DNA of 64,000 nucleotides, taken from positions 124,001-188,000 of the forward strand of contig NIVC01001097.1 of NCBI GenBank assembly GCA_002269645.1, written 5' to 3'. Under the pieces are notes generated by a model, which was given only the letters and a program-made list of their open reading frames with translations, made no database searches and was not told the DNA's origin. Numbering within the stretch: position 1 is the first letter of the stretch; the number at the start of each line of letters is the position of its first letter. The stretch comes from Macrostomum lignano (taxonomy: Eukaryota). Made by a program: the position numbers and the translations under genes. This document shows positions 1 through 64,000 of the stretch, in pieces.

Positions 1-697
1 GTTGTGACTGCAGAGGCCTATTGTGCAACACATCGGCAGCAGCTCCCGGTGACTTTGGCTAGGAAAACAGTCAGAAATGGCTTAATGGATTCCGGGGATG
101 GAGTTGAAAGCAAAGCAACGCGGAGAAAGTGGAGAAACTGAGAGAGATTCTGGGAGGGCCGCGCGGGACTTGAGAACTCGTTGGATTTTGGGATTCTGGG
201 TGGCAAATAGGGTGATACATTCTTGTTGAACGGGAGATAAGAAGAGATTAGTGTCAGAGTACGCGAGAGTTCAGTATGGATTAATAGGGACGCTGAGGTA
301 TCGGCTGCTGTTGCACCTGGATCAGCTGTACTACTTAGGAGACTGCTCTCACTGCAGAATCCGAGGCAGGTAAAAAACACTTCCTCAAGCCAGAAATCTC
401 CCATCAACCTGCCGTTCTCTGCAAAGTTGATTTTTGCGGAGTGGAAGCCCCCGGCAGGAAGACGGCGGTGGGCGGTGCTCGGCTTCCCTCCAGTCTTTCG
501 GGCGGAAACGGCGCCGGCCCCGCCTGACTGCCGATGAGGTCGGGGGCTTCAGACTCATTAGGCTTATTGCTGCCGAGCAGAATTGGTCAGACATGAAATA
601 TGCTCCAATGTGGAAGGGAGGTTCCGAATCAGACAGATTCCATTGACTGAATTCCATCGTTGAAAAATTATCCCCATCCGAACTTCATTTCTCCCAG

Positions 698-3600
698 TTT
701 TCCCCTGCATTTCGGCGGCGGAGACGGCAACAACAGTGACTGTGGAGGCCGGCGACTTCGCCCTGCTGCCCTGCCTGGTCAGCGGCCTCAGCAAAGTTGA
801 GGTGAGTTCGCTCAGGAGATTCATCCAGGCTGGAGTCACTTCCCCAGATGTGACAGCTGAGGGGATTCAGTCAGGCTGGGGTCACTTCCCCAGGTGCGAC
901 AGCTGAGGGGATTCACTCAGGCTGGGGTCACTTCCCCAGGTGCGACAGCTGAGGGGATTCAGTCAGGCTGGGGTCACTTCCCCAGGTGCGACAGCTGAGG
1001 GGATTCACTCAGGCTGGGGTCACTTCCCCAGGTGCGACAGCTGAGGGGATTCAGTCAGGCTGGGGTCACTTCCCCAGGTGCGACAGCTGAGGGGATTCAG
1101 TCAGGCTGGGGTCACTTCCCCAGGTGCGACAGCTGAGGGGATTCAGTCAGGCTGGGGTCACTTCCCCAGGTGCCACAGCTGAAAGGATTCACTCAGGCTG
1201 GGGTCACTTCCCCAGGTGCGACAGCTGAGGGGATTCAGTCAGGCTGGGGTCACTTCCCCAGGTGCGACAGCTGAGGGGATTCAGTCAGGCTGGGGTCACT
1301 TCCCCAGGTGCCACAGCTGAAAGGATTCACTCAGGCTGGGGTCACTTCCCCAGGTGCGACAGCTGAGGGGATTCAGTCAGGCTGGGGTCACTTCCCCAGG
1401 TGCGACAGCTGAGGGGATTCAGTCAGGCTGGGGTCACTTCCCCAGGTGCCACAGCTGAAAGGATTCACTCAGGCTGGGGTCACTTCCCCAGGTGCGACAG
1501 CTGAGGGGATTCAGTCAGGCTGGGGTCACTTCCCCAGGTGCGACAGCTGAGGGGATTCAGTCAGGCTGGGGTCACTTCCCCAGGTGCGACAGCTGAGGGG
1601 ATTCACTCAGGCTGGGGTTAGTTTTCCAGGAGGAATTCCATCAGCGCCTGCTTACCAATTAGATTGATTGCCATTGCTCTGAGGCCGTGGGCTGTGCATT
1701 CCGCATATCGGTGGGTGGCCTGACCCCCTAACTTCTGACTTGCGCTCTACAGAAGCTGCATTCGCATTCACAGCATCGCGTGCCTGAGGCCAGGGGAAGA
1801 ATCACTAAAAGCAGACTATGAAAATGTTTGTGAGAAAAAAGATGAAGACAAGAGGTCCGCCATGCGGGTGGAGGGTGCGGGGAGCGATATGGCCAAGCAT
1901 GAGGAGCTCCATGGAATGCTGAGCAGAGGGAGCCGCGCGGAACCTGCGTGACTGGCAGAAGTCCTGAGCAGGTTTTGTTTCCAAGAAAAGCCAGCAAGGG
2001 ATTTCTGCGCGGAGAGTTTGGCATGCAGGTTTTTTGTCAGCGGGAGTTGTTCAGCTGGAATACCAAATTCTCGGGCAGAATTCCCACCGGCTGGGAGAAC
2101 AGCACCTCATCTGCGGTTGAGAAATTCCCTTGGGCGAGGCAGCTGGAGTGTCGAGTCGCTGGGTGCCGGCCACAGATGCTGGAAGCCGCTTTGACTTTCA
2201 AAAATCAGTGAGGCGGTTGCTTGTCGCGGCAAGCATAGAGGGCATTGTAGTACTGAGGCACTGAGGCACTGAGGGCATTGAGGGCACTGAGGCACTGAGG
2301 GCATTGAGGCGCTGAGGCACTGAGGACACTGAGGACACTGAGGGCACTGAGGACACTGTGAACACTGAGGGCACTGAGGACACTGAGGACACTGAGGACA
2401 CTGAGGACACTGAGGACACTGAGAACACTGAGGCACTGAGGACACTGAGGACACTGAGGGCACTGAGGACACTGAGAACACTGAGGACACTGAGGACACT
2501 GAGGACACTGAGGACACTGAGGACACTGAGAACACTGAGGACACTGAGAACACTGAAGGCACTGAGGACACTGGGGGCACTGGGGACACTGAGGACACTG
2601 AGGACACTGAGGACACTGAGGACACTGAGAACACTGAGGACACTGAGGGCACTGAGGACACTGAGGACACTGAAGACACTGAGAACACTGAGGACACTAA
2701 GGGCACTGAGGGCACTGAGGACACTGAGGACACTGAGGACACTGAGGACACTGGGGGCACTGAGGGCAATGAGGACACTGAGAACACTGAGGACACTGAG
2801 GGCACTGAGGATACTGGGGGCACTGAGGACACTGAGGACACTGAGAACACTGAGAACACTGAGGACACTGAGGGCACTGAGGACACTGAGAACACTGAGG
2901 GCACTGAGGACACTGAGGACACTGAGGACACTGAGGACACTGAGGACACTGAGAACACTGAGGCACTGAGGACACTGAGGACACTGAGGGCACTGAGGAC
3001 ACTGAGAACACTGAGGACACTGAGGACACTGAGGACACTGAGGACACTGAGGACACTGAGAACACTGAGGACACTGAGAACACTGAGGGCACTGAGGACA
3101 CTGGGGGCACTGGGGACACTGAGGACACTGAGGGCACTGAGGACACTGAGGACACTGAGGACACTGAGAACACTGAGGACACTGAGGACACTGAGGACAC
3201 TGAGGACACTGAAGACACTGAGAACACTGAGGACACTAAGGGCACTGAGGGCACTGAGGACACTGAGGACACTGAGGACACTGAGGACACTGGGGGCACT
3301 GAGGGCACTGAGGACACTGAGAACACTGAGGACACTGAGGGCACTGAGGATACTGGGGGCACTGAGGACACTGAGGACACTGAGAACACTGAGAACACTG
3401 AGGACACTGAGGGCACTGAGGACACTGAGGACACTGAGGACACTGAGGGCACTGAGGACACTGAGGACAGTGGGGGCACTGATTGCACTGAGGACACTGA
3501 GGACACTGAGGACACTGAGAACACTGAGGACACTGAGGACACTGAGGACACTGAGGACACTGAGGACACTGGGGGCACTGAGGGCACTGAAGACAATGAG

Positions 3601-6600
3601 GACACTGAGGCACTGAGCCCAAGCAGAGCGCGGCAATGCTCACAATGGCGCTAAGTGCATTAATCACGTCACAGCTTTTTATAAGAGTTGGTCTGACTGC
3701 TCATCTTTGATATTCTCGCCTAATCTTTTTTTTCCTCACTTAAGAAAACATTTTTAGATAAAAGATCTTTCTCCTCAAATAATGAGCTCAAGATTTTCCT
3801 ACAGGGTAAAGCCAGAATTTTTTCTTTTCTTTGCCGAGAAGCCGAAAAGCACAAAGTCAAGGCTTATATTTTTGCATATGCACAGCTCGCACTCGCAGAC
3901 GAGCTGAGTAAAGCAGAGCAAAAACCCAAAAAGTCAGACTGCGTTATTCATGAGTCTTCAAGAAGTTGAGAGCGGATTAACAGTAGAACTAACAAGGGGG
4001 CAAAGTATTCCGAAATTCCCCAATTTACACTTTTAACGATCGAGACATTCACAGATTATCCCATAAGCGCCAGTGTATTCAGTACACCCCTGTGCGCCAA
4101 TCAGCACCGCGCCTCAGCGCAGCCTTGCCAAGCCTCCAAATTTCAACAGCGCGTCGACCGCATGTGTCTGCATCAGCTGTGACTTCGTTGATCACTGGCG
4201 GAGCTTCTGGACCTTCAACAAGTGGCACCAGGTGACCATGAACACCCTGTTGCGAATTTCTCTAGTTTCGCTAATCTGGCCTCGACAGTGGGCAAATCTC
4301 AACTGCTGGACATCCTTAGCCAGTCCCGCAAGCGTTCCGTCTTCACCCCGACGCCGTCGGCATATGAGATTGACGTGCTGATGAAATTTGGAGGTTTGGC
4401 AAGGCCGCACTGAGGCGCAGTGCTGATTGGCGTACAGGGGTGTACTGAATACACTGGCGCTTATGGAAAAATCCGATCTTCTGGCAGAATCGTTGATTAT
4501 CTCGACGGTCCGGTGGGCTGGCGACTTGGTTCTTGCTTGAGAAGGTGCGCAACAAAAAGTTAGCTGGTGCTATTGAATTTTGTGTGCCTGCGTTGCTCCA
4601 ATCAGGCGCAGCAAAAAATGTCAGGGGCGGGTGATTCCCCCTTGGTAGTTGGACGGGCGAAAGAACGGTTTGGCATTCCTACTGTTGATCTGAGATGATT
4701 ATGAAATAATTCTATTGGCTAATAGCCAGCAAAGCAACAGCGCAGCCGTGTCGCGACCTTCTCCATCCTTTCTTCAGTTCACCTGCACTTGTCTCCGCTG
4801 CTCCTCCGCTGTTTTCTCTCTTTATCGCTCGCTTCTGATTGGCTCGTCAGTTTTCATCACTACCCCAGTCCTATACGTACATTGAGTCCCGATAAATGTA
4901 CGCATTAAAAATAAACTTTTAACTTGCGCCCACCCCACTGGTGAGTAGTTTACATTGAATTTAATTTAATGATCTTTTATTCATTCAGTTTCTCTACAAA
5001 GCAAGTTCTATCTCAAGTAGACATAACTCTACAAGCATTCAAAGTTTTAATCTCCGTAGCTTTGAGCCTTCAGAACTTTTCCAAGAAACGTAGAGCCCCG
5101 TCTGTCTTCTAGTGGTCCTTGAGGCACAAATTTGGAACGCAGCATACGGGTCTCCGGGATGAAGTCGTCGAGGGCCAGAGGCTTCCGCATTTTTCTCGGC
5201 CAGTAGCGCCGGCATTCGAGATCTGCTGGATACAGTTTCTGCTGGATGAGCTGGGTGGGGTCTCTGTAGGGAGATCGGAGCTGGCCGGGATAAAATATTT
5301 TGGCGGGCGCGCAGTTGTAGTGGAAATTTGAAACCCGACCCGGCCATGGGAAGCCGCCGGAGTCCCGGTTGGGGGCATTTAAGAATAAACTGCCCAGCGT
5401 CTGCTCAGCATCTGCTCAGCCTCCGGTCACCCTCGTCTCTACGCGGACCGGTCGGATTTCGTGCCGCCGGAGCTTCTCTTTTGAGGAGGAGAAAAGTTGT
5501 GGACTCTCGGGGCTGGCAAAATCCCACCTCCTCTTGAGCTCACCGTGTGCTCACCACCATCTTCAGGCTTCCTTAATCTTGCACTCTTCAGCGCCTTACT
5601 GGCTCGTACCTTTTGTCTCGGCTAGTTAGAATCTTTACTTGTATTATTAGCTTTCTGTACGGTTGAGCGAGTCGGACATGTGGCTGTGCCATGCTCTGTA
5701 TCCTAACCCCAGCCCTAACCCCAGCCCTAACCCTAACCCTAACCCTAACCATAACCCTAACCCTAGCCAAAGAAGCAGTGCAATGCAGATCCGAATGATA
5801 AACGCCAAGCGGAGTACCTTTTATGGACATATAGCATCGCTTTGATTTGCTATCTAACGAGTAGAAGGACAGATATGCTAAGTAGCAATGCGTGCCGAGA
5901 TTTCATATCCGAAGATTTTTGATATTATTAACCTTTGTATTTTGAGCCAAGAAATTCGTATCTCTCAGTTAGTCACGGCGGCAGTCTCCAGTGCACTGCC
6001 CCGGCATTGATAATATTGCAATAGTTATTAATCTGGGATCTGGCAGAGATATCAAACAGACAGCCTGCTCAGGCCGCCACAGGCCGTGTATCTCCATGGC
6101 CGGAGCAGGGCTGATCAGGAAACTGCTAATCAAGTTAATCAGAGGCATTGCCGGCATTGCGGATGTATGAATTGGATTGACAACAGGGCTGAGCGTCTTT
6201 GATTGATTGCCCAATCCGCCGGCCGAACCCGGTCAGGACATGCCACCGCATTCGCACCCGGCCCGGGGTCTGCACCACTTTTTCTGACTTATTGTGCGGC
6301 TTGATGGGGAAACAAAGGGCGCGGCCCCTGGCCTGAACGGGCACATGCATGCACAGGCTGCACTCCTGACAATGCTCAAGTCTCAAGGATGACTCAAAAA
6401 ATTTTTTATAGGAAGACACGCTGGCCTGGTTCGGGCCGAACTCGCCGGACTTCCCGCTGACTGTTGGCGACCGAGTGTTCACGCCGGACTCGAGGTTCGG
6501 CGTCGAGGCCCGGCAGCTGGGCCACTTTATGGAGTTCAGTCTGAGCATCAGCTTTGCCGCGGAGAGCGACTCGGGCCGCTACCGCTGCCAATTTGGCAGC

Positions 6601-9600
6601 CCGCCACGGAGACAGGAGGTCCTCCTGACTGTGCGGGGTGAGCGAGGGATCGATGGCCGTAAAGCTGCTTAAGAGCTGGGGTGGGGTGGGTGCAAGAATG
6701 AGGGGTGGGGACAGCCGGGGCGTGAGGTAGGTGCAGGAATGAGGGGTGGGACAGCCGGGCGTGGGGTGGATGCAGGAATGAGGGGTGGGGACAGTCGGGG
6801 CGTGAGGTGGGTGCAGGAATGAGGGGTGGGGACAGCCGGGGCGTGGGGTGGATGCAGGAATGAGGGGTGGGGACAGCTGGGGCGTGAGGTGGGTGCAGGA
6901 ATGAGGGGTGGGGACAGCTGGGACGTGAGGTGGATGCAGGAATGAGGGGTGGGGACAGCCGGGGCGTGAGGTGGGTGCAGGAATGAGGGGTGGGGACAGC
7001 TGGGGCGTGAAGTGGGTGCAGGAATGAGGGGTGGGGACAGCAGGGGCGTGAAGTGAAACAAGAAATGATGCAGGCATCTCGGCATTGCTCGTGTGGCTAT
7101 TTTTAAAAGTCCTAGGTTTTGGGAGGAAGACCGAAAGTGGAGATGCCCAACCTCAGCCCTCATTCCTGCAAGCAGCACACCCTTGACCACACCCAGGTTG
7201 CTGGAGGAAGTGAAACTTAGCAACAAATCGATGGCTAAGATTAGCAACAAGACCAATTAACATAGTCGTAAGTTTTGAACTTAGTCATGCCACTAAGGAT
7301 GTCCATTTTTTAGATTAAGAATTTTGCTCAAAACACGAAGTTCAGAGAAACATGAGACCGCAGCCGTTATTTGGCTATTTTTAGATACTTAGGGCTTTTG
7401 TTAGCTGACATAATTGCTAGTTTCGCTGTGCGGAATTTCTAAATTTATAAATTTCTGTTATGGAATAACAATGGCAGAAAGCACTGATTGCCTCAGACGC
7501 AGAGCTGAGATCTGTGGAGTCAGGTGTAGGCGAAACGCCTAGGGTAGGGGGTGGCATTGAGCAGAGTCTGATGCCCCCGGCCCTGCCCGCTAATGATACA
7601 CGGGTGGGATCGTCATTAGTATGGCGCGGCTGATGGAGACGGGCAGCTGGGGGAGCGTGATTATTCGCAGTTTGAGCTGGCGGGGAGGCTGCACCGAGCT
7701 AAAAAGACAAACCGCTGGGAGCAGGATGCGAGCTACAGATGAAGTACATTTGCTCGCTGAGCTGTTACGCGCGCATCCGGCCTTTACCTGCCCGGCCCTG
7801 TTAACTCCGCACCCCACGCCAAATGCTCGCATTTCAGGCGGTCCGACCGAGGTGGAACACGACTCAGGAAGTGAGTAACAGCTGGCGGCTCTGTTTGCTC
7901 AGATGGGGCACGGAAGAGGAGAGCTCGGGGGCTTGGAGAGAAGTGCAGTCTCCCTCTGCTCTGTTGCTACTTTTCTGGCCGTTTTCATCTATTAGAAGCA
8001 GCAGACGGAACAACAAAAGCGCTCCGGTTAAAGACCGACTGTGACCGAGTGACTGAACTGCCTGCTGAGACTGGACTGGCCACTTCAGCTTTGGGAGATG
8101 CTCACGCAGTCTTTGGGAGATGCTCACGCAGTCTTTGGGAGATGCTCACGCAGTCTTTGGGAGATGCTCACGCAGTCTTTGGGAGATGCTCACGCAGTCT
8201 GGGGGAGATGCTCACGCAGTCTCGGGGAGATGCTCACGCAGTCTGGGGGAGATGCTCACGCAGTCTCGGGGAGATTCTCACGCAGCAGTCTCGGGGGAGA
8301 TGCTCACGCAGTCTCGGGGAGATGCTCACGCAGTCTCGGGGGAGATGCTCACGCAGTCTCGGGGAGATTCTCACGCAGCAGTCTCGGGGGAGATGCTCAC
8401 GCAGTCTCGGGGAGATGCTCACGCAGTCTCGGGGGAGATGCTCACGCAGTCTCGGGGGAGATGCTCACGCAGTCTCGGGGGAGATGCTCACGCAGTCTCG
8501 GAGAGATGCTCACGCAGTCTGGGGGAGATGCTCACGCAGTCTCGGAGAGATGCTCACGCAGTCTCGGGGAGATGCTCACACAGTCTTGGGGAGATGCTCA
8601 CGCAGTCTCGGGGGAGATGCTCATGGGAGATTTTTAATGGATCTCAAGGAGATTTTCGCGGAGTCTGGGGGTAGATGCTCCGTAGTCTCATGAAGTCTTA
8701 CGGGAGATTCTCACTAGATCTGGGGGGAGATTTTTGTGAAATCTCGAGAGGAAAGAGATTATCATGGGATAATCTCAGCAGGCTCAAAGTCTCGGACGGA
8801 TTCACGGTAGGACGAACTTCAAAGGGGAGATTCTCAGGTCGGTAGTCGCACATAGCGCAGCCCAAATCACCTGTCAGTTTCTGTCAATGACAGGCCTGAT
8901 TGGCTTTCTTTCAGCCTTCGAAACCCCACTCGCCTCAGGTGATCGGAACAGCCCCTGGCTTGGCAGATAAACATGCATTCTGGCACCCCATGGCTGCACC
9001 ATCGCAATGTCTAATTTCCGGAATGCCCGGCCTCGCCCCTTCCCTCCCGCTCCCGCCACCGCCCTGGGAGAGCCGCTTTCGCACCTGCTGTCTGCCCAGT
9101 CCAACATTGTGAATGAGGGCGGTTGCCGGGCGGGGCCAGAATTCATCATTCTGCCACCCCCGCGCCCCCACTTAAAAATCCTCTCAACGTTTTTTCGAAA
9201 GGAAAACAACATTTTCTTAATTGCTCTTTCAATCTCTTAGGGAGATTAAGGAAAATGGTTGAACCACTTTTCGGACTTCGGTTTCTTAATTAAGAATGAG
9301 GGTGGGTCTTCCTGTCTATAGAATTCTGTGCAGTGGCCATCCTGACTGCGCCGCATTTTAGTCACCGCTAATATGTAGGAAAACTCCCTGCGAGTTCCCA
9401 CGGGGCGCTGCCAATGGGCGTACCCTTCTCAATGGAGATTCCTAAGGGAAATTCCTAAGATAGACTACAAAGGGGGCTCCAAAAGGGATTCCCAAAAGGA
9501 TTCCCAAAAGGGATTCCCAAAAGGATTCCCAAAGGAATTCCGAGGAATATTGCAAAATAGGAGTTTCCAAGGCGAATTCTCAAGTACGGAGTTTGAATGG

Positions 9601-12258
9601 CGAGTTCTTGAGCTAGGTTCTCAATGTGGTTTTCCCTAGGGGGATTTCCAAAGGGAGTTGCGACAGGGTTTTCCCTAGGGGGATTCCCAAAGGGAATTGC
9701 CACAGGGTTTTCCCTAGGGGGATTCCCAAAGGGAGTTGCCACAGGGTTTTCCCTAGGGGGATTCCCAAAGGGAGTTGCCACAGGGTTTTCCCTAGGGGGA
9801 TTCCCAAAGGGAGTTGCCACAGGGTTTTCCCTAGGGGGATTCCCAAAGGGAGTTGCCACAGGGTTTTCCCTAGGGGGATTCCCAAAGGGAGTTGCCACAG
9901 GGTTTTCCCTAGGGAGATTCCCAAAGGGAGTTGCCACAGTGTTTTCCCTAGGGGGATTCCCAAAGGGAGTTGCCACAGGGTTTTCCCTAGGGGAATTCCC
10001 AAAGGGAGTTGCCACAGAGTTTTCCCTAGGGGGATTCCCAAAGGGAGTTGCCACAGGGTTTTCCCTAGGGGGATTCCCAAAGGGAGTTGCCACAGGGTTT
10101 TCCCTAGGGGGATTCCCAAAGGGAGTTGCCACAGAGTTTTCCCTAGGGGGATTTCCAAAGGGAGTTGCCACAGGGTTTTCCCTAGGGGGATTCCCAAAAT
10201 GGATTTAGCAAGGGGGTTTCTAAGGGTGGAATTTACAAGCATTGAATAAGTTTTATTTAGAACAACTCTGCGCCAGAAATTTCTCGAGCCCCTGGTACGC
10301 ACAAGGGGGAGAACAGCTGCATATTCCCGCTGCTGGGTTCGGCTCTACTGGCTGGCAACTATTCAGAGCTGATTATGAAAAGTGCTCAATTCGAAATGCA
10401 GACTGTTCGAATACTTTGGAAAGTCTCGAGTAGTCATGGGAAGTAAAAATCCGAGTTTATGCTTGCAGTTTTATGGTCACAGTGGGATCCGCCAGTCCGC
10501 ATGTCCCGCAGTCATTAATAATTAATTAGGGTGCGATCATCCTGCAGACGCTGATTTGGCCTTTTTTGCCTGCTCGATCCGTGTCCAAATTCTCGGAAAA
10601 CCAAGATTTACAGTCAAGACAGCACAGTTAGGAACACTGCAGCACTGCAACACTGCAACACTGCAGCACTGCAACACTGCAACACTGCAACATTGCAGCA
10701 CTGCAACACTGCAACACTGCAAAACTGCAACACTGCAACACTGCAGCACTGCAACACTGCAACACTGCAACACTGCAACATTGCAACACTGCAACACTGC
10801 AACACTGCAAAACTGCAACACTGCAACACTGCAGCACTGCAACACTGCAACACTGCAACACTGCAACATTGCAGCACTGCAACACTGCAACACTGCAAAA
10901 CTGCAACACTGCAACACTGCAGCACTGCAACACTGCAACACTGCAACACTGCAACATTGCAGCACTGCAACACTGCAACACTGCAAAACTGCAACACTGC
11001 AACACTGCAACACTGCAACACTGCAACACTGCAACACTGCAACACTGCAGCACTACAACACTGCAACACTGCAACACTGCAGCACTGCAACACTGCAACA
11101 CTGCAACACTGCAGCACTGCAACACTGCAACACTGCAACACTGCAACATTGCAGCACTGCAACACTGCAACACTGCAACACTGCAGCACTGCAACACTGC
11201 AACACTGCAACACTGCAACACTGCAACACTGCAACATTGCAGCACTGCAACACTGCAACACTGCAACACTGCAACACCAGAACGCCACTCTCCCCGCCAG
11301 TCTCCACAGTCCTGCCCAGGCTGGTTCGCCTCGGCGACACGGCCAGCCTGCGCTGCAGCAGCCTCATGAGCCGCCAGGAGGAGATCGACCTCAACTGGCA
11401 GCGGGCCAGCGGGCTCTGGGCGGTTGGCGACGAAGCCGACCGGATCAGCCGGACCAAGCAAATCAGCTCCGAGGGTCGCCGCACCCGCCTGACCTCCTGG
11501 CTGAACATCCGGGACGCAAGGCTGAGCGACGCCGGCGAGTTTCGGTGCGTCCGCAGCCTGCGAGGCGTCGACGGAGTTGAGAGGCGGGACACCGCCACTG
11601 TGCTGCTGAAGGGTGAGTTGCCTGAGGGCTGAGGTGACTGCTGAGCTGCTGAAGGGTGAGTTGCCTGAGGGCTGAAGTGGGTGCTGAGCTGCTGAGGTGG
11701 GTGCTGAGCTGCTGAGGTGGGTGCTGAGCTGCTGAGGTGGGTGCTGAGCTGTTGAGGTGGGTGCTGAGGCTGTCAACCGGCCACGCCCGCCCGCAGTCCG
11801 GCTGAGCCGCAGTCAGTTCCTACAGCTTCGTTGGACAACGCGGGCGCCGATGCCGGCGGCCACCCGGGCGCCGCCGCCAGAGCCGGCCAGCTGGCAGGTC
11901 GGTGCTGACCGCCTGTCCGGCAGCAGCGGAGGCCGCGGCAGCGGCCACGGCTCAGAATCGCCTGATTTCACGGACAGAGCTCAGAGCGATGGTGAGTGAC
12001 AGTGTGAAGAATCTGGTAGATTTCCGAGCCCACCCAGAGCTCATTCATTCACTCATTGGTCGCCTCATCCGCATCCCAGCCTCCGCAGGGCGAGCGGCAG
12101 TGGAGCGTTACGGACTGCATCAGGGGCTGGACGGCGAGTCCGGGCGGCAGCAGCATCGGGGGCGGCCCGCAAACTCGGCAGTCCGGCCCGGCGCGCTGGC
12201 TGCGGCGCCAGCTCTGGCTGCGGCGCTGGCTGTCTGGCGCCATCGATCTGCCTGCTGA
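698..12258 (+). CDS. Two-Ig-domain, probably GPI-anchored cell-surface protein (Dpr/DIP/Lachesin/IgLON-like); signal-peptide exon not located
   Basis: Exons 698-801, 6412-6637, 11301-11612, 11797-11991, 12089-12258; all AG/GT bounded with matching phases (0,1,1,1). Ig1: VTVEAGDFALLPC..LAW..PLTVGDRVFTPDSRF..FSLSI..ESDSGRYRCQ (Dpr/DIP-like LTVG..T.D.RF motif). Ig2: LGDTASLRC..LNW..LNIRDARLSDAGEFRC. C-terminus ANSAVRPGALAAAPALAAALAVWRHRSAC* resembles a GPI signal. Confidence 0.8.
815..1618. repeat. 46-bp minisatellite, ~17 copies, at the start of intron 1 of the Ig gene
   Basis: Unit gctgaggggattcagtcaggctggggtcacttccccaggtgcgaca; period 901->947. Confidence 0.95.
2255..3615. repeat. 9-bp minisatellite (cactgagga)n with a ~530-540 bp higher-order duplication
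   Basis: Direct reading; rare variants recur at 2431/2961 and 2698/3237. Confidence 0.95.
4061..4625. mobile_element. Dispersed repeat family copy with 90-bp inverted arms (fold-back/MITE-like), non-coding
   Basis: 4061-4150 and 4377-4466 are reverse complements (about 6 mismatches in 90). Homologous sequence occurs at ~33860-34035 and ~62315-62650. Confidence 0.7.
5701..5765. repeat. Short interstitial telomere-like (CCCTAA)n tract
   Basis: cctaaccccagccctaaccccagccctaaccctaaccctaaccctaaccataaccctaaccctagcc. Confidence 0.8.
6672..7055. repeat. ~41-bp G-rich minisatellite just after the exon-2 donor
   Basis: Unit ggtgcaggaatgaggggtggggacagccggggcgtgaggtg. Confidence 0.9.
8090..8700. repeat. 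~20-22-bp minisatellite (gggagatgctcacgcagtctc)
   Basis: Direct reading; explains ORFs 8049-8693. Confidence 0.9.
9630..10200. repeat. 39-bp minisatellite, with degenerate units back to ~9420
   Basis: Unit gggagttgccacagggttttccctagggggattcccaaa. Confidence 0.93.
10634..11278. repeat. 8-bp repeat (ctgcaaca)n ending ~20 bp before the Ig2 exon acceptor
   Basis: Direct reading. Confidence 0.95.
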
Positions 12259-12284
12259 AATTTGACTCTGGGGGCCTGTAGGGC

Positions 12285-12450
12285 TGCAGACCCGCTGTGG
12301 GGATCACTGTCTGCTGGGATCACTGCAGACCCGCTGTGGGGATCACTGTCTGCTGGGATCACTGCAGACCCGCTGTGGGGATCACTGTCTGCTGGGATCA
12401 CTGCAGACCCGCTGTGGGGATCACTGCAGACCCCCTGTGGGGATCACTGC
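12285..12450. repeat. 39-bp minisatellite just 3' of the Ig gene stop
   Basis: Unit ctgcagacccgctgtggggatcactgtctgctgggatca. Confidence 0.85.
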
Positions 12451-13059
12451 AGACCCTCTATGGGTACCACTTTGCGAAAAAGAGACTTTTCAAAACATCA
12501 AAACGAGTAAAACAGGGCTTGAAACCTAAAAAGGGGTTCAGAGCGCACCCAATTTTGGAGCATTTCCAAGGAAAAATTGATTAAATTTTTGTTCGGGCAA
12601 ACCCCGCCATCTCTGGCAAGTATTGGCTGCCTTTCCCTGCTTTCTGCTTCTCCTTTTTTTGCTTCAGCTCGAGAAACTCTGCAGGCCCGCACCCTGTTCG
12701 CGGTTTTGTTTTGGCGGTCAGTGCCGCCGGGCATCGCATCTGAACCCTCAACTGTTGTTAATTTTTCCCGCAATTTAAAGCTTTAATTATGCTTTTGTTC
12801 TCCCAAATGCTGGCATAATTTACAGCTGCTCTGTTTCCCGCTAATCCGCCTTTTCTTCTCAGCCGATGCAGCCAGTTTATCATCCCATCCGGCAACTGCA
12901 TTATCCGCTCAGCAACCTTTATTCTCATCGATTTTGCTAATTATCAATAAAATATTGCTTTTCGCGACCGCTCTTGTACAAAAAATATGATTTGACTGCA
13001 TGGTCTCGTCTCGAATGCCTACTTAGCAAAGCTTCATTTTACTGAGTTCGTTTCTTGGA

Positions 13060-13525
13060 ACTGTGAGGGACAATATGGCACTGTGAGAGACAGTATGGCA
13101 CTGTGAGAGACAGTATGGCACTGTGAGGGACAATATGGCACTGTGAGGGACAATATGGCACTGTGAGGAACAATATGGCACTGTGAGGGACAATATGGCA
13201 CTGTGAGAGACAGTATGGCACTGTGAGGGACAATATGGCACTGTGAGGGACAATATGGCACTGTGAGAGACAGTATGGCACTGTGAGAGACAATATGGCA
13301 CTGTGAGGGACAGTATGGCACTGTGAGAGACAGTATGGCACTGTGAGGGACAATATGGCACTGTGAGAGACAGTATGGCACTGTGAGAGACAATATGGCA
13401 CTGTGAGAGACAATATGGCACTGTGAGAGACAATATGGCACTGTGAGGGACAGTATGGCACTGTGAGGGACAGTATGGCACTGTGAGAGACAGTATGGCA
13501 CTGTGAGGGACAGTATGGCACCGTG
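13060..13525. repeat. 20-bp minisatellite (ctgtgagggacaatatggca)
   Basis: Direct reading. Confidence 0.95.
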
Positions 13526-13548
13526 AGGCCCGCGGTGGGACATGGCAG

Positions 13549-14404
13549 TCACAGCAGGAAGCTGTCCAGCAGGACGAGCGCCCTCAGGACCAGGCGGGTC
13601 TCGCGCGGCCGGAAGCACTGCGCCCCCTGCACTTCCTGCTTCAGCTGGCCGTAGGCTCCGTCTGAGTCGGCGAACCGCAGGCAGGCCGTCCAGATCTTCC
13701 GCTGCTGCTCGGTGCTGACATCGAAGGCCGTCCGCAGGCAGCGCAGGAGGGCGCCGGGCTCCGGGCCACCGCACAGGCGGTGCAGTTGGTCCAGCAGGCG
13801 GGCGCCGAGGCGAGCCGAGGCAGACAGGCCGGCAGGGTCGGCGGTGTCTTGGCCGGCGGCAGAGTCGACCGTCCGCGCCAGCTCGGCCAGCTGCTCGGCC
13901 AGCTGATCCTCGGCCTCCCGCTGGCTGCCGCTGGCATCGGCGCTGGGAAATGTTGGGGGGAGCCAAATGGCCAAATCGATGCGTCAGTCGATCCGCAATC
14001 AGCGAGGAGGCAAGCAGCCATGCCCGTCTCCTGACCCCTGAGCCCGCAATCCCACAGTGTGTACAGCGTACAGCTGAATGTGTACAAGTTTTACAGGTTT
14101 CTCATTATCGAACGATTGTGATTGGCCCTCGGGCGTGGATGGCACAACAAGCATTTTCTGGCCAGTTTTTTCAATAAATTAATGCGGATATATTATGCAA
14201 CAGGCATGCCTTCCCGGAAACACATGTGGCAGCCTCAAAGCTGGTAACAGACCTGGCGATCAAAGTCTCGCGCAGCTCAGCATTGGTGCTCAAAACTTGG
14301 CCAAGCCGGCTCAGAAGCAGCCGGGCCTGCACATACAAAAGACTGCGGCCGTTTCCCAACTCGTCCACAAAGTCCAGCGGCAAACTGCTTAAGTTGCTCT
14401 GCAT
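13549..14404 (-). CDS. Uncharacterised 181-aa helical protein, 2 exons
   Basis: Exon 1 14404-14253 (ATG; MQSNLSSLPLDFVDELGNGRSLLYVQARLLLSRLGQVLSTNAELRETLIA), GT donor, phase 2. Exon 2 13942-13549 after tttcccag (ADASGSQREAEDQLAEQLAEL...RKIWTACLRF...LVLLDSFLL*). GC3-rich codons; phases match. Family not recognised. Confidence 0.6.
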
Positions 14405-15269
14405 GGTTCAATTACAAACACCGGAACTGGATCGACCTTCTACTCGCAAGAAGGGAGGGGGCTTTTTGCTTCAGTCAATTCCTCATTGACAAAACTCCAC
14501 TACCATAGACAACAGGAGGTTCTAAATACGGCTCGTAGAATGGTCCGCAGACAAATTACTCGACGAACTTTTTGTTCGCCGCGAGTTTCGGTAAAGTGAA
14601 GGCTTCAGCTACAGCAGGAGACACAGTAGCACCAGCGACAGATTATAGATGCTCTGATGATATTACACTGAGCTACTGAGATTGACTTACGTACTTGACT
14701 TTTAGCTTCAAGGGGTCCGTGCGTCCGGAAACAGCGAGGAGGCGTTGCCGCCCATTTCGCTAACCCCTGGCGATCAGCTAGCTACTGAGGTTCCCTGCGA
14801 CTGCTGCAGCAGTGAATTAAGGACAACTTAAGTAGAAGGACGCAACACTCGAAATCTATGGTAAATGTTTAGAAGGTAAAATTTCGCTGAAAAATACACT
14901 ACAGAGATAGGAGGTTTTAATTTTTTCAGCACAAAATTTTTTTGTGCTTTTGATAGGAGGCAGATCCAGTGTTCATCTTTTGATATGTTGTGCCTTTTTT
15001 ATTGCTAAAGGCAGGTTTCACCGGAAAAATACACTACGGAGATAGGAAATTCCACGATTTTCAACACTAGCTCGTAAAACAGTGATTGAGTCTCTTAACA
15101 GTGTCAGAGAAATTTCTAATCACACTATTTTTGTGCCTCACATGCTTCTCAACGATGCATTAATCGATTTCTCATGTTAAATTGGTCTTGCCATAATTTT
15201 AAATGTTTTTTCCAATCAATAAAACGTCACAAATCTAGGTCAAAATTACGTAAAAAACATCGACAGAAT

Positions 15270-15345
15270 TGACGTCATTAAATGACGTCATTTCGACGTC
15301 GAACTTTGACCTATTTCAACGTCACTTTGACGTCGCGCAACGTCA
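15270..15345. promoter_or_regulatory. Cluster of CRE-like ACGTC cores between divergent genes
   Basis: TGACGTCA at 15270 and 15283, TCGACGTCGA at ~15293, CAACGTCA twice, TGACGTCG once. Confidence 0.4.
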
Positions 15346-15972
15346 CCACTTTGCTACCCGGGATATGGTTACATTTGCCAAACTGTTCTTTCACTAATTT
15401 TTAGAGGCTATATTTCTCGCAACAACTTTTTGTTAAACTTTTGTTAAAGTCTCCAGTACCATCATCCGACATTATAACAGCAAGGACCACTTTAGTTTAC
15501 AGGACAGGACGTAAAACTCAAAGATTGTGCATTTTTTAGGCTAGCTTCTAGGAAAAGATACACTTCTTGCAGAAGGGAAAATTTTTTAATCTTAAACCAA
15601 TGATTGCATTTGATCTGGGGCAGTGTAGATTACAATATTTCTTACATGTAAGCATGCACAGCATGTTACTACGTTGTATGATGCATTTCCAGTTTTTAGT
15701 TTTAGTTTTAAGTCCTGTTATACTACAGTCGTTCTTGATTAAAAGCTGAATTGATAAAAATAGGAAAAATGCTCTTTAATCTCAAAACCATTTTGATTGC
15801 AATTGAGCTGGGGTCCGTATTTTCTATCAACAAAAATTACGGGTTTTGTCTATATTAACAACCTAAGCAGCAATATTTATACTTATGAATCTAATAAGCA
15901 ATTAAATACCCACTGTACATTAAGTAAAATAATTGCTTGTTTATAGTTTTCTCCTGATTTTATATTTTATGT

Positions 15973-15986
15973 GTTGTCTTGGATAC
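15973..15986. promoter_or_regulatory. RFX X-box upstream of NME5
   Basis: GTTGTC TT GGATAC, ~120 bp before the ATG of a motile-cilia gene. Confidence 0.55.
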
Positions 15987-16106
15987 AGCATAGACTTCTT
16001 TTTAAAAGGACAATCAGCAGTATTTACAATTTACATTGATATTAGTTTTGCCTCCAAGTTCTTTACAGTTTTTCGAGAATTTTTTTGACTCCATAAAAAT
16101 CTCAAC

Positions 16107-16739
16107 ATGCCAGAGGAAGCAGAAACCATGCCTAAACCGCATATCTATGTGGAGAGAACATTGGCTGTGATTAAACCAGATGCTGTGCATCATGCTGACG
16201 AAATCGAGGACATTATTACTCAAAATGGATTCTCTGTTCTGCAGAAACGGAAGGTGCAACTCACGCCAGAACAAGCCAGTGAATTATATTCCGAGCACTT
16301 CGGAAAAATGTTTTTTCCCAGTTTGATTACGTATATGAGCAGCGGGCCAATCGTTGCCTTGGTCATTGCCAAGGACAAAGCTATCAGCAGCTGGAGGGAG
16401 CTCATCGGTCCCACAAACGCTCTGATTGCGAAGCAGTCTCATCCGGATAGCCTTCGAGCCAAGTATGGCACAGATGACCAACAGAATGCTCTACACGGAA
16501 GCGACAGTTTCACGAGTGCGGAAAAGGAAATTCGCTTTTTCTTTCCAGACAGCATTGTGGAGCCGATTTCAATCGGCGATTCTGCCAAGTCCTACCTTGC
16601 CCGGCATGTCAACCCCACCGTGCTCAAGGGACTTACTGAGCTGTGCAAGAAAAAGCCCAATGATCCAATTGTGTGGCTATCTAATTGGCTACTAGAAAAC
16701 AACCCAAATAAACCAAAGGTTTGTAGTCATTTGATATGA
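16107..16739 (+). CDS. NME5: Nucleoside diphosphate kinase homolog 5 (radial-spoke protein RSPH23) with C-terminal Dpy-30 motif; intronless
   Basis: ERTLAVIKPDAV, YMSSGPIVAL, SLRAKYGTDDQQNALHGSDS (His retained), YLARHVNPTVLKGLTELCKKKPNDPIVWLSNWLLENNPNKP (Dpy-30); 210 aa. Confidence 0.96.
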   Translation: MPEEAETMPKPHIYVERTLAVIKPDAVHHADEIEDIITQNGFSVLQKRKVQLTPEQASELYSEHFGKMFFPSLITYMSSGPIVALVIAKDKAISSWRELIGPTNALIAKQSHPDSLRAKYGTDDQQNALHGSDSFTSAEKEIRFFFPDSIVEPISIGDSAKSYLARHVNPTVLKGLTELCKKKPNDPIVWLSNWLLENNPNKPKVCSHLI

Positions 16740-17889
16740 TGCGATGCTCTAATCTTTCTCATGTAAATACGACTTATACCAAGCCAATTTAAGTTAATTC
16801 TTAAAAAGCATTAAAATATCTAAAAATATAAAGCAGCAAAGTTTTAAAATATCTGTACAAAAATTTATTATTTAGGGGTATAAATATTAATTCTCAACTA
16901 AAAATATTTAAGATTACACTAAAGTGAAAATATTTTAACCCAATTGATCCATTTTCAAGTATCAAAAAATATCCAAATCAAACTGAAAGTGAGCAGATTT
17001 GCTTAGGACAAAATGCAAGAAACATTTACCATATTTAAACTAATTTTCAGGTTGGTGGCAACTATTCTGTTGAAGAACCTCAGGCATAAACTGCAAACAC
17101 CCAGCTCTACTTGTGTCTAATTGGTTTAATTTTTATTATATTTAACAGTTTGACTAACATTGGCATTTTTGCTAATTTACTTCTAATAAAGTATCTGGAC
17201 TCTTGTTGATATCAGCAGTATAGAACAAAAGAACATAAAAATAGTTTTTTTATTAAAGATTTTTTATTAATATTCTTTCTTATTCCACACATCAAATATT
17301 AATGTGAGTAGTAAGTTAAAGCTAAAAACTACAACTATGGCACAGCTTATTGTCTCGGATTTATCTATAAGACGATTTTTTTACTTTAAACTATAGATTT
17401 CTTGCTCATATCGATTTTTAACTTCCCATTAAACAATACGACTCGCTGAATTAAACAATAGATTGTACTTGTTATACTTGCTTGTACTACTGCATTAGTA
17501 ATCTATGTCGTTTTGTTTTTAATAATTCGTTTTTTGGAGGGCTGAAAAATTTTTAGCCAGAAAACGCTGCGGGATCTTGGAGCGGAGTTAAAATATATGT
17601 TGCAGAACTGCTAAATTAATGCTGATCGTAAGTGCTGACAACAGGGCTAATATTGGAAGAAAATTGTTGAATAAATAATTTGTTAAGGCCTGAGTTAATT
17701 AGAATAAAAATAAATGAATTTGCCGAACCTCTATAAGCTATTAATAACTTGAGTTACTTGACTATTAAATAGCTTCATAATCAGTAATTTTTCTAAACTT
17801 TACATGGCAATTTCTGCGACTCAACCTACACATGGTGCCTCGCCTCCCTGCATATTAGCACTTCAATGTTCGCATTGGCGCCTTAAATT

Positions 17890-18400
17890 CTATATTGGCG
17901 TCTCAATATCTATACTGGCGCCTCAATATCTATACTGGAACCTCAATATCTACACTGGCGCCTCAATATCTACACTGGCGCCTCAATATCTACACTGGCG
18001 CCTCAATATCTACACTGGCGCCTCAATATCTATACTGGCGCCTCAATATCTACACTGGCGCCTCAATATCTATACTGGCGCCTCATTATCTATACTGGCG
18101 CCTCAATATCTACACTGCCGCCTCAATATCTACACTGCCGCCTCAATATCTACACTGGCGCCTCAATATCTACACTGGCGCCTCAATATCTATACTGGCG
18201 CCTCATTATCTATACTGGCGCCTCAATATCTACACTGGCGCCTCATTATCTATACTGGCGCCTCAATATCTACACTGGCGCCTCAATGTCTACACTGGCG
18301 CCTCATTATCTATACTGGCGCCTCAATATCTACACTGGCGCCTCAATGTCTATACTGGCGCCTCAATATCTACACTGGCGCCTCAACGTCTATACTGGCA
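17890..18400. repeat. 20-bp minisatellite (ggcgcctcaatatctacact)
   Basis: Direct reading. Confidence 0.95.
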
Positions 18401-18967
18401 CCTCAAACTCCCTATTGGCGCTGCAACCCAACATCAGTTTCGCGCACTGGCGCCTCGATCCGGCAGGAGCAGTGGCCATTAGCCGGTTTATTGAGAGACA
18501 CAAAGCAGCCAGAGGTCTGGAACGGAACGGAGTCGGCAGCAGGTGACTGTAATTAACAGACTGCATCAAGCAGATGGGGGACGGAAATGCCAGTGGCGGC
18601 AGAACAGGCAGTTTTTAATTAATCACTAAGGCGAAATTCATGCTGACTGCACCAATCAAATTATTTACTGTCGCTATTTTGGGAACCTGTCAAGTTAATG
18701 ACTAAGTCTGAGAGATTCGATGTACTTAATTAACAAAAATTAAGTACATCTTGAAGGCATATCTCAGAGATGAAAATAAATTTAACAACATTTCCGGGGA
18801 AGCGGGGAAAATTTTCGGGAAAAAAATGAAAAACTTGAAGCAATCGACAATTAAGGGCAAAGAGCTACATTTTTTGGGCAACCGAAACAAATAGTTGTCC
18901 TTGCAGTTCAATAGTTGGCTTTGGGTCAACTTGGTCAGGGTACCCATAGTGATCAGGCTTGACTGTT

Positions 18968-19300
18968 AATCAGGTCAGGTCAGCTCGGGTCAGGTCAGGT
19001 CAGGTCAGGTCAGGTCAGGTCAGGTCAGGTCAGGTCAGGTCAGGCCATGTCAGGTCAGGTCAGGTCAGGCCATGCCTGGTAGGGTCAGGTCAGGCCATGC
19101 CTGGTCAGGTCAGGCCATGCCTGGTAGGGTCAGGTCAGGTCATGTCAGGTCATGTCAGGTCAGGGTCAAGGTTAGGTTAGGTCAGGTCAGGTCAGGTCAG
19201 GTCAGGTCAGGTCAAGGTCAGGTCAGGTCAGGTCATGTCAGGTCATGTCAGGTCAGGTCAGGTCAAGGTCAGGTCAGGTCAAGGTCAGGTCAGGTCAGGT
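18968..19300. repeat. (ggtca)n pentanucleotide array
   Basis: Direct reading. Confidence 0.95.
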
Positions 19301-20087
19301 CTGTTGAAGACAGTCGAAGGCCCAGAACGGTGCCTGTCACGACGCCGGTCATAAAGAGGCAGGCGATGACGCCGCCGGCCAGCAGCAGCAGCAGCCGCCG
19401 CCGCCGCCCCATCTGGGGACACCGGCAGCAGCAGCCGCTCTCGTTAATCCTCGGATTGGCAGACGTCGTTGAGCTTGACGTCGGCGCTGCTGGCTGACTT
19501 GGCGGCGGTGGCGCCTCCTCGGCTGGCAGCCAAAGTCGCGGCGGAGCGAGTTCCGCCTCAGCTTCCATGAGCTCCATCAGCGACCTGTCGCCCTGGCCGC
19601 TGAGCAGCAGGCGGTTGTCATAATAATAGTGCACGCTGGGGTCGCCGGCCAGCTCTGGAAGCGGCAGAGGCTGCGGCGGCAGCGCCAGAGGCGGCGGCAC
19701 CACCGAAGCGCCAAATCCCGGCGCCGATCCGAGCAGCGGCCTCGGCGGCCCGATGGCCGGCCGGAATCGGAAGCCGAAGTCGTCGTCGTTTTTGTCCTCC
19801 TCGGCTGCCGCTGCCGCCGCCAGCTGGCCGCCGCTGTTGCTGCTTCGAAAAGGCGTTCGTTTCCGCCGTTGCTTTTTCTTCTGCTTTTTCTCGCTGCCCT
19901 CAGCAGAGCCGCGATTTTCGGCACCAGCCGGCTGAGGAGGCAGCGGCGGCGGCGAGGGGCTTTCGGCAGCGGTTCTGAAGCTGAAGCGGCCGCTGCTGGG
20001 CAGGGTGAGCTGCTCCGCCGCGTCGTGGAAGCTGCTGCCCGGCGCCGTGGAAGCGGCGCCCTCAGTCGGCGCCGCCGGCAGGGCCAT
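19290..20087 (-). CDS. Pro/Ala/Ser-rich 265-aa protein with basic patch, Cys cluster and C-terminal TM helix
   Basis: ATG-initiated, GC-rich, non-repetitive ORF: KKQKKKQRRKR; GCCCRCP; RRRR followed by LLLLLAGGVIACLFMTGVVTGTVLGL. The stop lies in the first units of the adjacent pentanucleotide array. Confidence 0.65.
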   Translation of the reverse strand: MALPAAPTEGAASTAPGSSFHDAAEQLTLPSSGRFSFRTAAESPSPPPLPPQPAGAENRGSAEGSEKKQKKKQRRKRTPFRSSNSGGQLAAAAAAEEDKNDDDFGFRFRPAIGPPRPLLGSAPGFGASVVPPPLALPPQPLPLPELAGDPSVHYYYDNRLLLSGQGDRSLMELMEAEAELAPPRLWLPAEEAPPPPSQPAAPTSSSTTSANPRINESGCCCRCPQMGRRRRLLLLLAGGVIACLFMTGVVTGTVLGLRLSSTDLT

Positions 20088-20552
20088 TCGCCGGCTGCTG
20101 CCCCGCTGCCTGAGTCAGTTCGGGCACCTGCCGGCTGCTGCGGGGGGGGGAATGCTGCACGCTCAGAAACTCGAATTGCGCTCGGGGGTACAGCGAGTAG
20201 CTCGTAGAGAGAGGCTGCCGCAGACCCTCTCAGTCTTGAGCGCGGGTCTCTATAATACCCATTATTGTTCGGGTGCGGCCAGACTGGGCTGTGGACGTCT
20301 CACAGCAGCCGCAGCTGAGGCTGGCTGAGTGTACAAGCGGCCCCACTCACTTCAACTACTTATCGCTTGTGCAGCAGGTGGAGTAACAATGAGAGCTGAG
20401 CCGAACGTACCGAAGCCTGAGAATGCTATATTTATAAGTTTTGTGTTTTTACTAACTGAGTAACGCCGGGCCACCTCTGTGGACAGGCGATTAGCAGCTG
20501 TTGAAGGAGGCAAAAAATCGAAACCCGTTCCGCTCAGGCCGCCGCGTGGGGG

Positions 20553-20567
20553 GTTGCCTCGGGAAAC
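20553..20567. promoter_or_regulatory. X-box-like element upstream of the 20087 gene
   Basis: GTTGCC TCG GGAAAC. Confidence 0.3.
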
Positions 20568-20624
20568 CACGAATTAATGCGATCTGCAGGGCAGAGCATA
20601 GAAAAGACCACAGGGGCAGCATGG

Positions 20625-21595
20625 AATAGATTCCTGACATCACACTGACAGATTCCTGACATCACACTGACAGATTCCTGACATCACACTGACAGATTCC
20701 TGACATCACACTGACAGATTCCTGACATCACACTGACAGATTCCTGACATCACACTGACAGATTCCTGACATCACACTGACAGATTCCTGACATCACACT
20801 GACAGATTCCTGACATCACACTGACAGATTCCTGACATCACACTGACAGATTCCTGACATCACACTGACAGATTCCTGACATCACACTGACAGATTCCTG
20901 ACATCACACTGACAGATTCCTGACATCACACTGACAGATTCCTGACATCACACTGACAGATTCCTGACATCACACTGACAGATTCCTGACATCACACTGA
21001 CAGATTCCTGACATCACACTGACAGATTCCTGACATCACACTGACAGATTCCTGACATCACACTGACAGATTCCTGACATCACACTGACAGATTCCTGAC
21101 ATCACACTGACAGATTCCTGACATCACACTGACAGATTCCTGACATCACACTGACAGATTCCTGACATCACACTGACAGATTCCTGACATCACACTGACA
21201 GATTCCTGACATTACACTGACAGATTCCTGACATTACACTGACAGATTCCTGACATTACACTGACAGATTCCTGACATCACAATGACAGGTTCCTGACAT
21301 AACACCGACAGATTCCTGACATCACACTGACAGATTCCTGACATCACACTGACAGATTCCTGACATCACACTGACAGATTCCTGACATCACACTGACAGA
21401 TTCCTGACATCACACTGACAGATTCCTGACATAACACCGACAGATTCCTGACATCACACTGACAGATTCCTGACATTACACTGACAGATTCCCGACATAA
21501 CACCGACAGATTCCTGACATAACACTGACATATCCCTGACATTACACTGACAGATTCCCGACATAACACCGACAGATTCCTGACATTTTCCTGAC
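20625..21595. repeat. 22-bp highly homogeneous minisatellite (ctgacagattcctgacatcaca)
   Basis: Period 20641->20663. Confidence 0.96.
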
Positions 21596-21976
21596 ATTGT
21601 CCCGACAGGCTCGAGGCGCAATCCTGACAATGCCAATTATCTTTTGCATACAAAATTGGAATTCAATAATTTGCGTGGTGAAATCCGATGCAAATAGAAT
21701 CTGTTTGAAGGCCAACTTCAACTTCATCAGCCAGGAGGAAGCGTCTCAAATAGCCATTGCTCGACAGTCGCCCATCCGCAAATGCCGACTTTCGCTTTTA
21801 GCTTAACAGGAAACGCGATTAAATTTCCTGCTACTGCCCGAGAGAGCAATCTCATCAAATTAACTCAATCTGATTGCTCCACTTGCTGAGCAGCTTTAAT
21901 CTGCTCGGGGCTCGGCTTAGCGAAGCATTTGCGACAGCCTTTTTAGTAATTGCTCAGGCAGCATCTGGTGCGGGGC

Positions 21977-22603
<627 letters not shown>

Positions 22604-23225
22604 CAGCTAACAACTTAATAACTGACTGAGAAAACAAAATAATAGCTTTTGACTTAGGAAAGATTAGCCAGAATTCGAAACCGGCCTTTCAACGCTTGGC
22701 GTCAAGCAAAAAGGCGCTTAACTCGAAATTCAGGTGCTGCCCAGTCCGAATTCGAATGTCTGTGGCCAGGGCTGCAGCAGTGAGAAGGGCCGCCGCTAAT
22801 CCCAGTCCATCAAGTCTCCGCGGCGTTAATTCTCCATTAGTGGCGAGTCGTACCTGTCTCTGGGGCGCCCGTCAGCCATGTCAGCCTCGGCAGCCCGGGT
22901 CCAATTTCAAACAGGCTCGGGACAAAAGCTGAAGGGCCTGGGGAAAATGGCTAAAGAGGGGATTAGCGAGAGGCAGCAGGGCTAATCTGATGTTTTGACA
23001 GCCGTGCCATATTGGGAGGGGCGCCCCGCCAGCTCGGGTGTCTGCCATCCTCAGGTGGTGCGGATTAGGACCAGATTTTCTCCTATTCGAAGCTCCCGGC
23101 TGCACTCGAGTCTCGAGTTTGTTTTGCTGGCAGGCCTGAAAATAGACCGCCGGACAGCGGCAAAACACTAATAACTCTGACCCAGCTGCAGCAAGCACGA
23201 GGCTGCGGCTGCCATGAATAAGGGT

Positions 23226-24048
23226 TAGTCAGTCAGTCAGTCAGTCAGTCAGTCAGTCAGTCAGTCAGTCAGTCAGTCAGTCAGTCAGTCAGTCAGTCAG
23301 TCAGTCAGTCAGTCAGTCAGTCAATCAGTCAGTCAGTCAGTCAGTCAGTCAGTCAGTCAGTCAGTCAGTCAGTCAGTCAGTCAGTCAGTCAGTCAGTCAG
23401 TCAGTCAGTCAGTCAGTCAGTCAGTCAGTCAGTCAGTCAGTCAGTCAGTCAGTCAGTCAGTCAGTCAGTCAGTCAGTCAGTCAGTCAGTCAGTCAGTCAG
23501 TCAGTCAGTCAGTCAGTCAGTCAGTCAGTCAGTCAGTCAGTCAGTCAGTCAGCCAGTCAGTCAGTCAGTCAGTCAGTCAGTCAGTCAGCCAGTCAGTCAG
23601 TCAGTCAGTCAGTCAGTCAGTCAGTCAGTCAGTCAGTCAGTCAGTCAGTCAGTCAGTCAGTCAGTCAGTCAGTCAGTCAGTCAGTCAGTCAGTCAGTCAG
23701 TCAGTCAGTCAGTCAGTCAGTCAGTCAGTCAGTCAGTCAGTCAGTCAGTCAGTCAGTCAGCCAGTCAGTCAGTCAGTCAGTCAGTCAGTCAGTCAGTCAG
23801 TCAGTCAGTCAGCCAGTCAGTCAGTCAGTCAGTCAGTCAGTCAGTCAGTCAGTCAGTCAGTCAGTCAGTCAGTCAGTCAGTCAGTCAGTCAGTCAGTCAG
23901 TCAGTCAGTCAGTCAGTCAGTCAGTCAGTCAGCCAGTCAGTCAGTCAGTCAGTCAGTCAGTCAGTCAGTCAGTCAGTCAGTCAGCCAGTCAGTCAGTCAG
24001 TCAGTCAGTCAGTCAGTCAGTCAGTCAGTCAGTCAGTCAGTCAGTCAG
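23226..24048. repeat. (TCAG)n microsatellite
   Basis: Direct reading. Confidence 0.97.
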
Positions 24049-24423
24049 TCTGCCTGCGGCTCTCTTGCCTGACTGTTGTGTTTGGGTGGCTGCCTGCGGC
24101 TCTCTTGCCTGACTGTTGTGTTTGGGTGGCTGCCTGTGGCTCTCTTGCCTCTGTCTCTCGTGCTCTTCCAAACTTCCATTGTGTACAACCCTAACCACCG
24201 GGCCACCCTAGAGGATGCATTACCAAGGGTGACAGGAACGCCAGCTTGGGTTGCTAAGGGCATCAAGACTGCGTGCTACTCGAAGACTGCGCCTGTGGCA
24301 CTTACATCAGTTGCGGACCCAAATTTCGGGAGCGGGATGGGCGGTCACCCCCCGCTTCCCCGCTGCACCTGCCGTCAGTCCAGCCAGTTCGCTTCTCCCT
24401 GGAAATCGCTCTGGGGAGCCGCT

Positions 24424-24462
24424 GGCCAATGGCTTGCGACAGCAAAGTGCCGCTACTATAAA
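24424..24462 (+). promoter_or_regulatory. CCAAT box plus TATA box of ILP gene A
   Basis: GGCCAATGG 24424-24432; TATAAA 24457-24462; ~105 bp before the ATG. Confidence 0.5.
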
Positions 24463-24566
24463 CTGCCGGGCGGCTCCGCGGATCCTCCGGCGCAGGCCGC
24501 GGCCCCTCTCCGCATCTCCGTCTCGTTCAGCAACCTCTCGCTACTCTCTCCCATCAGCAGGCCTCG

Positions 24567-25054
24567 ATGCCGAGCTCAGCTGCCGTGTCCGCCTTCGCCC
24601 TGCTGGTGCTGGCGGCCATCTGCATGGCGCAGTGCAGCGCCAGCCAGCACTCCGACGTCATGGTGGTAGGCCCCCCCCTGCTCACTCTGCTGCTCACCCA
24701 ACCGCTCCCGTCACTGCACTGTGCCTCAAACCCCCTCTGCTTTGCAGGACAGGTACATCAGGAAGTGCGGCTACGATCTCGTCAGGACAATGTGGAAGGT
24801 GTGCAGCCGGAGAGGCGTCGCGGTGAAGCGGGGGCAGCTCAACAAACTTGGTGAGTAGCGGCGGGTGTCCCCCGGATGCACTTTCAGCGCTTCAGGCCGC
24901 ACCCTGTGCGATAATTTCAGTCACCGGCTTGGCCAAGCGGAGCAACAGGCACCGCCTGCCGGAGCTGCAGTGCCTCATCAAGCAGGAGGACGTGGTGTAC
25001 CACTGCTGCTGCAACTGGTGCAAGCTGTCCTACCTGGAGCTGTACTGCGACTGA
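24567..25054 (+). CDS. Insulin-like peptide precursor A (111 aa)
   Basis: Exons 24567-24665, 24748-24850, 24921-25054 (phases 0,1). Signal MPSSAAVSAFALLVLAAICMAQCSA; B chain KCGYDLVRTMWKVC; KR-GQLNKLVTGLA-KR; A chain SNRHRLPELQCLIKQEDVVYHCCCNWCKLSYLELYCD*. Confidence 0.9.
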
Positions 25055-25979
25055 CGCAGGAACTGAATTTGAATTGGCGCCACCCTGAACTGGCCAGTCC
25101 CACCTCCCCCAGTCTCTCTCTGAACTCTCTCTACAGACCAACCCAGAACGCAGTGAATATACGGAGACCTAACAGAGTCCTGCCGCCAGGACATTTTATT
25201 GAAGCTGTTTAAACTTGCTTGTTCAGAGTTGAAGATCTCATTGAACTTGGCCAATATGCGACAGTCTCTCACCCCTATAAGCGAACTGGTTCGGATATAA
25301 CCTGCAGTTGTTTCTTGTCTGCTGGCAGAGCTACCGGTACAAAAGTTTAGCAAAAACAAATTGACAGGTCAGGCTGAGCGACCACCCAGAGACCCCTTGA
25401 CTTACTTAGCGGTTGATTCCGCCAACCCCTGGCGATCACGGGCAGCTGGTGTTGCGGTGTCGCGCAGGGAGATCCGGTGGTGTTACCGGTGTCCAGAGCG
25501 AGGTGCCTCTCCAGAGAGTCCAGGAGGTGGAAATTCTCGCGCTTGAAAATATCTCGGAGACATCCGGGTTTGGGCTGAGGCAGGTGATTCTGTCCTGAGT
25601 AAAAGCCTGATGTTTCTGAGCTTGAGTCCAAGCAGGGCCCTGTGCAGAGGGCGGGGGAGTATGGGGGACAGCCGCGCTGGATTTTGGGAGTCGGGGTGGT
25701 CAGCCCACCTCTCCCACCCAGTGACCCCCCAGTGGCAGAAACCGCGTGTTTGTCTGCTAAAAGCAGCTGTTTTTGGCCTGGAGTCACTCCCAGACCTCAG
25801 AACTGACACAATGAGTTATTCTTGACTGATGCCACCGAAAAATTGATTTTGATGTGGCGAAAACAGCGCATGGGGCCGGAATCAGAAAAATGACATTGGA
25901 TAACATCGAATAGCCAGGAATTTTACCACTGGCTTCTTTTCTTCTTTTGACAATTGATTGGATTCCAATGGGAATCGCT

Positions 25980-26245
25980 TCTGTCAGAGATGAGTTCCAG
26001 CACTGCCCGCTACTGTCAGAGATGAGTTCCAGCACTGCCCGCTACTGTCAGAGATGAGTTCCAGCACTGCCCGCTACTGTCAGAGATGAGTTCCAGCATT
26101 GCCAGCTTCTGTCAGCGATGAGTTCCAGCATTGCCAGCTTCTGTCAGCGATGAGTTCCAGCATTGCCAGCTTCTGTCAGAGATGAGTTCCAGCACTGCCA
26201 GCTTCTGTCAGAGATGAGTTCCAGCACTGCCAGCTTCTGTCAGCC
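25980..26245. repeat. 32-bp minisatellite
   Basis: Unit ctgtcagagatgagttccagcactgcccgcta. Confidence 0.9.
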
Positions 26246-26623
26246 CTGAGCTCACGCGCGCCAGTTCAGCCATTCCCCATCAAAGCCCTCCTACGTCTAT
26301 TTGCGAGCCAAAAGAGAAAAACATCTCTATTTAAAAACATGTAAATACTGAAGTGTTTACGGAAACGTGTCCGGGATGATGTCCGGCCCCCGAGCTGCCC
26401 AGGCCGGGCCCGAGGGCGGCTTGGCAGCGACCCGTTGGCCCAGCTGGGTGGCCAATGGGAGGCGGCGGGGCTGCTCGGGGATAAAGTTGGCAGCCTTCGG
26501 GACCGCCCCGGCCGATGCAGGCGGCCTGGCTGGCTTCCCGCAACACTCACCGACTGATCTTCGCTCTCCACAAGCTCTGCTCAAGCTCTGCTCAAGCTCT
26601 CCTCACTCCGGCCAATCAGCAAG

Positions 26624-27565
26624 ATGCTGCAGACGATGCGCAGCTCGGCACTGACGCTCTCGGCTCTGGTCCTCCTGGCTGTGGCACTGTGCGGCAGCGG
26701 CTCGCAGCAGATTCGAACCCGGTCCGGCTCTGGGCTGGCTGAGGTAGGTCTTGAGCTGTTAAAGTTGCATTCAGCGCTATGCTATCCTAAACCAGCATAT
26801 TTTCGGCCCCAACGCAGCCTAAACTGCCGAGGCTGTGCGGCATCAGGCTGATCAGGAAGCTGTACGAGGTGTGCAAGGACCGCGGCGGCGTCTACAATGG
26901 CGGTCTCATGCGCCGCGTCAGACGCGACACCACCAGCAGCTCTGGTGAGTTGGCTACCTCAGTCTCCGCCATCAGTGCTCACCCCAGCCTCCATAATCAG
27001 TGCTCACCTCAGCCTCCATCATCAGTGCTCACCTCAGCCTCCATCATCAGTGCTCACCTCAGCCTCCATCATCAGTGCTCACCTCAGCCTCCATCATCAG
27101 TGCTCACCCCAGCCTCCATCATCAGTGCTCACCTCAGCCTCCATCATCAGTGCTCACCCCAGCCTCCATCATCAGTGCTCACCTCAGCCTCCATTATCAG
27201 TACTCACCCCAGCCTCCATCATCAGTGCTCAACCCAGCCTCCATCATCAGTGCTCACCCCAGCCTCCATCATCAGTGCTCACCCCAGCCTCCATCATCAG
27301 TGCTCACCCCAGCCTCCATCATCAGTGCTCACCCCAGCCTCCATCATCAGTGCTCACCCCAGCCTCCATCATCAGTGCTCACCCCAGCCTCCATCATCAG
27401 TGCTCACCCCAGACACTGCATAAATTTTCAGTCGGCCAGCTCCTGAAGCGCACCATAGGGCATTCCAAGCTCAAATGCCTGATTCCAAAGGACGACATTG
27501 TGCACCACTGCTGCACCTGCGGGCGGTGCACCTTGTCCTACATGCAGCTGTACTGCAACTACTGA
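26624..27565 (+). CDS. Insulin-like peptide precursor B
   Basis: Exons 26624-26743, 26818-26944, 27432-27565 (phases 0,1). Signal ..SALTLSALVLLAVALCGSGS; B chain RLCGIRLIRKLYEVC; RR-DTTSSSVGQLL-KR; A chain TIGHSKLKCLIPKDDIVHHCCTCGRCTLSYMQLYCNY*; AATAAA at ~27650. Confidence 0.9.
26965..27410. repeat. 25-bp minisatellite filling ILP-B intron 2
   Basis: Unit cagcctccatcatcagtgctcacc(c/t). Confidence 0.95.
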
Positions 27566-28114
27566 TCTGGCGGTGACAATGTCCCTCCACTCAAGGACTG
27601 CCCTTCACCTCCCTTTGCTTCTGTTAACCGAGCAATAACTGCGCTATAAAATAAACTCTATGAGGCTATTTTACCTGTGCATGACTCGCACTGCGCGATC
27701 TCTTTCATTCTTTAATATCCGACAGCACCGCACAGCTGGACTGCACTGATGCTGGCTGACCTTCCGCCGGCAGCTGCAGATCTGCTGCATCAGCCAATAC
27801 GGTGGGAGACCCGCGCGGTGTGCAAATCCGCGGTAATCCTCCATGCAGACGTGCAGTTGGATAATCCTTCGCTTCCAGCAGCGGGATTAGCGCTGTATAC
27901 AGCAATTAGTCTGACAGAGCTCGGGCCCAGTCAACCCCAACCACCTGTGCGTCATCGAATTTCGGCGCTCGTTCAGCCGCAGTCTGAAGAAAGGGGGCGG
28001 CAAAATTCGTCAAAGCTGTTATTTCGAAAATTGCTGCCTTCGAGGACAAGCAAAACGGAGTCGAAATGCTGTTGTGTTTTTTTCTGCAGATAACTGCAGA
28101 AGCTCGGGTGAGAA

Positions 28115-28650
28115 GGCAGATTCAGGACACAGGCAGATTCAGGACACAGGCAGATTCAGGACACAGGCAGATTCAGGACACAGGCAGATTCAGGACACAG
28201 GCAGATTCAGGACACAGGCAGATTCAGGACACAGGCAGATTCAGGACACAGGCAGATTCAGGACACAGGCAGATTCAGGACACAGGCAGATTCAGGACAC
28301 AGGCAGATTCAGGACACAGGCAGATTCAGGACACAGGCAGATTCAGGACACAGGCAGATTCAGGACACAGGCAGATTCAGGACACAGGCAGATTCAGGAC
28401 ACAGGCAGATTCAGGACACAGGCAGATTCAGGACACAGGCAGATTCAGGACACAGGCAGATTCAGGACACAGGCAGATTCAGGACACAGGCAGATTCAGG
28501 ACACAGGCAGATTCAGGACACAGGCAGATTCAGGACACAGGCAGATTCAGGACACAGGCAGATTCAGGACACAGGCAGATTCAGGACACAGGCAGATTCA
28601 GGACACAGGCAGATTCAGGACACAGGCAGATTCAGGACACAGATTGGCAG
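28115..28650. repeat. 17-bp near-perfect minisatellite (ggcagattcaggacaca)
   Basis: Period 28141->28158. Confidence 0.96.
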
Positions 28651-29139
28651 ATTCAGTTAAGTGGTCACTCGAAAGATAAGAAATGGTTATCATATCGTGT
28701 ATATAAACATATATCTGTAACAAAACTACATTTCTGAGTCGACAATGCTGGCACAGAGCAATATTAAATTCAGCATATTTTGCAGTATGAATGAACTCTA
28801 ATTTCTTCTATTCAGCGGCAGAGAAGCCCTATTAAATAATTAAAAGCTGAAAAGCTGAAACGGCGGTGTAAATTGAAAATTCACACATTGCCATCAGTTC
28901 ACAGCTTGGGAATGGCTGCAACAGACTATTATCAGACGAAATGCAATTTATATTTAAAGAATTTCGACACCAATAATCTAATCTCGCTCTCCACATTGCG
29001 GTCGAACAAATCCTTTCTTTAACAATTTTTAGTTTTTTTAATCGAAAAATGTTATATATATTCATATCTTGTCCCAGTTACTGCCAAGAGTAGGAACGTG
29101 CGAATGAAAAAGGTATCTTTTACGAGCGTAACTTTGAGG

Positions 29140-29630
29140 TTCCCAATCTCTCCCTGAACTCCGGAATCTCTCCCTGGACTGCGGAATCTCTCCCTGAACT
29201 CCGGAATCTCTCCCTGGACTGCGGAATCTCTCCCTGGACTGCGGAATCTCTCCCTGGACTGCGGAATCTCTCCATGGACTTCGGAATCTCTCCCTGAACT
29301 GCGGAATCTCTCCCTGAACTGCGGAATCTCTCCCTGAACTGCGGAATCTCTCACTGAACTGCGGAATCTCTCCCTGGACTGCGGAATCTCTCCCTGAACT
29401 GCGGAATCTCTCCCTGAACTGCGGAATCTCTCCCTGAACTGCGGAATCTCTCCCTGGACTGCGGAATCTCTCCCTGAACTCCGGAATCTCTCCCTGGACT
29501 GCGGAATCTCTCCATGGACTTCGGAATCTCTCCCTGAACTGCGGAATCTCTCCCTGAACTGCGGAATCTCTCCCTGGACTGCGGAATCTCTCCCTGAACT
29601 CCGGAATCTCTCCATGGACTGCGGAATCTT
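29140..29630. repeat. 20-bp minisatellite (gcggaatctctccctgaact)
   Basis: Direct reading. Confidence 0.95.
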
Positions 29631-29911
29631 ACGGACCTTTCAAAGAGTCTCATCCAGACAGCTGAAAATTGAATCCCATTCTGAGCCGTGAGCACGGCAA
29701 CGCCAATTTTGTCGGAGCGATGGGATTGGCTGCGCCAGGGCTTCTCATATCCCGGATGCTAGGGGATAAATAGGCTGCAGACCGGTGACCAGCTGCCCGC
29801 TTCTGCATCCGCCCGACAGCGCAGTCTCTCCGCAGATTCTTCCGCCTCCGGCCCGATCGAACAGGCAAATTTGACTCAAATCTGAACTCGACGACTCGCC
29901 AGCACCGCGGC

Positions 29912-31203
29912 ATGTCGGCATCAGCTCAGCTGATTCTGCGGTTCGCCCTGCCGCTGCTTCTCCTGGCACTCGCCGCTGGGCCTCAGCTGGCCGGCTCCGC
30001 AACCGTTCCTCCCGATGTGAGGCTGGCCCTGGCAACTGCAAAATGTCATGGCAACTATCCCACAAAAGCCAAATCTTTCTAGCCACTAAATGTCCTAGTA
30101 ACTAAATCCCATAGCAACTAAATATCATAGCAAGTAAATCCCATAGCAACTAAACACCATGGCAACTAAATCCAAAGCCACTAAATCCCATAGCAACTAA
30201 ACCCCATAGCAACTAAATCCCATAGCAACTAAATCCCATAGCAACTAAATCCCATAGCAACTATATCCCATGGCAACTAAATCTTATGGTAACTAAATCC
30301 CACGGCAACTAAATGCCATAGCAACTAAATCCCATAGCAACTAAATCCCATGGCAACTAAATCCCATGGCAACTAAATACCTTGACAACCAAATCTATTC
30401 ACGGAGTGTGTGAGCAAAGAGCTCGAACTGGTGCCCATGGCCTCTCCATCATTGCAGCAGATCAGCATCCAGCAGTGCAGCGATAACCTGGTCAAAATTG
30501 TCCACTTCGTCTGCCGCAACCGGGGCGGAATCTACGATCAACGGTCCGGCTACCTGGAGCAGGCGGCTCGCTTCGTGAAGAGGGGCAAGCAGCTGGAGAC
30601 CGCAGGTGAGGCCACGAGGTCACCTCGTCATCACGTGTGAGGTCAATGGCATTTGAGCTGGAGATCCGTGTGCTGCGGCTTGACGCTGATGCCTTAAAAA
30701 CGTGTTGATTTGATGCTTGTCGAGAGAAACTCAATGTAGTTTATCCATAGGTCCATGGTATTTGCCGTGAGGTCCATGGTATTTGCCGTGAGGTCCATGG
30801 TATTTGCTGTGAGGTCCATGGTATTTGCTGTGAGGTCCATGGTATTTGCCGTGAGGTCCATGGTATTTGCTGTGAGGTCCATGGTATTTGCTGTGAGGTC
30901 CATGGTATTTGCCAGGAGATGCACCCCTAACTGAAGGCCAAGTGAAGATCCTTGAAATGAAGTTGAGCTTACCAGAAAACGCAGTTCAAGCACTACTCGC
31001 ACAGCAGAGCCGCAACCCCAGCCCTTCACCCCCTGCGCCCCGCAGCCGCCGTAGCCAAGCGCCAGCGCAGCCTGTCCTCGCTGGCCTGCATGATCGAAGA
31101 CGCTGAGAACATCGTGAGCAGCTGCTGCTGCCGCGAGTGCTCGTTGTCCTACCTGTACGGCTTCTGCGCCTACCCCGAGCCAGTTGGGAGAGTAACCAAC
31201 TGA
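29912..31203 (+). CDS. Insulin-like peptide precursor C
   Basis: Exons 29912-30016, 30458/30461-30605 (NAGNAG acceptor), 31046-31203 (phases 0,1). Signal MSASAQLILRFALPLLLLALAAG; B chain QQCSDNLVKIVHFVC; KR-GKQLETAAAVA-KR; A chain QRSLSSLACMIEDAENIVSSCCCRECSLSYLYGFCAYPEPVGRVTN*. Confidence 0.87.
30060..30390. repeat. 16-bp minisatellite (agcaactaaatcccat) in ILP-C intron 1
   Basis: Period 30191->30207. Confidence 0.9.
30750..30912. repeat. 21-bp minisatellite in ILP-C intron 2
   Basis: Unit aggtccatggtatttgc(c/t)gtg. Confidence 0.93.
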
Positions 31204-31365
31204 GTGACCAACTGAGTGACCAACTGAGTGACCAACTGAGTGACCAACTGAGTGACCAACTGAGTGACCAACTGAGTGACCAACTGAGTGACCAACTGAG
31301 TGACCAACTGAGTGACCAACTGAGTGACCAACTGAGTGACCAACTGAGTGACCAACTGAGTGACC
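31195..31365. repeat. 12-bp repeat (accaactgagtg)n starting at the ILP-C stop codon
   Basis: Direct reading. Confidence 0.95.
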
Positions 31366-31739
31366 GCTAAATTAACTAAGCTCTGTCACTGCTACACTGG
31401 AGACAAATTCAAAACACATTAAACCCTTGCGAACTGCAAGATAACAAAATAAAACAATCTCAAGTCGAGTACCCACTCAAGGGTAACCAAGCGTCTCCGC
31501 TGGACCGCGTTGCACCGACTTTGCCGATTCGAAAAAAACACTTTTCGAAGGCTTCTTGGCTTCTTCGTTTTAAATCCCAAAATATGAACCGATTGTTCCC
31601 TCTAGTGTCCGCCACGGGCTGGGGAAGTCTTACAGAGCAGATTTTCTCTGAGGGTTGTGGCAGTCCGGCAGGGATAAAACTGTACTGAGTAAACTGTGGA
31701 AGCCCGGCTGCTCTGCCTGAACTTCATGGGGCAGTGCAA

Positions 31740-32010
31740 TGGGGATTTTGATCGGTGGAGACAGATTGATGGGGATTTCGATCGGTGGAGACAGATTGAT
31801 GGGGATTTCGATCGGTAGGGACAGTGGGATGGGGATTTTGATCGGTAGGGACAGTGGGATGGGGATTTTGATCGGTAGGGACAGTGGGATGGGGATTTTG
31901 ATCGGTAGGGACAGTGGGATGAGGATTTTGATCGGTGGGACAATGGGATGGGGATTTTGATCGGTAGGGACAGTGGGATGGGGATTTTGATCGGTAGGGA
32001 CAGTGGGAGC
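31740..32010. repeat. 30-bp minisatellite
   Basis: Unit gggattttgatcggtagggacagtgggatg. Confidence 0.9.
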
Positions 32011-32444
32011 CTGGGACAATTACAAAATTCATCTGCAGTCAGCTCCATGAAAGCAGACAAAAACTTTGAACTCACTGGAGACAAGAAAGCTTCATGAGGT
32101 TTAGCAGCTCATATTTCAGTCGCAGATGTCTGCAGAGCTCAGTTGCGACTGCGGCGCAAGGGAGGGCAGGCAGCCTGGTGCTCAGCATCGGATGCCAGCT
32201 GCTGACTCGGCAGCTCAGGCTCCCCATCAGCGGGGATCTGACTTCTGAAAGCCGACACCTCCGGCAGAGCAGCTGCGTCAGTCAGCGGCCCCCCACCTCA
32301 GTTCCAGTTGCCTGCCGCAGCAACGCGCAGCTCTGCTCTTTCAGAAGAAAGCAAACCGGGATTGACAGAATTGCTGCTTCTGAATAAATCTGACAGCGGG
32401 ACAGCTGAAAGTTTGGGCAAGATCTGGGCCCGAGTGGGCGCCAG

Positions 32445-33470
32445 CTACAGAAGGGCGCCAGCTACAGAAGGGCGCCAGCTACAGAAGGGCACCAGCTACA
32501 GAAGGGCGCCAGCTACAGAGGGGGCGCCAGCTACAGAGGGGGCGCCAGCTACAGAGGGGCGCCAGCTACAGAAGGGCGCCAGCTATAGAGGAGGCGCTAG
32601 CTACAGAGGGGCGCTAGCTACAGAGGGGCGCTAGCTACAGAGGGGCGCTAGCTACAGAGGGGCGCCAGCTACAGAGAGGCGCCAGCTACAGAGAGGCGCC
32701 AGCTACAGAGGGGCGCCAGCTACAGAAGGGCGCCAGCTACAGAAGGGCGCCAGCTACAGGGGGGGGGCGCCAGCTACACAGGGGGCGCCAGCTACAGAGG
32801 GGCGCTAGCTACAGAGGAGGCGCCAGCTATAGAGGAGGCGCTAGCTACAGAGGGGCGCTAGCTACAGAGGGGCGCCAGCTACAGAAGGGCGCCAGCTACA
32901 GGGGGGCGCCAGCTACACAGGGGGCGCCAGCTACAGAGGAGGCGCCAGCTATAGAGGAGGCGCCAGCTATAGAGGAGGCGCCAGCTACAGAGGGGCGCTA
33001 GCTACAGAGGGGCGCTAGCTTCAGAGGGGCGCTAGCTTCAGAGGGGCGCCAGCTACAGAAGGGCGCCCAGCTACAGAGGGGGCGCCAGCTACACAGGGGG
33101 CGCCAGCTACAGAGGAGGCGCCAGCTATAGAGGAGGCGCCAGCTACAGAGGGGCGCTAGCTACAGAGGGGCGCTAGCTTCAGAGGGGCGCCAGCTACAGA
33201 AGGGCGCCCAGCTACAGGGGGGCGCCAGCTACAGAGAGGCGCCAGCTATAGAGGAGGCGCCAGCTACAGAGGGGCGCCAGCTACAGAGGGGCGCCCAGCT
33301 ACAGAGGGGCGCCCAGCTACAGGGGGGCGCCAGCTACAGAGAGGCGCCAGCTATAGAGGAGGCGCCAGCTACAGAGGGGCGCCAGCTACAGAGGGGCGCT
33401 AGCTACAGAGAGGCGCCAGCTATAGAGGAGGCGCCAGCTACAGAGGGGCGCCAGCTACAGGAGGGGCACG
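32445..33470. repeat. ~17-20-bp minisatellite (ggcgccagctacagagg[gg])
   Basis: Direct reading. Confidence 0.93.
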
Positions 33471-33859
33471 CTACAACTAGTTTGACACAGAATCAAGGTA
33501 AACTCACCTAATATTTGCGCCTCAAATATTGATATTTAATCCCAACTGGATGCGTTATTTTTCTTGTTCCTAAAAAAACTCTGGGGTTGCCGGTGCTGAT
33601 ATCGAGTTTCTCCAGACAGCAGGGACTGACAATAGCCTGGTGACGCGGGCAGGCAGCAGGCCAGTCTGTGCAAATCAATCTGCGCGCTTGTGCCAGTGTG
33701 TGAGCTTAGCAAAATGACTGCAGACTCAAATTGCGCGCTTCTGTCATGCGTGCTGAGTCAGGCGTCCCGCACCATCCGTCCCGATTTATAGGGGACATTT
33801 CTTCGGCTTGCAACGCAAGAACTTTTAAAGCAATTAAGATTAAGATTAAGAGAATTTAT

Positions 33860-34035
33860 GATATGCAGTGCTATACTGAGGTGCAGTGCTGATTGGCGCA
33901 CAGGGGTGTACTGAATACACTGGCACTTATGGGAAAAATCCGACCTTCTGGCAGAACCCTTGATTATCTTGACGGTCCGGAGGGTTGGCGACTTGTGTGC
34001 CTGCATTGCTCCGTTCCGGCGCAGCAAAAAAAGTG
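33860..34035 (-). mobile_element. Fragment of the dispersed repeat family also at 4061-4625 and 62315-62650
   Basis: gcagtgctgattggcgcacaggggtgtactgaatacactggcacttatggg...ccttctggcagaa...ttgctccgttccggcgcagc. Confidence 0.7.
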
Positions 34036-34849
34036 TCTTGGTAGATCAACCAGAAATTGCTTAGGTTCAGTCACCAGCCAGTGAACAGGTGACTCGCGCA
34101 GACGGTCTGTCAGTTTTATTTGATTTATTAAATTTACTGTGCGCAGACGCGTGAATGATGAGGGAGGCTGAGAACTAGGCAGAAGTGCTCAGGCATGAGC
34201 TGGATTGCGCAACAGGCGATTGGCTCGGCTTTAACGATCGCATTTCATACTGAAACATTATTATAAATAATAAGTTTATATATGCTACTAAAAGCTGTCT
34301 TGCACAATAAATTATGTTAATAACAGCGGCACACGGGGCACACAGCCACAGGGAACTCGGGAATGTACTTTTGAGCCAGACTGGCGGCACAGTGTATAAT
34401 GAATAAAGTATAATGAAGGTTAATAAACTCGGGCTGGAATGTTGACAGCATAATGTACTGTAAAACTTATCATAATAGCAACAGTGGTGGCGTCTCAGTG
34501 CCCATGGAAATTTCGTAACGCACGCGTCCATAGCAACCAGTTCTCAATAAATCTAAATAGAAGCAGGGCGGACCCGATGCGGTTGGTAGAAAAAGTGCGC
34601 GTATTAAAACAAAAAACAGTTAAAAACCAAAATGTTCGAATCATTCAGGGCGAGAGTTTATGTACAAGTATGCAGAGCCAACCGCATCCCGGCATGCTGG
34701 GTGGACAAGCAATTGCTTTACTCCTCAATAATCCTCTCAGACAACAGACTAATAACTAACAATAAAATTAGACTTGTATAAAATAACCCTACAGTTACAC
34801 AAGACGTTTGTTTGCACAGCTTTTAGTCTACATAACAGAATCTTCTTCA

Positions 34850-35200
34850 GTAGCATACTACTTCCGGTTCAGTAGTGTACTACTTCCGGTTCAACAGTGT
34901 ACTACTTCCGGTTTAGTAGTGTGCTACTTCCGGCTCAGTAGTGTACTACTTCCGGTTCAATAGTGTACTACTTCCGGTTTAGTAGTGTGCTACTTCCGGC
35001 TCAGTAGTGTACTACTTCCGGTTCAATAGTGTACTACTTCCGGTTTAGTAGTGTGCTACTTCCGGTTCAGTAGTGTACTACTTCCGGTCCAGTATTATAC
35101 TACTTTCGGTTCAATAAGTATACTACTTCCGGTTCAGTAGTATACTACCTCTAATTCACTAGTCCAATGCTTCCGTTTCGGTAGCACGTGCTACTTCCGG
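34850..35200. repeat. 22-bp minisatellite (agtagtgtactacttccggttc)
   Basis: Direct reading. Confidence 0.9.
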
Positions 35201-35355
35201 CTTATTGTTTACAGCGCTTCCGGCAGAATTAGCATACTACTCTATATCCAACACAAATACATTGTTTTCCAATTGAACAGTTAAAAATTCACTATAATTC
35301 ACAGACAGACGCAGCTAAAATGATTAGCAGAGAAGAGTTCACAGCAGGAAGTGTC

Positions 35356-38300
35356 TTAGAAGCTTTCCAGAAAATCCAGCCAGTTGTTCTTCACCCCGGA
35401 TGGCCTCAGCCGGAGCACCAGTTTCCTGATCTCGTCGTACATGAGGATGAGGAAGCCGAAGGGCATTGCGGGCAGCCACCAGGTGAAGCGGAGCGGCTGC
35501 ATCTGCAGGGCCTGGTTCAGGTAGGGCACGTAGACCATCACGATGGCCAGGCCGGTCTCAAACAGCAGCGAGAAGGACAGGAAATGATTCCACATGCCCT
35601 GCTGCAGCAGCGAGTTGCTGCGGGTCTTGCAGGCCAGGAGATTGGCCCACTGCATCACCACAATGCTGGCAAAGAAAGCCGAGTGAGCTGTGTACTCCAG
35701 GCGCTTGCGCTGGTAATAGGACTGCGGGCAGAGCGCAGGGGCTTTGTTTGAGCTTGGATTCTTTTTTTAATACTTCCGGAAAGGTGATAAATTTGGTTAC
35801 AATTTGGTTACAGTTCGCATAGCTGCAGATTCCTACCTTTGGTCCAATGCTTACCCTAAATCTACTCCCGGTTCTTTGTAGTTTCCTGCTTCCACTTTGA
35901 TGTAGTTTCCTACTTCCGGCCCCATGTAGTTTCCTACTTCCGGTTCCATGTAGTTTCCTACTTCCGGTACCATGTAGTTTCCTACTTCCGGTCCCATATA
36001 GTTTCCTACTTCCGGTCCCATAAAGTTTCCTACTTCCGGTCCCATATAGTTTCCTACTTCCGGTCCCATGTAGTTTCCTAATTCGGGTTCTATGTAGTTT
36101 CCTGCTTCCGGTTTCATATAGTTTCCTACTTCCGCTTCCATATAGTTTCCTACTTCCGGTCCCATATAGTTTCCTACTTCCGGTTCTATATAGTTACCTA
36201 TTTCCGGTTGCATATAGTTTTGTGCTTCCGGTTCTGTATAGATGTAGGTGTATATTTTCCAACTTACGGCTCTGTATTTCCCCACTTTCAGCAAAAATTT
36301 CTATCAAAACTGCCTTGTTTCTATTGAGCCTATTGAAAATCCTTAGCCACTTCACACGTACTTAGGGGGTTCAGCAGGTCACTTCCGGTTAGCCTACTTC
36401 ACGGCCGCACTCACCCACTCCTGGCCGTAGCTGTCCTCCAGGTCCACGATGCCCTCGCTGTCCCACACCCGGCGGATGCCGAACAGCCGGCGCGGCCAAA
36501 AGCCGTTCTCGGACAGCACGACGAAGTAGGTGAAGAAGCCGCCGGCCGCCTGCAAGATGCCGATGCGGGCGAAGGCCGAGCTGAGCAGCCGCTCGCTCAC
36601 TAGGCGGTCCCGGCGCGGATTCCTGGGATCGCGGCGCATGATGTCGCTTTCAGCCTCCTCGTAGGCCAGGGAGACGGCCGGGGCCAGGTCTGTGCCGAGG
36701 TCGATGCACAAGATGGTGATAGTGCCCAGGGGCAGCGGGATGCTGACCACCAGGAAGGACAGGAAGCAGATGACCTCGGGCATGTTGGAGGTCAGCGTGT
36801 AGGCGATGGACTTCTTGAGGTTGTCGAACAGGATGCGGCCCTCCTCGATGCCCGTGACGATGGAGGCGAAGTTGTCGTCCGCCAGCACCATGTCGGCGAC
36901 CTGCGGCGGCGGTTGGTATAAACGGCTGAGGCTCAGATCCCCAATCCCTTGACAGGCTCAGATCCCCAATCCCCTGACAGGCTCAGATCCCCAATCCCCT
37001 GACATGCTCAGATCCCAAATCCCCTGACATGCTCAGATCCCCAATCCCCTGACAGGCTCAGATCCCCAATCCCCTGACATGCTCAGATCCCAAATCCAAT
37101 GACAGGCTCAGATCCCAAATCTCCTGACAGGCTCAGATCCCCAATCCTCTGAAGGCTCAGATCCCAAATCTCCTGACAGGCTCAGATCCCCAATCCTCTG
37201 AAGGCTCAGATCCCCAATCCCCTGACAGGCTCAGATCCCCAATCCCATGACAGGCTCAAATCCCCAATCCCCTTACAGGCTCAGATCCCAAATCTTGACA
37301 GGCTCAGATCCCCAATCCCGACAGGCTCAGATCCCCAATCCCCTGACAGGCTCAGATCCCCAATCTCCTGTCAGGCTCAGATCCCCAATCCCCCGACAGG
37401 CTCAGATCCCCAATCCCCTGACAGGCTCACCTGCTTGCTGATGTCGCTGCCCGCCAGGCCCATGGCGATGCCGATGTCCGCCTGCCTGAGCGCCGGCGAG
37501 TCGCTCACGCCGTCGCCAGTGACCGCCACCACGTGACCCAGGCGCTGGCAGCTCTCCACAATGACCAGCTTCTGCTGCGGGGTGGTCCTGGCGAACACGA
37601 GCTCCCGGTGAGTGCGCACCAGCTCGTCCAGCTGGCCGCTGGTCATCTCGGCCAGGTCGGAGCCGTGCACCACGCAGGCGTCGGCCTCCCGCGGGTCCAC
37701 GTGGGACGGGTCGACGCCGCGCTCCAGTGCGATGTCCTCCGCCGTCTTGCTGCGGCTGCTGATGATGTCCACGTGGCGGGCGATGGCCTTCGCCGTGATT
37801 GGGTGGTCGCCCGTCACCATGATGACCTGGAAAGGTGGCGGTGAGATTCGGGTGGGCAGTGGCTGAGATTTGGGTGGGCAGTGACTGAGATTCGGGTGAG
37901 ACAGTGGCTGAGATTCGGATGGGTAGAGACTGAGATTCGGGTGAGACAGTGGCTGAGATTCGGGTGGGCAGTGGCTGAGATTCGGGTGAGCAGTGGCTGA
38001 GATTCGGGTGGGCAGTTACTAAGATTCGGGTGAGACAGTAGCTGAGATTCGGGTGAGACAGTGACTGAGATTCGGGTGGGCAGTGACTGAGATTCGGGTG
38101 GGCAGTGACTGAGATTCGGGTGGGCAGTGACTGAGATTCGGGTGGGCAGTGGCTGAGATTCGGGTGAGACAGTAGCTGAGATTCGGATGAGACAGTGGCT
38201 GAGATTCGGGTGAGACAGTGGCTGAGATTCGGGTGGGCAGTGACTGAGATTCGGGTGGGCAGTGGCTGAGATTCAGGTGGGCAGTGGCTGAGATTCGGGT

Positions 38301-41300
38301 GAGACAGTAGCTGAGATTCGGATGAGACAGTGGCTGAGATTCGGGTGAGACAGTGGCTGAGATTCGGGTGGGCAGTGACTGAGATTCGGGTGAGACAGTG
38401 GCTGAGATTCGGATGAGACAGTGGCTGAGATTCAGGTGGGCAGTAGCTGAGATTAAGGTGGGCAGTGGCTGAGATTCGGGTGGGCAGTGACTGAGATTCG
38501 GTGAGACAGTGGCTGAGATTCGGATGAGACAGTGGCTGAGATTCGGGTGAGACAGTGGTTGAGATTCAGGTGGGCAGTAGCTGAGATTAAGGTGGGCAGT
38601 AGCTGAGATTCGGATGAGACAGTGGCTGAGATTCGGGTGAGACAGTGGCTGAGATTCAGGTGGGCAGTAGCTGAGATTCGGGTGAGACAGTGGCTGAGAT
38701 TCGGGTGAGACAGTGGCTGAGATTCGGATGATACAGTGGCTGAGATTCGGGTGAGACAGTGGCTGAGATTCGGATGAGACAGTGGCTGAGATTCGGGTGA
38801 GACAGTAGCTGAAATTCGGATGAGACAGTGGCTGAGATTCGGGTGAGACAGTGGCTGAGATTCGGGTGAGACAGTGGCTGACATTCGGGTGGACAGTAGC
38901 TGAGACTCGCGAGATTCGCGAAAAGCTAGCACACGCTAGCAACTGCCTACTTATAAGTAGCAAAACACGAGCACGAACAGAAAAGTTCATCCCTGCGCTC
39001 TCCCAGCTCCTCACCTTGATTCCTGCGGAGCGGCACTTCTGCACGGCGTCCGGCACGGAAGCCCTGGGCGGGTCAATCATGGAGATGAGGCCGAGAAACC
39101 GGAGCCCCATGAGCGGGAAGTTCACCTCCTCGGCGTTGAACTCGTATCGCTCGTCGAATTCGTCGGCGGACAGGCGGAGGTCGCAGAAGCCGAGGACCCG
39201 CTCGCCCTGGCCGCCCAGCTCGTTGTAGGCGGCGAGAAAGGAGCGGCGCCACTGGTCGGAGGTCTGCACCTCGCGGCCGTCAACCAGCAGGTGCGAGCAT
39301 CTGTCAAATATGATCTCCGGAGCGCCCTTCATCACCAGTAGGAAGTTGGAGCCGCGCTCCCGCATCACGTGCACGGAGGCCTGGGGCGAGGCGGAGGGGT
39401 GAAGAGGCACTTCCGGTGAATATTCTTGCTTAGAGTGAAAAGGCAATATTAAGTCACTTCCAATCCAATATTCTAGTCACTTCCGGTTTAGAGGGAAAAG
39501 GCAATCCAATAGTCTAGTCACTTCCGGTTTGGAGGGAAAAGGCAATCCAATAGTCTAGTCACTTCCGGTTTGGAGGGAAAAGGCAATCCAATAGTCTAGT
39601 CACTTCCGGTTTAGAGGGAAAAGACAATCCAATAGTCTAGTCACTTCCGGTTTGGAGGGAAAAGGCAATCCAATAGTCTAGTCACTTCCCGCCTCACCTG
39701 GAATTTGTTGGCGCTGCTGAACGGAACCTCGCAAATCTTGGGATGTTGGCGCCGGAACTCCGGCACGCCGCCCACGCACCACTCCATGTACTTGAGCAGC
39801 GCGGACTCGGAAGCGTCGCCAATGCAGTCCCGCTGCAGAATCGGCTTTTCCTCTTCGCCGGCTTTGAACTCCGCCCGGCTGCACAGCATGGCGCACCGGC
39901 TGAGGGCTACCCAGTCAGGGGACTGCGGAGGCGCCGGGGCCGCGCCTTCGCCCATCTGGACCTCCGCGATGCGGCCGCTCTGCCAGGTGTGCGTCACCGT
40001 CATCCGGTTCATTGTCAGCGTGCCTGGCGGGGGCGGCATGTGGTTTTTTAGTTGAACTCAAGTCTGTTGCTAGGCAGTTGCTATGTGGTTTTTTAGGTGA
40101 ACTCAAGTCTGTTACTAGGCAGTTGCTATGTGGTTTTTTAGGTGAACTCAAGTCTGTTGCTAGGCATTTACTATGTGGTTTTTAGGTGAACTCAAGTCTG
40201 TTGCTAGGCGGTTGCTACGCGGTTTTACACCCTCAATAGTCTAGCAATCCCGTTCGCCATCGCTCCCACGCCAGACTCACCGGTCTTGTCCGAGCAGATG
40301 ACGCTGGTGGCGCCCAGAGTTTCCACAGCCTCCAGGTTGCGGACGAAGCAGTTCTTCGAGGCCATGCGCTGGGCGGTGAGGGTCAGGCAGACGGTGACGG
40401 TGGCCAGGAGGCCCTCCGGGATGTTGGCCACGATGATGCCGATGAGGAAGATGATGGAGTCCAGCCAGTCGTACTGCATAGCGAAGGAGGCGATGAAGAA
40501 GGCGGCGCCCATCAGCACGGCGATGACGGTGACGATGTTGATGAAGCGCTCGATTTCCCGGCCGATGGGGGTCTGGCGGGCGTCCAGCCCGGAGGCCAAG
40601 TTGGCGATGCGCCCGATGAGGGTGGCGTCACCAGTGCGGATCACAATGCCGATGCAGTTGCCTGGTGGGGGTGGTGAAATTCCAGCTCAGGCTCATGTGC
40701 TCAATCGCAGCGGGTCTGAAGACAGTGGGATAAAATCCCCATCTCAGGTGCCTCTCTCCCTGAAGCCAGTGGGATAAAATCCCCATCTCAGGTGCACACT
40801 CCCTGAAGCCAGTGGGATAAAATTCCCATCTCAGGTGCTCACTCCCTGAAGCCAGTGGGATAAAATTCCCATCTCAGGTGCTCACTCCCTGAAGCCAGTG
40901 GGATAAAATTCCCATCTCAGGTGCTCACTCCCTGAAGCCAGTGGGATAAAATTCCCATCTCAGGTGCTCACTCTCTGAAGCCAGTGGGATAAAATTCCCA
41001 TCTCAGGTGCTCACTCCCTGAAGCCAGTGGGATAAAATCCCCATCTCAGGTGCACACTCCCTGAAGCCAGTGGGATAAAATTCCCATCTCAGGTGCACAC
41101 TCCCTGAAGCCAGTGGGATGAAATCCCCATTTCAGATGCTCACTCCCAGCGGGTTTGACGCCACAAAGGATAAAATCCCCATTCTTGGGCACTTACCCTC
41201 AACAGCGTAGGTAGAGAAGAACGCCAGGTTCTCTGTCTCCAGCGGGTTCTCGCTGGTGTACTCCCTGGAGCGCACCTGGGGATCGGACTCGCCAGTCAGA

Positions 41301-42100
41301 CAGGAGTTGTCCACCTTGAAGCGCTGCGCATTGATGATGCGGACATCGGCTGGCACCTGGTCACCGGCGTTGATCTCGACGATGTCACCGCGGACGAGTT
41401 TGGAAGTGAGGACGCGGCGCTTCTCGCCGTCGCGCAGCACGAGCGCCTGCTGGGGCAGGCTCTCCTTGAACTTGTCGATGATCTGGGCGGACTGGTGCTC
41501 CTGCGGCGGACGGCGGAGTGACAGATTTGTGACTCTGGGCGCGTCGCACATTCTTTATTTAACACAACTAACTGACTGACTGACTGACTGACTAACTGAC
41601 TGACTGACTGACTGACTGACTGACTGACTGACTGACTAACTGACTGACTAACTGACTGACTGACTGACTGACTGACTGACTGACTGACTGACTGACTGAC
41701 TGACTGACTGACTGACTGACTGACTGACTGACTGACTGACTGACTGACTGACTGACTGACTGACTGACTGACTGACTGACTGACTGACTGACTGACTGAC
41801 TGACTGACTGACTGACTGACTGACTGACTGACTGACTGACTGACTGACTGACTGACTGACTGACTGACTGACTGACTGACTGACTGACTGACTGACTGAC
41901 TGACTGACTGACTGACTGACTGACTGACTGACTGACTGACTGACTGACTGACTGACTGACTGACTGACTGACTGACTGACTGACTGACTGACTGACTGAC
42001 TGACTGACTGACTGGCTGACTGACTGACTGACTGACTGACTGACTGACTGACTGACTGACTGACTGACTGACTGACTGACTGACTGACTGACTGACTGAA

Positions 42101-42135
<35 letters not shown>

Positions 42136-43732
42136 TTTGGTAACTAACTAAAAGGTGAAACTAAATTTAGGGACTCACCTGGTAGTAGGAGAAGCCACCG
42201 GTCACAGCGACCACCACCACCAGCACGATGCCGATGTACAGGTTGTCTGCCGGCGGGCTTTCGTAGGCGCCGAACTCCACGCCGTAGGCGATGAAGCAAA
42301 GGATGGCGCCAATGAGCAGCAGCAGGGAGAAGCCGCTGAAGACGGTCTTGGCGATTTGAACCCACTGCGGCGCGGCGGACGGCGGCGTCAGCTCGTTCGG
42401 GCCCTCCTGGGCGAGGCGCGCGTCGGCGTCCTCCTGCGGCAGGCCGTGCGACTCCGAGGACTGCATGTAGTCCATGAGCGCCGCAAGGTCCATGCGGTGC
42501 TCGTCCATCTCGAACTCCTGGCGGAGGTCATCTGTGCGGTGCGGCCGGCCAGTGCGAGAGCCCTTCTCGCCGCGAAGGGTCTCGGCGCGGACTGCCTGCC
42601 GGAAGCTGTTGTCTCTCTGTGGTGCAAGATTTATGAGGCGGAATTAATTTTGGCATTCTTGAAGAATATAAAACACAACTAGAGTTTTAGCCATGTTATT
42701 GCCATAAGCACAGATATAAACATAGGAAGTTTACCTTGCATAAGCCTAAAATATTAATATAAGTCTTTGTCTACAATAATGATGTAAATCTAAACTTGTA
42801 GCAAGAGTGAATTCATTGCTAAAAACAATGCTAAATAGCAAAAAAGCTTTAGATCATCTTAGTTACTCATATTTAAACTGCCAAAGAAGCAGGTTAGAGT
42901 CATGAAAAAATATAAAGTACATTGTTATCAATAAATTTAAAACTTTTATTTTTGAGAATAAAATGCTATATATTGTGCTTATTTAAGTAAATGGAGAAAT
43001 TAAAAATTGATTTCTATAAAGAGGGTTTATTTCAAGGAGGCTAAATATACAAATAGGAATGTACTATTTTAAACAATATCAAACATAGGAAAAAAGTTTG
43101 TACAAGTCTAAATCAAAAGCTGTAGCTAATATAACCAGGCATTTACTATAAAATTATGCTTAGATTTTTTCCAGACAGCTTGGATTTGATTTTATGAATC
43201 ATAATTCATTTGAAATATTTTTCTTTTGCTTAATGACCAATTGTGAAAGGTAAATAAAATCAACCAACTTGTTTTTCATTGGAAAAATATACTGTTATAA
43301 TACAGAAACTACCAAGTAGAACGCGCTATTGGTAAAAAAATAGTTATTTTCTAATTTAACTTCAAATTTTCCAGTCCAGTGTCATGTAGTAATATCTAAC
43401 TGATTTTATAAATGTACAAATAACTTATAACGAGAGAAGAAACAAAATGCTGGAAATCCTGTGGCTAGGAATTTCATAGCAAAAACCCTTTAGTATAGGA
43501 ATTACTGAGCCAACTTCCCGCTGTTCCAAGCTATATTGCTAGGTCTAGGTACAATGCTTGCAAAGTCATTTAACTTTTCGTTGGGTCTAGCGAAAAGAAC
43601 CATGAAGTTGGAAACAGAAAAAATCTGCCTGGAACTAGGGGTAAACATGCAATTAAATATTACTACTATGTGAAGTTACAATTAAAATTATAAAGTTAAT
43701 AAGAACGCTAATAAACTTACCCCGTCATCCAT
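35356..43732 (-). CDS. ATP1A: P-type IIC ATPase (Na+/K+-ATPase alpha-like), divergent; 9 exons, ~1024 aa
   Basis: Exons 43732-43721 (MDDG), 42616-42179, 41500-41197, 40661-40281, 40023-39698, 39380-39015, 37826-37431, 36900-36415, 35721-35356; GT/AG with consistent phases; 3075 nt in total. Motifs: [98 protein letters not shown]. Confidence 0.95.
35870..36230. repeat. 24-bp intronic minisatellite (tagtttcctacttccggtcccatg)
   Basis: Direct reading. Confidence 0.9.
36930..37425. repeat. ~25-bp intronic minisatellite (gacaggctcagatccccaatcccct)
   Basis: The last unit runs into the exon-7 donor (acaggctcac|ctg). Confidence 0.9.
37845..38900. repeat. ~22-bp intronic minisatellite (gagacagtggctgagattcgggt)
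   Basis: Direct reading. Confidence 0.92.
39470..39690. repeat. 41-bp intronic minisatellite
   Basis: Unit cacttccggtttggagggaaaaggcaatccaatagtctagt. Confidence 0.92.
40040..40215. repeat. ~45-bp intronic repeat, ~4 copies
   Basis: atgtggttttttaggtgaactcaagtctgttgctaggcagttgct. Confidence 0.85.
40725..41140. repeat. 43-bp intronic minisatellite
   Basis: Unit cagtgggataaaattcccatctcaggtgctcactccctgaagc. Confidence 0.93.
41570..42135. repeat. (CTGA)n/(CTAA)n intronic microsatellite
   Basis: Direct reading. Confidence 0.96.
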
Positions 43733-45076
43733 TTCCGGGTACAAGTAAGAGAAATGAGGATTTGTCAACTGATTTGAATTTACACCGCGTCTTATATGTA
43801 AACCCCAGCAATCAGTTTAACAAAGTAAAAAAGTAAGCTTCAAAACTTATTATTTAAGACGTTTAATGTGTTTTTTAAAGCGTTTTAATATTAGACCACT
43901 CTGATTTTAAAAATTTTGCAACTAGTTAACTTGCGAATAATACCGTGACTTGGCAAACTTCATGAGCTGAAAAAAAAACTATACTACAAAGTACTTTACT
44001 ATGATGTAATGCAAGCAAATGAAATTATACATGCTTTATTCACAATCGACTCGAAACGCAACCAATATTCTTTCCTGCAATAAGCTAGGCGAGAAGTTAG
44101 TTTGATCACTATCGAAGCAGTTGAAAAATGACTTTGATCTATTAATTTCTTGTAAAGAAACTACTTATCGATAAATAAAAGATAACTCAGTACTGATTAA
44201 ATACATACCGGTATACAGTAACATTTAGCAACAGTAATTGGGCTTATACCAGATTTTTTACGTGATAACGTTACGTACATCTACCGGATGGCACAAGCAG
44301 TTGTGCAAACTGCAGCTATCTAACCGCATATGTCGTTCATCCTTTCTGTCAAAGCTTACTTAATTAAATGTTTATGCATCAAAGATTCGTCCTTTGAATA
44401 AAATCTGTTTTAAAGCTCTTGAGCCGATCAATGGATGCGTCTCATGCTCGATCTACTGCACCTGTATACATTGTGGCTCGTACCTGTACTGCGCGCAGCA
44501 ATTCAAGCTAAGCAGTCAGATGCAAACCAATTACTGCATGTCAAAAAATTATTTTTCGTCTACAAAAAGCTCTCGTGTGCAGCCAATTCATTCAAGCTCG
44601 GGTTGCGAGAGCGGCTGAGTATCAAAGCAAAGCTGCTCTTTGTGAGAAGGAACTGGCGGAGGTCTGCATCTCAACAATCCGGAGAGACCGAGCCGTAGCA
44701 ATTTTTGCTTTCAAGCTGCCGAATCTCCCATTGTTTTTTTCTATACAATGACGCTGGAGTGACTCATTTGCATGCATCTGCGTGACGCTCTCGAATTTGC
44801 TCCTTTCTAGTTGTTCTGGAAAGAGCGACTAAAAACGGGAACGCAAAAATGCGGAGGCGGAGACAAAAAGCGCGATTTGATTCGCTGCCGGGGCGACCAC
44901 CAATTGATGGCTTGCTGGAGAGTTGCAGCGTTGGCAGCGTTGAAAAGTGCTTTTTCTGTCTCAAAAATCCACACTCATTTTTAACGCTTTGAGCCCTTCT
45001 GTCACATAGTGGAGCATCGAGACTGACATTTGTTGTAGTTCAGCGCTTTTCCAATAGAGGAATTAAAAAAGAAGAC

Positions 45077-45712
45077 ATGCAAATTCTCGCACTGTCAGTT
45101 GCCACCCTCGCCATCGCTGCTGCAGTCGCTGCCGCTGCGACCGCCGATCAATGGGAAAAAGTGGAATCTGGAGACGGGCTGATGGTGGGGAAGAACGCCT
45201 GGGAGCGAGGCTCCCGCCTGGGCAAGCGCGAGTGGCAGCGAGGCTCCCGCCTGATGGGCAAGCGCGAGTGGCAGCGAGGCTCCCGCCTGGGCAAGCGCGA
45301 TTGGCAGCGAGGCTCTCGCCTGGGCAAGCGTGAGTGGCAGCGAGGCTCCCGCCTGGGCAAGCGCGAGTGGCAGCGAGGCTCCCGCCTGGGCAAGCGCGAG
45401 TGGCAGCGAGGCTCCCGCCTGGGCAAGCGCGATTGGCAGCGAGGCTCCCGCCTGGGCAAGCGCGAGTGGCAGCGAGGCTCCCGCCTGGGCAAGCGCGAGT
45501 GGCAGCGAGGCTCCCGCCTGGGCAAGCGCGATTGGCAGCGAGGCTCCCGCCTGGGCAAGCGCGAGTGGCAGCGAGGCTCTCGCCTGGGCAAGCGCGATCG
45601 GCAGCGAGGCTCCCGCCTGGGCAAGCGCGAGTGGCAGCGAGGCTCCCGCCTGGGCAAGCGCGATTGGCAGCGAGGCTCTCGCCTGGGCAAGCGCAACTAC
45701 ATCGAAGAGTAA
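45077..45712 (+). CDS. Neuropeptide precursor, 211 aa, 15 amidated (E/D)WQRGSRL-type peptides; single coding exon
   Basis: Signal MQILALSVATLAIAAAVAAAATA; 15 units each ending in G-KR; 33-bp DNA repeats; AATAAA at ~45835. Confidence 0.92.
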   Translation: MQILALSVATLAIAAAVAAAATADQWEKVESGDGLMVGKNAWERGSRLGKREWQRGSRLMGKREWQRGSRLGKRDWQRGSRLGKREWQRGSRLGKREWQRGSRLGKREWQRGSRLGKRDWQRGSRLGKREWQRGSRLGKREWQRGSRLGKRDWQRGSRLGKREWQRGSRLGKRDRQRGSRLGKREWQRGSRLGKRDWQRGSRLGKRNYIEE

Positions 45713-47048
45713 AAATGAAAGCACTCCCCGAACCTTGAGCACTAAATGCAGGATGATATTACAGACAGGGTTTAAAGTTTCATATCGAATGTCGGTGCCA
45801 TCAGAGATACTCCCGCGGCTTTATGCTCTTGACAAATAAAATTTGTTTGGTTTTGACTGAAGCAACTTAATCAGTTTGAAAGAAGTTCGCAGCATTGAAC
45901 CTTTCTTTCTCTGCCTTTGTCTTTTCTCGACCTGAGAAGCGTCAACAGCCAATGACCAGCTGTGTTGATTCAGACATGCTCAAATGTACTTTAGATCTGA
46001 GAGAGACTTTTACAGAAATTGACTTTGCTTATACTCTACGAGTATATTACAAAAAGATGTTTGAGAATGTACATCATTTGTTATGGCTTTGGTGGTTTTA
46101 TAGAAACTGGGATACAGGTACAATTAGTGTACTTTGAGGGCTCTTGCCCTACAGAAGGAGCCGGCATAAAAATGTTTTTTTCTGTTGAAGAGAGCAAGAT
46201 TCTAAGCAACCGGAATGAAAAAGCAAGCCTTCTGCATGCAATATTTCAAAAATTATGGAGCGTTTTGAAACTCGGCTGTCAAAAAATCCACACGATTTGA
46301 TAGTGGCATTCCATGGACAGCTGAAGTAGGACACTGCTCTCGGCTTTCTTAGAAATGAGCCGGCAAAGAGCGGATGCTCCAGAGAGCGCATAGCGCTAAA
46401 AGAAGATGTGCCATAGACAGATTTTTTCGAGAATATTCAGGTTTCTACAGATCACACTAAATGCACTGCTTCTATCGAAGTGATCGAAATTGTGAAATTT
46501 CTTCTAAGCACTTTTGGAGCTGTCCATTGATTACGCGCCTCATTAACCTGATTTGAGCATTATCAGCAGCTTCGGATGCTATTAAAGTGTTGGCACTCGC
46601 CTATCAGGAATTACGGGGAACAGATCGGGGTTTATTTTAGTCGATCAAATGCAAGCTTTTTCCGTTTTTGGGGCTGGTCTCGCCCTCCCACGCAGGAGCT
46701 CTGTGGGACGCATTCCATACATGGGGATGGCTTAGATAGCCAGAGCACGCGACTCAATTGCTCAATAGCAGAAGTGGGCTGCATGTCGCACGTAGCTGCA
46801 GACACTGATGCAGCATAGAAAGTGCTCTGCAGAGCTCTCGAACCTAATGGACAGAAACTGCTCAAATAATATTGCAGATTGAATCCTGATGCCTCAGTAT
46901 CAGTGCATTGATGCGAGGCGAGCTGCGTACTAACAGGCAAATGCAATATTAATAATGGCTTTCTCCGGCACTATGGGCAGTGACAGAGACTGACCCTGGT
47001 AATTGGATTTCTCTGCGCTGCAGTAAAAGCTGTCATTGAATTTCAACC

Positions 47049-47205
<157 letters not shown>

Positions 47206-47629
47206 GCTAAAAAATGAAGCGAGCCAAGCGGCGAGGCGGATTTTAAAGGGTTTGGCGTGGAGTTATCAGAATATATCTGAGTATGAGTCTGGCGATGTAG
47301 ATCACCTGGGGAGTAGCCAAAGGCGCAGACGCTAAAATCATATGGTGCATCCGAGGGCTGTGTACGACTGTGGGAAGGGTTCTCCTGTACTCCGTGCACC
47401 CCTGCACCCCTGGTACTGATACAACTGATTTAGGTATGTGCTAACCACTATCATCTCTGCTTAACTTTCAGCGCATTCAGCGGGTCGCAAGCCGAGTGGG
47501 TTGGCGAAGAGTTTCCACCAGACTCGCTCAGTTACTGAGGCCAATTCCAATGGTTTCATTGTGCAGTCTTTATTTCAACTGGCTCAACATTTGGTCTGAG
47601 TCTGTCTCGAGTCCCAGCACTTTTCTAGC

Positions 47630-48410
47630 CATTAGCAAGCATTGGCAATCATTAGCAATCATTAGCAATCATTAGCAATCATTGGCAATCATTAGCAATC
47701 ATTGGCAATCATTAGCAAGCATTGGCAATCATTAGCAATCATTAGCAATCATTAGCTATCATTGGCAATCATTAGCAATCATTGGCAATCATTAGCAATC
47801 ATTAGCAATCATTGGCAATCATTGGCAATCATTAGCTATCATTAGCAATCATTGGCAATCATTAGCAATCATTAGCAATCATTAGCAATCATTAGCAATC
47901 ATTAGCAATCATTAGCAATCATTGGCAATCATTAGCAATCATTAGCTATCATTAGCAATCATTGGCAATCATTAGCTATCATTAGCAATCATTGGCAATC
48001 ATTAGCAATCATTAGCAATCATTAGCAATCATTAGCAATCATTAGCAATCATTAGCAATCATTGGCAATCATTAGCAATCATTAGCTATCATTAGCAATC
48101 ATTGGCAATCATTAGCTATCATTAGCAATCATTGGCAATCATTAGCAATCATTAGCAATCATTAGCAATCATTATCAATCATTAGCAATCATTGACAATC
48201 ATGAGCAATCATAGGCAATCATTAGCAATCATTAGCAATCATTAGCAATCATTAGCAATCATTAGCAATCATTGGCAATCATTAGCAATCATTAGCTATC
48301 ATTAGCAATCATTGACAATCATGAGCTATCATTAGCAATCATTGACAATCATGAGCAATCATTGACAATCATTAGCAATCATTAGTAATCATTAGCAATC
48401 ATTGACAATC
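47630..48410. repeat. 10-bp minisatellite (cattagcaat)n
   Basis: Direct reading. Confidence 0.96.
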
Positions 48411-49239
48411 ATGAGCAAGGCGCTGGTTTGGCAGGCAGCGGCGAGACGTCCCCGCAGCGCCAGTGATTGATGGCTTGGGACAGTCCAGGCCGGAGAACAG
48501 CCCCATTTGTGGCTCCTGGCACGCAAGCAGCTCGAGAGCCGCTGCAGGGAGGGAGACTGGTAGACCTTCTGCTAACAGGCTCTAAATTAATGCAGTCTTG
48601 TTGAGCCACACCCTAGCAACTAAAGCTGGCTATATTTAGCGACCTTGCACTAATTCGACCCAAGCGTCTGCATCAGTACTGCTACTGCGAGCAGCCCATT
48701 TGCATGCCAGAGCTGACCAGCCAGATATTTCCATGCAGATTCAAACTGAATTCAGCGATAAAAACAAACCATTTTTCTATTGAATTGCAACCGTCCCAGT
48801 TTTATTACCTTGCGAGAGAATCGATTCGTGTATTGTGTTTAGGACGATGGGGGCCTCCATCGAGTCGGTTGAGTGCCAACTAAATCGTTGCATTTTGCCA
48901 AATCAATCCGAGCATCTGAGCAGAGCTTTCAGGTTGGGTGTGAGACCCGCGAGCAGCCACTCCAATAATTGGAGCAAGCGCTGCTCAGTGAGAACCCCGA
49001 GCTTGCAACAATTCTGCCAGCCAGCTCATTTCGTGAGTAGCTTTAAAAGCGGCTTGCCCTTTCCAATTAAAATTGAAGGAGGACAGCTCAGCGGTAACCA
49101 TGAGGGCCGCCCACTCCAATGCACAGTGTGTGTGCATGCCCAACTACAAGGGGCCACTGAAGTAATGTACATATCCTGTGCGTGCTCGGGGCATGACTAC
49201 CGCCTTCTCGATGTCTGCAGGTTCCCTGCGGCCTGCGAA

Positions 49240-49590
49240 CCAGCTCTTGTCCACCTGGAGATCCCCGAGCCTCCACAGCTCTTGTCCACCTGGAGATCCC
49301 CGAGCCTCCACAGCTCTTGTCCACCTGGAGATCCCCGAGCCTCCACAGCTCTTGTCCACCTGGAGATCCCCGAGCCTCCACAGCTCTTGTCAATCTGGAG
49401 ATCCCGGCCTCCACAGCTCTTGTCCACCTGGAGATCCCCGAGCCTCCACAGCTCTTGTCCACCTGGAGATCCCCGAGCCTCCACAGCTCTTGTCAATCTG
49501 GAGATCCCGGCCTCCACAGCTCTTGTCCATCTGGAGATCCCCGAGCCTCCACAGCTCTTGTCCACCTGGAGATCCCCGAGCCTCCACAGC
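49240..49590. repeat. 35-bp minisatellite
   Basis: Unit cacagctcttgtccacctggagatccccgagcctc. Confidence 0.92.
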
Positions 49591-50230
49591 CTCAGAGGGA
49601 AAGCGCTTCTAAGGAATTTCAAATTTTCACCAGCCCGGCTTGTAGCGCCTGTCTTTGCGCATCTGCGGTGAAGTCTGCAGAAAATAATACGCTGACACAA
49701 TTCTGCCACTTTATTATCGAGACACAGAGGCGTCTTAACTAAAAAGACGGCCGGAAAATAGGAAATGTTGGAAGCAACTTTGAGGGATCTGTCTGTAATT
49801 TTGCTGGTCAAAAAAGGGATTGCACCACATCCACAGAAATAAGAACAAATTTTTATTGCGTCAATAAATTTATGAACCAGAAATTCCCGAATACCGCAGA
49901 TTTTACACTAACTAATTAGCATAATGAGGAATTAGCAAGTAGATTGGCCTTCGCTGCCAAGCGTCAGTTTTAAGTTACTAATGTAGTCAGCCAGCTGTAT
50001 TGTTCACAGGTGCTGAGGATCTGAAATGGGGTGGGAAAATTAATAATTAAGTCAACTGGGGTTGAACTCTGCCGTTTTGAATGTGGGGAGCCGATACTCG
50101 TATTCGAGCATGCTGTGGCGATAGTGCGAATGGGTGAGTAATGGGAGATAGGAGAACTCAATCAATAACTCAATCACTTGGTCATTGACCTCACCTCTTC
50201 AGGCGTCTTCTACTTGGCGGCCTTGTACTT

Positions 50231-53200
50231 CTACTTGGTCTCTTTCTTCTCTTTCTTCTCTTTCTTCTCTTTCTTCTCTTTCTTTTCTTTCTTCTCTTTC
50301 TTCTCTTTCTTCTCTTTCTTTTCTTTCTTCTCTTTCTTCCCTTTCTTCTCTTTCTTCTCTTTCTTCTCTTTCTTCTCTTTCTTGCCTTTCTTCTCTTTCT
50401 TTTCTTTCTTCTCTTTCTTCTCTTTCTTCCCTTTCTTCTCTTTCTTCTCTTTCTTCTCCTTATCGCCCTTCTCGCCCTTCTTCTTGGCCTTGGGCGCCTT
50501 GGAAATCTTGTCGTCAGACAGTTTGATCTCCTTCTGGGCCTGGGCGATCCTGCCATTGACCTTGGCCAGACGCCGTTTCAAGATGTCCTTGTCACTCCTG
50601 CGAGAGAAGTAAGCGATGTAGCTGATGTGCCTGGACACCTTCTCGGCAGTCTCAAGGAGGTCCTTGAAATCTTCGATGCACTTCTCGGCGAGCTTCTGGT
50701 CTCGCTTGGCCCGGGCCTTGTTGGAGGCGACAATGAGCTTGTCGGTCATGCTGTCGGCTTTGCTGGTGGCCTTCTTCAGCTTGACCGCTTCCTTGTCGGC
50801 GAGTTTTCGCGCGTCCTTGCGGCGGATGCGCGGCACGGAGTCGGAGGCCGAGCGGACCAGGCGGCGCAGTGGCCGCATGATGCTCAGGACGATGTCTGAC
50901 ACCTCGGAGGCCTGGCGGACAACCTCCAGCGAGGCTGCGAGAATTTGGTAGTCGGGTTACGTTGGGTTAGGCTTGTAATCTTGCCTGTGTTTAGTGACAG
51001 GGCAGCCGATGGCTTGTAATCTTGCCTGTGTTTAGTGACAGGGCAGCCGATGGCTTGTAATCTTGCCTGTGTTTAGTGACAGGGCAGCCGATGGCTTGTA
51101 ATCTTGCCTGTGTTTAGTGACACGGCAGCCGATGGCTTGTAATCTTGCCTGTGTTTAGTGACAGGGCAGCCGATGGCTTGTAATCTTGCCTGTGTTTAGT
51201 GACAGGGCAGCCGATGGCTTGTAATCTTGCCTGTGTTTAGTGACAGGGCAGCCGATGGCTTGTAATCTTGCCTGTGTTTAGTGACAGGGCAGCCGATGGC
51301 TTGTAATCTTGCCTGTGTTTAGTGACAGGGCAGCCGATGGCTTGTAATCTTGCCTGTGTTTAGTGACAGGGCAGCCGATGGCTTGTAATCTTGCCTGTGT
51401 TTAGTGACACGGCAGCCGATGGCTTGTAATCTTGCCTATGTTTAGTGACACGGCAGCCGATGGCTTGTAATCTTGCCTGTGTTTAGTGACAGGGCAGCCG
51501 ATGGCTTGTAATCTTGCCTGTGTTTAGTGACAGGGCAGCCGATGGCTTGTAATCTTGCCTGTGTTTAGTGACAGGGCAGCCGATGGCTTGTAATCTTGCC
51601 TGTGTTTAGTGACACGGCAGCCGATGGCTTGTAATCTTGCCTGTGTTTAGTGACACGGCAGCCGATAATTTGTACGCAATGAACCTACTATTTGATACGC
51701 TCACGGATCGATAGATTCCAGCTTACGGTATGACATGATTTGTGCGCAATGAACCTACTATTTGATACGCTCACGGATCGATAGATTCCAGCTTACGGTA
51801 TGACATGATTTGTGCGCAATGAACCTACTATTTGATACGCTCACGGATCGATAGATTCCAGCTTACCGTATGGCATGATTTGTGCGCAATGAACCTACTA
51901 TTTGATACGCTCACGGATCGATGGAGTCCAGCTTACCGTATGGCATGATTTGTGCGCAATGAACCTACTATTTGATAAGCTCACGGATCGATAGATTCCA
52001 GCTTACCGTATGGCAGAGTGGAGAAGCTGGATGAGTCAATCTTCAGTTTGGTTTTTCCAACCTTCAGCTTCAATTCCTCCTCTTCCACCAGCGACTTGAG
52101 CTTCTCGATCTTGCTGCTGCGCACCAGGCCGGAGACGAGCAGCTTTCGGGACACGTACAGCTTGCGGATGGTGTAGGGGTGAATCCGCAGCGCCTTGGCA
52201 AGACCGTTCCTCACGGCGCTCAAGAATTTGCTCTTCTGCTTCTGAGAGTCGCCAACAGTGGAAACGTATGAGCCCTTGACGGTGAACTCGAACTGAGCCA
52301 GGTCCTTGGCTGCAGGGGTTTGAAATGGATATTTAAGAAGAACCCTGTCGGTTTTAACTTGTTTTGAGCAAGGAAATCATAAACATTGACTTACGATCAA
52401 CCTTCTTGAAGCCCATCTCTTCCCAGTTGATCTCGACGTTTCGCGACAGCAGATCCCGGATCTTGTCTGCAATTGGTTGTTCAGTTGTAAAGTCCGTTGT
52501 TTGGTCATTATCACCAGAATGAGTAGAAAACCGAGCACTTACTGGTATATTTCGCCTTCATCGAAACCTTGTTAACTTTTCCAACTCTGCAGGTGGCAGA
52601 GATGATGTCATCTACGAACTGCGGCTCGACCAGCTCGCTGAATGTGCTTGTCTTGAAGCTGTGGATGCCGTGGGGCGCCGTTGCAATGCTGTCGAGCTGC
52701 TTTGCCTGGATGTCATCGCCAACTCCGACGGTGATGATTCGGCAGCCCAAGGCTTTGACCTTCGCGGCCTCCTTGATCGGGTCGACCTTGCTGTTGGAGG
52801 CTCCGTCGGTAACCAGAATGACGACACTCTCGGCGCCCTTGCTCTCGCCACCCCGATAGCCGTTGACCTTGTTGAGCAGAAAGCGGCGGAAGGCCTTGAT
52901 GGCGTCTCCGGTGTAGGTGGAGCCTGGAGAATACGCCATCTCCATCACTCGAGTGGTCATGGAGTCCAGGTGGTAGTGGGCGACGTAGTTGAAGATCACC
53001 TTCATTCTCTGCACACTGGAGAACTTGAGCAGAGCCACGTGCGTGTTGTCGCGAGAAACGTCCAGCTTCTTTGCTACGGCAACAATGAAGCGCCGAATGT
53101 GCTCGAAGTTCCTGCCGCGAACGGAGTCAGAGGAGTCGATTAGGAAAGCGACGTCCATGCGCTTGCTGCAGGTGCGCTTGCACTTGGCCGATCCCGTCCA

Positions 53201-56200
53201 CAGAATGTCATCGCACTGGTTGCGGCTGTTGACTCGCTGGGTGTACACCTTGATTGGCACAATCTTGCCATTGCAATGGCCAGTTTCCACCGCCGGCTTG
53301 GGGCAAGAGCAGCGGATCTCCTTGGTGCGTCTGCGTTGGATGCAGCCGCGAGTGAGGCGGTTGAACTCGTAGAAGGTCTCATACATGATCTTGAAGTTGT
53401 TCACACACGGCAGGTATTTGCGGGTGGGCTTTGGGCAGGCTGAAATGCATTCATCAGTGATAGTTTTTTCATTCGACAAGACGGAATGCCATAAGTTGTT
53501 TAAAAACTTACCGCATCTCGCAGTCTTTGTCTTAGTCACTGCTTTGCAATGACCGCCAGATTCGCCACCACTGATCAGCTTGTACTGCAGAATGGTGGTC
53601 TTCCTGTACTGATTCTCGCATTTGCCAATGGTTTTCTTCGGACCGGGGCAGCCACAGCGGACTTTACTGTCCTTGGAGGAGCTTTCGCAAATGCCCTTCT
53701 TTTTATTTAACTTGTAGTAGGTAGTCGTAATTTTTTTAAACATTTTTTCGCACGGACCCGCCTTTGTGTCCGGCTTCGGACACGCGCAGCGCACCTTCTT
53801 AAAGTCCTGCTTCACAACCTTCTTGCAGCCGTAGCCCTTGGGTACGTACTCAACCCGGTGGATGGATTTGTAGTTGCCGACGCAGTCGCCATTGATTAAA
53901 TACGGGTGCGGGCACACTGCAATTTCGGGCAATACAGAGTTAAGCACGCTGGGTTATTAGCTTGAGTAATCCATCAAAGACACTCACGTGGCCTCTCGCA
54001 GTGGAAGGTGAGAACTCGGGCAACCAGGCCGTGGATGTCCTGGAACTCGCGCAGGCCGAAGATGAACACGCGGCCCTCGGGTCCGGCCAGCTTGGCCAGC
54101 TGGGCCCTGTTCCGCTTGGACTGCTCGCCCATGGCGATCGTGACGAAGAAAACGCCAGACCGCCTGACCAGCTTGGACTCGTAGAACTGGTCAACCTCGC
54201 CGTTGGAGTCGGCACCGTCCGTGAGCAGGATGGTGACGTGAGGCACGTCCTCTCGCATGCCGGCGTGCTTCTGCCACATCTTGGTGCGCACCTCGTGCAG
54301 TGCCTCGCCGAGGAAGGTGAGACCGGGCTCGTACTGCATGGCCTCGATCTTCTTCAGGATCTCCTCGTGCGAGTTGTGCTCCCAGCTGTCCAGGTCCATG
54401 ACAATTTTGTTCTTGTGGCTAAAGCGCATCACGCCGATTCGCTGGCGCTCGCCGTTCTTCATGTAGAACTGCTGGACAACGTCGCGAACGAAGTTCTTCA
54501 TGATGTAGAAGTTGTGCTCGGTCACGGTCAGGGACGAGTCCAGCATGAAGATCACGTCGGCCTTCTGAATGCAGACTGAGAATTTTGAGAGAGTTTACCT
54601 TAGATGGATTCTTGCTTGAAAATTGAAAGGAGAAAATGTGCGCTTATTTTCTAGCATAGCCTTGCATCCGCGCCAGTTACTCACTGGGAACGTTCGGGCA
54701 GTCACTGGGGTGCACGCATTTGCCCTTGTGCAGCAGGAAGTACGGCCGGCACTCGCACTGCGGCCGTCGCTCCTTGGGGCACTTGCTGAACAGCACGGGC
54801 TCGTTGCAGGTCCTGGGGCAGCCGGAGCCGCGCACTCGGAAATACTGGTGCCCGGGGCAGGGCGTGGGTTCGTTGCACTTGCCCTTGTAGTAGTACTTCT
54901 TGCCGGTGCACACTGCGGGTAGGCAATGCGGCAGAAAGAAATTCGTCGGGCTTCAAATATTTGCCCGAATTCCACTTGTGTGGATATGAGCTCCACTATT
55001 CATTAAATCTGAAAAAGAGGGTTCTGACACTACTGGGAAGAACTAGTTTGCTTCGGATCCTTACTCTTCACGCAGCGGCCATCCTTGGTCTTCTTGAAGC
55101 CGGGGTCGCAGCCGACTTTGTAACATTTTCGGTCAGAGCGCAGCTTGTAGCCCTTCGGGCACTTTATGGCTGAAATTCGAGAAGTGAAATTCTCGTGAGC
55201 GCTTATGGCTTATCCCAGCTGAGTCTCACCACCTGCACTGGGCCCGCCTGCCTACCTTTCTTGCAGATGTCTCGGAACAGGATCTGGCCTGGAGGGCAGT
55301 ACTTGCGCACCTTCGGCATGCATTTGCCATCGAAGAATTCCGTTTTGGGCGGACAGTCGACTGAATGTTTTTTTTACAGTGGGCGGAGGAATTAAGAAGG
55401 GAATGGAAAAACTGATTGGCATGGATGCGAAGTCAGGCAATCAATTTAATTGAATTCAGTTTAATGCAACAGAATATTTTAAATGTGTTCTGCGAAAAAG
55501 GATTGCAATGATAAATAAAATCTCTGCTTTGCACTGCACTGTGGCAACAAGGCGGATTAAGTTGGGCTACATTTTCTTGAATTGAAAGCAAAGCAGATGC
55601 TGGAACTGCACTGTGAGCAATGGAGTAGCAAAAGGTAGGATTTCGCTTTATTATTGGGGAATACGGCCGCAAGGGGAGATCAATTCGCCTCACCTTTTCT
55701 GCAGGTGCAGGTGGCTTTGTTCAGCGCCAGGCCTTTGCGGCAGCGCATTTTGCATTCGCACCGGCAGTCGCTCTTCTGGTCAAAGTTTCGGCCCGGGCAC
55801 TTCTTCTTGCACTCTACAAGTCAATTAGACAGTTTTGGTGGAGCACTGGAGCTTGATTCAGTCAAGGGGATTTGGGATTAACTTCTTGCGCAAGGCAAGG
55901 TTTTGGAACTCAATATTTACCACAGGCACAGAGCTTAGCGTTGAGTTTCTTTTCTCCTTTGCAGGATTTCTTGCAGACCTTGGCCTTCTTGGGCTTCGAG
56001 GGCACGTGTCGGGGCACGCAGACGCAGCCCTTGACGAGGATCTCCGACTCCTTGCAGCTCTTCCTGCAGTCATCGCTGACGGACACGTTGGGGACGCACT
56101 TGCACGGGACCACCAGCATAAAGCCCTTGGGGCATTTCAGGCTGCACTTGGGTTTCACTGGAATTGAGGGAGCAAAATTCATACTGCTCATGCTGCTCAA

Positions 56201-58562
56201 AGCAAAATACGCGCTGCTCAGTGCTCAAACGACGCTTCTGACTCACATGGGACGCACTCTCGGGCGATCATCTGCAGTCCCTTGCCGCAGGACTTGAAGT
56301 CTTTAACCGAGGCAGCCTTGCCGCCTTCGCACAGGATGTCGGTGATAACCTTGCCGACTTTGCCGAGGTCTTCGAAATCGTTGACAACCGTGACGTACTT
56401 CTTATTGCTGGCCAGCTTCTCCAGGGCGCTCCTGGAGATGCCGGTGCCGATGCCGAGCGCCAAGACGGAGGCGCCCATCTTGCGTAGCTTGTTGGACTCG
56501 GCAACGGGGTTGGCGCGGCCGTTGGCGCGACCGTCGGTAAGAAGCACCACCACCGGCTTGGCCTCGGGGCGGTGGCCGTTCGCCTTCTGGAAGCCCTGCT
56601 CGCGGATCAGCTGGAAAGCCTCACCGGTGACGGTCTTGCCGGATTTGTACCTGAATTTTGCCAGGTAGTTCGTGTGCGACCAATTCGGCATTGGTGAAGT
56701 ACTGGGAGGCTGAATGAGCAACTTTTCCATTTTCAGAGGGTCGCTAATCAAGCTCTAACAGCTTCTTAGTTCACAGCTCAAAAAGCAGACGGTAACCTAT
56801 TTGTAGCTTCTCATGTTGCGAGCGTGCAATGCAAGCCTCGGGCATCTGCCCTCTTTTTATACTAAGGTGTCTGTCTGCTTGTGGTGGTAGGCAGGAGGCA
56901 CAGCTAGACTCAGAGGCTTACTCAAGGTCGTGCAGCAGGAACTGCAGCATGGCCTTGCGTTCCGCGGGCTTTCTCATGGAGTAGTCCTTCAGCTTGATGA
57001 CCATGTCCGCCTTGTCCGAGAAGATCACGACGCCGAAGCGGAAGTTGCTGGATTTGCGCAGCAGTTTGGAGACGATCTCGTGAATGAATTTCGTCACCAC
57101 AGCGAAGTTCCTCCGGCCGACGGAGTGGGACGAGTCCAGTGCGAAGAAAATGTCCGCCTTTTGGCTGCAGCCTGGATTGCGTGGTGGGGCCGGCGTGATT
57201 GTTCTGGGATTTGCAGCAGAGTTCAAAGCGAAAGCCGGCAAGCAGGCAGACAGTCGGACCGGGCCCGGGGCTTGGGGCTTTCCCAGGGATTGACTGGCCA
57301 GGAGGCAATGCCAGAAAGATTAAAAGCAGGCTTTGGCGACGATGCAAAAGCAAGGAAGAATTCCCCAAAGGTTTTTAATTAGTAGTTTATAATGTACTGT
57401 TTAAGGTTGAAAATAACGCTTGGGTCGCAGTAGTGCTCGTATTAAGTCTTGTTTACACTTTTGTCAACAGATGTTTCCTTTAGTGTAGAGGCCTGAACTA
57501 CTTGCAGTAGTGTGGTTCAAAGATGAATTTAAATTAACGAATTACCACGAGAAATTCTAGGCAGTGCATGTACCGAGTTTTTTACATAATTTTGCGACAC
57601 TTACGTAATGCTGAATTTTTTTTGCAAAAAAGTTGAAGATGCATTGTTAGAGACAGTCAATAATTTTGGGGTTTCACATCGCACAGACAGACAGGTAGGT
57701 GCCTAGCACATTGTCTATGGCTCTGATGGATAGGTAGTGTCTAGCACACTGTCTATGGCTCTGATGGATAGGTAGTGTCTAGCACACTGTCTATGGCTCT
57801 GATGGACAGGTGGTGTCTAGCACACTGTCTATGGCTCTGATGGATAGGTAGTGTCTAGCACACTGTCTATGGCTCTGATGGATAGGTAGTGTCTAGCACA
57901 CTGTCTATGGCTCTGATGGACAGGTAGTGTCTAGCACACTGTCTATGGCTCTGATGGACAGGTGGTGTCTAGCACACTGTCTATGGCTCTGATGGACAGG
58001 TGGTGTCTAGCACACTGTCTATGGATCTGATGGACAGGTAGCAGTTTAAACGTCCCTGCATTGGAAATTGTTAGTTGCATCCTGAGTCCTTTCAGCGGCT
58101 CCCTGAGGCGAACTCATAGATACGAGCTAAGCGTACAAGGATAGGAAAAGCGGAAGCGACAAGCGGAGCATGCAACCAGGTTGGACCGCTGCAGCGCAGT
58201 TGCAGACCGGTCATTGAAAGCAATAGCAAATTTCTGCACAAATAAAAATATCGGTACTTACTTTTACCTGAGAATTGAGGTGGTATGCACGTAGTTAGGC
58301 GTGTTATAAGTGTGTCAATAGTCAGGTTAATTAGTCAAAATGGCAAAAACCAAGGCGTGACTGAGAAGGGCCACTGACTCAATTTCTGTTCTAGTGCAGA
58401 CTTTGTGAGGCTGTAGGCCTTCGGAAAGCCGAGTGGCTACTCACCATCCTTGCTGATCTCAGTCAGCGTGCTGAGCACATCGCTGTCAGCGGCTGCAACA
58501 TTGCCTTGGAGCACCAGCGGCAGCAGCAGCAGCGCCGGGAACAGTGACATCAGGCGCCGCAT
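50231..58562 (-). CDS. Large secreted multidomain protein (~1511 aa): SP-VWA1-CXCXC/Cys-rich-TIL-VWA2-5x Cys repeats-VWA3-SEA-like-helical-KEK tail; 14 exons
   Basis: Exons 58562-58445, 57171-56922, 56650-56247, 56157-55921, 55813-55694, 55360-55256, 55169-55065, 54912-54685, 54575-53988, 53916-53512, 53439-52543, 52466-52395, 52309-52007, 50934-50231. All GT/AG; phase 1 except one phase 2; 4536 nt in total. Signal MRRLMSLFPALLLLPLVLQGNVAA; VWA motifs ADIFFALDSSHS..LLTDG, ADVIFMLDSSLT..LLTDG, MDVAFLIDSSDS..LVTDG. Confidence 0.85.
50970..51665. repeat. 41-bp intronic minisatellite
   Basis: Unit ggcttgtaatcttgcctgtgtttagtgacagggcagccgat. Confidence 0.95.
51670..52015. repeat. 70-bp tandem repeat that copies an exon end plus its 5' splice site
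   Basis: GCTTAC (GTAAGC on the minus strand) at 51721, 51791, 51861, 51931, 52001. Confidence 0.92.
57690..58040. repeat. 38-bp intronic minisatellite
   Basis: Unit ggtagtgtctagcacactgtctatggctctgatggata. Confidence 0.93.
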
Positions 58563-59137
58563 TGGTGGCCGCTCTCGTTGCCTATCGAAGAATCGAAGAG
58601 TATCTGCTCAAGCAGCACGGAAACAATTCCAACAGAGTGTGAGAGATGCTTAAAGTCCTGGCAGCAGCAAATTCCGCTTTCCCTCACTGTTGAGCTTAGC
58701 CTGGCCGCGCACACAGCGTCTTATTCTGCTCACTGCGATCCGCGCTCCAACAGAGACAGTCTTAGAGGAGTTGCTGGCCGGAGCAGAAGCCGTGGGAGGA
58801 GGGGCTGGCAGGCAGGGAGTGGTGGACCAAGCGGAGAGCCGGCAGTTGGTGCGGGGGGGCAGAAAGTCGCCGCTGTTGGCAAAAAAAGGCTTCTCCTGGT
58901 TGCTGGGCGGTGGAGCCGCGGCGAGCTGTGGGTTGGCCGAGCCTCTCGGACCGCTGGGCAGGGAGGGGGCGGGGGGCGCAGCTCTCCTCCTGAGCTCTGG
59001 CGTCTACCAGCATTTTTGCCGCTGCAGAGCTGGCGCTGCGGCTGCCCCGCGCGGACTCGTGCAGGTGTTTTCGTACCGAATTGATTATTTTGTGCCGTAG
59101 CCAAAAATGCGCCTCCACCCACCGTCATTGCTGGGTG

Positions 59138-59173
<36 letters not shown>

Positions 59174-59804
59174 TCTACTCGGGGCTCCTCAACTTCAACG
59201 TCGCGGACAGCAACGCGCATCCCATAAAGTCTGCTGTGGCAGGATCGATCGATCCGGGATAGTGGGGGAGGGTGCTGGAGTTGCTGGTGCAGCGCTGAAG
59301 GTGGGGCTGACTGGCTCGCATTCTTGCCGCTCTGCGTGTGGCACTCACAAGGCGCTGTTTGCGTCTAATCGCAACTCTCTGCTGCCCGAGACATATTTGG
59401 GAGCGAAGGGGGGCAGCAGCGGGGAGACTCGGCCGATCTGTCGTGACTAAGCAGCAGTGCTGAGTTGGGCCCGAGCTCGCACAATGGCTTCTCTCCGCGG
59501 CAGTTTCAGTCACCCGTAGATGCAGAAGCAGAAGCACTGAGCATACAGTAGCAGTCACTCTCAAATTGCGGAGAGCAAAGAAACTGCTATGCAGCTTTGG
59601 GAAGCACGTTTGCATAGTGCAGTACTGTTTCCGTATACATTCTCTCGAATAAAATATCAGATTGGTATCAGATAGTCATCAATGTGTTAGAACTTATTCG
59701 ATTGATTATTGCTAATTAACAATCTTAATAAATGCACTCGATCCGTGGGTCACAGGCCCCCGCCTGTGAATTGTTAGTTGCAGGGGCGTCACCTCTGCCT
59801 GAGT

Positions 59805-60560
59805 GCCTGTGGCGCCAAAATGAGTACCTGCCTACGGCGCCAAAATGAGTGCCTGCCTACGGCGCCAAAATGAGTACCTGCGGCGCCAAGATGAGTGCCT
59901 GCCTACGGCGCCAAAATGAGTACCTGCGGCGCCAAGATGAGTGCCTGCCTACGGCGCCAAAATGAGTGCCTGCCTACGGCGCCAAAATAAGTACCTGCGG
60001 CGCCAAGATGGGTGCCTGCCTGCGGCGCCAAGATGAGTGCCTGCCTGCGGCGCCAAGATGAGTGCCTGCCTGCGGCGCCAAGATGAGTGCCTGCCTGCGG
60101 CGCCAAGATGAGTGCCTGCCTGCGGCGCCAAGATGAGTGCCTGCCTGCGGCGCCAAGATGAGTGCCTGCCTGCGGCGCCAAGATGAGTGCCTGCCTGCGG
60201 CGCCAAGATGAGTGCCTGCCTGCGGCGCCAAGATGAGTGCCTGCCTGCGGCGCCAAGATGAGTGCCTGCGGCGCCAAGATGAGTGCCTGCGGCGCCAAGA
60301 TGAGTGCCTGCGGCGCCAAGATGAGTGCTTGCGGCGCCAAGATGAGTGCCTGCGGCGCCAAGATGAGTGCCTGCGGCGCCAAGATGAGTGCCTGCCTGCG
60401 GCGCCAAGATGAGTGCCTGCCTGCGGCGCCAAGATGAGTGCCTGCGGCGCCAAGATGAGTACCTGCCTGCGGCGCCAAGATGAGTACCTGCCTGCGGCGC
60501 CAAGATGAGTACCTGCCTGCGGCGCCAAGATGAGTACCTGCCTGCGGCGCCAAGATGAGT
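59805..60560. repeat. 25/21-bp minisatellite (gcggcgccaagatgagtgcct[gcct])
   Basis: Direct reading. Confidence 0.94.
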
Positions 60561-61382
60561 GCTAACAACAGCGATTGCCAAAATAATGTAAGGAATTCAG
60601 CTCAGCAGAATTCTTGGCTCTGTAACCTCACTATAAAATCTATGGCGACGCCCCCAATCAATTGGGGCTGCTGGACGAGCGAAGAGTGCCATGCAGAATA
60701 ACAGAATTAGAGCTCAGTGATAAAAAATAAAGTCAATACTATTTATTAAAATATACTTGCTATCGGACTGACTGTACTCAAAGATAAAAAATTGTAAATA
60801 ATGGAACACCTTAAAAGTTTAAGCCAAAACTTCAGCCAACATGGTAAATATTAACACACTTCAGCCAATCAAAAGTATCTACAGTAATCTTTTTTCTTTT
60901 GAATGCTTTCATTTTTTAACTTGCTGCTTGAAAATAAATTAAGAGAGTTTCCAAAGGACTTTACTGACAGTAGCAGTAAACGATTTTGCGTTAAACATTA
61001 TTAAAACTTTTTCACGCGATATAAACGATTGTGTAAAATGAATTTTAACATTATGTGTTACGTCTAAAGAAGTAGTTGAACAAATGAAATTTATTAAGCA
61101 AAAATGAAAACTATACTGGTTTATGCTGTACTACTGGGAAATACATTTATTCTCCTGATATGTTGATTGACAGAATAAAATATCAGACGAATAATATGTT
61201 GCCAAGCGCAATGTATAATTATATAAAGATGAGTCCAGGAACAGTATTACTTTATTATTTTTGAAATTGGCTCAGCACTTGCAATGGTATCCCCATGTTG
61301 AGTGTACATGCACATACTCGTAGATCGCATCCGTTCCTGACTGCGCCCTTTGTCAGTGACGTCACGGCGTGATTGCGACACA

Positions 61383-61631
61383 CTAGCAGCCCTCGCACCT
61401 GCAGCTCTCGCACTTGCAGTTCTTGCAGTTTCCGTCCTTGCACTTGCAGCTCTCACATTTGCACTCTCGGCCTTTGCAGGCATTATACTTGCAGCCCTCG
61501 CACCTGCAGCTCTCGCACCTGCAGTTCTTGCAGTTTCCGTCCTTGCACTCGCAGCTCTCGCACTTGCACTCTCGGCCTTTGCAGGTCTTCTTACACTCGC
61601 TCCCACACTCACTGGGGCTGGCCGCATCCAT
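61383..61631 (-). CDS. Metallothionein-like protein, 82 aa, 24 Cys, with an internally duplicated 31-aa module
   Basis: ATG at 61631: MDAASPSECGSECKKT-CKGRECKCESCECKDGNCKNCRCESCRCEGC-KYNA-CKGRECKCESCKCKDGNCKNCKCESCRCEGC*; CxC/CxxC motifs, Lys/Glu-rich, no signal peptide. Confidence 0.8.
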   Translation of the reverse strand: MDAASPSECGSECKKTCKGRECKCESCECKDGNCKNCRCESCRCEGCKYNACKGRECKCESCKCKDGNCKNCKCESCRCEGC

Positions 61632-62314
61632 TATCAAGTTCGTATAGCCAACAGCCAATACGCAAATGACAGCTTCTAACAGTTTGGAAGATACTGATCA
61701 ATTTCTCCTGGCAGTTCCAATGGTTCGCGCTCAGTCAAATTGTATTTATAGCCTTACAATGGAAGGTGCGGTCACTGATAACAAATAAGCGCCACGGCAG
61801 AGTTTCACAGCTAAGTTCTAAAATGGTTCTGCAGTGGCGTCTGGGACTCACATGCTTGGGAGCAATGCACTGGAAGGACTTCACGTAGATTCATGCAGTT
61901 CGGGAGTCGCGCAGAAAGCAGTCTGCACATACTTCACAAATATGGCTTCACATAAATGGGTTTTGCTGGAAATTTTCAAAACATTCTGCGATGTCTTTAC
62001 CTGCAGATTTAATTTCTCGTTATGACTAGGCAGTTATTTACTGCTGAACTGCAAAATCATGAAAGCTTTCTTTAAATGCACTGCTAGATGTGTGGCAGCA
62101 AGCCGAGGTCTAGAAAGGGCTTCATAATTTACTGAAACCTTACTGAAAATAATCTTACATAATAAGTTTCTGACCAAAGAAAATTCACTTCCGACGGGAA
62201 ATTGTTATGAAGGACCGTTTCCGTAAACTGCATCTGCATCCATGCAGCGGATTCTGTAAACTTTCCCAAAGCCCCATATTAACAGTAGTTCTACGAGTCA
62301 TCCTCCAGACAATT

Positions 62315-62920
62315 TTTAGCTGCGCCGGAACGGAGCAACGCAGGCGGCACAAAATTCAGGAACACGGGCAAACTTTTTGTTGCGCACCTTCAAAAACAAT
62401 TATCAATTCGTCAACCCTCCGATCTTTGAGATATTCAACAATTCTGCCAGAAGGTCCGATTTCTCCCATAAGCGCCAGTGTATTCAGTACACACCTGTGC
62501 GCCAATCAGCACTGCGCCTCATTGCAGCCTTGCCAAGCCTCCAAATTTCATCAGCATGTGTCTAACATCAGCTAAAAACATATACATGTAGATATGTCCA
62601 TAGTCCCCTGTGAGCTGGTGCCACCTGTTGAAGGTCCAGAAGCTCCGCCTGCATAAAGGCCAGGGACCCCAGGGGTTAGCGAAATGGGCGGCAACGCCTC
62701 CTCGCTGTTTCCGGACGCGCGGAGCCCCCCTGCAGCTAAGTCAAGTAAGTCAAGGCCAGGGACCAACGAAGTCAGAGCCTCTCCGGTTGGCGTCGACCAA
62801 CGCGTCGCACAGCAGACAGCCATCGTCGTTGGTAGGAAGAGCATTCTGAAGCACCCAGTCAAACACCAGAAGAAGCAGGAACGCCGCGCTAGCGCACAAG
62901 GACTACTTAAGTAGAAGGAC
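62315..62920 (+). mobile_element. Composite dispersed-repeat copy joining the 4061 family to a second family also seen at ~14680-14850
   Basis: 62456-62545 matches 4061-4150; 62612-62650 matches the reverse complement of ~4197-4230; 62670-62755 matches the reverse complement of ~14690-14770; acttaagtagaaggac is also at ~14826. Confidence 0.65.
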
Positions 62921-63238
62921 CCAAGAGAATGTCTCGAAGAAGCACCATTTAAAGCACGCGGCTCTGACGACCGGCCGTTGAAGGCCTTCTTGAAATCTAT
63001 TAAGATATCTCAATCGGGATCTACTGACAAATCCGCGACTCCAGGACGAAGAGCCAGGATCTGCACCACTGTGTTGCGATGGGGCCGAAACCTGTTCTGT
63101 ACGGATCCGCTATATGTGCAACCGCAACAACAGCGTCCAACTGAACACAGTACAGCTTCGCAGCGCGGGACTGAAGGCAGATGCCTCGATCGTGCTCTTC
63201 AAGCAGTGTGGTGCCCCGGCTTCTTAGAAATAGAAAAG

Positions 63239-63343
<105 letters not shown>

Positions 63344-64000
63344 GTCAATTCTTTGGATGCCTCCTCTGATTTACACTCTGGCGACTGTGCATGGTTACAC
63401 GGTTGGATGCACGTGCGTCGATGGCCCAGCCCTTCTCACGCCTAGCGACAGTTAGGCGAACCTCACGACGTCGGCTGTGCTGAATTATGCTATAAGCTGA
63501 ATTAAACTCTCCTCCGGCAATGGAGTCTCGCGCCGCAGCGTCAGAAGGACTGGCAGAAGTGCGGAGGTGACAGTAGTGCGTTCACGTGACGGCGAAGAAC
63601 TTAAGCAGCCTATATAATCAGCGCTCGTCAGCAGTGTCACTTGACAGGTTCTCAGCGGAATGCACCGCGTTAGCCTCGTCAGAGCGTTGATAGCATTGCC
63701 GGGCCCAGCCGAATTGCAGATAGCCGCCAGCAGAGCCTGCTCTACCTCGCGGGTTGGGTCACCCGGCCGCTCTAATGAAGCCTTTCCAACTCTCTACTCA
63801 AATCTCTAATACGTGCGACCTGGATTCGCAATGGGAGATGGCGATAGGAGACAGTGACAGTAAATGTAGATGTACAAGTTCATGTCCATTAACATTTACT
63901 CCAGTAATAGCTACGTTTTATATGTAATCTTCTACAACCATGCACAAACTAGAGGTAAAATGTTTTTTACATAACTGTGCGTCGATTAAACATTTTGTGT

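What the first reader, a model, noticed from the sequence alone, without database searches (positions are those of the whole stretch)
24921..31203. Non-canonical eight-cysteine framework with both extra Cys in the A chain
All three A chains read C-x10/11-CC-(C or xC)-xx-C-x8-C (CCCNWC, CCTCGRC, CCCREC), while the B chains keep only two Cys. Canonical insulins have 6 Cys; molluscan and nematode 8-Cys types add an A-B bridge. Here the extra pair implies a second intra-A-chain disulfide stapling an N-terminal A extension to the CC loop. I do not recognise this arrangement as a described class.
Basis: partly seen in the sequence, partly recalled or inferred. Interest (0 to 1): 0.8.

Follow-up and report, generated by a model that had tools for sequence, protein, structure and literature searches.

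The report
Ordinary flatworm eight-cysteine insulin genes
Three neighbouring insulin-like hormone genes of the flatworm Macrostomum lignano really do carry two extra cysteines in the A chain, but every complete flatworm insulin-like peptide I could retrieve has the same layout, including the published schistosome and liver-fluke ones, so it is a family trait and not a new class, although its presumed fourth disulfide bond seems never to have been mapped.

Summary
The window (Macrostomum lignano) holds three tandem, + strand, three-exon prepro-insulin-like genes. Each has a B chain with C-x11-C and an A chain with six Cys: one Cys 10-11 residues upstream of CC, and one at the position equivalent to human A8 (CCC-x2-C-x8-C; gene 2 has CC-T-C-x2-C-x8-C). 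All three pass Pfam's Insulin threshold.

The novelty claim does not hold. The same eight-Cys layout occurs in two further M. lignano paralogue families and in all 13 complete trematode ILPs recovered (Schistosoma x6, Trichobilharzia x2, Heterobilharzia, Paragonimus x2, Fasciola gigantica). These include the published, receptor-binding SjILP, plus SmILP and FgILP.

It does differ from molluscan MIPs and from octinsulins, which add A-B bridges.

One point stays open. The accessible flatworm papers speak only of six Cys and three bonds. An intra-A fourth disulfide (N-terminal extension to A8) is the most economical reading, but it is untested: AlphaFold2 was unconfident there and gave no coordinates.

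The likely function is a processed two-chain hormone acting on insulin-receptor kinases. Interest is low to moderate.

The parts
24567..24665 (+). ILP gene 1, exon 1: start codon and signal peptide (includes Cys19 and Cys23, presumed removed with the signal peptide)
   Evidence: Spliced model gives an uninterrupted 111-aa ORF. GT donor, phase 0. Identical to P0004.
24748..24850 (+). ILP gene 1, exon 2: B chain (C40-x11-C52), KR site and start of the short C-peptide. Ends in a phase-1 intron.
   Evidence: Pfam Insulin 29.9 bits.
24921..25054 (+). ILP gene 1, exon 3: end of the C-peptide, KR site, and the A chain SNRHRLPELQC-LIKQEDVVYH-CCCNWC-KLSYLELY-CD. Extra Cys85 (24971-24973) and Cys98 (25010-25012).
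26624..26743 (+). ILP gene 2, exon 1: signal peptide and N-terminal propeptide
   Evidence: Matches P0001/P0002.
26818..26944 (+). ILP gene 2, exon 2: B chain (C47-x11-C59) and RRVRR site. Ends in a phase-1 intron.
   Evidence: Pfam Insulin 32.5 bits.
27432..27565 (+). ILP gene 2, exon 3: KR site and the A chain TIGHSKLKC-LIPKDDIVHH-CCTCGRC-TLSYMQLY-CNY. Extra Cys98 (27476-27478) and Cys112 (27518-27520). A one-residue (Thr) insertion after CC is unique to this gene.
29912..30016 (+). ILP gene 3, exon 1: signal peptide
   Evidence: Matches P0003.
30458..30605 (+). ILP gene 3, exon 2: B chain (C42-x11-C54), KR site and C-peptide. Ends in a phase-1 intron.
   Evidence: Pfam Insulin 28.0 bits.
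31046..31203 (+). ILP gene 3, exon 3: KRQR site and the A chain SLSSLAC-MIEDAENIVSS-CCCREC-SLSYLYGF-CAYPEPVGRVTN. Extra Cys99 (31087-31089) and Cys113 (31129-31131).
24426..24462 (+). CCAAT box (24426) and TATAAA (24457), about 110 bp upstream of the gene 1 ATG. Putative core promoter.
   Evidence: Sequence pattern only. Inference.
26452..26485 (+). CCAAT box (26452) and GATAAA (26480) upstream of gene 2. Putative core promoter.
   Evidence: Sequence pattern only. Inference.
29725..29770 (+). Inverted CCAAT (ATTGG, 29725) and GATAAA (29765) upstream of gene 3. Putative core promoter.
   Evidence: Sequence pattern only. Inference.

Best explanation
The window carries a tandem array of three paralogous prepro-insulin-like peptide (ILP) genes of the flatworm Macrostomum lignano. 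Their eight-cysteine framework is the standard framework of flatworm ILPs, not a locus-specific novelty: B chain C-x11-C, and an A chain with one Cys in an N-terminal extension plus CC-C(A8)-x2-C-x8-C.

Proposed mechanism:
1. The signal peptide is removed.
2. The pro-peptide folds around the canonical insulin core (A6-A11, A7-B7, A20-B19).
3. The two additional Cys pair with each other. This ties the 5-16-residue N-terminal A-chain extension back onto the C-terminal end of the first A helix (the A8 position).
4. Prohormone convertases cut at the KR/RR sites flanking a short (11-15 aa) C-peptide.
5. The two-chain hormone activates insulin-receptor-type tyrosine kinases.

Shown here: gene structures, superfamily membership, position of the Cys, and conservation of the layout from Macrostomorpha to digenean trematodes.

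Inferred: the pairing of the two extra Cys (my estimate about 0.55-0.6), the processing sites, and the receptor. The confidence given (0.8) is for the main claim, that these are ordinary members of the flatworm ILP family whose framework is a family trait.
For: Gene models and Cys positions.

Organism and independent gene models. The same three-gene array lies on NCBI contig NIVC01001059.1.

Pfam Insulin is above threshold for all three products. A profile of 15 flatworm sequences matches human proinsulin at E = 1.8e-9. In that alignment D/N-[VI]-V aligns to GlyA1-IleA2-ValA3 and the third Cys to ThrA8.

The same layout occurs in every complete flatworm ILP retrieved. These are M. lignano P0016 (x21) and P0018 (x10), and Fasciola gigantica, six Schistosoma spp., two Trichobilharzia, Heterobilharzia and two Paragonimus (all x14). 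None of the vertebrate insulins found by the same searches has either extra Cys.

No dibasic site lies between the upstream Cys and CC in any sequence, so that Cys stays in the mature A chain. Du et al.'s A chain for SjILP (F94 onwards) includes it (P0041).

The AlphaFold2 model gives the insulin helices, with a coil between the upstream Cys and the A2-A8 helix. The top nine Foldseek hits are proinsulin, IGF or single-chain insulin.

Receptor:
- SjILP binds SjIR1 and SjIR2 and triggers Erk phosphorylation (PMC5391603).
- EmILP1 and EmILP2 interact with EmIR2 (PMC3923246).
- Platyhelminths lack RXFP/LGR3- and LGR4-type receptors (PMC11863921).
- No relaxin R-x3-R-x2-I/V cassette is present.

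Purifying selection: against the second genomic copy, the g1 CDS is 0/336 different while flanking DNA is about 97% identical. The g3 differences spare the A and B chain cores.
Against: The disulfide connectivity is not shown. The AlphaFold2 model is only moderately confident overall (pLDDT 73.7) and is low (about 55) around the upstream Cys, and no coordinates could be inspected.

The Cys never vary, so there is no co-loss or co-gain event to support pairing.

Isopod AGH shows that eight-Cys insulin relatives can adopt non-insulin connectivity (PMC7924870).

Native SjILP in egg secretions ran at 15, 30 and 45 kDa (PMC6480100), which could hint at intermolecular bonds.

Cestode and planarian ILP A chains could not be retrieved, so 'all flatworms' is an extrapolation from Macrostomorpha plus Digenea.

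No expression or functional data exist for the M. lignano genes themselves.
Confidence: 0.8

Rival explanations
1. The eight Cys are all paired within the molecule, but with a non-insulin connectivity. For example, the upstream Cys bonds to A6, A7 or A11, and the A8 Cys takes over a canonical role, as in the 'AGH-type' isomer of isopod androgenic gland hormone.
For: Isopod AGH has four disulfides in an arrangement different from insulin, and only that isomer is active (PMC7924870). Three adjacent Cys (CCC) make alternative pairings sterically conceivable. In gene 2 the inserted Thr preserves the C-x2-C spacing rather than CC-x3-C. AlphaFold2 is unconfident in the extension.
Against: All six canonical Cys, their spacings and the core residues are retained: GlyB8, LeuB11, ValB12, LeuA13, LeuA16 and TyrA19 equivalents. 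The sequences align end to end with proinsulin. The predicted fold is insulin-like.
Confidence: 0.2
2. The two extra Cys are free or form intermolecular bridges, giving covalent dimers or oligomers, or links to a carrier protein.
For: Anti-SjILP antibody detected 15, 30 and 45 kDa species in schistosome egg secretions (PMC6480100). The upstream Cys lies in a flexible, low-confidence segment.
Against: The even number and strict conservation of both Cys across 15 aligned sequences from 13 species argue for a conserved intramolecular pair in a secreted peptide. Gel conditions for the oligomer bands were not established here.
Confidence: 0.12
3. The upstream Cys belongs to the excised connecting peptide, so the mature hormone has seven Cys or the CCC is incidental.
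For: The C-peptide boundaries are only predicted.
Against: In every sequence the KR/RR/RxxR sites lie N-terminal to the upstream Cys, and none lies between it and CC. An odd Cys count would be unusual. Du et al. place the A-chain start of SjILP at F94, four residues before this Cys.
Confidence: 0.03
4. One reading: a new, undescribed eight-Cys insulin class specific to this locus.
For: It differs from MIP, octinsulin and nematode layouts. Pfam Ins_beta is below threshold. No accessible paper speaks of 'eight cysteines' in flatworm ILPs.
Against: The identical layout occurs in published SjILP, SmILP and FgILP and in other trematodes. The CCCX(2)CX(8)C signature is already printed in PMC5391603.
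Confidence: 0.02

Closest known systems
Trematode insulin-like peptides: SjILP and SmILP (Du et al. 2017, PMC5391603) and FgILP (PMC11162077)
   Same: Same eight-Cys framework: B chain C-x11-C, and an A chain with one upstream Cys plus CCC-x2-C-x8-C. Also shared are the V-V-x-x-CCC and YL-x-x-[FY]-C motifs, the R-G-[GIV]-Y stretch after B19, and a basic cleavage site just N-terminal to the upstream Cys. SjILP binds the parasite's insulin receptors.
   Different: The upstream Cys is 14 residues before CC in trematodes, against 10-11 here (21 in paralogue P0016). Schistosome genes have two exons split by an 8-12 kb intron; the genes here have three exons with 70-487 bp introns and form a tandem triplet. 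Sequence identity is only about 30%.
Molluscan insulin-related peptides (MIP type)
   Same: Eight Cys, a two-chain processed hormone, and one extra Cys N-terminal to CC in the A chain.
   Different: The MIP A chain is C-x-CC-x3-C-x8-C, and the partner of the extra Cys is an extra B-chain Cys, giving three interchain bonds (PMC9221753). Here the B chain has only two Cys, and the second extra Cys is at A8.
Ambulacrarian octinsulins (Veenstra 2021, PMC8286064)
   Same: Eight Cys, KR processing sites, and a phase-1 intron in the C-domain.
   Different: Octinsulin sequences in the paper's supplement have the extra Cys after B19 (C-x2-C) and directly after A20 (CC), which is an extra A-B bridge at the C-terminal ends. 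That Cys-layout feature was tested and not met. Octinsulins are thought to act on an LGR, a receptor type reported absent from flatworms.
Vertebrate insulin and IGF
   Same: The core six Cys and their spacing, the GlyB8, LeuB11, ValB12, LeuA13, LeuA16 and TyrA19 equivalents, and an A1-A3-like D/N-[IV]-V. The best solved-structure match is human proinsulin, E = 1.8e-9.
   Different: There are two additional A-chain Cys, and the A chain is extended N-terminally by 10-16 residues beyond the A1 equivalent. The B24-B26 FFY is reduced to [GV]-[AVI]-[VY].
Isopod androgenic gland hormone and eight-Cys palaemonid IAGs
   Same: Insulin-superfamily two-chain hormones with four disulfides (PMC7924870).
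   Different: The AGH connectivity is non-insulin-type. From memory only, not checked here, the extra Cys of AGH/IAG lie in the B chain. No sequence comparison was made.

Membership tests
Insulin/IGF/relaxin superfamily (Pfam PF00049) | Profile match above the curated threshold | tested here: met
   29.9, 32.5 and 28.0 bits against a cut-off of 23. The profile of 15 flatworm sequences hits proinsulin at E = 1.8e-9.
Insulin/IGF/relaxin superfamily (Pfam PF00049) | B chain C-x11-C and A chain CC-x3-C-x8-C | tested here: met
   Met in g1 and g3. g2 has CC-x4-C-x8-C because of a one-residue insertion.
Insulin/IGF/relaxin superfamily (Pfam PF00049) | Signal peptide, and basic cleavage sites flanking a connecting peptide | tested here: met
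   Hydrophobic N-termini are present. KR/RR pairs lie at g1 60 and 73, g2 72/75 and 88, and g3 76 and 89. Cleavage itself is inferred.
Insulin/IGF/relaxin superfamily (Pfam PF00049) | Conserved phase-1 intron in the C-domain (Veenstra 2021) | tested here: met
   Intron 2 of all three genes is phase 1 and lies in the connecting peptide.
Insulin/IGF/relaxin superfamily (Pfam PF00049) | Insulin fold | tested here: inconclusive
   The AlphaFold2 model (pLDDT 73.7) has the B helix and two A helices. The top nine Foldseek PDB hits are proinsulin, IGF or insulin, but E = 0.2-2.
Flatworm ILP (SjILP/SmILP/FgILP type) | A-chain signature CCCX(2)CX(8)C (Du et al. 2017) | tested here: met
   g1 has CCCNWC-x8-C and g3 has CCCREC-x8-C. 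g2 deviates by one inserted Thr (CCTCGRC).
Flatworm ILP (SjILP/SmILP/FgILP type) | A single additional Cys in the A-chain N-terminal extension, downstream of the basic cleavage site | tested here: met
   Present in all three genes (x10, x10, x11), in the four complete M. lignano P0018-family models and P0016, and in all 13 trematode sequences (x14).
Flatworm ILP (SjILP/SmILP/FgILP type) | Binds or activates the flatworm insulin-receptor tyrosine kinase | not testable with these tools
   Shown for SjILP and for EmILP1/2 with EmIR2. Not known for M. lignano.
Molluscan MIP type | A chain C-x-CC-x3-C-x8-C plus a third B-chain Cys forming a third interchain bond | tested here: not met
   The B chains have two Cys, and the upstream A Cys is 10-11 residues from CC, not 1.
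Octinsulin | Extra Cys after B19 (C-x2-C) and a terminal CC at A20-A21 | tested here: not met
   There is no Cys after B19 or after A20 in any of the three.
Nematode beta-type insulins (Pfam PF03488) | Profile match above threshold | tested here: not met
   Best score 15.8 bits against a cut-off of 21.
Relaxin / INSL-type LGR ligands | B-chain R-x3-R-x2-[IV] receptor-binding cassette, and a cognate LGR in the genome | tested here: not met
   No cassette is present. Platyhelminths are reported to lack RXFP/LGR3- and LGR4-type receptors (PMC11863921).

The most novel reading that the evidence does not exclude
Flatworm ILPs as a whole, of which these three genes are members, form a structurally uncharacterised subclass of the insulin superfamily. 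A fourth, purely intra-A-chain disulfide would tether an N-terminal A-chain extension to position A8. That would cap the A1-A3 face, which in vertebrate insulin contacts the receptor. The trait would date back at least to the common ancestor of Macrostomorpha and Neodermata. It has been overlooked because the parasitology papers count only six Cys. It could explain why parasite ILPs and host insulin discriminate between the two flatworm insulin receptors.
Probability: 0.45. Interest if true: 0.45.

Novelty: new member of a known kind. Interest (0 to 1): 0.3.

Why it matters
For this window the result is a correction. The striking Cys pattern is the normal signature of flatworm insulin-like peptides, so it does not define a new hormone class.

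What it adds:
- The signature reaches back to one of the earliest-branching rhabditophoran lineages.
- M. lignano, a transgenic and RNAi-tractable model, has at least five ILP paralogue types, three of them in one compact array.
- The published descriptions of schistosome ILPs ('six cysteines, three bonds') leave two invariant Cys unexplained.

Mapping that fourth bond would matter for anyone making recombinant or synthetic SjILP or SmILP for receptor or vaccine work, because misfolded eight-Cys peptides are easy to produce.

Tried and rejected
1. The word-indexed homologue search with the three window proteins found only M. lignano. An exhaustive HMMER search was needed to reach trematodes.

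3. Planarian ILP. The only Schmidtea sequence I could find (supplement of PMC11863921) is a B-chain exon fragment, and a search with it returned nothing. The planarian A chain therefore remains unseen.

4. Cestode ILPs (EmILP1/2, TsILP) did not appear in either search, and no sequence is printed in the accessible text.

5. Wang et al. 2014 (FEBS J) and Miller & Newmark 2012 are not held. The Cherif-Feildel Cys-motif table is external to the paper.

6. AlphaFold2 was run to test the Cys-Cys proximity. Only summary statistics are returned, so the S-S distance could not be measured.

7. I considered and rejected a fourth ILP gene in the window. The motif hits at 53164-53208 (+) and 35565-35609 (-) have no B chain or insulin context.

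8. I considered relaxin-type signalling and rejected it.


Full report
WHAT IS THERE

A six-frame scan of the 64-kb window for the insulin A-chain motif CC-x3/4-C-x8-C gives three hits on the + strand inside the reported range: 25004-25048, 27509-27556 and 31123-31167. It also gives two unrelated chance hits elsewhere.

Each hit is the last exon of a small three-exon gene that splices cleanly with GT-AG introns:
- g1: 24567-24665, 24748-24850, 24921-25054 (111 aa)
- g2: 26624-26743, 26818-26944, 27432-27565 (126 aa)
- g3: 29912-30016, 30458-30605, 31046-31203 (136 aa)

In all three, intron 1 is phase 0 and lies between the signal peptide and the B chain. Intron 2 is phase 1 and lies in the connecting peptide. 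Intron 2 is the position Veenstra describes as characteristic of all insulin genes (PMC8286064).

All three products exceed Pfam's curated threshold for PF00049 Insulin. Each gene has a CCAAT box about 30-40 bp upstream of a TATAAA or GATAAA element, which itself lies 110-147 bp upstream of its ATG. That is a sequence pattern only.

WHOSE GENOME

Every close database match is from the free-living flatworm Macrostomum lignano. P0004 is 100% identical to my g1 product, and P0001/P0002 and P0003 correspond to g2 and g3. So the splicing is independently supported.

The NCBI assembly GCA_002269645.1 carries the same three genes in the same order on contig NIVC01001059.1, followed by a minus-strand P-type cation ATPase. 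The window is collinear with that contig at about 90-98% identity and differs mainly in minisatellite copy number. It is therefore another haplotype, homeologue or assembly of the same locus.

Between the two copies the g1 coding sequence is identical (0/336). The three amino-acid differences in g3 fall in the signal peptide and the connecting region, not in the A or B chain cores.

THE OBSERVATION

- B chains: C-x11-C only.
- A-chain parts: C-x10-CCC-NW-C-x8-C (g1), C-x10-CC-T-C-GR-C-x8-C (g2) and C-x11-CCC-RE-C-x8-C (g3).
- The remaining Cys of g1 (C19, C23) and g2 (C23) are in the hydrophobic N-terminal signal region.

A profile alignment to human proinsulin (E = 1.8e-9) places D/N-[VI]-V on GlyA1-IleA2-ValA3, CC on A6-A7, the third Cys on ThrA8, and the following Cys on A11 and A20. 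In insulin numbering, one extra Cys is therefore at A8. The other lies 5-6 residues N-terminal to the A1 equivalent, in an extension of the A chain.

Basic processing sites (KR, RR, KRQR) lie N-terminal to this upstream Cys, and none lies between it and CC. It should therefore remain in the mature A chain.

IS IT A NEW CLASS? NO

An exhaustive HMMER search of 1.84 billion representative proteins with the three mature regions returned 25 proteins at E <= 0.001. A follow-up profile search added more.

Every complete flatworm sequence among them has the same layout.

M. lignano paralogues at other loci:
- P0016 (upstream Cys 21 residues before CC)
- the P0018 / Mlig020476 family (10 residues)

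Trematodes, all C-x14-CCC-x2-C-x8-C with B chain C-x11-C:
- Fasciola gigantica 'insulin-like protein' WUG45439.1 (137 aa, the length of the published FgILP)
- Schistosoma mansoni, S. rodhaini, S. japonicum, S. mekongi, S. intercalatum and S. turkestanicum
- Trichobilharzia regenti and T. szidati
- Heterobilharzia americana
- Paragonimus westermani and P. heterotremus

The vertebrate insulins picked up by the same search have neither extra Cys. A nematode hit (Rhabditophanes, P0029) has a different layout, with extra Cys in the B chain and a terminal CC.

P0041 (S. japonicum, 130 aa) matches the domain landmarks Du et al. give for SjILP: signal peptide M1-E24, and an A chain beginning at F94. 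So their published A chain contains the upstream Cys (Cys98). The same paper states the A-chain signature 'CCCX(2)CX(8)C'.

It is.

WHAT IS NOT KNOWN

[quoted passage not shown] FgILP is described only by a generic CC...C...C motif. A full-text search found no open paper that combines 'eight cysteine' with flatworm ILPs.

The founding papers (Wang et al. 2014; Miller & Newmark 2012) are not held. I therefore cannot exclude that they discuss the point.

COMPARISON WITH OTHER EIGHT-CYS INSULINS

- Molluscan MIPs have A chain C-x-CC-x3-C-x8-C and a third B-chain Cys, giving three interchain bonds (PMC9221753).
- Octinsulin sequences in Veenstra's supplement have the extra pair after B19 (C-x2-C) and directly after A20 (CC).
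- Pfam's nematode beta-type model scores below threshold.
- Isopod AGH has four bonds in a non-insulin arrangement (PMC7924870). I did not compare its sequence.

It is the flatworm class.

HOW IT PROBABLY WORKS

With eight Cys and an intact canonical core, the simplest arrangement is A6-A11, A7-B7 and A20-B19, plus a bond between the extension Cys and the A8 Cys.

Geometry allows it (inference). The A1-A8 helix spans roughly 10 A, and the 5 or more residues between the upstream Cys and A1 can fold back along it. The spacing varies (10, 11, 14, 21) but is never shorter than 10, as expected for a closed loop of free length with a lower bound.

AlphaFold2 with a 15-sequence alignment gives pLDDT 73.7 and these helices:
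- the B helix (16-29)
- a helix in the connecting peptide (36-50)
- a short helix ending just before the upstream Cys (56-59)
- a coil (60-66)
- the two A helices (67-73 and 78-82)

Confidence around the upstream Cys is only about 55, and no coordinates are available. The bond could therefore not be checked. Foldseek's nine best PDB matches are all proinsulin, IGF or single-chain insulin, with weak E-values as usual for such small folds.

After folding, convertase cleavage at the two basic sites would release an 11-15-residue C-peptide.

The receptor is most likely an insulin-receptor-type tyrosine kinase:
- SjILP binds SjIR1 and SjIR2 and triggers Erk phosphorylation.
- Echinococcus ILPs interact with EmIR2.
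- Flatworms are reported to lack RXFP/LGR3- and LGR4-type receptors.
- The relaxin B-chain cassette is absent.

An extension tethered over A1-A8 would sit next to the A1-A3 face used for receptor binding in vertebrates. This may bear on the receptor selectivity seen in parasites (speculation).

RIVALS

- A non-canonical connectivity, as in AGH (about 0.2).
- Free or intermolecular Cys (about 0.12). The 15/30/45-kDa SjILP species in egg secretions are the only hint.
- Removal of the upstream Cys with the C-peptide (about 0.03). The position of the basic sites contradicts this.

LIMITS

- Cestode and planarian A chains were not obtained. 'Flatworm-wide' therefore rests on Macrostomorpha plus Digenea.
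- The Cys never vary, so there is no evolutionary test of pairing.
- No expression or functional data were examined for M. lignano.

VERDICT

The structural inference is plausible but untested. These are new, previously unstudied members of the known flatworm ILP family. A modest residual interest lies in the unmapped fourth disulfide of that whole family.

Noticed in passing
window 25977-26243, 26956-27412, 28114-28642, 29145-29629, 30080-30378, 30749-30913, 31190-31365, 31728-32008, and about 35 more arrays across the window: The window is packed with long, highly regular minisatellites (periods 4-112 bp, up to 200 copies), each with a different unit. Intron 2 of gene 2 and both introns of gene 3 consist largely of such arrays. 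Most long mechanical ORFs in the window are just translated repeats.
   Followed up: partly
window 31190-31365: A 12-bp repeat (GAGTGACCAACT, 14.7 copies, 99% identical) starts inside the last codons of gene 3. The stop codon TGA (31201-31203) is part of the first repeat unit, and every unit carries an in-frame TGA. The C-terminal ...VTN and the start of the 3' UTR are therefore repeat-derived.
   Followed up: no
window 27509-27529: Gene 2 alone, among the complete flatworm ILPs examined, has a one-residue insertion (Thr) between CC and the extra Cys (CCTCGRC). The C-x2-C spacing is kept, while the CC-to-A11 loop grows to x4.
   Followed up: partly
window ~35300-41150 (- strand), by collinearity with L001 15848-21538: A multi-exon P-type cation ATPase gene lies downstream of the ILP array on the opposite strand (Pfam Cation_ATPase_N, E1-E2_ATPase and Cation_ATPase_C in the NCBI model). 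One UniProt model (P0044) fuses an ATPase C-terminal fragment to an ILP of the other paralogue family.
   Followed up: partly
window 21980-41150 vs L001 (NIVC01001059.1:62162-83699): The window is a second copy of this locus (a different haplotype, homeologue or assembly). It is 90-98% identical, with different repeat copy numbers. The gene 1 CDS is identical, gene 3 has 9 nt and 3 aa differences, and the start codon region of gene 2 differs (ATG here, AAG in P0001/P0002).
   Followed up: partly
database proteins P0005-P0015, P0044 (M. lignano): Many UniProt / WormBase-ParaSite models of these same genes are mis-spliced, frame-shifted or fused, for example P0008, P0013 and P0015 (499 aa). Cys counts taken from those entries would be misleading.
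   Followed up: partly
literature: PMC6480100: Native SjILP was detected at 15, 30 and 45 kDa in egg secretions. The authors ascribe this to dimers and trimers while counting only six Cys. The two unexplained Cys could be relevant.
   Followed up: no
window 24426-24462, 26452-26485, 29703-29770: All three ILP genes share a CCAAT (or inverted ATTGG) box followed about 30-40 bp later by TATAAA or GATAAA. This suggests three independent, similar core promoters rather than one operon-like unit.
   Followed up: no

Follow-up and report, generated by a model that had tools for sequence, protein, structure and literature searches.

A fast-diverging Na+/K+-ATPase alpha-subunit paralogue of Macrostomum lignano with a plausibly weakened third Na+ site

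The flatworm Macrostomum lignano has an additional sodium-potassium pump gene that is genuine, transcribed and maintained by selection; it lies on the minus strand of the window, the 64,000-nt stretch of DNA analysed here. Having lost the acidic residue of Na+ site III, both terminal tyrosines and an otherwise invariant catalytic asparagine, the encoded protein probably handles sodium differently from its relatives. The best account, to which we give roughly even confidence, is that of a Macrostomum-lineage duplicate that diverged fast, is now under purifying selection and would act as a slow pump variant of low Na+ affinity with a weakened site III, although the number of ions moved per cycle does not follow from the sequence. 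The 3Na:2K stoichiometry depends centrally on Asp926 and the C-terminal tyrosines, positions that are also mutated in human neurological disease, and a selected paralogue in which both are altered offers a natural experiment on the dispensability of the third Na+ site.

The gene comprises nine coding exons and encodes a 1024-aa protein that is 100% identical to the M. lignano GenBank entries PAA72344.1/PAA72810.1 and PAA87570.1 (locus name Mlig017217). These gene models were built by genome-guided RNA-seq assembly (PMC5730564). The coding part of exon 0 (43721-43732; this and all features below are on the minus strand) reads ATG GAT GAC GGG (MDDG) and is followed by the donor GTAAGT, a start that agrees with the N-termini of models P0124, P0125 and P0126. 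Exon 1 (42179-42616; RDNSFRQAV...GGFSYYQ), with acceptor CACCACAG and donor GTGAGT, supplies the N-terminus and M1-M2; exon 2 (41197-41500) the A domain including LTGES; exon 3 (40281-40661) M3-M4 with VANIPEGL (E327) and ICSDKTG (D369); and exon 4 (39698-40023) TLTMNRMTV... together with N domain, including the Q376M codon at 40012-40010. The N domain continues through exon 5 (39015-39380; KGAPE, GERVLGF), exon 6 (37431-37826) holds the P domain, and exon 7 (36415-36900) spans M5-M7 and ends in DSYGQEW. The terminal exon 8 (35721-35356, with the stop TAA at 35358-35356), preceded by ...CTGCCCGCAG, encodes M8-M10 and the C-terminal tail. Introns are of the consensus CAG/GTGAGT type throughout.

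Alignment of the paralogue to pig alpha1 (3wgu) covers residues 1-972 (E = 0, 1344 bits), and other solved alpha subunits, 2zxe and 8d3u among them, match at E = 0 over the same residues. The Pfam domains recorded for the product are PF00690, PF00122, PF13246, PF00702 and PF00689; the P2C motifs DKTGT, TGES and MVTGD are present as ICSDKTGTLT, CLTGES and IMVTGDHP, and the beta-subunit binding motif SYGQ of the M7-M8 loop is found at the end of exon 7. Judged by these features, the protein is a P-type ATPase of subfamily P2C, of the Na+/K+-ATPase alpha-subunit type. A previous sequence-only reading of this DNA had named it a Na+/K+-ATPase paralogue with intact site I and II ligands, and both statements are borne out by the strength of the 3wgu alignment, by a position inside the animal alpha-subunit clade and by the ligands themselves, all six of which (E327, S775, N776, E779, D804 and D808) are identical to those of pig alpha1. 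Y771, T772, T774, Q923, W924, E954, K766 and R933 are also kept, as is C930, such that within the site III set (Y771, T774, Q923, D926, W924, E954, C930) six residues are retained and D926 is Asn. The ATP-binding and phosphorylation motifs we take to be kept except for Asn713Ser, from an unsystematic by-eye comparison with pig alpha1 residues.

Three near-identical copies of Mlig017217 are present, with all ORFs and splice sites intact. They differ at 29 CDS sites, and 29/29 of these differences are synonymous (P ~2e-17 under neutrality). The paralogue is under strong purifying selection and therefore keeps some function; a pseudogene reading was rejected on the same three-copy comparison. In a phylogeny built by distance methods only (NJ), the paralogue and the canonical alpha subunits of M. 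lignano form sister branches within a flatworm clade (186/200 bootstraps). Its terminal branch is ~7 times the median (0.235 vs 0.034), and its identity to canonical pumps is 63-67% overall in the full-length alignment. Full-length and 283-aa protein searches returned no match above 67% identity outside M. lignano and no orthologue in another species; a 121-aa search gave three matches from which the paralogue itself was absent, and hence was not exhaustive. These comparisons point to a gene duplication in the macrostomid lineage, followed by divergence several times faster than that of the canonical sisters.

The change at the third Na+ site lies in M8, where the codon context CAG TGG GCC AAT CTC CTG translates as QWANLL. 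The AAT at 35643-35641 is assigned through the 3wgu alignment (local offset +36) to pig Asp926, the acidic ligand of site III. Across the three gene copies of this assembly the Asn codon is AAT in one and AAC in two; because the two other copies also encode Asn, by AAC, sequencing error is excluded, and the QWANL motif reported earlier stands as read. Among animal Na,K-ATPase-like sequences in which the M8 motif can be recognised, Asp926 is kept in 229/229, and 218 of these carry a TYY ending. Asn is common at this position among distant protist relatives, where it accompanies non-YY tails; among 50%-identity representatives, a YY ending is found in 22/37 sequences with Asp vs 1/32 with Asn (Fisher p = 3e-7, uncorrected for phylogeny). 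The D923N mutation lowers Na+ affinity more than 100-fold in a site-III-specific manner (PMC9463140). Xenopus D935N pumps still produce outward Na+/K+ current, with turnover at roughly a quarter to a third of the normal rate; they do not respond to external Na+, and they let through just 12% of the proton leak (PMC3971657). By comparison with these mutants, a weakened third Na+ site in the paralogue is plausible. Site III is perhaps only mildly affected, as the other residues that contribute to it are unchanged and the protein still ends in an aromatic residue bearing a free carboxylate, and Na+ could still be coordinated by the Asn side-chain oxygen. Furthermore, D926N alone is unremarkable because about 15% of near-invariant columns differ in the paralogue (72/491; protostome pump comparison, n=115), and with such a background it may mean no more than the many other substitutions do.

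Unlike D926N alone, the divergence of the tail stands out in the alignment even against the paralogue's own background: the last 6 residues hold 4 of the 72 near-invariant deviations plus a Tyr -> Ser change (binomial ~3e-4, our own estimate). The reading frame of the terminal exon ends ...WLDFLESF, with seven residues after the Trp as in W-VEKETYY, which agrees with the equal length noted previously, and the C-terminal (E/K)(T/S)YY that docks onto K766 and R933 is absent. Both of these docking residues are retained, and position 934 has Ser in place of Arg; an Arg933 -> Ser change, with loss of the terminal Tyr partner, was considered and rejected, since 3wgu numbering keeps R933 and places the Ser at the variable R934. 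The tail of the sodium pump plugs the C-terminal pathway to site III. C-terminal alterations drastically lower Na+ affinity and raise leak (PMC4914835); together with the site-III specificity of D923N (PMC9463140), this upholds the earlier statement that the Asp and the terminal YY are both needed for Na+ affinity at site III.

An odd tail might be an artefact if the mRNA were spliced at GTGAAG (35394-35389) onto another exon that ends in YY, much as the Asn might be a sequencing error or the gene a decaying pseudogene. In vertebrate pump genes an intron directly precedes the Trp, GGG/GTGAAG does look like a splice donor, and an ORF piece, WTSELEVVYY followed by a stop, lies at 35166-35134. 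However, the last intron sits at an identical position in the canonical M. lignano gene, whose terminal exon is uninterrupted through ...PPGNWLERETYY and the stop, with no intron before the Trp; AACTGGCTGGA is common to this exon and the paralogue tail. The tail (35359-35397) is therefore homologous to G--NWLERETYY, and GTG AAG represents a two-codon insertion. Gene models derived from RNA-seq likewise read through GTGAAG into the tail, and the non-YY C-terminus predicted by read-through is thereby supported. The separate KETYY exon whose exclusion had been called for was not found in a scan of all three reading frames of the minus strand between 35400 and 1, in which WTSELEVVYY is the sole YY-stop piece, against ~1.6 matches that chance alone would give over these 35 kb (our own arithmetic). 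It was rejected as an exon, as it falls in the first units of a 22-bp minisatellite without a pyrimidine-rich CAG acceptor; upstream of it is purine-rich ...ACGGAAG, vs the eight pyrimidine-rich CAG acceptors of the paralogue gene. The 3' flank does not help to decide, being 279/280 identical between gene copies over its whole length. With Asn encoded in all three copies, exclusively synonymous differences and intact ORFs and splice sites also weighing against it, we consider an artefact of any of these kinds highly improbable.

A further change, absent from the sequence-only reading, affects the hinge motif GDGVND(S/A)PAL (GDGVNDSPAL): Asn713 is Ser (AGC, 37503-37505), with position 710 and D714 kept. 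Asn occupies this position in 115/115 protostome pumps and 140/146 diverse representatives, and Ser in none. Pro782 in M5, which is Cys in the paralogue (TGC, 36766-36768), is Pro in 115/115 protostome pumps and 131/142 representatives. In SERCA, the N706S mutant forms E1P at a normal rate, undergoes slow conformational transitions and is devoid of Ca2+ transport and ATPase activity (PMC2268108; meeting-abstract data). If this result carries over, the paralogue may be unable to complete the transport cycle.

In the account we favor, the paralogue would still assemble as the alpha subunit of a P-type pump and be phosphorylated from ATP. Its third Na+ site would be weakened, and a much lower apparent Na+ affinity, with little sensitivity to external Na+ or voltage, would follow from that weakening. 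An inward proton leak of the kind that a loosened tail alone would open is not expected, because Asn cannot relay protons. The N713S change may further slow the E1P-to-E2P and E2-to-E1 steps, and the net outcome would be a slow pump variant of low Na+ affinity.

Three other readings accept the gene as real and differ in what its product does. The hinge substitution, at a position where Ser is seen in none of the pumps compared, may have crippled the protein to a non-cycling or barely cycling pump-like form that serves as a phosphorylatable sensor or scaffold, a beta-subunit partner or a regulated leak; the inactivity of SERCA N706S, the 72 unique changes at near-invariant positions (P782C included) and a purifying selection that implies some retained function are all in keeping with this. 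The remaining catalytic and nucleotide motifs, read by eye, and every site I/II ligand are nevertheless kept, which is hard to reconcile with lost transport, and the SERCA evidence, published as a meeting abstract, concerns another P2 pump, while other P-domain changes may compensate; we regard this reading as unlikely. At the other extreme, the paralogue may be an ordinary 3Na:2K housekeeping-type isoform whose substitutions merely tune affinity, as in vertebrate alpha isoforms. Its full-length identity to canonical pumps, its kept site-III contributors and its aromatic terminal residue fit such an isoform, but a residue invariant in 229 animal pumps, a tail that departs from the TYY of 218, a branch ~7 times the median length and the drastic Na+ affinity loss that the same changes cause in vertebrate pumps (PMC9463140, PMC4914835) make it very unlikely. 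Should the product prove ordinary or inactive, the gene would be no more than an oddity, a rapidly evolving duplicate in a neopolyploid genome.

The third reading holds that site III is abolished and stoichiometry altered (e.g., electroneutral 2Na:2K or H+-coupled), for osmoregulation in epithelium or protonephridia. The combination of D926N, YY loss and intact sites I and II would suit it, as would the silencing of site III in H+/K+ pumps, where the same Asp is neutralised by Arg949 (PMC9463140), the natural reduced-stoichiometry precedent of Artemia alpha2KK (PMC10756188), and the intertidal life of M. lignano, which has been the subject of salinity-stress work (PMC5043416). Conversely, D935N mutant pumps stay electrogenic (PMC3971657), the network from which site III is built (Trp924, Cys930, Gln923, Tyr771 and Glu954) is intact, and neither the H+/K+ signatures (Lys at S775, Ile at W924 and, in the non-gastric pump, Arg at C930) nor the Artemia lysines (N324K, N776K) are present; expression data for Mlig017217, by tissue or salinity, were not found in the M. 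lignano literature searched. We judge this reading distinctly unlikely, and the earlier suggestion of an electroneutral, 2Na:2K or H+-coupled pump is not implied by the residues, given the current kept by D935N pumps and the missing H+/K+ signatures. A narrower version, in which Asp926 replacement and tail remodelling gave up the third site to leave a two-Na+-site pump moving fewer Na+ per cycle without a proton leak, seems to us similarly doubtful. If true, it would give a euryhaline flatworm a second pump mode, reached by a route distinct from those of H+/K+ pumps and Artemia alpha2KK.

Comparison with known systems helps to locate the slow, low-affinity variant that we prefer. Relative to canonical alpha subunits (pig alpha1 3wgu; M. 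lignano Mlig021528, P0003), the paralogue has full-length homology (67% identity to P0003), shares DKTGT, TGES, MVTGD, SYGQ and the site I/II ligands, and has its last intron after YGQEW as in the canonical M. lignano gene; it differs by Asp926 -> Asn, ...ETYY -> ...LESF, the two-residue insertion before the Trp, Asn713 -> Ser, Pro782 -> Cys and Gln376 -> Met, and by an N-terminus without the lysine cluster. The same Asp change or tyrosine loss is known from human ATP1A3 D923N (rapid-onset dystonia parkinsonism) and from engineered D926N/D935N and delta-YY pumps. Those are deleterious single changes in normal pumps, whereas the paralogue combines Asn, tail loss, N713S and many other substitutions in a gene under selection, with a terminal Phe that is still aromatic. 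It could reveal whether Asn blocks the leak from a loosened tail and whether Ser is tolerated in GDGVND; transgenesis and RNAi are established in M. lignano, making its physiological role approachable.

The Artemia franciscana alpha2KK subunit (natural 2Na:1K; PDB 8k1l, among the top structural matches of the paralogue at 1250 bits) is likewise an additional, lineage-specific alpha isoform whose ion-site residues are changed, from an animal that meets varying salinity. Yet alpha2KK alters sites I/II by two Asn-to-Lys changes and leaves all site-III residues, the Asp among them, as they were, the opposite of the paralogue (PMC10756188); an alpha2KK-type reading was rejected because VANIPEG and TSNMPE keep both Asn residues (N324, N776). 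The gastric and non-gastric H+/K+-ATPases (ATP4A, ATP12A) are also P2C pumps that leave site III unused, with the Asp neutralised in the non-gastric pump (PMC9463140). They retain that Asp, silenced by Arg949 and Ile943, and carry Lys at the S775 position, whereas the paralogue has Cys930, Trp924 and Ser775 as in Na+ pumps, on which grounds an H+/K+-pump reading was rejected.

Further parallels to the altered site come from distant protist P2C-like ATPases (e.g., Acrasis kona KAL0491254.1, Percolomonas, Paratrimastix), with Asn/Val at Asp926, and from sporadic animal paralogues, Ephydatia muelleri Em0006g213a and Didymodactylos carnosus CAF1043580.1, with Asn (or Val) there; in both groups the C-terminus is usually aromatic and non-YY. 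If the two-Na+-site possibility were true, these parallel Asp replacements in sponge and bdelloid rotifer paralogues would suggest a recurrent, unrecognised class of such pumps in animals. The protist and sporadic animal sequences are 35-61% identical to the M. lignano paralogue, and differ from it in that most are without Trp924 and none has Ser at Asn713.

A single exon of the paralogue, the Na+/K+-ATPase alpha-subunit gene Mlig017217, exactly fills the minus-strand stretch 35721-35356; it is preceded by the acceptor ...CTGCCCGCAG and closed by a TAA stop at 35358-35356. Three-frame translation of the minus strand yielded a chain of open pieces matching Na+/K+-ATPase alpha subunits, which were joined across eight introns with consensus boundaries (pyrimidine-rich CAG / exon / GTGAGT in every case) into an uninterrupted coding sequence of 2955 nt; a ninth, upstream coding exon (43732-43721, minus strand) holds only ATG GAT GAC GGG, followed by a GTAAGT donor. 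The true start of exon 1 lies at 42616, and the complete product of 1024 aa is 100% identical to the M. lignano GenBank proteins PAA72344.1/PAA72810.1 (BOX15_Mlig017217g1) and PAA87570.1 (g3). Homology, architecture, phylogeny and sites I/II place the protein in the Na+/K+-ATPase alpha family, while three family hallmarks that we tested are absent from it: GDGVND, Asp926 (pig alpha1 numbering throughout) and the YY terminus. Canonical pumps have a lysine-rich N-terminal cluster, MADEKKNDKKAGKAKLDDLKQELDMDEHR in the M. lignano pump P0003 (Mlig021528), which is absent from the N-terminal region of the paralogue (42520-42560, minus strand). A full-text literature search returned no mention of Mlig017217.

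The sequence-only reading had described this exon, its codon and its tail accurately in each detail, including a C-terminus reached by read-through rather than ...KETYY. Indeed, in the canonical P0003 gene (locus L002) the last intron lies at the same place, after YGQEW, and the terminal exon is uninterrupted through ...PPGNWLERETYY and its stop; from the Trp on, the two tails align residue for residue and have the nucleotides AACTGGCTGGA in common, so GTG AAG (35394-35389) is a two-codon insertion within coding sequence. All GenBank models and two UniProt models of the paralogue read through to ...ESF, and GenBank M. lignano models stem from genome-guided RNA-seq assembly, not ab initio prediction (PMC5730564). 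The use of GTGAAG as a donor to a separate KETYY exon, a concern of the sequence-only reading, was rejected on the P0003 exon structure, the RNA-seq-based models and the lack of a credible acceptor: the only downstream frame ending in YY and a stop, WTSELEVVYY (35166-35134, minus strand), belongs to the opening units of a minisatellite with a 22-bp period, and the purine-rich ...ACGGAAG before it resembles none of the gene's real acceptors. By an arithmetic estimate, ~1.6 such chance matches are expected in 35 kb.

Three distinct copies of the paralogue occur in the assembly, that of the window (L004; coding sequence identical to contig NIVC01001097.1) and two others (L001 and L003), in keeping with the reported recent duplication of the M. 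lignano genome (PMC5730564). Comparison of the coding sequences gives 29 variable sites, of which 28 fall at third codon positions and 29/29 are synonymous, leaving no amino-acid difference, a pattern of P ~2e-17 under neutrality given that ~27% of random changes are expected to be synonymous; a dead gene was rejected on this pattern, and the alpha-subunit gene is intact, transcribed and constrained. Because the window has AAT as its Asn codon and L001 and L003 have AAC, base-calling error is excluded and Asn is the maintained state; artefact explanations, taken together, are very improbable. Nucleotide identity between copies is 91-99% (five longest aligned blocks, exon and intron mixed). Over the 280 bases after the stop (window 35080-35355 versus L001 19571-19850) there is a single-position difference, whereas synonymous coding sites between the same copies differ by ~2%, which points to constraint on the 3' UTR or to local gene conversion.

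Residues were numbered by alignment to pig alpha1 (PDB 3wgu, 1344 bits, residues 1-972), and as the offset is constant at +36 near M8, the Asn of QWANLL (AAT at 35643-35641, minus strand) sits at pig Asp926; the QWANL call of the sequence-only reading is thereby upheld. Its claim of intact sites I/II also holds, all six ligands (E327, S775, N776, E779, D804, D808) being identical to pig alpha1, and every other contributor to site III or tail docking is unchanged (Y771, T772, T774, Q923, W924, C930, E954, K766, R933). The paralogue thus preserves sites I/II, has lost the site-III carboxylate, and has had its tyrosine plug and Asn713 replaced. Canonical flatworm pumps have QWTDL, not QWADL, in M8 (P0003 and two further M. 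lignano pumps, P0004 and P0005; P0006 of Trichobilharzia); the divergent paralogue has Ala before the Asn, like non-flatworm pumps.

The replacement of Asn713 by Ser in the universally conserved hinge motif GDGVNDSPAL (AGC, 37505-37503, minus strand), found in all three gene copies, had been overlooked. Asn713 is invariant in 115 protostome pumps, and among 146 diverse representatives the residue is Asn in 140 and never Ser. The same substitution in SERCA, N706S, is reported to leave phosphorylation from ATP normal, slow both major conformational transitions, abolish phosphorylation from Pi, and give no transport and no ATPase activity (2005 meeting abstract 56, PMC2268108). Such an unexpected catalytic-site change could make the paralogue more interesting or simply inactive. 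Two further near-invariant positions adjoining functional motifs are altered: Pro782 to Cys in M5 (36768-36766, minus strand; PEITPFL becomes PEVICFL) and Gln376 to Met directly after DKTGTLT (40010-40012, minus strand). By eye, the translation otherwise retains the residues with which pig alpha1 binds nucleotide and is phosphorylated.

Of the 115 full-length protostome pumps compared, the canonical M. lignano genes come closest to the paralogue (65-67% identity), with other flatworms, molluscs and annelids at 61-65%. In a neighbour-joining tree the paralogue and the canonical M. lignano genes are sister groups within a flatworm clade (186/200 bootstraps), its terminal branch being 0.235 versus a median of 0.034. 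Of 491 otherwise invariant or nearly invariant columns, 72 depart from the consensus in the paralogue; it is a lineage-specific duplicate whose evolution was once very fast and is now frozen. Database searches found no orthologue in another species, which means little because other Macrostomum species are hardly represented there. Asp926 is present in 229/229 animal pump-like sequences (roughly at least 60% identity), 218 of which end in TYY; D926N alone is statistically unremarkable, since the paralogue changed ~15% of such columns. The tail change, unlike D926N alone, stands out: the last six residues account for four of the 72 deviations and also for a Tyr-to-Ser change (binomial estimate ~3e-4).

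A wider sample comprised 127 diverse representatives of 50%-identity clusters, 35-62% identical to the query; in two separate alignments the Asp926 position holds Asp in 44 and His in 20 in both, and Asn in 34 or 36. Restricting this to the 50 representatives with fully pump-like sites I/II leaves Asp in 35 and Asn in 8. The YY terminus accompanies Asp in 22/37 and Asn in 1/32 (Fisher p = 3e-7, kinship ignored), and the named Asn-bearing proteins are mostly protist, e.g. from Acrasis, Percolomonas and Paratrimastix. Asn with a non-YY tail is thus a recurrent natural state in the wider family, one that in the paralogue has arisen anew within the true animal pump clade with Trp924 and the remaining site-III scaffold kept. 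Two other animal pump-like paralogues, in gene models that look fragmentary or fused, are also without the site-III Asp: one in the bdelloid rotifer Didymodactylos carnosus (P0199/P0403; CAF1043580.1, CAF1030376.1) with QWTVL and, as in Artemia alpha2KK, Lys at the N776 position (YTLSSKIPE), and a fragment in the freshwater sponge Ephydatia muelleri (P0186, Em0006g213a) with QWVNL.

What such a protein might do can be approached through mutants of other pumps. D923N/D926N lowers Na+ affinity >100-fold and leaves K+ affinity untouched (PMC9463140); Xenopus D935N pumps keep an outward Na+/K+ current at ~1/3 to 1/4 of normal turnover, insensitive to external Na+, with 12% of the inward proton current left (PMC3971657); and in pumps altered at the C-terminus Na+ affinity falls drastically and the inward leak grows (PMC4914835). 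Combining these data, the most likely outcome, which we favour with middling confidence, would be a pump whose third Na+ site is weakened and whose apparent Na+ affinity is much reduced. External Na+ or voltage should inhibit it little; the leak to be expected from a loosened tail alone should be missing, because Asn cannot relay protons; and N713S may additionally slow the pump cycle.

The same N713S speaks for a non-cycling, pump-derived protein, a serious rival even if a somewhat unlikely one. The sequence-only reading had gone from its observations, which stand, to an electroneutral or H+-coupled pump, and here its interpretation is supported only in part: such coupling is possible though not implied, and we regard it as unlikely, since D926N mutants stay electrogenic and all H+/K+-pump signatures are absent. 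That the paralogue is an ordinary tuned isoform seems decidedly unlikely. Artemia alpha2KK, the one characterised natural reduced-stoichiometry animal pump, has sites I/II altered and site III kept, the opposite of the flatworm paralogue. In H+/K+ pumps the Asp stays in place and is neutralised by an Arg. In effect, the disease-causing or engineered mutants D923N/D926N and delta-YY are its closest analogues, from which the paralogue differs in combining the two changes and in being naturally selected. It is well worth expressing and studying by electrophysiology, though its functional reading is extrapolated from mutants of other pumps.

Tandem Repeats Finder returned 48 rows in the 64 kb (window 1-64000), with distinct arrays somewhat fewer as overlapping periods repeat. 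Seven of the eight paralogue introns hold an array, and the repeat unit differs from array to array (period 4-45 bp); examples of arrays are 35862-36241, 36929-37429, 37842-38909, 39461-39689, 40038-40226, 40716-41147 and 41567-42133. Several repeat units have a CCGGAAGT core in common, and the arrays give long spurious ORFs on both strands. A 223-aa ORF at 50231-50902 (minus strand), with no Pfam match, ends in a long (KEKKE)n lysine/glutamate repeat. An uninterrupted 210-aa ORF at 16107-16739 (plus strand) encodes a nucleoside diphosphate kinase domain and then a Dpy-30 motif, an NME5-like architecture. Three consecutive minus-strand ORFs (52511-53947, 53974-54555, 56218-56751) each carry a von Willebrand factor type A domain, with Cys-rich repeats ahead of the first; they probably belong as exons to a single large gene or else form a tandem VWA gene cluster.

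What the first reader, a model, noticed from the sequence alone, without database searches (positions are those of the whole stretch)
50231..58562. Unusual ~1500-aa secreted VWA mosaic protein: adhesive, mucus or matrix candidate
Seen: signal peptide, three VWA domains (MIDAS DxSxS intact in 1 and 3, DSSLT in 2), CXCXC-like repeats, TIL, five Cys repeats, a SEA-like alpha/beta region, a helical region and a highly charged Lys-rich tail; no TM helix. Nearly all introns are phase 1 (exon shuffling). Known: flatworm adhesive and mucus proteins combine vWF-type, TIL and Lys/Arg-rich regions. I do not recognise this architecture.
Basis: partly seen in the sequence, partly recalled or inferred. Interest (0 to 1): 0.75.

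Follow-up and report, generated by a model that had tools for sequence, protein, structure and literature searches.

The report
Secreted three-VWA flatworm matrix-type protein
This is an intact gene of the flatworm Macrostomum lignano for a large, secreted, very basic protein built from three von Willebrand A domains, cysteine-rich spacers and a lysine-rich tail; it belongs to a small, uncharacterised family seen so far in flatworms, and it probably cross-links extracellular material, though no tissue or function has been shown.

Summary
A 14-exon gene lies on the minus strand from the ATG at 58562 to the stop at 50231 and encodes 1511 aa. In order it has a signal peptide, VWA1, a Cys-rich region, TIL, VWA2, five 4-Cys repeats, VWA3, a ferredoxin-like alpha/beta domain, four long helices and a 71-aa KEKK tail. 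There is no TM helix, and 12 of 13 introns are phase 1.

The organism is Macrostomum lignano. The locus is already deposited, but only as fragmentary or mis-modelled 'VWFA domain-containing' or hypothetical proteins (A0A1I8IU13, A0A1I8HJC7, BOX15_Mlig011403g1). A 54%-identical, collinear paralog exists (Mlig006812g1-3). Collinear homologs occur in the monogenean Cichlidogyrus casuarinus and in two single-contig assemblies from unidentified organisms, so the exons form one transcript.

The VWA domains are of the collagen VI / matrilin / mussel PTMP1 type. The five-repeat rod, the alpha/beta domain and the helical region match no Pfam family, PDB sequence or PDB fold significantly. A polycationic C-terminal tail recurs across the family.

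The protein is not like the known flatworm glues Mlig-ap1 and Mlig-ap2, which use vWD-C8-TIL, and it is not a mucin. The best reading is a multivalent extracellular cross-linker. The tissue is unknown, because I found no expression data. I rate it a new variant of a known kind, of moderate interest.

The parts
50231..58562 (-). Whole coding gene, ATG to stop. It has 14 exons: 58562-58445, 57171-56922, 56650-56247, 56157-55921, 55813-55694, 55360-55256, 55169-55065, 54912-54685, 54575-53988, 53916-53512, 53439-52543, 52466-52395, 52309-52007 and 50934-50231. The CDS is 4536 nt and the product is 1511 aa.
   Evidence: built the model. All introns are GT-AG. Intron lengths are 1273, 271, 89, 107, 333, 86, 152, 109, 71, 72, 76, 85 and 1072 nt. 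The junctions agree with P0029, P0001, P0030 and P0002.
58491..58562 (-). Signal peptide (aa 1-24: MRRLMSLFPALLLLPLVLQGNVAA).
   Evidence: Read directly from the sequence: a basic n-region, a Leu-rich core and a small-residue c-region. It is identical in BOX15_Mlig011403g1. The paralog has an equivalent signal peptide.
56344..57163 (-). VWA1 (aa 43-225). MIDAS elements are DSSHS, GKT and TDG. The flanking Cys41 and Cys230 may pair. The domain is split by the gene's only phase-2 intron.
   Evidence: Pfam VWA. The best PDB relatives are collagen VI alpha3 (2e-71) and mussel PTMP1 (1e-49).
55066..56331 (-). Cys-rich region 1 (aa 230-446, 32 Cys). It holds five C-x3-C-x(9-12)-C-x-C units, two of them literal C-x-C-x-C, followed by two 35-aa 4-Cys modules that each occupy their own phase 1-1 exon.
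   Evidence: There is no Pfam match except a sub-threshold GBP_PSP hit. The region is conserved in P0002, P0035, P0181 and P0054.
54686..55065 (-). TIL domain (aa 447-522, 10 Cys), encoded by a single phase 1-1 exon.
   Evidence: Pfam PF01826, E=4e-6, 27.3 bits against a cutoff of 24.5. Pfam also reports TIL in all four homologs that cover this region; P0181 scores just under the cutoff, at 23.0 bits.
53998..54573 (-). VWA2 (aa 524-715), encoded by a single exon. MIDAS elements are DSSLT, GLT and TDG. The flanking Cys524 and Cys715 may pair.
   Evidence: Pfam. The homologs have DSSVS or DSSST at the same place. Integrin alpha-X and alpha-M I domains are the best PDB matches for this domain.
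53180..53914 (-). Five tandem 4-Cys repeats of the form C-P-x-P..C..C..C (aa 720-762, 764-806, 808-853, 855-897, 899-940), joined by one-residue linkers. The 72-nt intron at 53511-53440 falls within this stretch.
   Evidence: The AF2 model has mean pLDDT 85.4 and is all-beta, with three long strands per unit. There is no Pfam hit, no PDB sequence hit and no Foldseek PDB hit below E=0.1. An HMM of the unit hits only family members among the 195 fetched proteins.
52589..53170 (-). VWA3 (aa 944-1137). MIDAS elements are DSSDS, GST and TDG. The flanking Cys944 and Cys1137 may pair.
   Evidence: This is the best-scoring Pfam VWA stretch.
52008..52543 (-). A linker helix (the 72-nt exon 52466-52395) followed by a ferredoxin-like beta-alpha-beta-beta-alpha-beta domain (aa 1153-1277).
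   Evidence: AF2 pLDDT is about 75-87. Foldseek aligns 98 columns to the mouse SorCS2 ectodomain at rmsd 2.7 A and prob 1.0, but with E=0.2. Other hits are RRM-like or ferredoxin-like folds, and no SEA entry appears in the top 50. There is no Pfam hit.
50492..52007 (-). Four helices of about 35 residues (aa 1278-1425), carrying one lone Cys (C1363). The stretch spans intron 13; nearly all of the coding sequence is in exon 14 (50934-50492).
   Evidence: AF2 helices have pLDDT 82-92 and the model has pTM 0.61. The nearest folds are designed four-helix bundles, at sub-significant scores. The region aligns with the paralog, including the Cys.
50234..50491 (-). Polycationic tail (aa 1426-1511). Its last 71 residues are K47 E20 G3 T1, as KEKK/GKK repeats, followed by the stop at 50233-50231.
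   Evidence: At the DNA level it is a period-9 array of 24.4 copies at 50239-50458. AF2 predicts disorder for the start of the tail that was modelled. Tails of different sequence but similar charge (+14 to +22 over the last 60 aa) occur in P0002, P0035 and P0181.

Best explanation
The gene encodes a secreted, disulfide-rich, elongated protein that most likely cross-links extracellular material.

What the sequence shows:
- It has a signal peptide and no membrane anchor.
- It has three A-domains of the collagen VI / matrilin type. Each is closed by an N/C-terminal Cys pair and keeps the metal-site residues.

What I infer:
- Each A-domain binds a protein ligand through its metal site. The ligand could be a fibrillar or network matrix component, or another copy of the protein.
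- The Cys-rich region 1, the TIL domain and the five-unit beta-repeat rod act as stiff spacers that hold the three binding domains apart.
- The C-terminal ferredoxin-like domain and helical module, with the polycationic tail, attach the molecule to polyanions such as sulfated or acidic glycans, or drive self-association.

The net effect would be a multivalent adaptor that ties matrix or secreted material together, working like matrilins, collagen VI N-terminal arrays or mussel PTMP1 without belonging to those families.

I favour a body matrix role (basal lamina or parenchymal matrix). The tissue has not been determined.
For: - The gene model is intact and all introns are GT-AG.
- Pfam finds three VWA domains and one TIL.
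- The closest solved relatives of the VWA domains are collagen VI alpha3 (2e-71) and the collagen-binding byssal matrix protein PTMP1 (1e-49). The closest named proteins outside the family are collagen VI chains and matrilin-2.
- MIDAS residues are present in all three domains, read directly from the sequence.
- There is no TM helix, there are 68 Cys, and pI is 9.8.
- The repeat region is confidently predicted as an all-beta array of three-stranded units.
- The family is old and stable. The paralog is collinear at 54% identity. Collinear homologs at 29-38% identity occur in a monogenean and in two single-contig transcript assemblies. The repeat units correspond position by position across species.
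- Every full-length member ends in a tail carrying +14 to +22 net charge over its last 60 residues.
- Modules sit on symmetric phase 1-1 exons, as is usual for metazoan extracellular mosaic proteins.
Against: - I obtained no expression, localisation or binding data. The gene identifiers appear in no searchable paper text or held supplement.
- The choice of body matrix over gland secretion rests only on the type of VWA domain and on conservation in a parasitic flatworm.
- The very basic composition and Cys richness are also typical of secreted glues and egg-shell or cement materials.
- The helical region is predicted as four helices and showed no match to the matrilin coiled-coil family, so oligomerisation is unproven.
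- The KEKK tail is a simple DNA repeat that is open in all three frames of that strand. One deposited model splices it out. Its presence in the mature protein is therefore inferred.
Confidence: 0.5

Rival explanations
1. It is a gland product released outside the body. It could be a component of the duo-gland adhesive, the cement or shell-gland secretion that glues and hardens eggs, rhabdite or mucus material, or seminal fluid. The Lys-rich tail and Cys-rich modules would provide cohesion, and the VWA domains would provide cross-linking.
For: - The composition is basic (pI 9.8, 15.5% Lys) with a polycationic tail. This resembles in kind the Lys/Arg-rich cohesive regions of Mlig-ap1 (PMC6410801).
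- A TIL domain and dense Cys are present.
- A strong VWA relative, PTMP1, is a holdfast protein.
- M. lignano does express a giant VWA-annotated transcript, RNA815_13, specifically in egg-shell or cement glands (PMC4490696), so such proteins are used in its glands.
- Macrostomids and monogeneans both have adhesive glands (my own knowledge).
Against: - There is no vWD, C8, lectin, EGF or TSP1 domain and no long low-complexity region of the kind that defines the known flatworm adhesives.
- The ten transcripts found in M. lignano adhesive organs all belonged to ap1 or ap2 (PMC6410801).
- There is no mucin-type PTS region and only one N-glycosylation sequon.
- RNA815_13 is a different gene.
- Sequence strings from this gene are absent from the held supplements of the seminal-fluid screen.
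Confidence: 0.3
2. It is a humoral defence or wound-sealing factor. In this reading it is a secreted multivalent binder that aggregates or clots at wounds or on microbes, in the manner of clotting proteins. The TIL domain would inhibit proteases and the cationic tail would bind microbial surfaces.
For: A TIL domain is present. One homolog ends in a Lys/Ala-rich, potentially amphipathic tail, read directly from the P0181 sequence. MIDAS-bearing VWA domains are present.
Against: No lectin, complement-type, vWD or protease domains are present. Nothing specific points to this reading, and there are no expression data.
Confidence: 0.08
3. It is a gene-model artefact or a dead copy: the exons belong to two or more transcripts, or this locus is a pseudogene.
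For: - Deposited models disagree with one another. P0001 has a wrong N-terminus and stops in intron 13. P0030 splices out the tail. BOX15_Mlig011403g1 is frameshifted in TIL.
- The donor of exon 13 is repeated inside a 70-bp tandem array, so truncated isoforms are conceivable.
Against: - The window copy has an uninterrupted 4536-nt CDS with 13 GT-AG introns.
- Every junction is supported by at least one deposited protein.
- The paralog model is collinear from the signal peptide to the helical region.
- Two homologs are each encoded by one continuous ORF on a single transcript-like contig that runs from Cys-rich region 1 to the basic tail.
Confidence: 0.04

Closest known systems
Matrilins (especially matrilin-2) and AMACO/VWA2
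   Same: They are secreted proteins in which MIDAS-type VWA domains are separated by Cys-rich spacer modules and followed by a C-terminal helical region. Matrilin-2 is the commonest named hit outside the family, and one monogenean homolog is auto-annotated 'Matrilin 2'. The proposed adaptor or cross-linker mechanism is the same.
   Different: The spacers are not EGF domains and there is no hit to the matrilin coiled-coil family. This protein has three VWA domains, a TIL domain, a five-unit 4-Cys beta-repeat, a ferredoxin-like domain and a polycationic tail, none of which matrilins have.
Collagen VI alpha3-type N-terminal VWA arrays
   Same: It is the best PDB sequence relative of the VWA domains (2e-71). 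Collagen VI chains are also the top non-family hits. Both arrange VWA domains like beads on a string.
   Different: No collagen triple-helix region was detected. The VWA domains are separated by long Cys-rich modules rather than packed in tandem.
PTMP1, proximal thread matrix protein 1 of the mussel byssus (PDB 4cn8)
   Same: It is the second-best solved relative (1e-49, two stretches). It is a secreted invertebrate protein made of VWA domains, and it is deposited as a matrix protein of an extracorporeal holdfast.
   Different: PTMP1 is a chain of 454 residues with two matching VWA stretches. No other part of this protein matches it.
Macrostomum lignano adhesive proteins Mlig-ap1 and Mlig-ap2, and Tmed-ap1, -ap2 and -ap3
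   Same: They come from the same animal or phylum, are secreted, are Cys-rich, contain TIL, and have strongly cationic Lys/Arg-rich regions (PMC6410801, PMC9229212).
   Different: Those proteins are 1,687 to 14,794 aa long (Mlig-ap1 5,407; Mlig-ap2 14,794; Tmed-ap1 1,687; Tmed-ap2 7,228; Tmed-ap3 3,700). They are built on vWD-C8-TIL, C-type lectin, EGF and TSP1 domains and on repeat regions of hundreds to thousands of residues. None has a VWA domain. This protein has no vWD or C8.
RNA815_13, the egg-shell/cement-gland transcript of M. lignano (Arbore et al. 2015, PMC4490696)
   Same: It is from the same species and its BLAST annotation is to VWA or collagen VII/VI-like flatworm proteins. It shows that VWA-annotated giant secretory proteins are made in Macrostomum glands.
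   Different: It is a different gene. The transcript is 16,136 nt, its product begins MGWSPSL..., and neither its primers nor its 5' end occur in the window.

Membership tests
Uncharacterised flatworm VWA-TIL-VWA-repeat-VWA family (Mlig011403, Mlig006812, Cichlidogyrus KAL3315888/7, P0035, P0181) | Collinear alignment across Cys-rich region 1, TIL, VWA, the CPxP 4-Cys repeats, VWA, the alpha/beta domain and a basic tail. | tested here: met
   The model is about 97% identical to P0001 and 54% identical to P0002 over the full length. P0035 and P0039 each align in one long stretch, and P0054 in a main stretch spanning query 4-450; identities are 32-38%. See also the alignment and the repeat HMM.
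Matrilin | One or two VWA domains with MIDAS. | tested here: met
   Pfam VWA three times. DxSxS/T, GxT and TDG are read from the sequence.
Matrilin | EGF-like repeats between the VWA domains. | tested here: not met
   There is no EGF-family Pfam hit in the whole protein or in the isolated Cys-rich region, even at E<=10.
Matrilin | C-terminal coiled-coil oligomerisation domain (Matrilin_ccoil). | tested here: not met
   The Pfam hits on the helical region at E<=10 do not include it. AF2 gives four helices of about 35 residues. Oligomeric state was not testable.
Collagen VI-type chain | A collagen triple-helical Gly-X-Y region next to the VWA arrays. | tested here: not met
   There is no Collagen Pfam hit, and no Gly-X-Y run is visible in the sequence.
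Flatworm adhesive proteins (ap1/ap2 type) | A vWD-C8-TIL core, with lectin, EGF or TSP1 domains. | tested here: not met
   Only TIL is present. The domain lists of ap1 and ap2 come from PMC6410801 and PMC9229212.
Flatworm adhesive proteins (ap1/ap2 type) | Expression in adhesive gland cells and presence in footprints. | not testable with these tools
   No expression or proteome data could be linked to this gene.
Gel-forming mucin | vWD assemblies, a Pro/Thr/Ser-rich O-glycosylated region and a C-terminal cystine knot. | tested here: not met
   No such Pfam hits, no PTS-rich stretch, and one N-glycosylation sequon.
SEA domain | Sequence match to the SEA family and a G/SVVV-type autoproteolysis motif in the beta2-beta3 turn. 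| tested here: not met
   There is no Pfam hit at E<=10. The turn reads V-SRKL-L, from the sequence and the secondary structure. No SEA structure is among the top 50 Foldseek hits.
SEA domain | Ferredoxin-like beta-alpha-beta-beta-alpha-beta fold. | tested here: met
   AF2 topology is E46-54, H65-83, E91-95, E100-106, H107-118 and E124-142. This fold is shared by many unrelated families.
CXCXC repeat (Balbiani ring 3 / VEGF-C C-terminal type) | Repeated C-x10-C-x-C-x-C motif recognised by the Pfam model. | tested here: inconclusive
   Two literal C-x-C-x-C motifs occur with C-x10-C spacing (aa 323-338 and 342-357). The Pfam scan of this region returned only a sub-threshold GBP_PSP hit. The motif is short, and HMMER's filters may drop it.
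TIL domain | A 10-Cys trypsin-inhibitor-like module scoring above the Pfam gathering score. | tested here: met
Pfam also reports it in the homologs; P0181 scores 23.0 bits, just below the cutoff.

The most novel reading that the evidence does not exclude
The family is a previously unrecognised class of flatworm extracellular structural protein. Its five-unit C-P-x-P 4-Cys beta-repeat would be a new fold family. Its conserved polycationic tail would make it a charge-based linker between secreted or matrix material and acidic glycans. One example would be a missing component that couples glue, egg-shell or cuticle-like secretions to the body surface. Such a component would also be relevant to attachment in parasitic monogeneans.
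Probability: 0.2. Interest if true: 0.6.

Novelty: new variant of a known kind. Interest (0 to 1): 0.35.

Why it matters
Multi-VWA proteins organise extracellular matrices and several invertebrate holdfasts. This family adds an architecture that has not been described: three VWA domains spaced by an unclassified beta-repeat rod and ending in a charged tail. It is shared by a free-living model flatworm that can be studied by RNAi and transgenesis and by a parasitic monogenean.

If the protein is a matrix adaptor, it offers a handle on flatworm matrix assembly, which matters for regeneration. If it is a gland product, it would extend the known flatworm adhesive or egg-shell toolkit beyond the vWD-based proteins. 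In either case the corrected full-length gene model improves on the fragmentary deposited ones.

Tried and rejected
- First gene model. It was built from ORFs alone and gave 1561 aa. I rejected two acceptors (57270, 56701) and the intron-retaining read-through of the large ORF after comparison with P0001, P0002 and P0029. I also added a missed 72-nt exon.
- Identity with RNA815_13, the VWA-annotated egg-shell/cement-gland transcript of Arbore 2015. Rejected: it has a different N-terminus, is 16 kb long, and its primers are absent from the window.
- Expression look-ups. I searched by gene identifier or by 18-mers of the CDS in paper text and held supplements. Nothing was found. One orthogroup file was truncated when stored, so absence carries no weight.
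- Word-index homolog searches. The repeat-region alignment did not even return the query's own proteins. The family alignment returned only the two Macrostomum clusters and a collagen VI chain. Both searches were uninformative. The exhaustive HMMER search was the one that found the family.
- Fold searches. The repeat rod gave no PDB hit below E=0.1; SasG G5-E rods appeared only at ranks 28-29. The C-terminal model gave no hit below E=0.001.
- SEA assignment, matrilin membership and mucin membership were all tested and not met (see the membership table).
- Organism of homolog P0035 (run SRR8820788) and of P0181 (JGI 3300078644). Neither was identified.
- A second copy in the window: none.

Full report
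**Observation and gene model**

The interval 50231-58562 is exactly the stop-to-ATG span of one gene on the minus strand. I built a model from open frames and splice signals. I then corrected it against related proteins.

The final model has 14 exons: 58562-58445, 57171-56922, 56650-56247, 56157-55921, 55813-55694, 55360-55256, 55169-55065, 54912-54685, 54575-53988, 53916-53512, 53439-52543, 52466-52395, 52309-52007 and 50934-50231. The CDS is 4536 nt and the product is 1511 aa. All 13 introns are GT-AG. Twelve are phase 1, and the one inside VWA1 is phase 2. Most modules sit on symmetric phase 1-1 exons: two 35-aa Cys modules, TIL and VWA2 each have an exon of their own. This is the usual layout of metazoan extracellular mosaic genes.

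**Organism and deposited versions**

The best database matches are Macrostomum lignano proteins:

| Protein | Accession or name | Length | What it shows |
|---|---|---|---|
| P0001 | A0A1I8IU13 | 1341 aa | Near-identical where it is correctly modelled |
| P0030 | A0A1I8HJC7 | 1470 aa | Same 90%-identity cluster; carries the exon 13-14 junction |
| P0029 | BOX15_Mlig011403g1 | 529 aa | Same 90%-identity cluster; reproduces my signal peptide and first junctions, then frameshifts inside TIL |

A paralog, BOX15_Mlig006812g1-g3 (1621 aa), is 54% identical. It is collinear from the signal peptide into the helical region. The locus is therefore already deposited, but only as fragmentary or mis-modelled 'hypothetical' or 'VWFA domain-containing' proteins. 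No other copy lies in the window.

**One transcript or two**

Several lines support a single transcript:
- Every junction appears in at least one deposited protein.
- The paralog model spans the whole architecture.
- Two distant homologs are each encoded by one uninterrupted ORF on a single transcript-like contig. These are P0035 (a 4842-nt contig from run SRR8820788) and P0181 (a 4154-nt JGI contig). Each ORF runs from the first Cys-rich region to the basic tail.
- The monogenean Cichlidogyrus casuarinus carries the family as two adjacent gene models on one 21.6-kb contig (KAL3315888.1 and KAL3315887.1), probably one split gene.

**Anatomy**

Coordinates of each part are in the parts list.

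- Pfam recognises VWA three times (E=4.7e-98) and TIL (27.3 bits against a cutoff of 24.5), and nothing else. The same holds for the homologs.
- Each VWA domain is bracketed by a Cys pair and keeps the metal-site elements: DSSHS, DSSLT and DSSDS, each with GxT and TDG.
- The mature protein has 68 Cys, pI 9.8 and 15.5% Lys. It has one N-glycosylation sequon, no TM helix and no Pro/Thr/Ser-rich region.
- Cys-rich region 1 consists of five C-x3-C..C-x-C units, two of them literal C-x-C-x-C, followed by two 35-aa 4-Cys modules.
- Between VWA2 and VWA3 lie five units best framed as C-P-x-P..C..C..C: aa 720-762, 764-806, 808-853, 855-897 and 899-940. They are joined by single residues.

**Structure of the five-repeat region**

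I modelled this region with AlphaFold2 on a five-sequence family alignment. Mean pLDDT is 85.4, and the model is all-beta with three long strands per unit.

It has no PDB sequence relative, either with the single sequence or with a profile. It has no Foldseek PDB match below E=0.1. Units also correspond position by position across species. The array is therefore old and stable, not a recent expansion.

**Structure of the C-terminal 300 residues**

The model has pLDDT 80.3 and pTM 0.61. It shows a linker helix, a beta-alpha-beta-beta-alpha-beta domain, four helices of about 35 residues, and a disordered start of the tail.

Foldseek gives only sub-significant hits:
- A 98-column segment of the SorCS2 ectodomain aligns at rmsd 2.7 A and prob 1.0, but with E=0.2.
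- Other hits are ferredoxin-like folds for the first part and designed four-helix bundles for the second part.
- No SEA structure is among the top 50, and there is no G/SVVV motif.

'SEA-like' is therefore a resemblance of topology only.

**The tail**

The last 71 residues are K47 E20 G3 T1. At the DNA level the tail is a period-9 array. All three frames of that strand are open across it, so openness of the frame is not evidence. The reading frame is fixed by the unique upstream part of exon 14. One deposited model splices the repeat out.

What argues for function is that every full-length family member ends in a strongly cationic tail of unrelated sequence, with a net charge of +14 to +22 over the last 60 residues. 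The tail is Arg-rich in the paralog, KAVKK-type in P0181 and KKKPKK-type in P0035.

**Relatives and range**

An exhaustive HMMER search of 1.84 billion representative proteins used the part of the protein after VWA1. Beyond Macrostomum it found only four clusters with long collinear matches (P0035, P0039/P0181, P0054 and P0107). The other entries in the best 150 matched the query only through VWA-sized stretches, often several per protein. The six I looked up are multi-VWA proteins from amphioxus, a shark, a fish (col6a3), Argonauta and Owenia.

All named members are Platyhelminthes. Two members come from unidentified organisms. The closest solved relatives of the VWA domains are collagen VI alpha3 (2e-71) and the mussel byssal matrix protein PTMP1 (1e-49), followed by integrin I domains and apicomplexan TRAP/MIC2.

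**Mechanism**

Secretion, three metal-site A-domains of the matrix type, stiff disulfide-rich spacers and a cationic end are shown or read directly from the sequence. From these I infer a multivalent extracellular cross-linker. The A-domains would bind protein ligands in a cation-dependent way. The Cys-rich modules would space them apart. The C-terminal module and tail would bind polyanions or mediate self-association.

I favour a body-matrix role (confidence 0.5). The reasons are that the VWA domains are of the collagen VI / matrilin type, that the family is conserved between a free-living and a parasitic flatworm, and that nothing matches the defining features of flatworm glues.

The main rival is a gland secretion such as adhesive, cement or egg-shell, rhabdite or seminal material (0.3). 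The basic, Cys-rich composition keeps it alive, as does the fact that M. lignano makes a VWA-annotated giant transcript, RNA815_13, in egg-shell or cement glands (PMC4490696). That transcript is a different gene. The known Macrostomum glue proteins use vWD-C8-TIL with lectin, EGF or TSP1 domains and thousands of low-complexity residues, and they have no VWA (PMC6410801, PMC9229212).

**Comparison and novelty**

It works like matrilins, AMACO, collagen VI N-terminal arrays or PTMP1, but it fails their membership tests: no EGF repeats, no matrilin coiled-coil match and no collagen helix. It is not a mucin and not an ap1/ap2-type adhesive.

I file it as a new variant of a known kind. It is a lineage-restricted multi-VWA mosaic family with an unclassified 4-Cys beta-repeat and a conserved cationic tail. 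It is present in databases but has not been described.

**Limits**

I could link no expression or proteomic data to the gene. The disulfide pattern, the oligomeric state and translation of the tail are inferred. The identities of two homolog-bearing organisms are unknown.

Noticed in passing
window 51668-52015 (minus-strand intron 13 and the last 9 nt of exon 13): A 70-bp tandem array of 5 copies begins inside exon 13. As a result, the exon end plus its GT donor (CCATACG|GTAAGCTGG) recurs at 52013-51994, 51943-51924 (one mismatch) and 51873-51854. Only the first donor keeps the frame. Read-through gives ...TLPYGKLESIDP*, which is the C-terminus of deposited model A0A1I8IU13. A truncated isoform without the helical region and tail is conceivable.
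   Followed up: partly
window 50970-51666, 57690-58041, 49241-49590, 59804-60562: Satellite-like tandem arrays fill the two long introns and both flanks of the gene. They are a 41-bp x17 array (intron 13), a 38-bp x9 array (intron 1), a 35-bp x10 array just downstream of the stop, and a 25-bp x32 array upstream of the ATG. One deposited model (A0A1I8HJC7) reads into the downstream array as coding sequence.
   Followed up: no
window 50239-50458: The KEKK tail is encoded by a period-9 DNA array of 24.4 copies at 93% match. The opposite strand reads as poly-(FFS), and the other two frames of the coding strand read as RKRRK and EEREE, all of them open. Repeat length may differ between genomic copies.
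   Followed up: partly
BOX15_Mlig011403g1 (P0029), another deposited copy of this locus: This 529-aa model is identical to the window protein up to the middle of TIL, then shifts frame (…RGSGCPGPATSPCC…). It is either an assembly indel or a disrupted allele or homeolog. The window copy is intact.
   Followed up: partly
window 16107-16739 (+): An ORF of 210 aa has a nucleoside diphosphate kinase domain (E=2e-44) followed by a Dpy-30 motif (E=1e-15). It looks like an NME5-type gene and is unrelated to the finding.
   Followed up: no
window 38019-39446 (-): A long ORF of 475 aa has a short match to the P-type cation-transport ATPase family (E=9e-5). It is probably an exon of a neighbouring ATPase gene.
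   Followed up: no
window 10556-11776 (both strands): Overlapping long ORFs lie on both strands. One has a sub-threshold Cornifin/SPRR-like low-complexity match, which suggests a repetitive or low-complexity coding or satellite region.
   Followed up: no
Homologs P0035 (L001) and P0181 (L002): These two family members lack VWA1. After the signal peptide they begin with a Cys/Lys-rich stretch instead, while the monogenean homolog keeps VWA1. The family therefore exists in two-VWA and three-VWA forms.
   Followed up: partly
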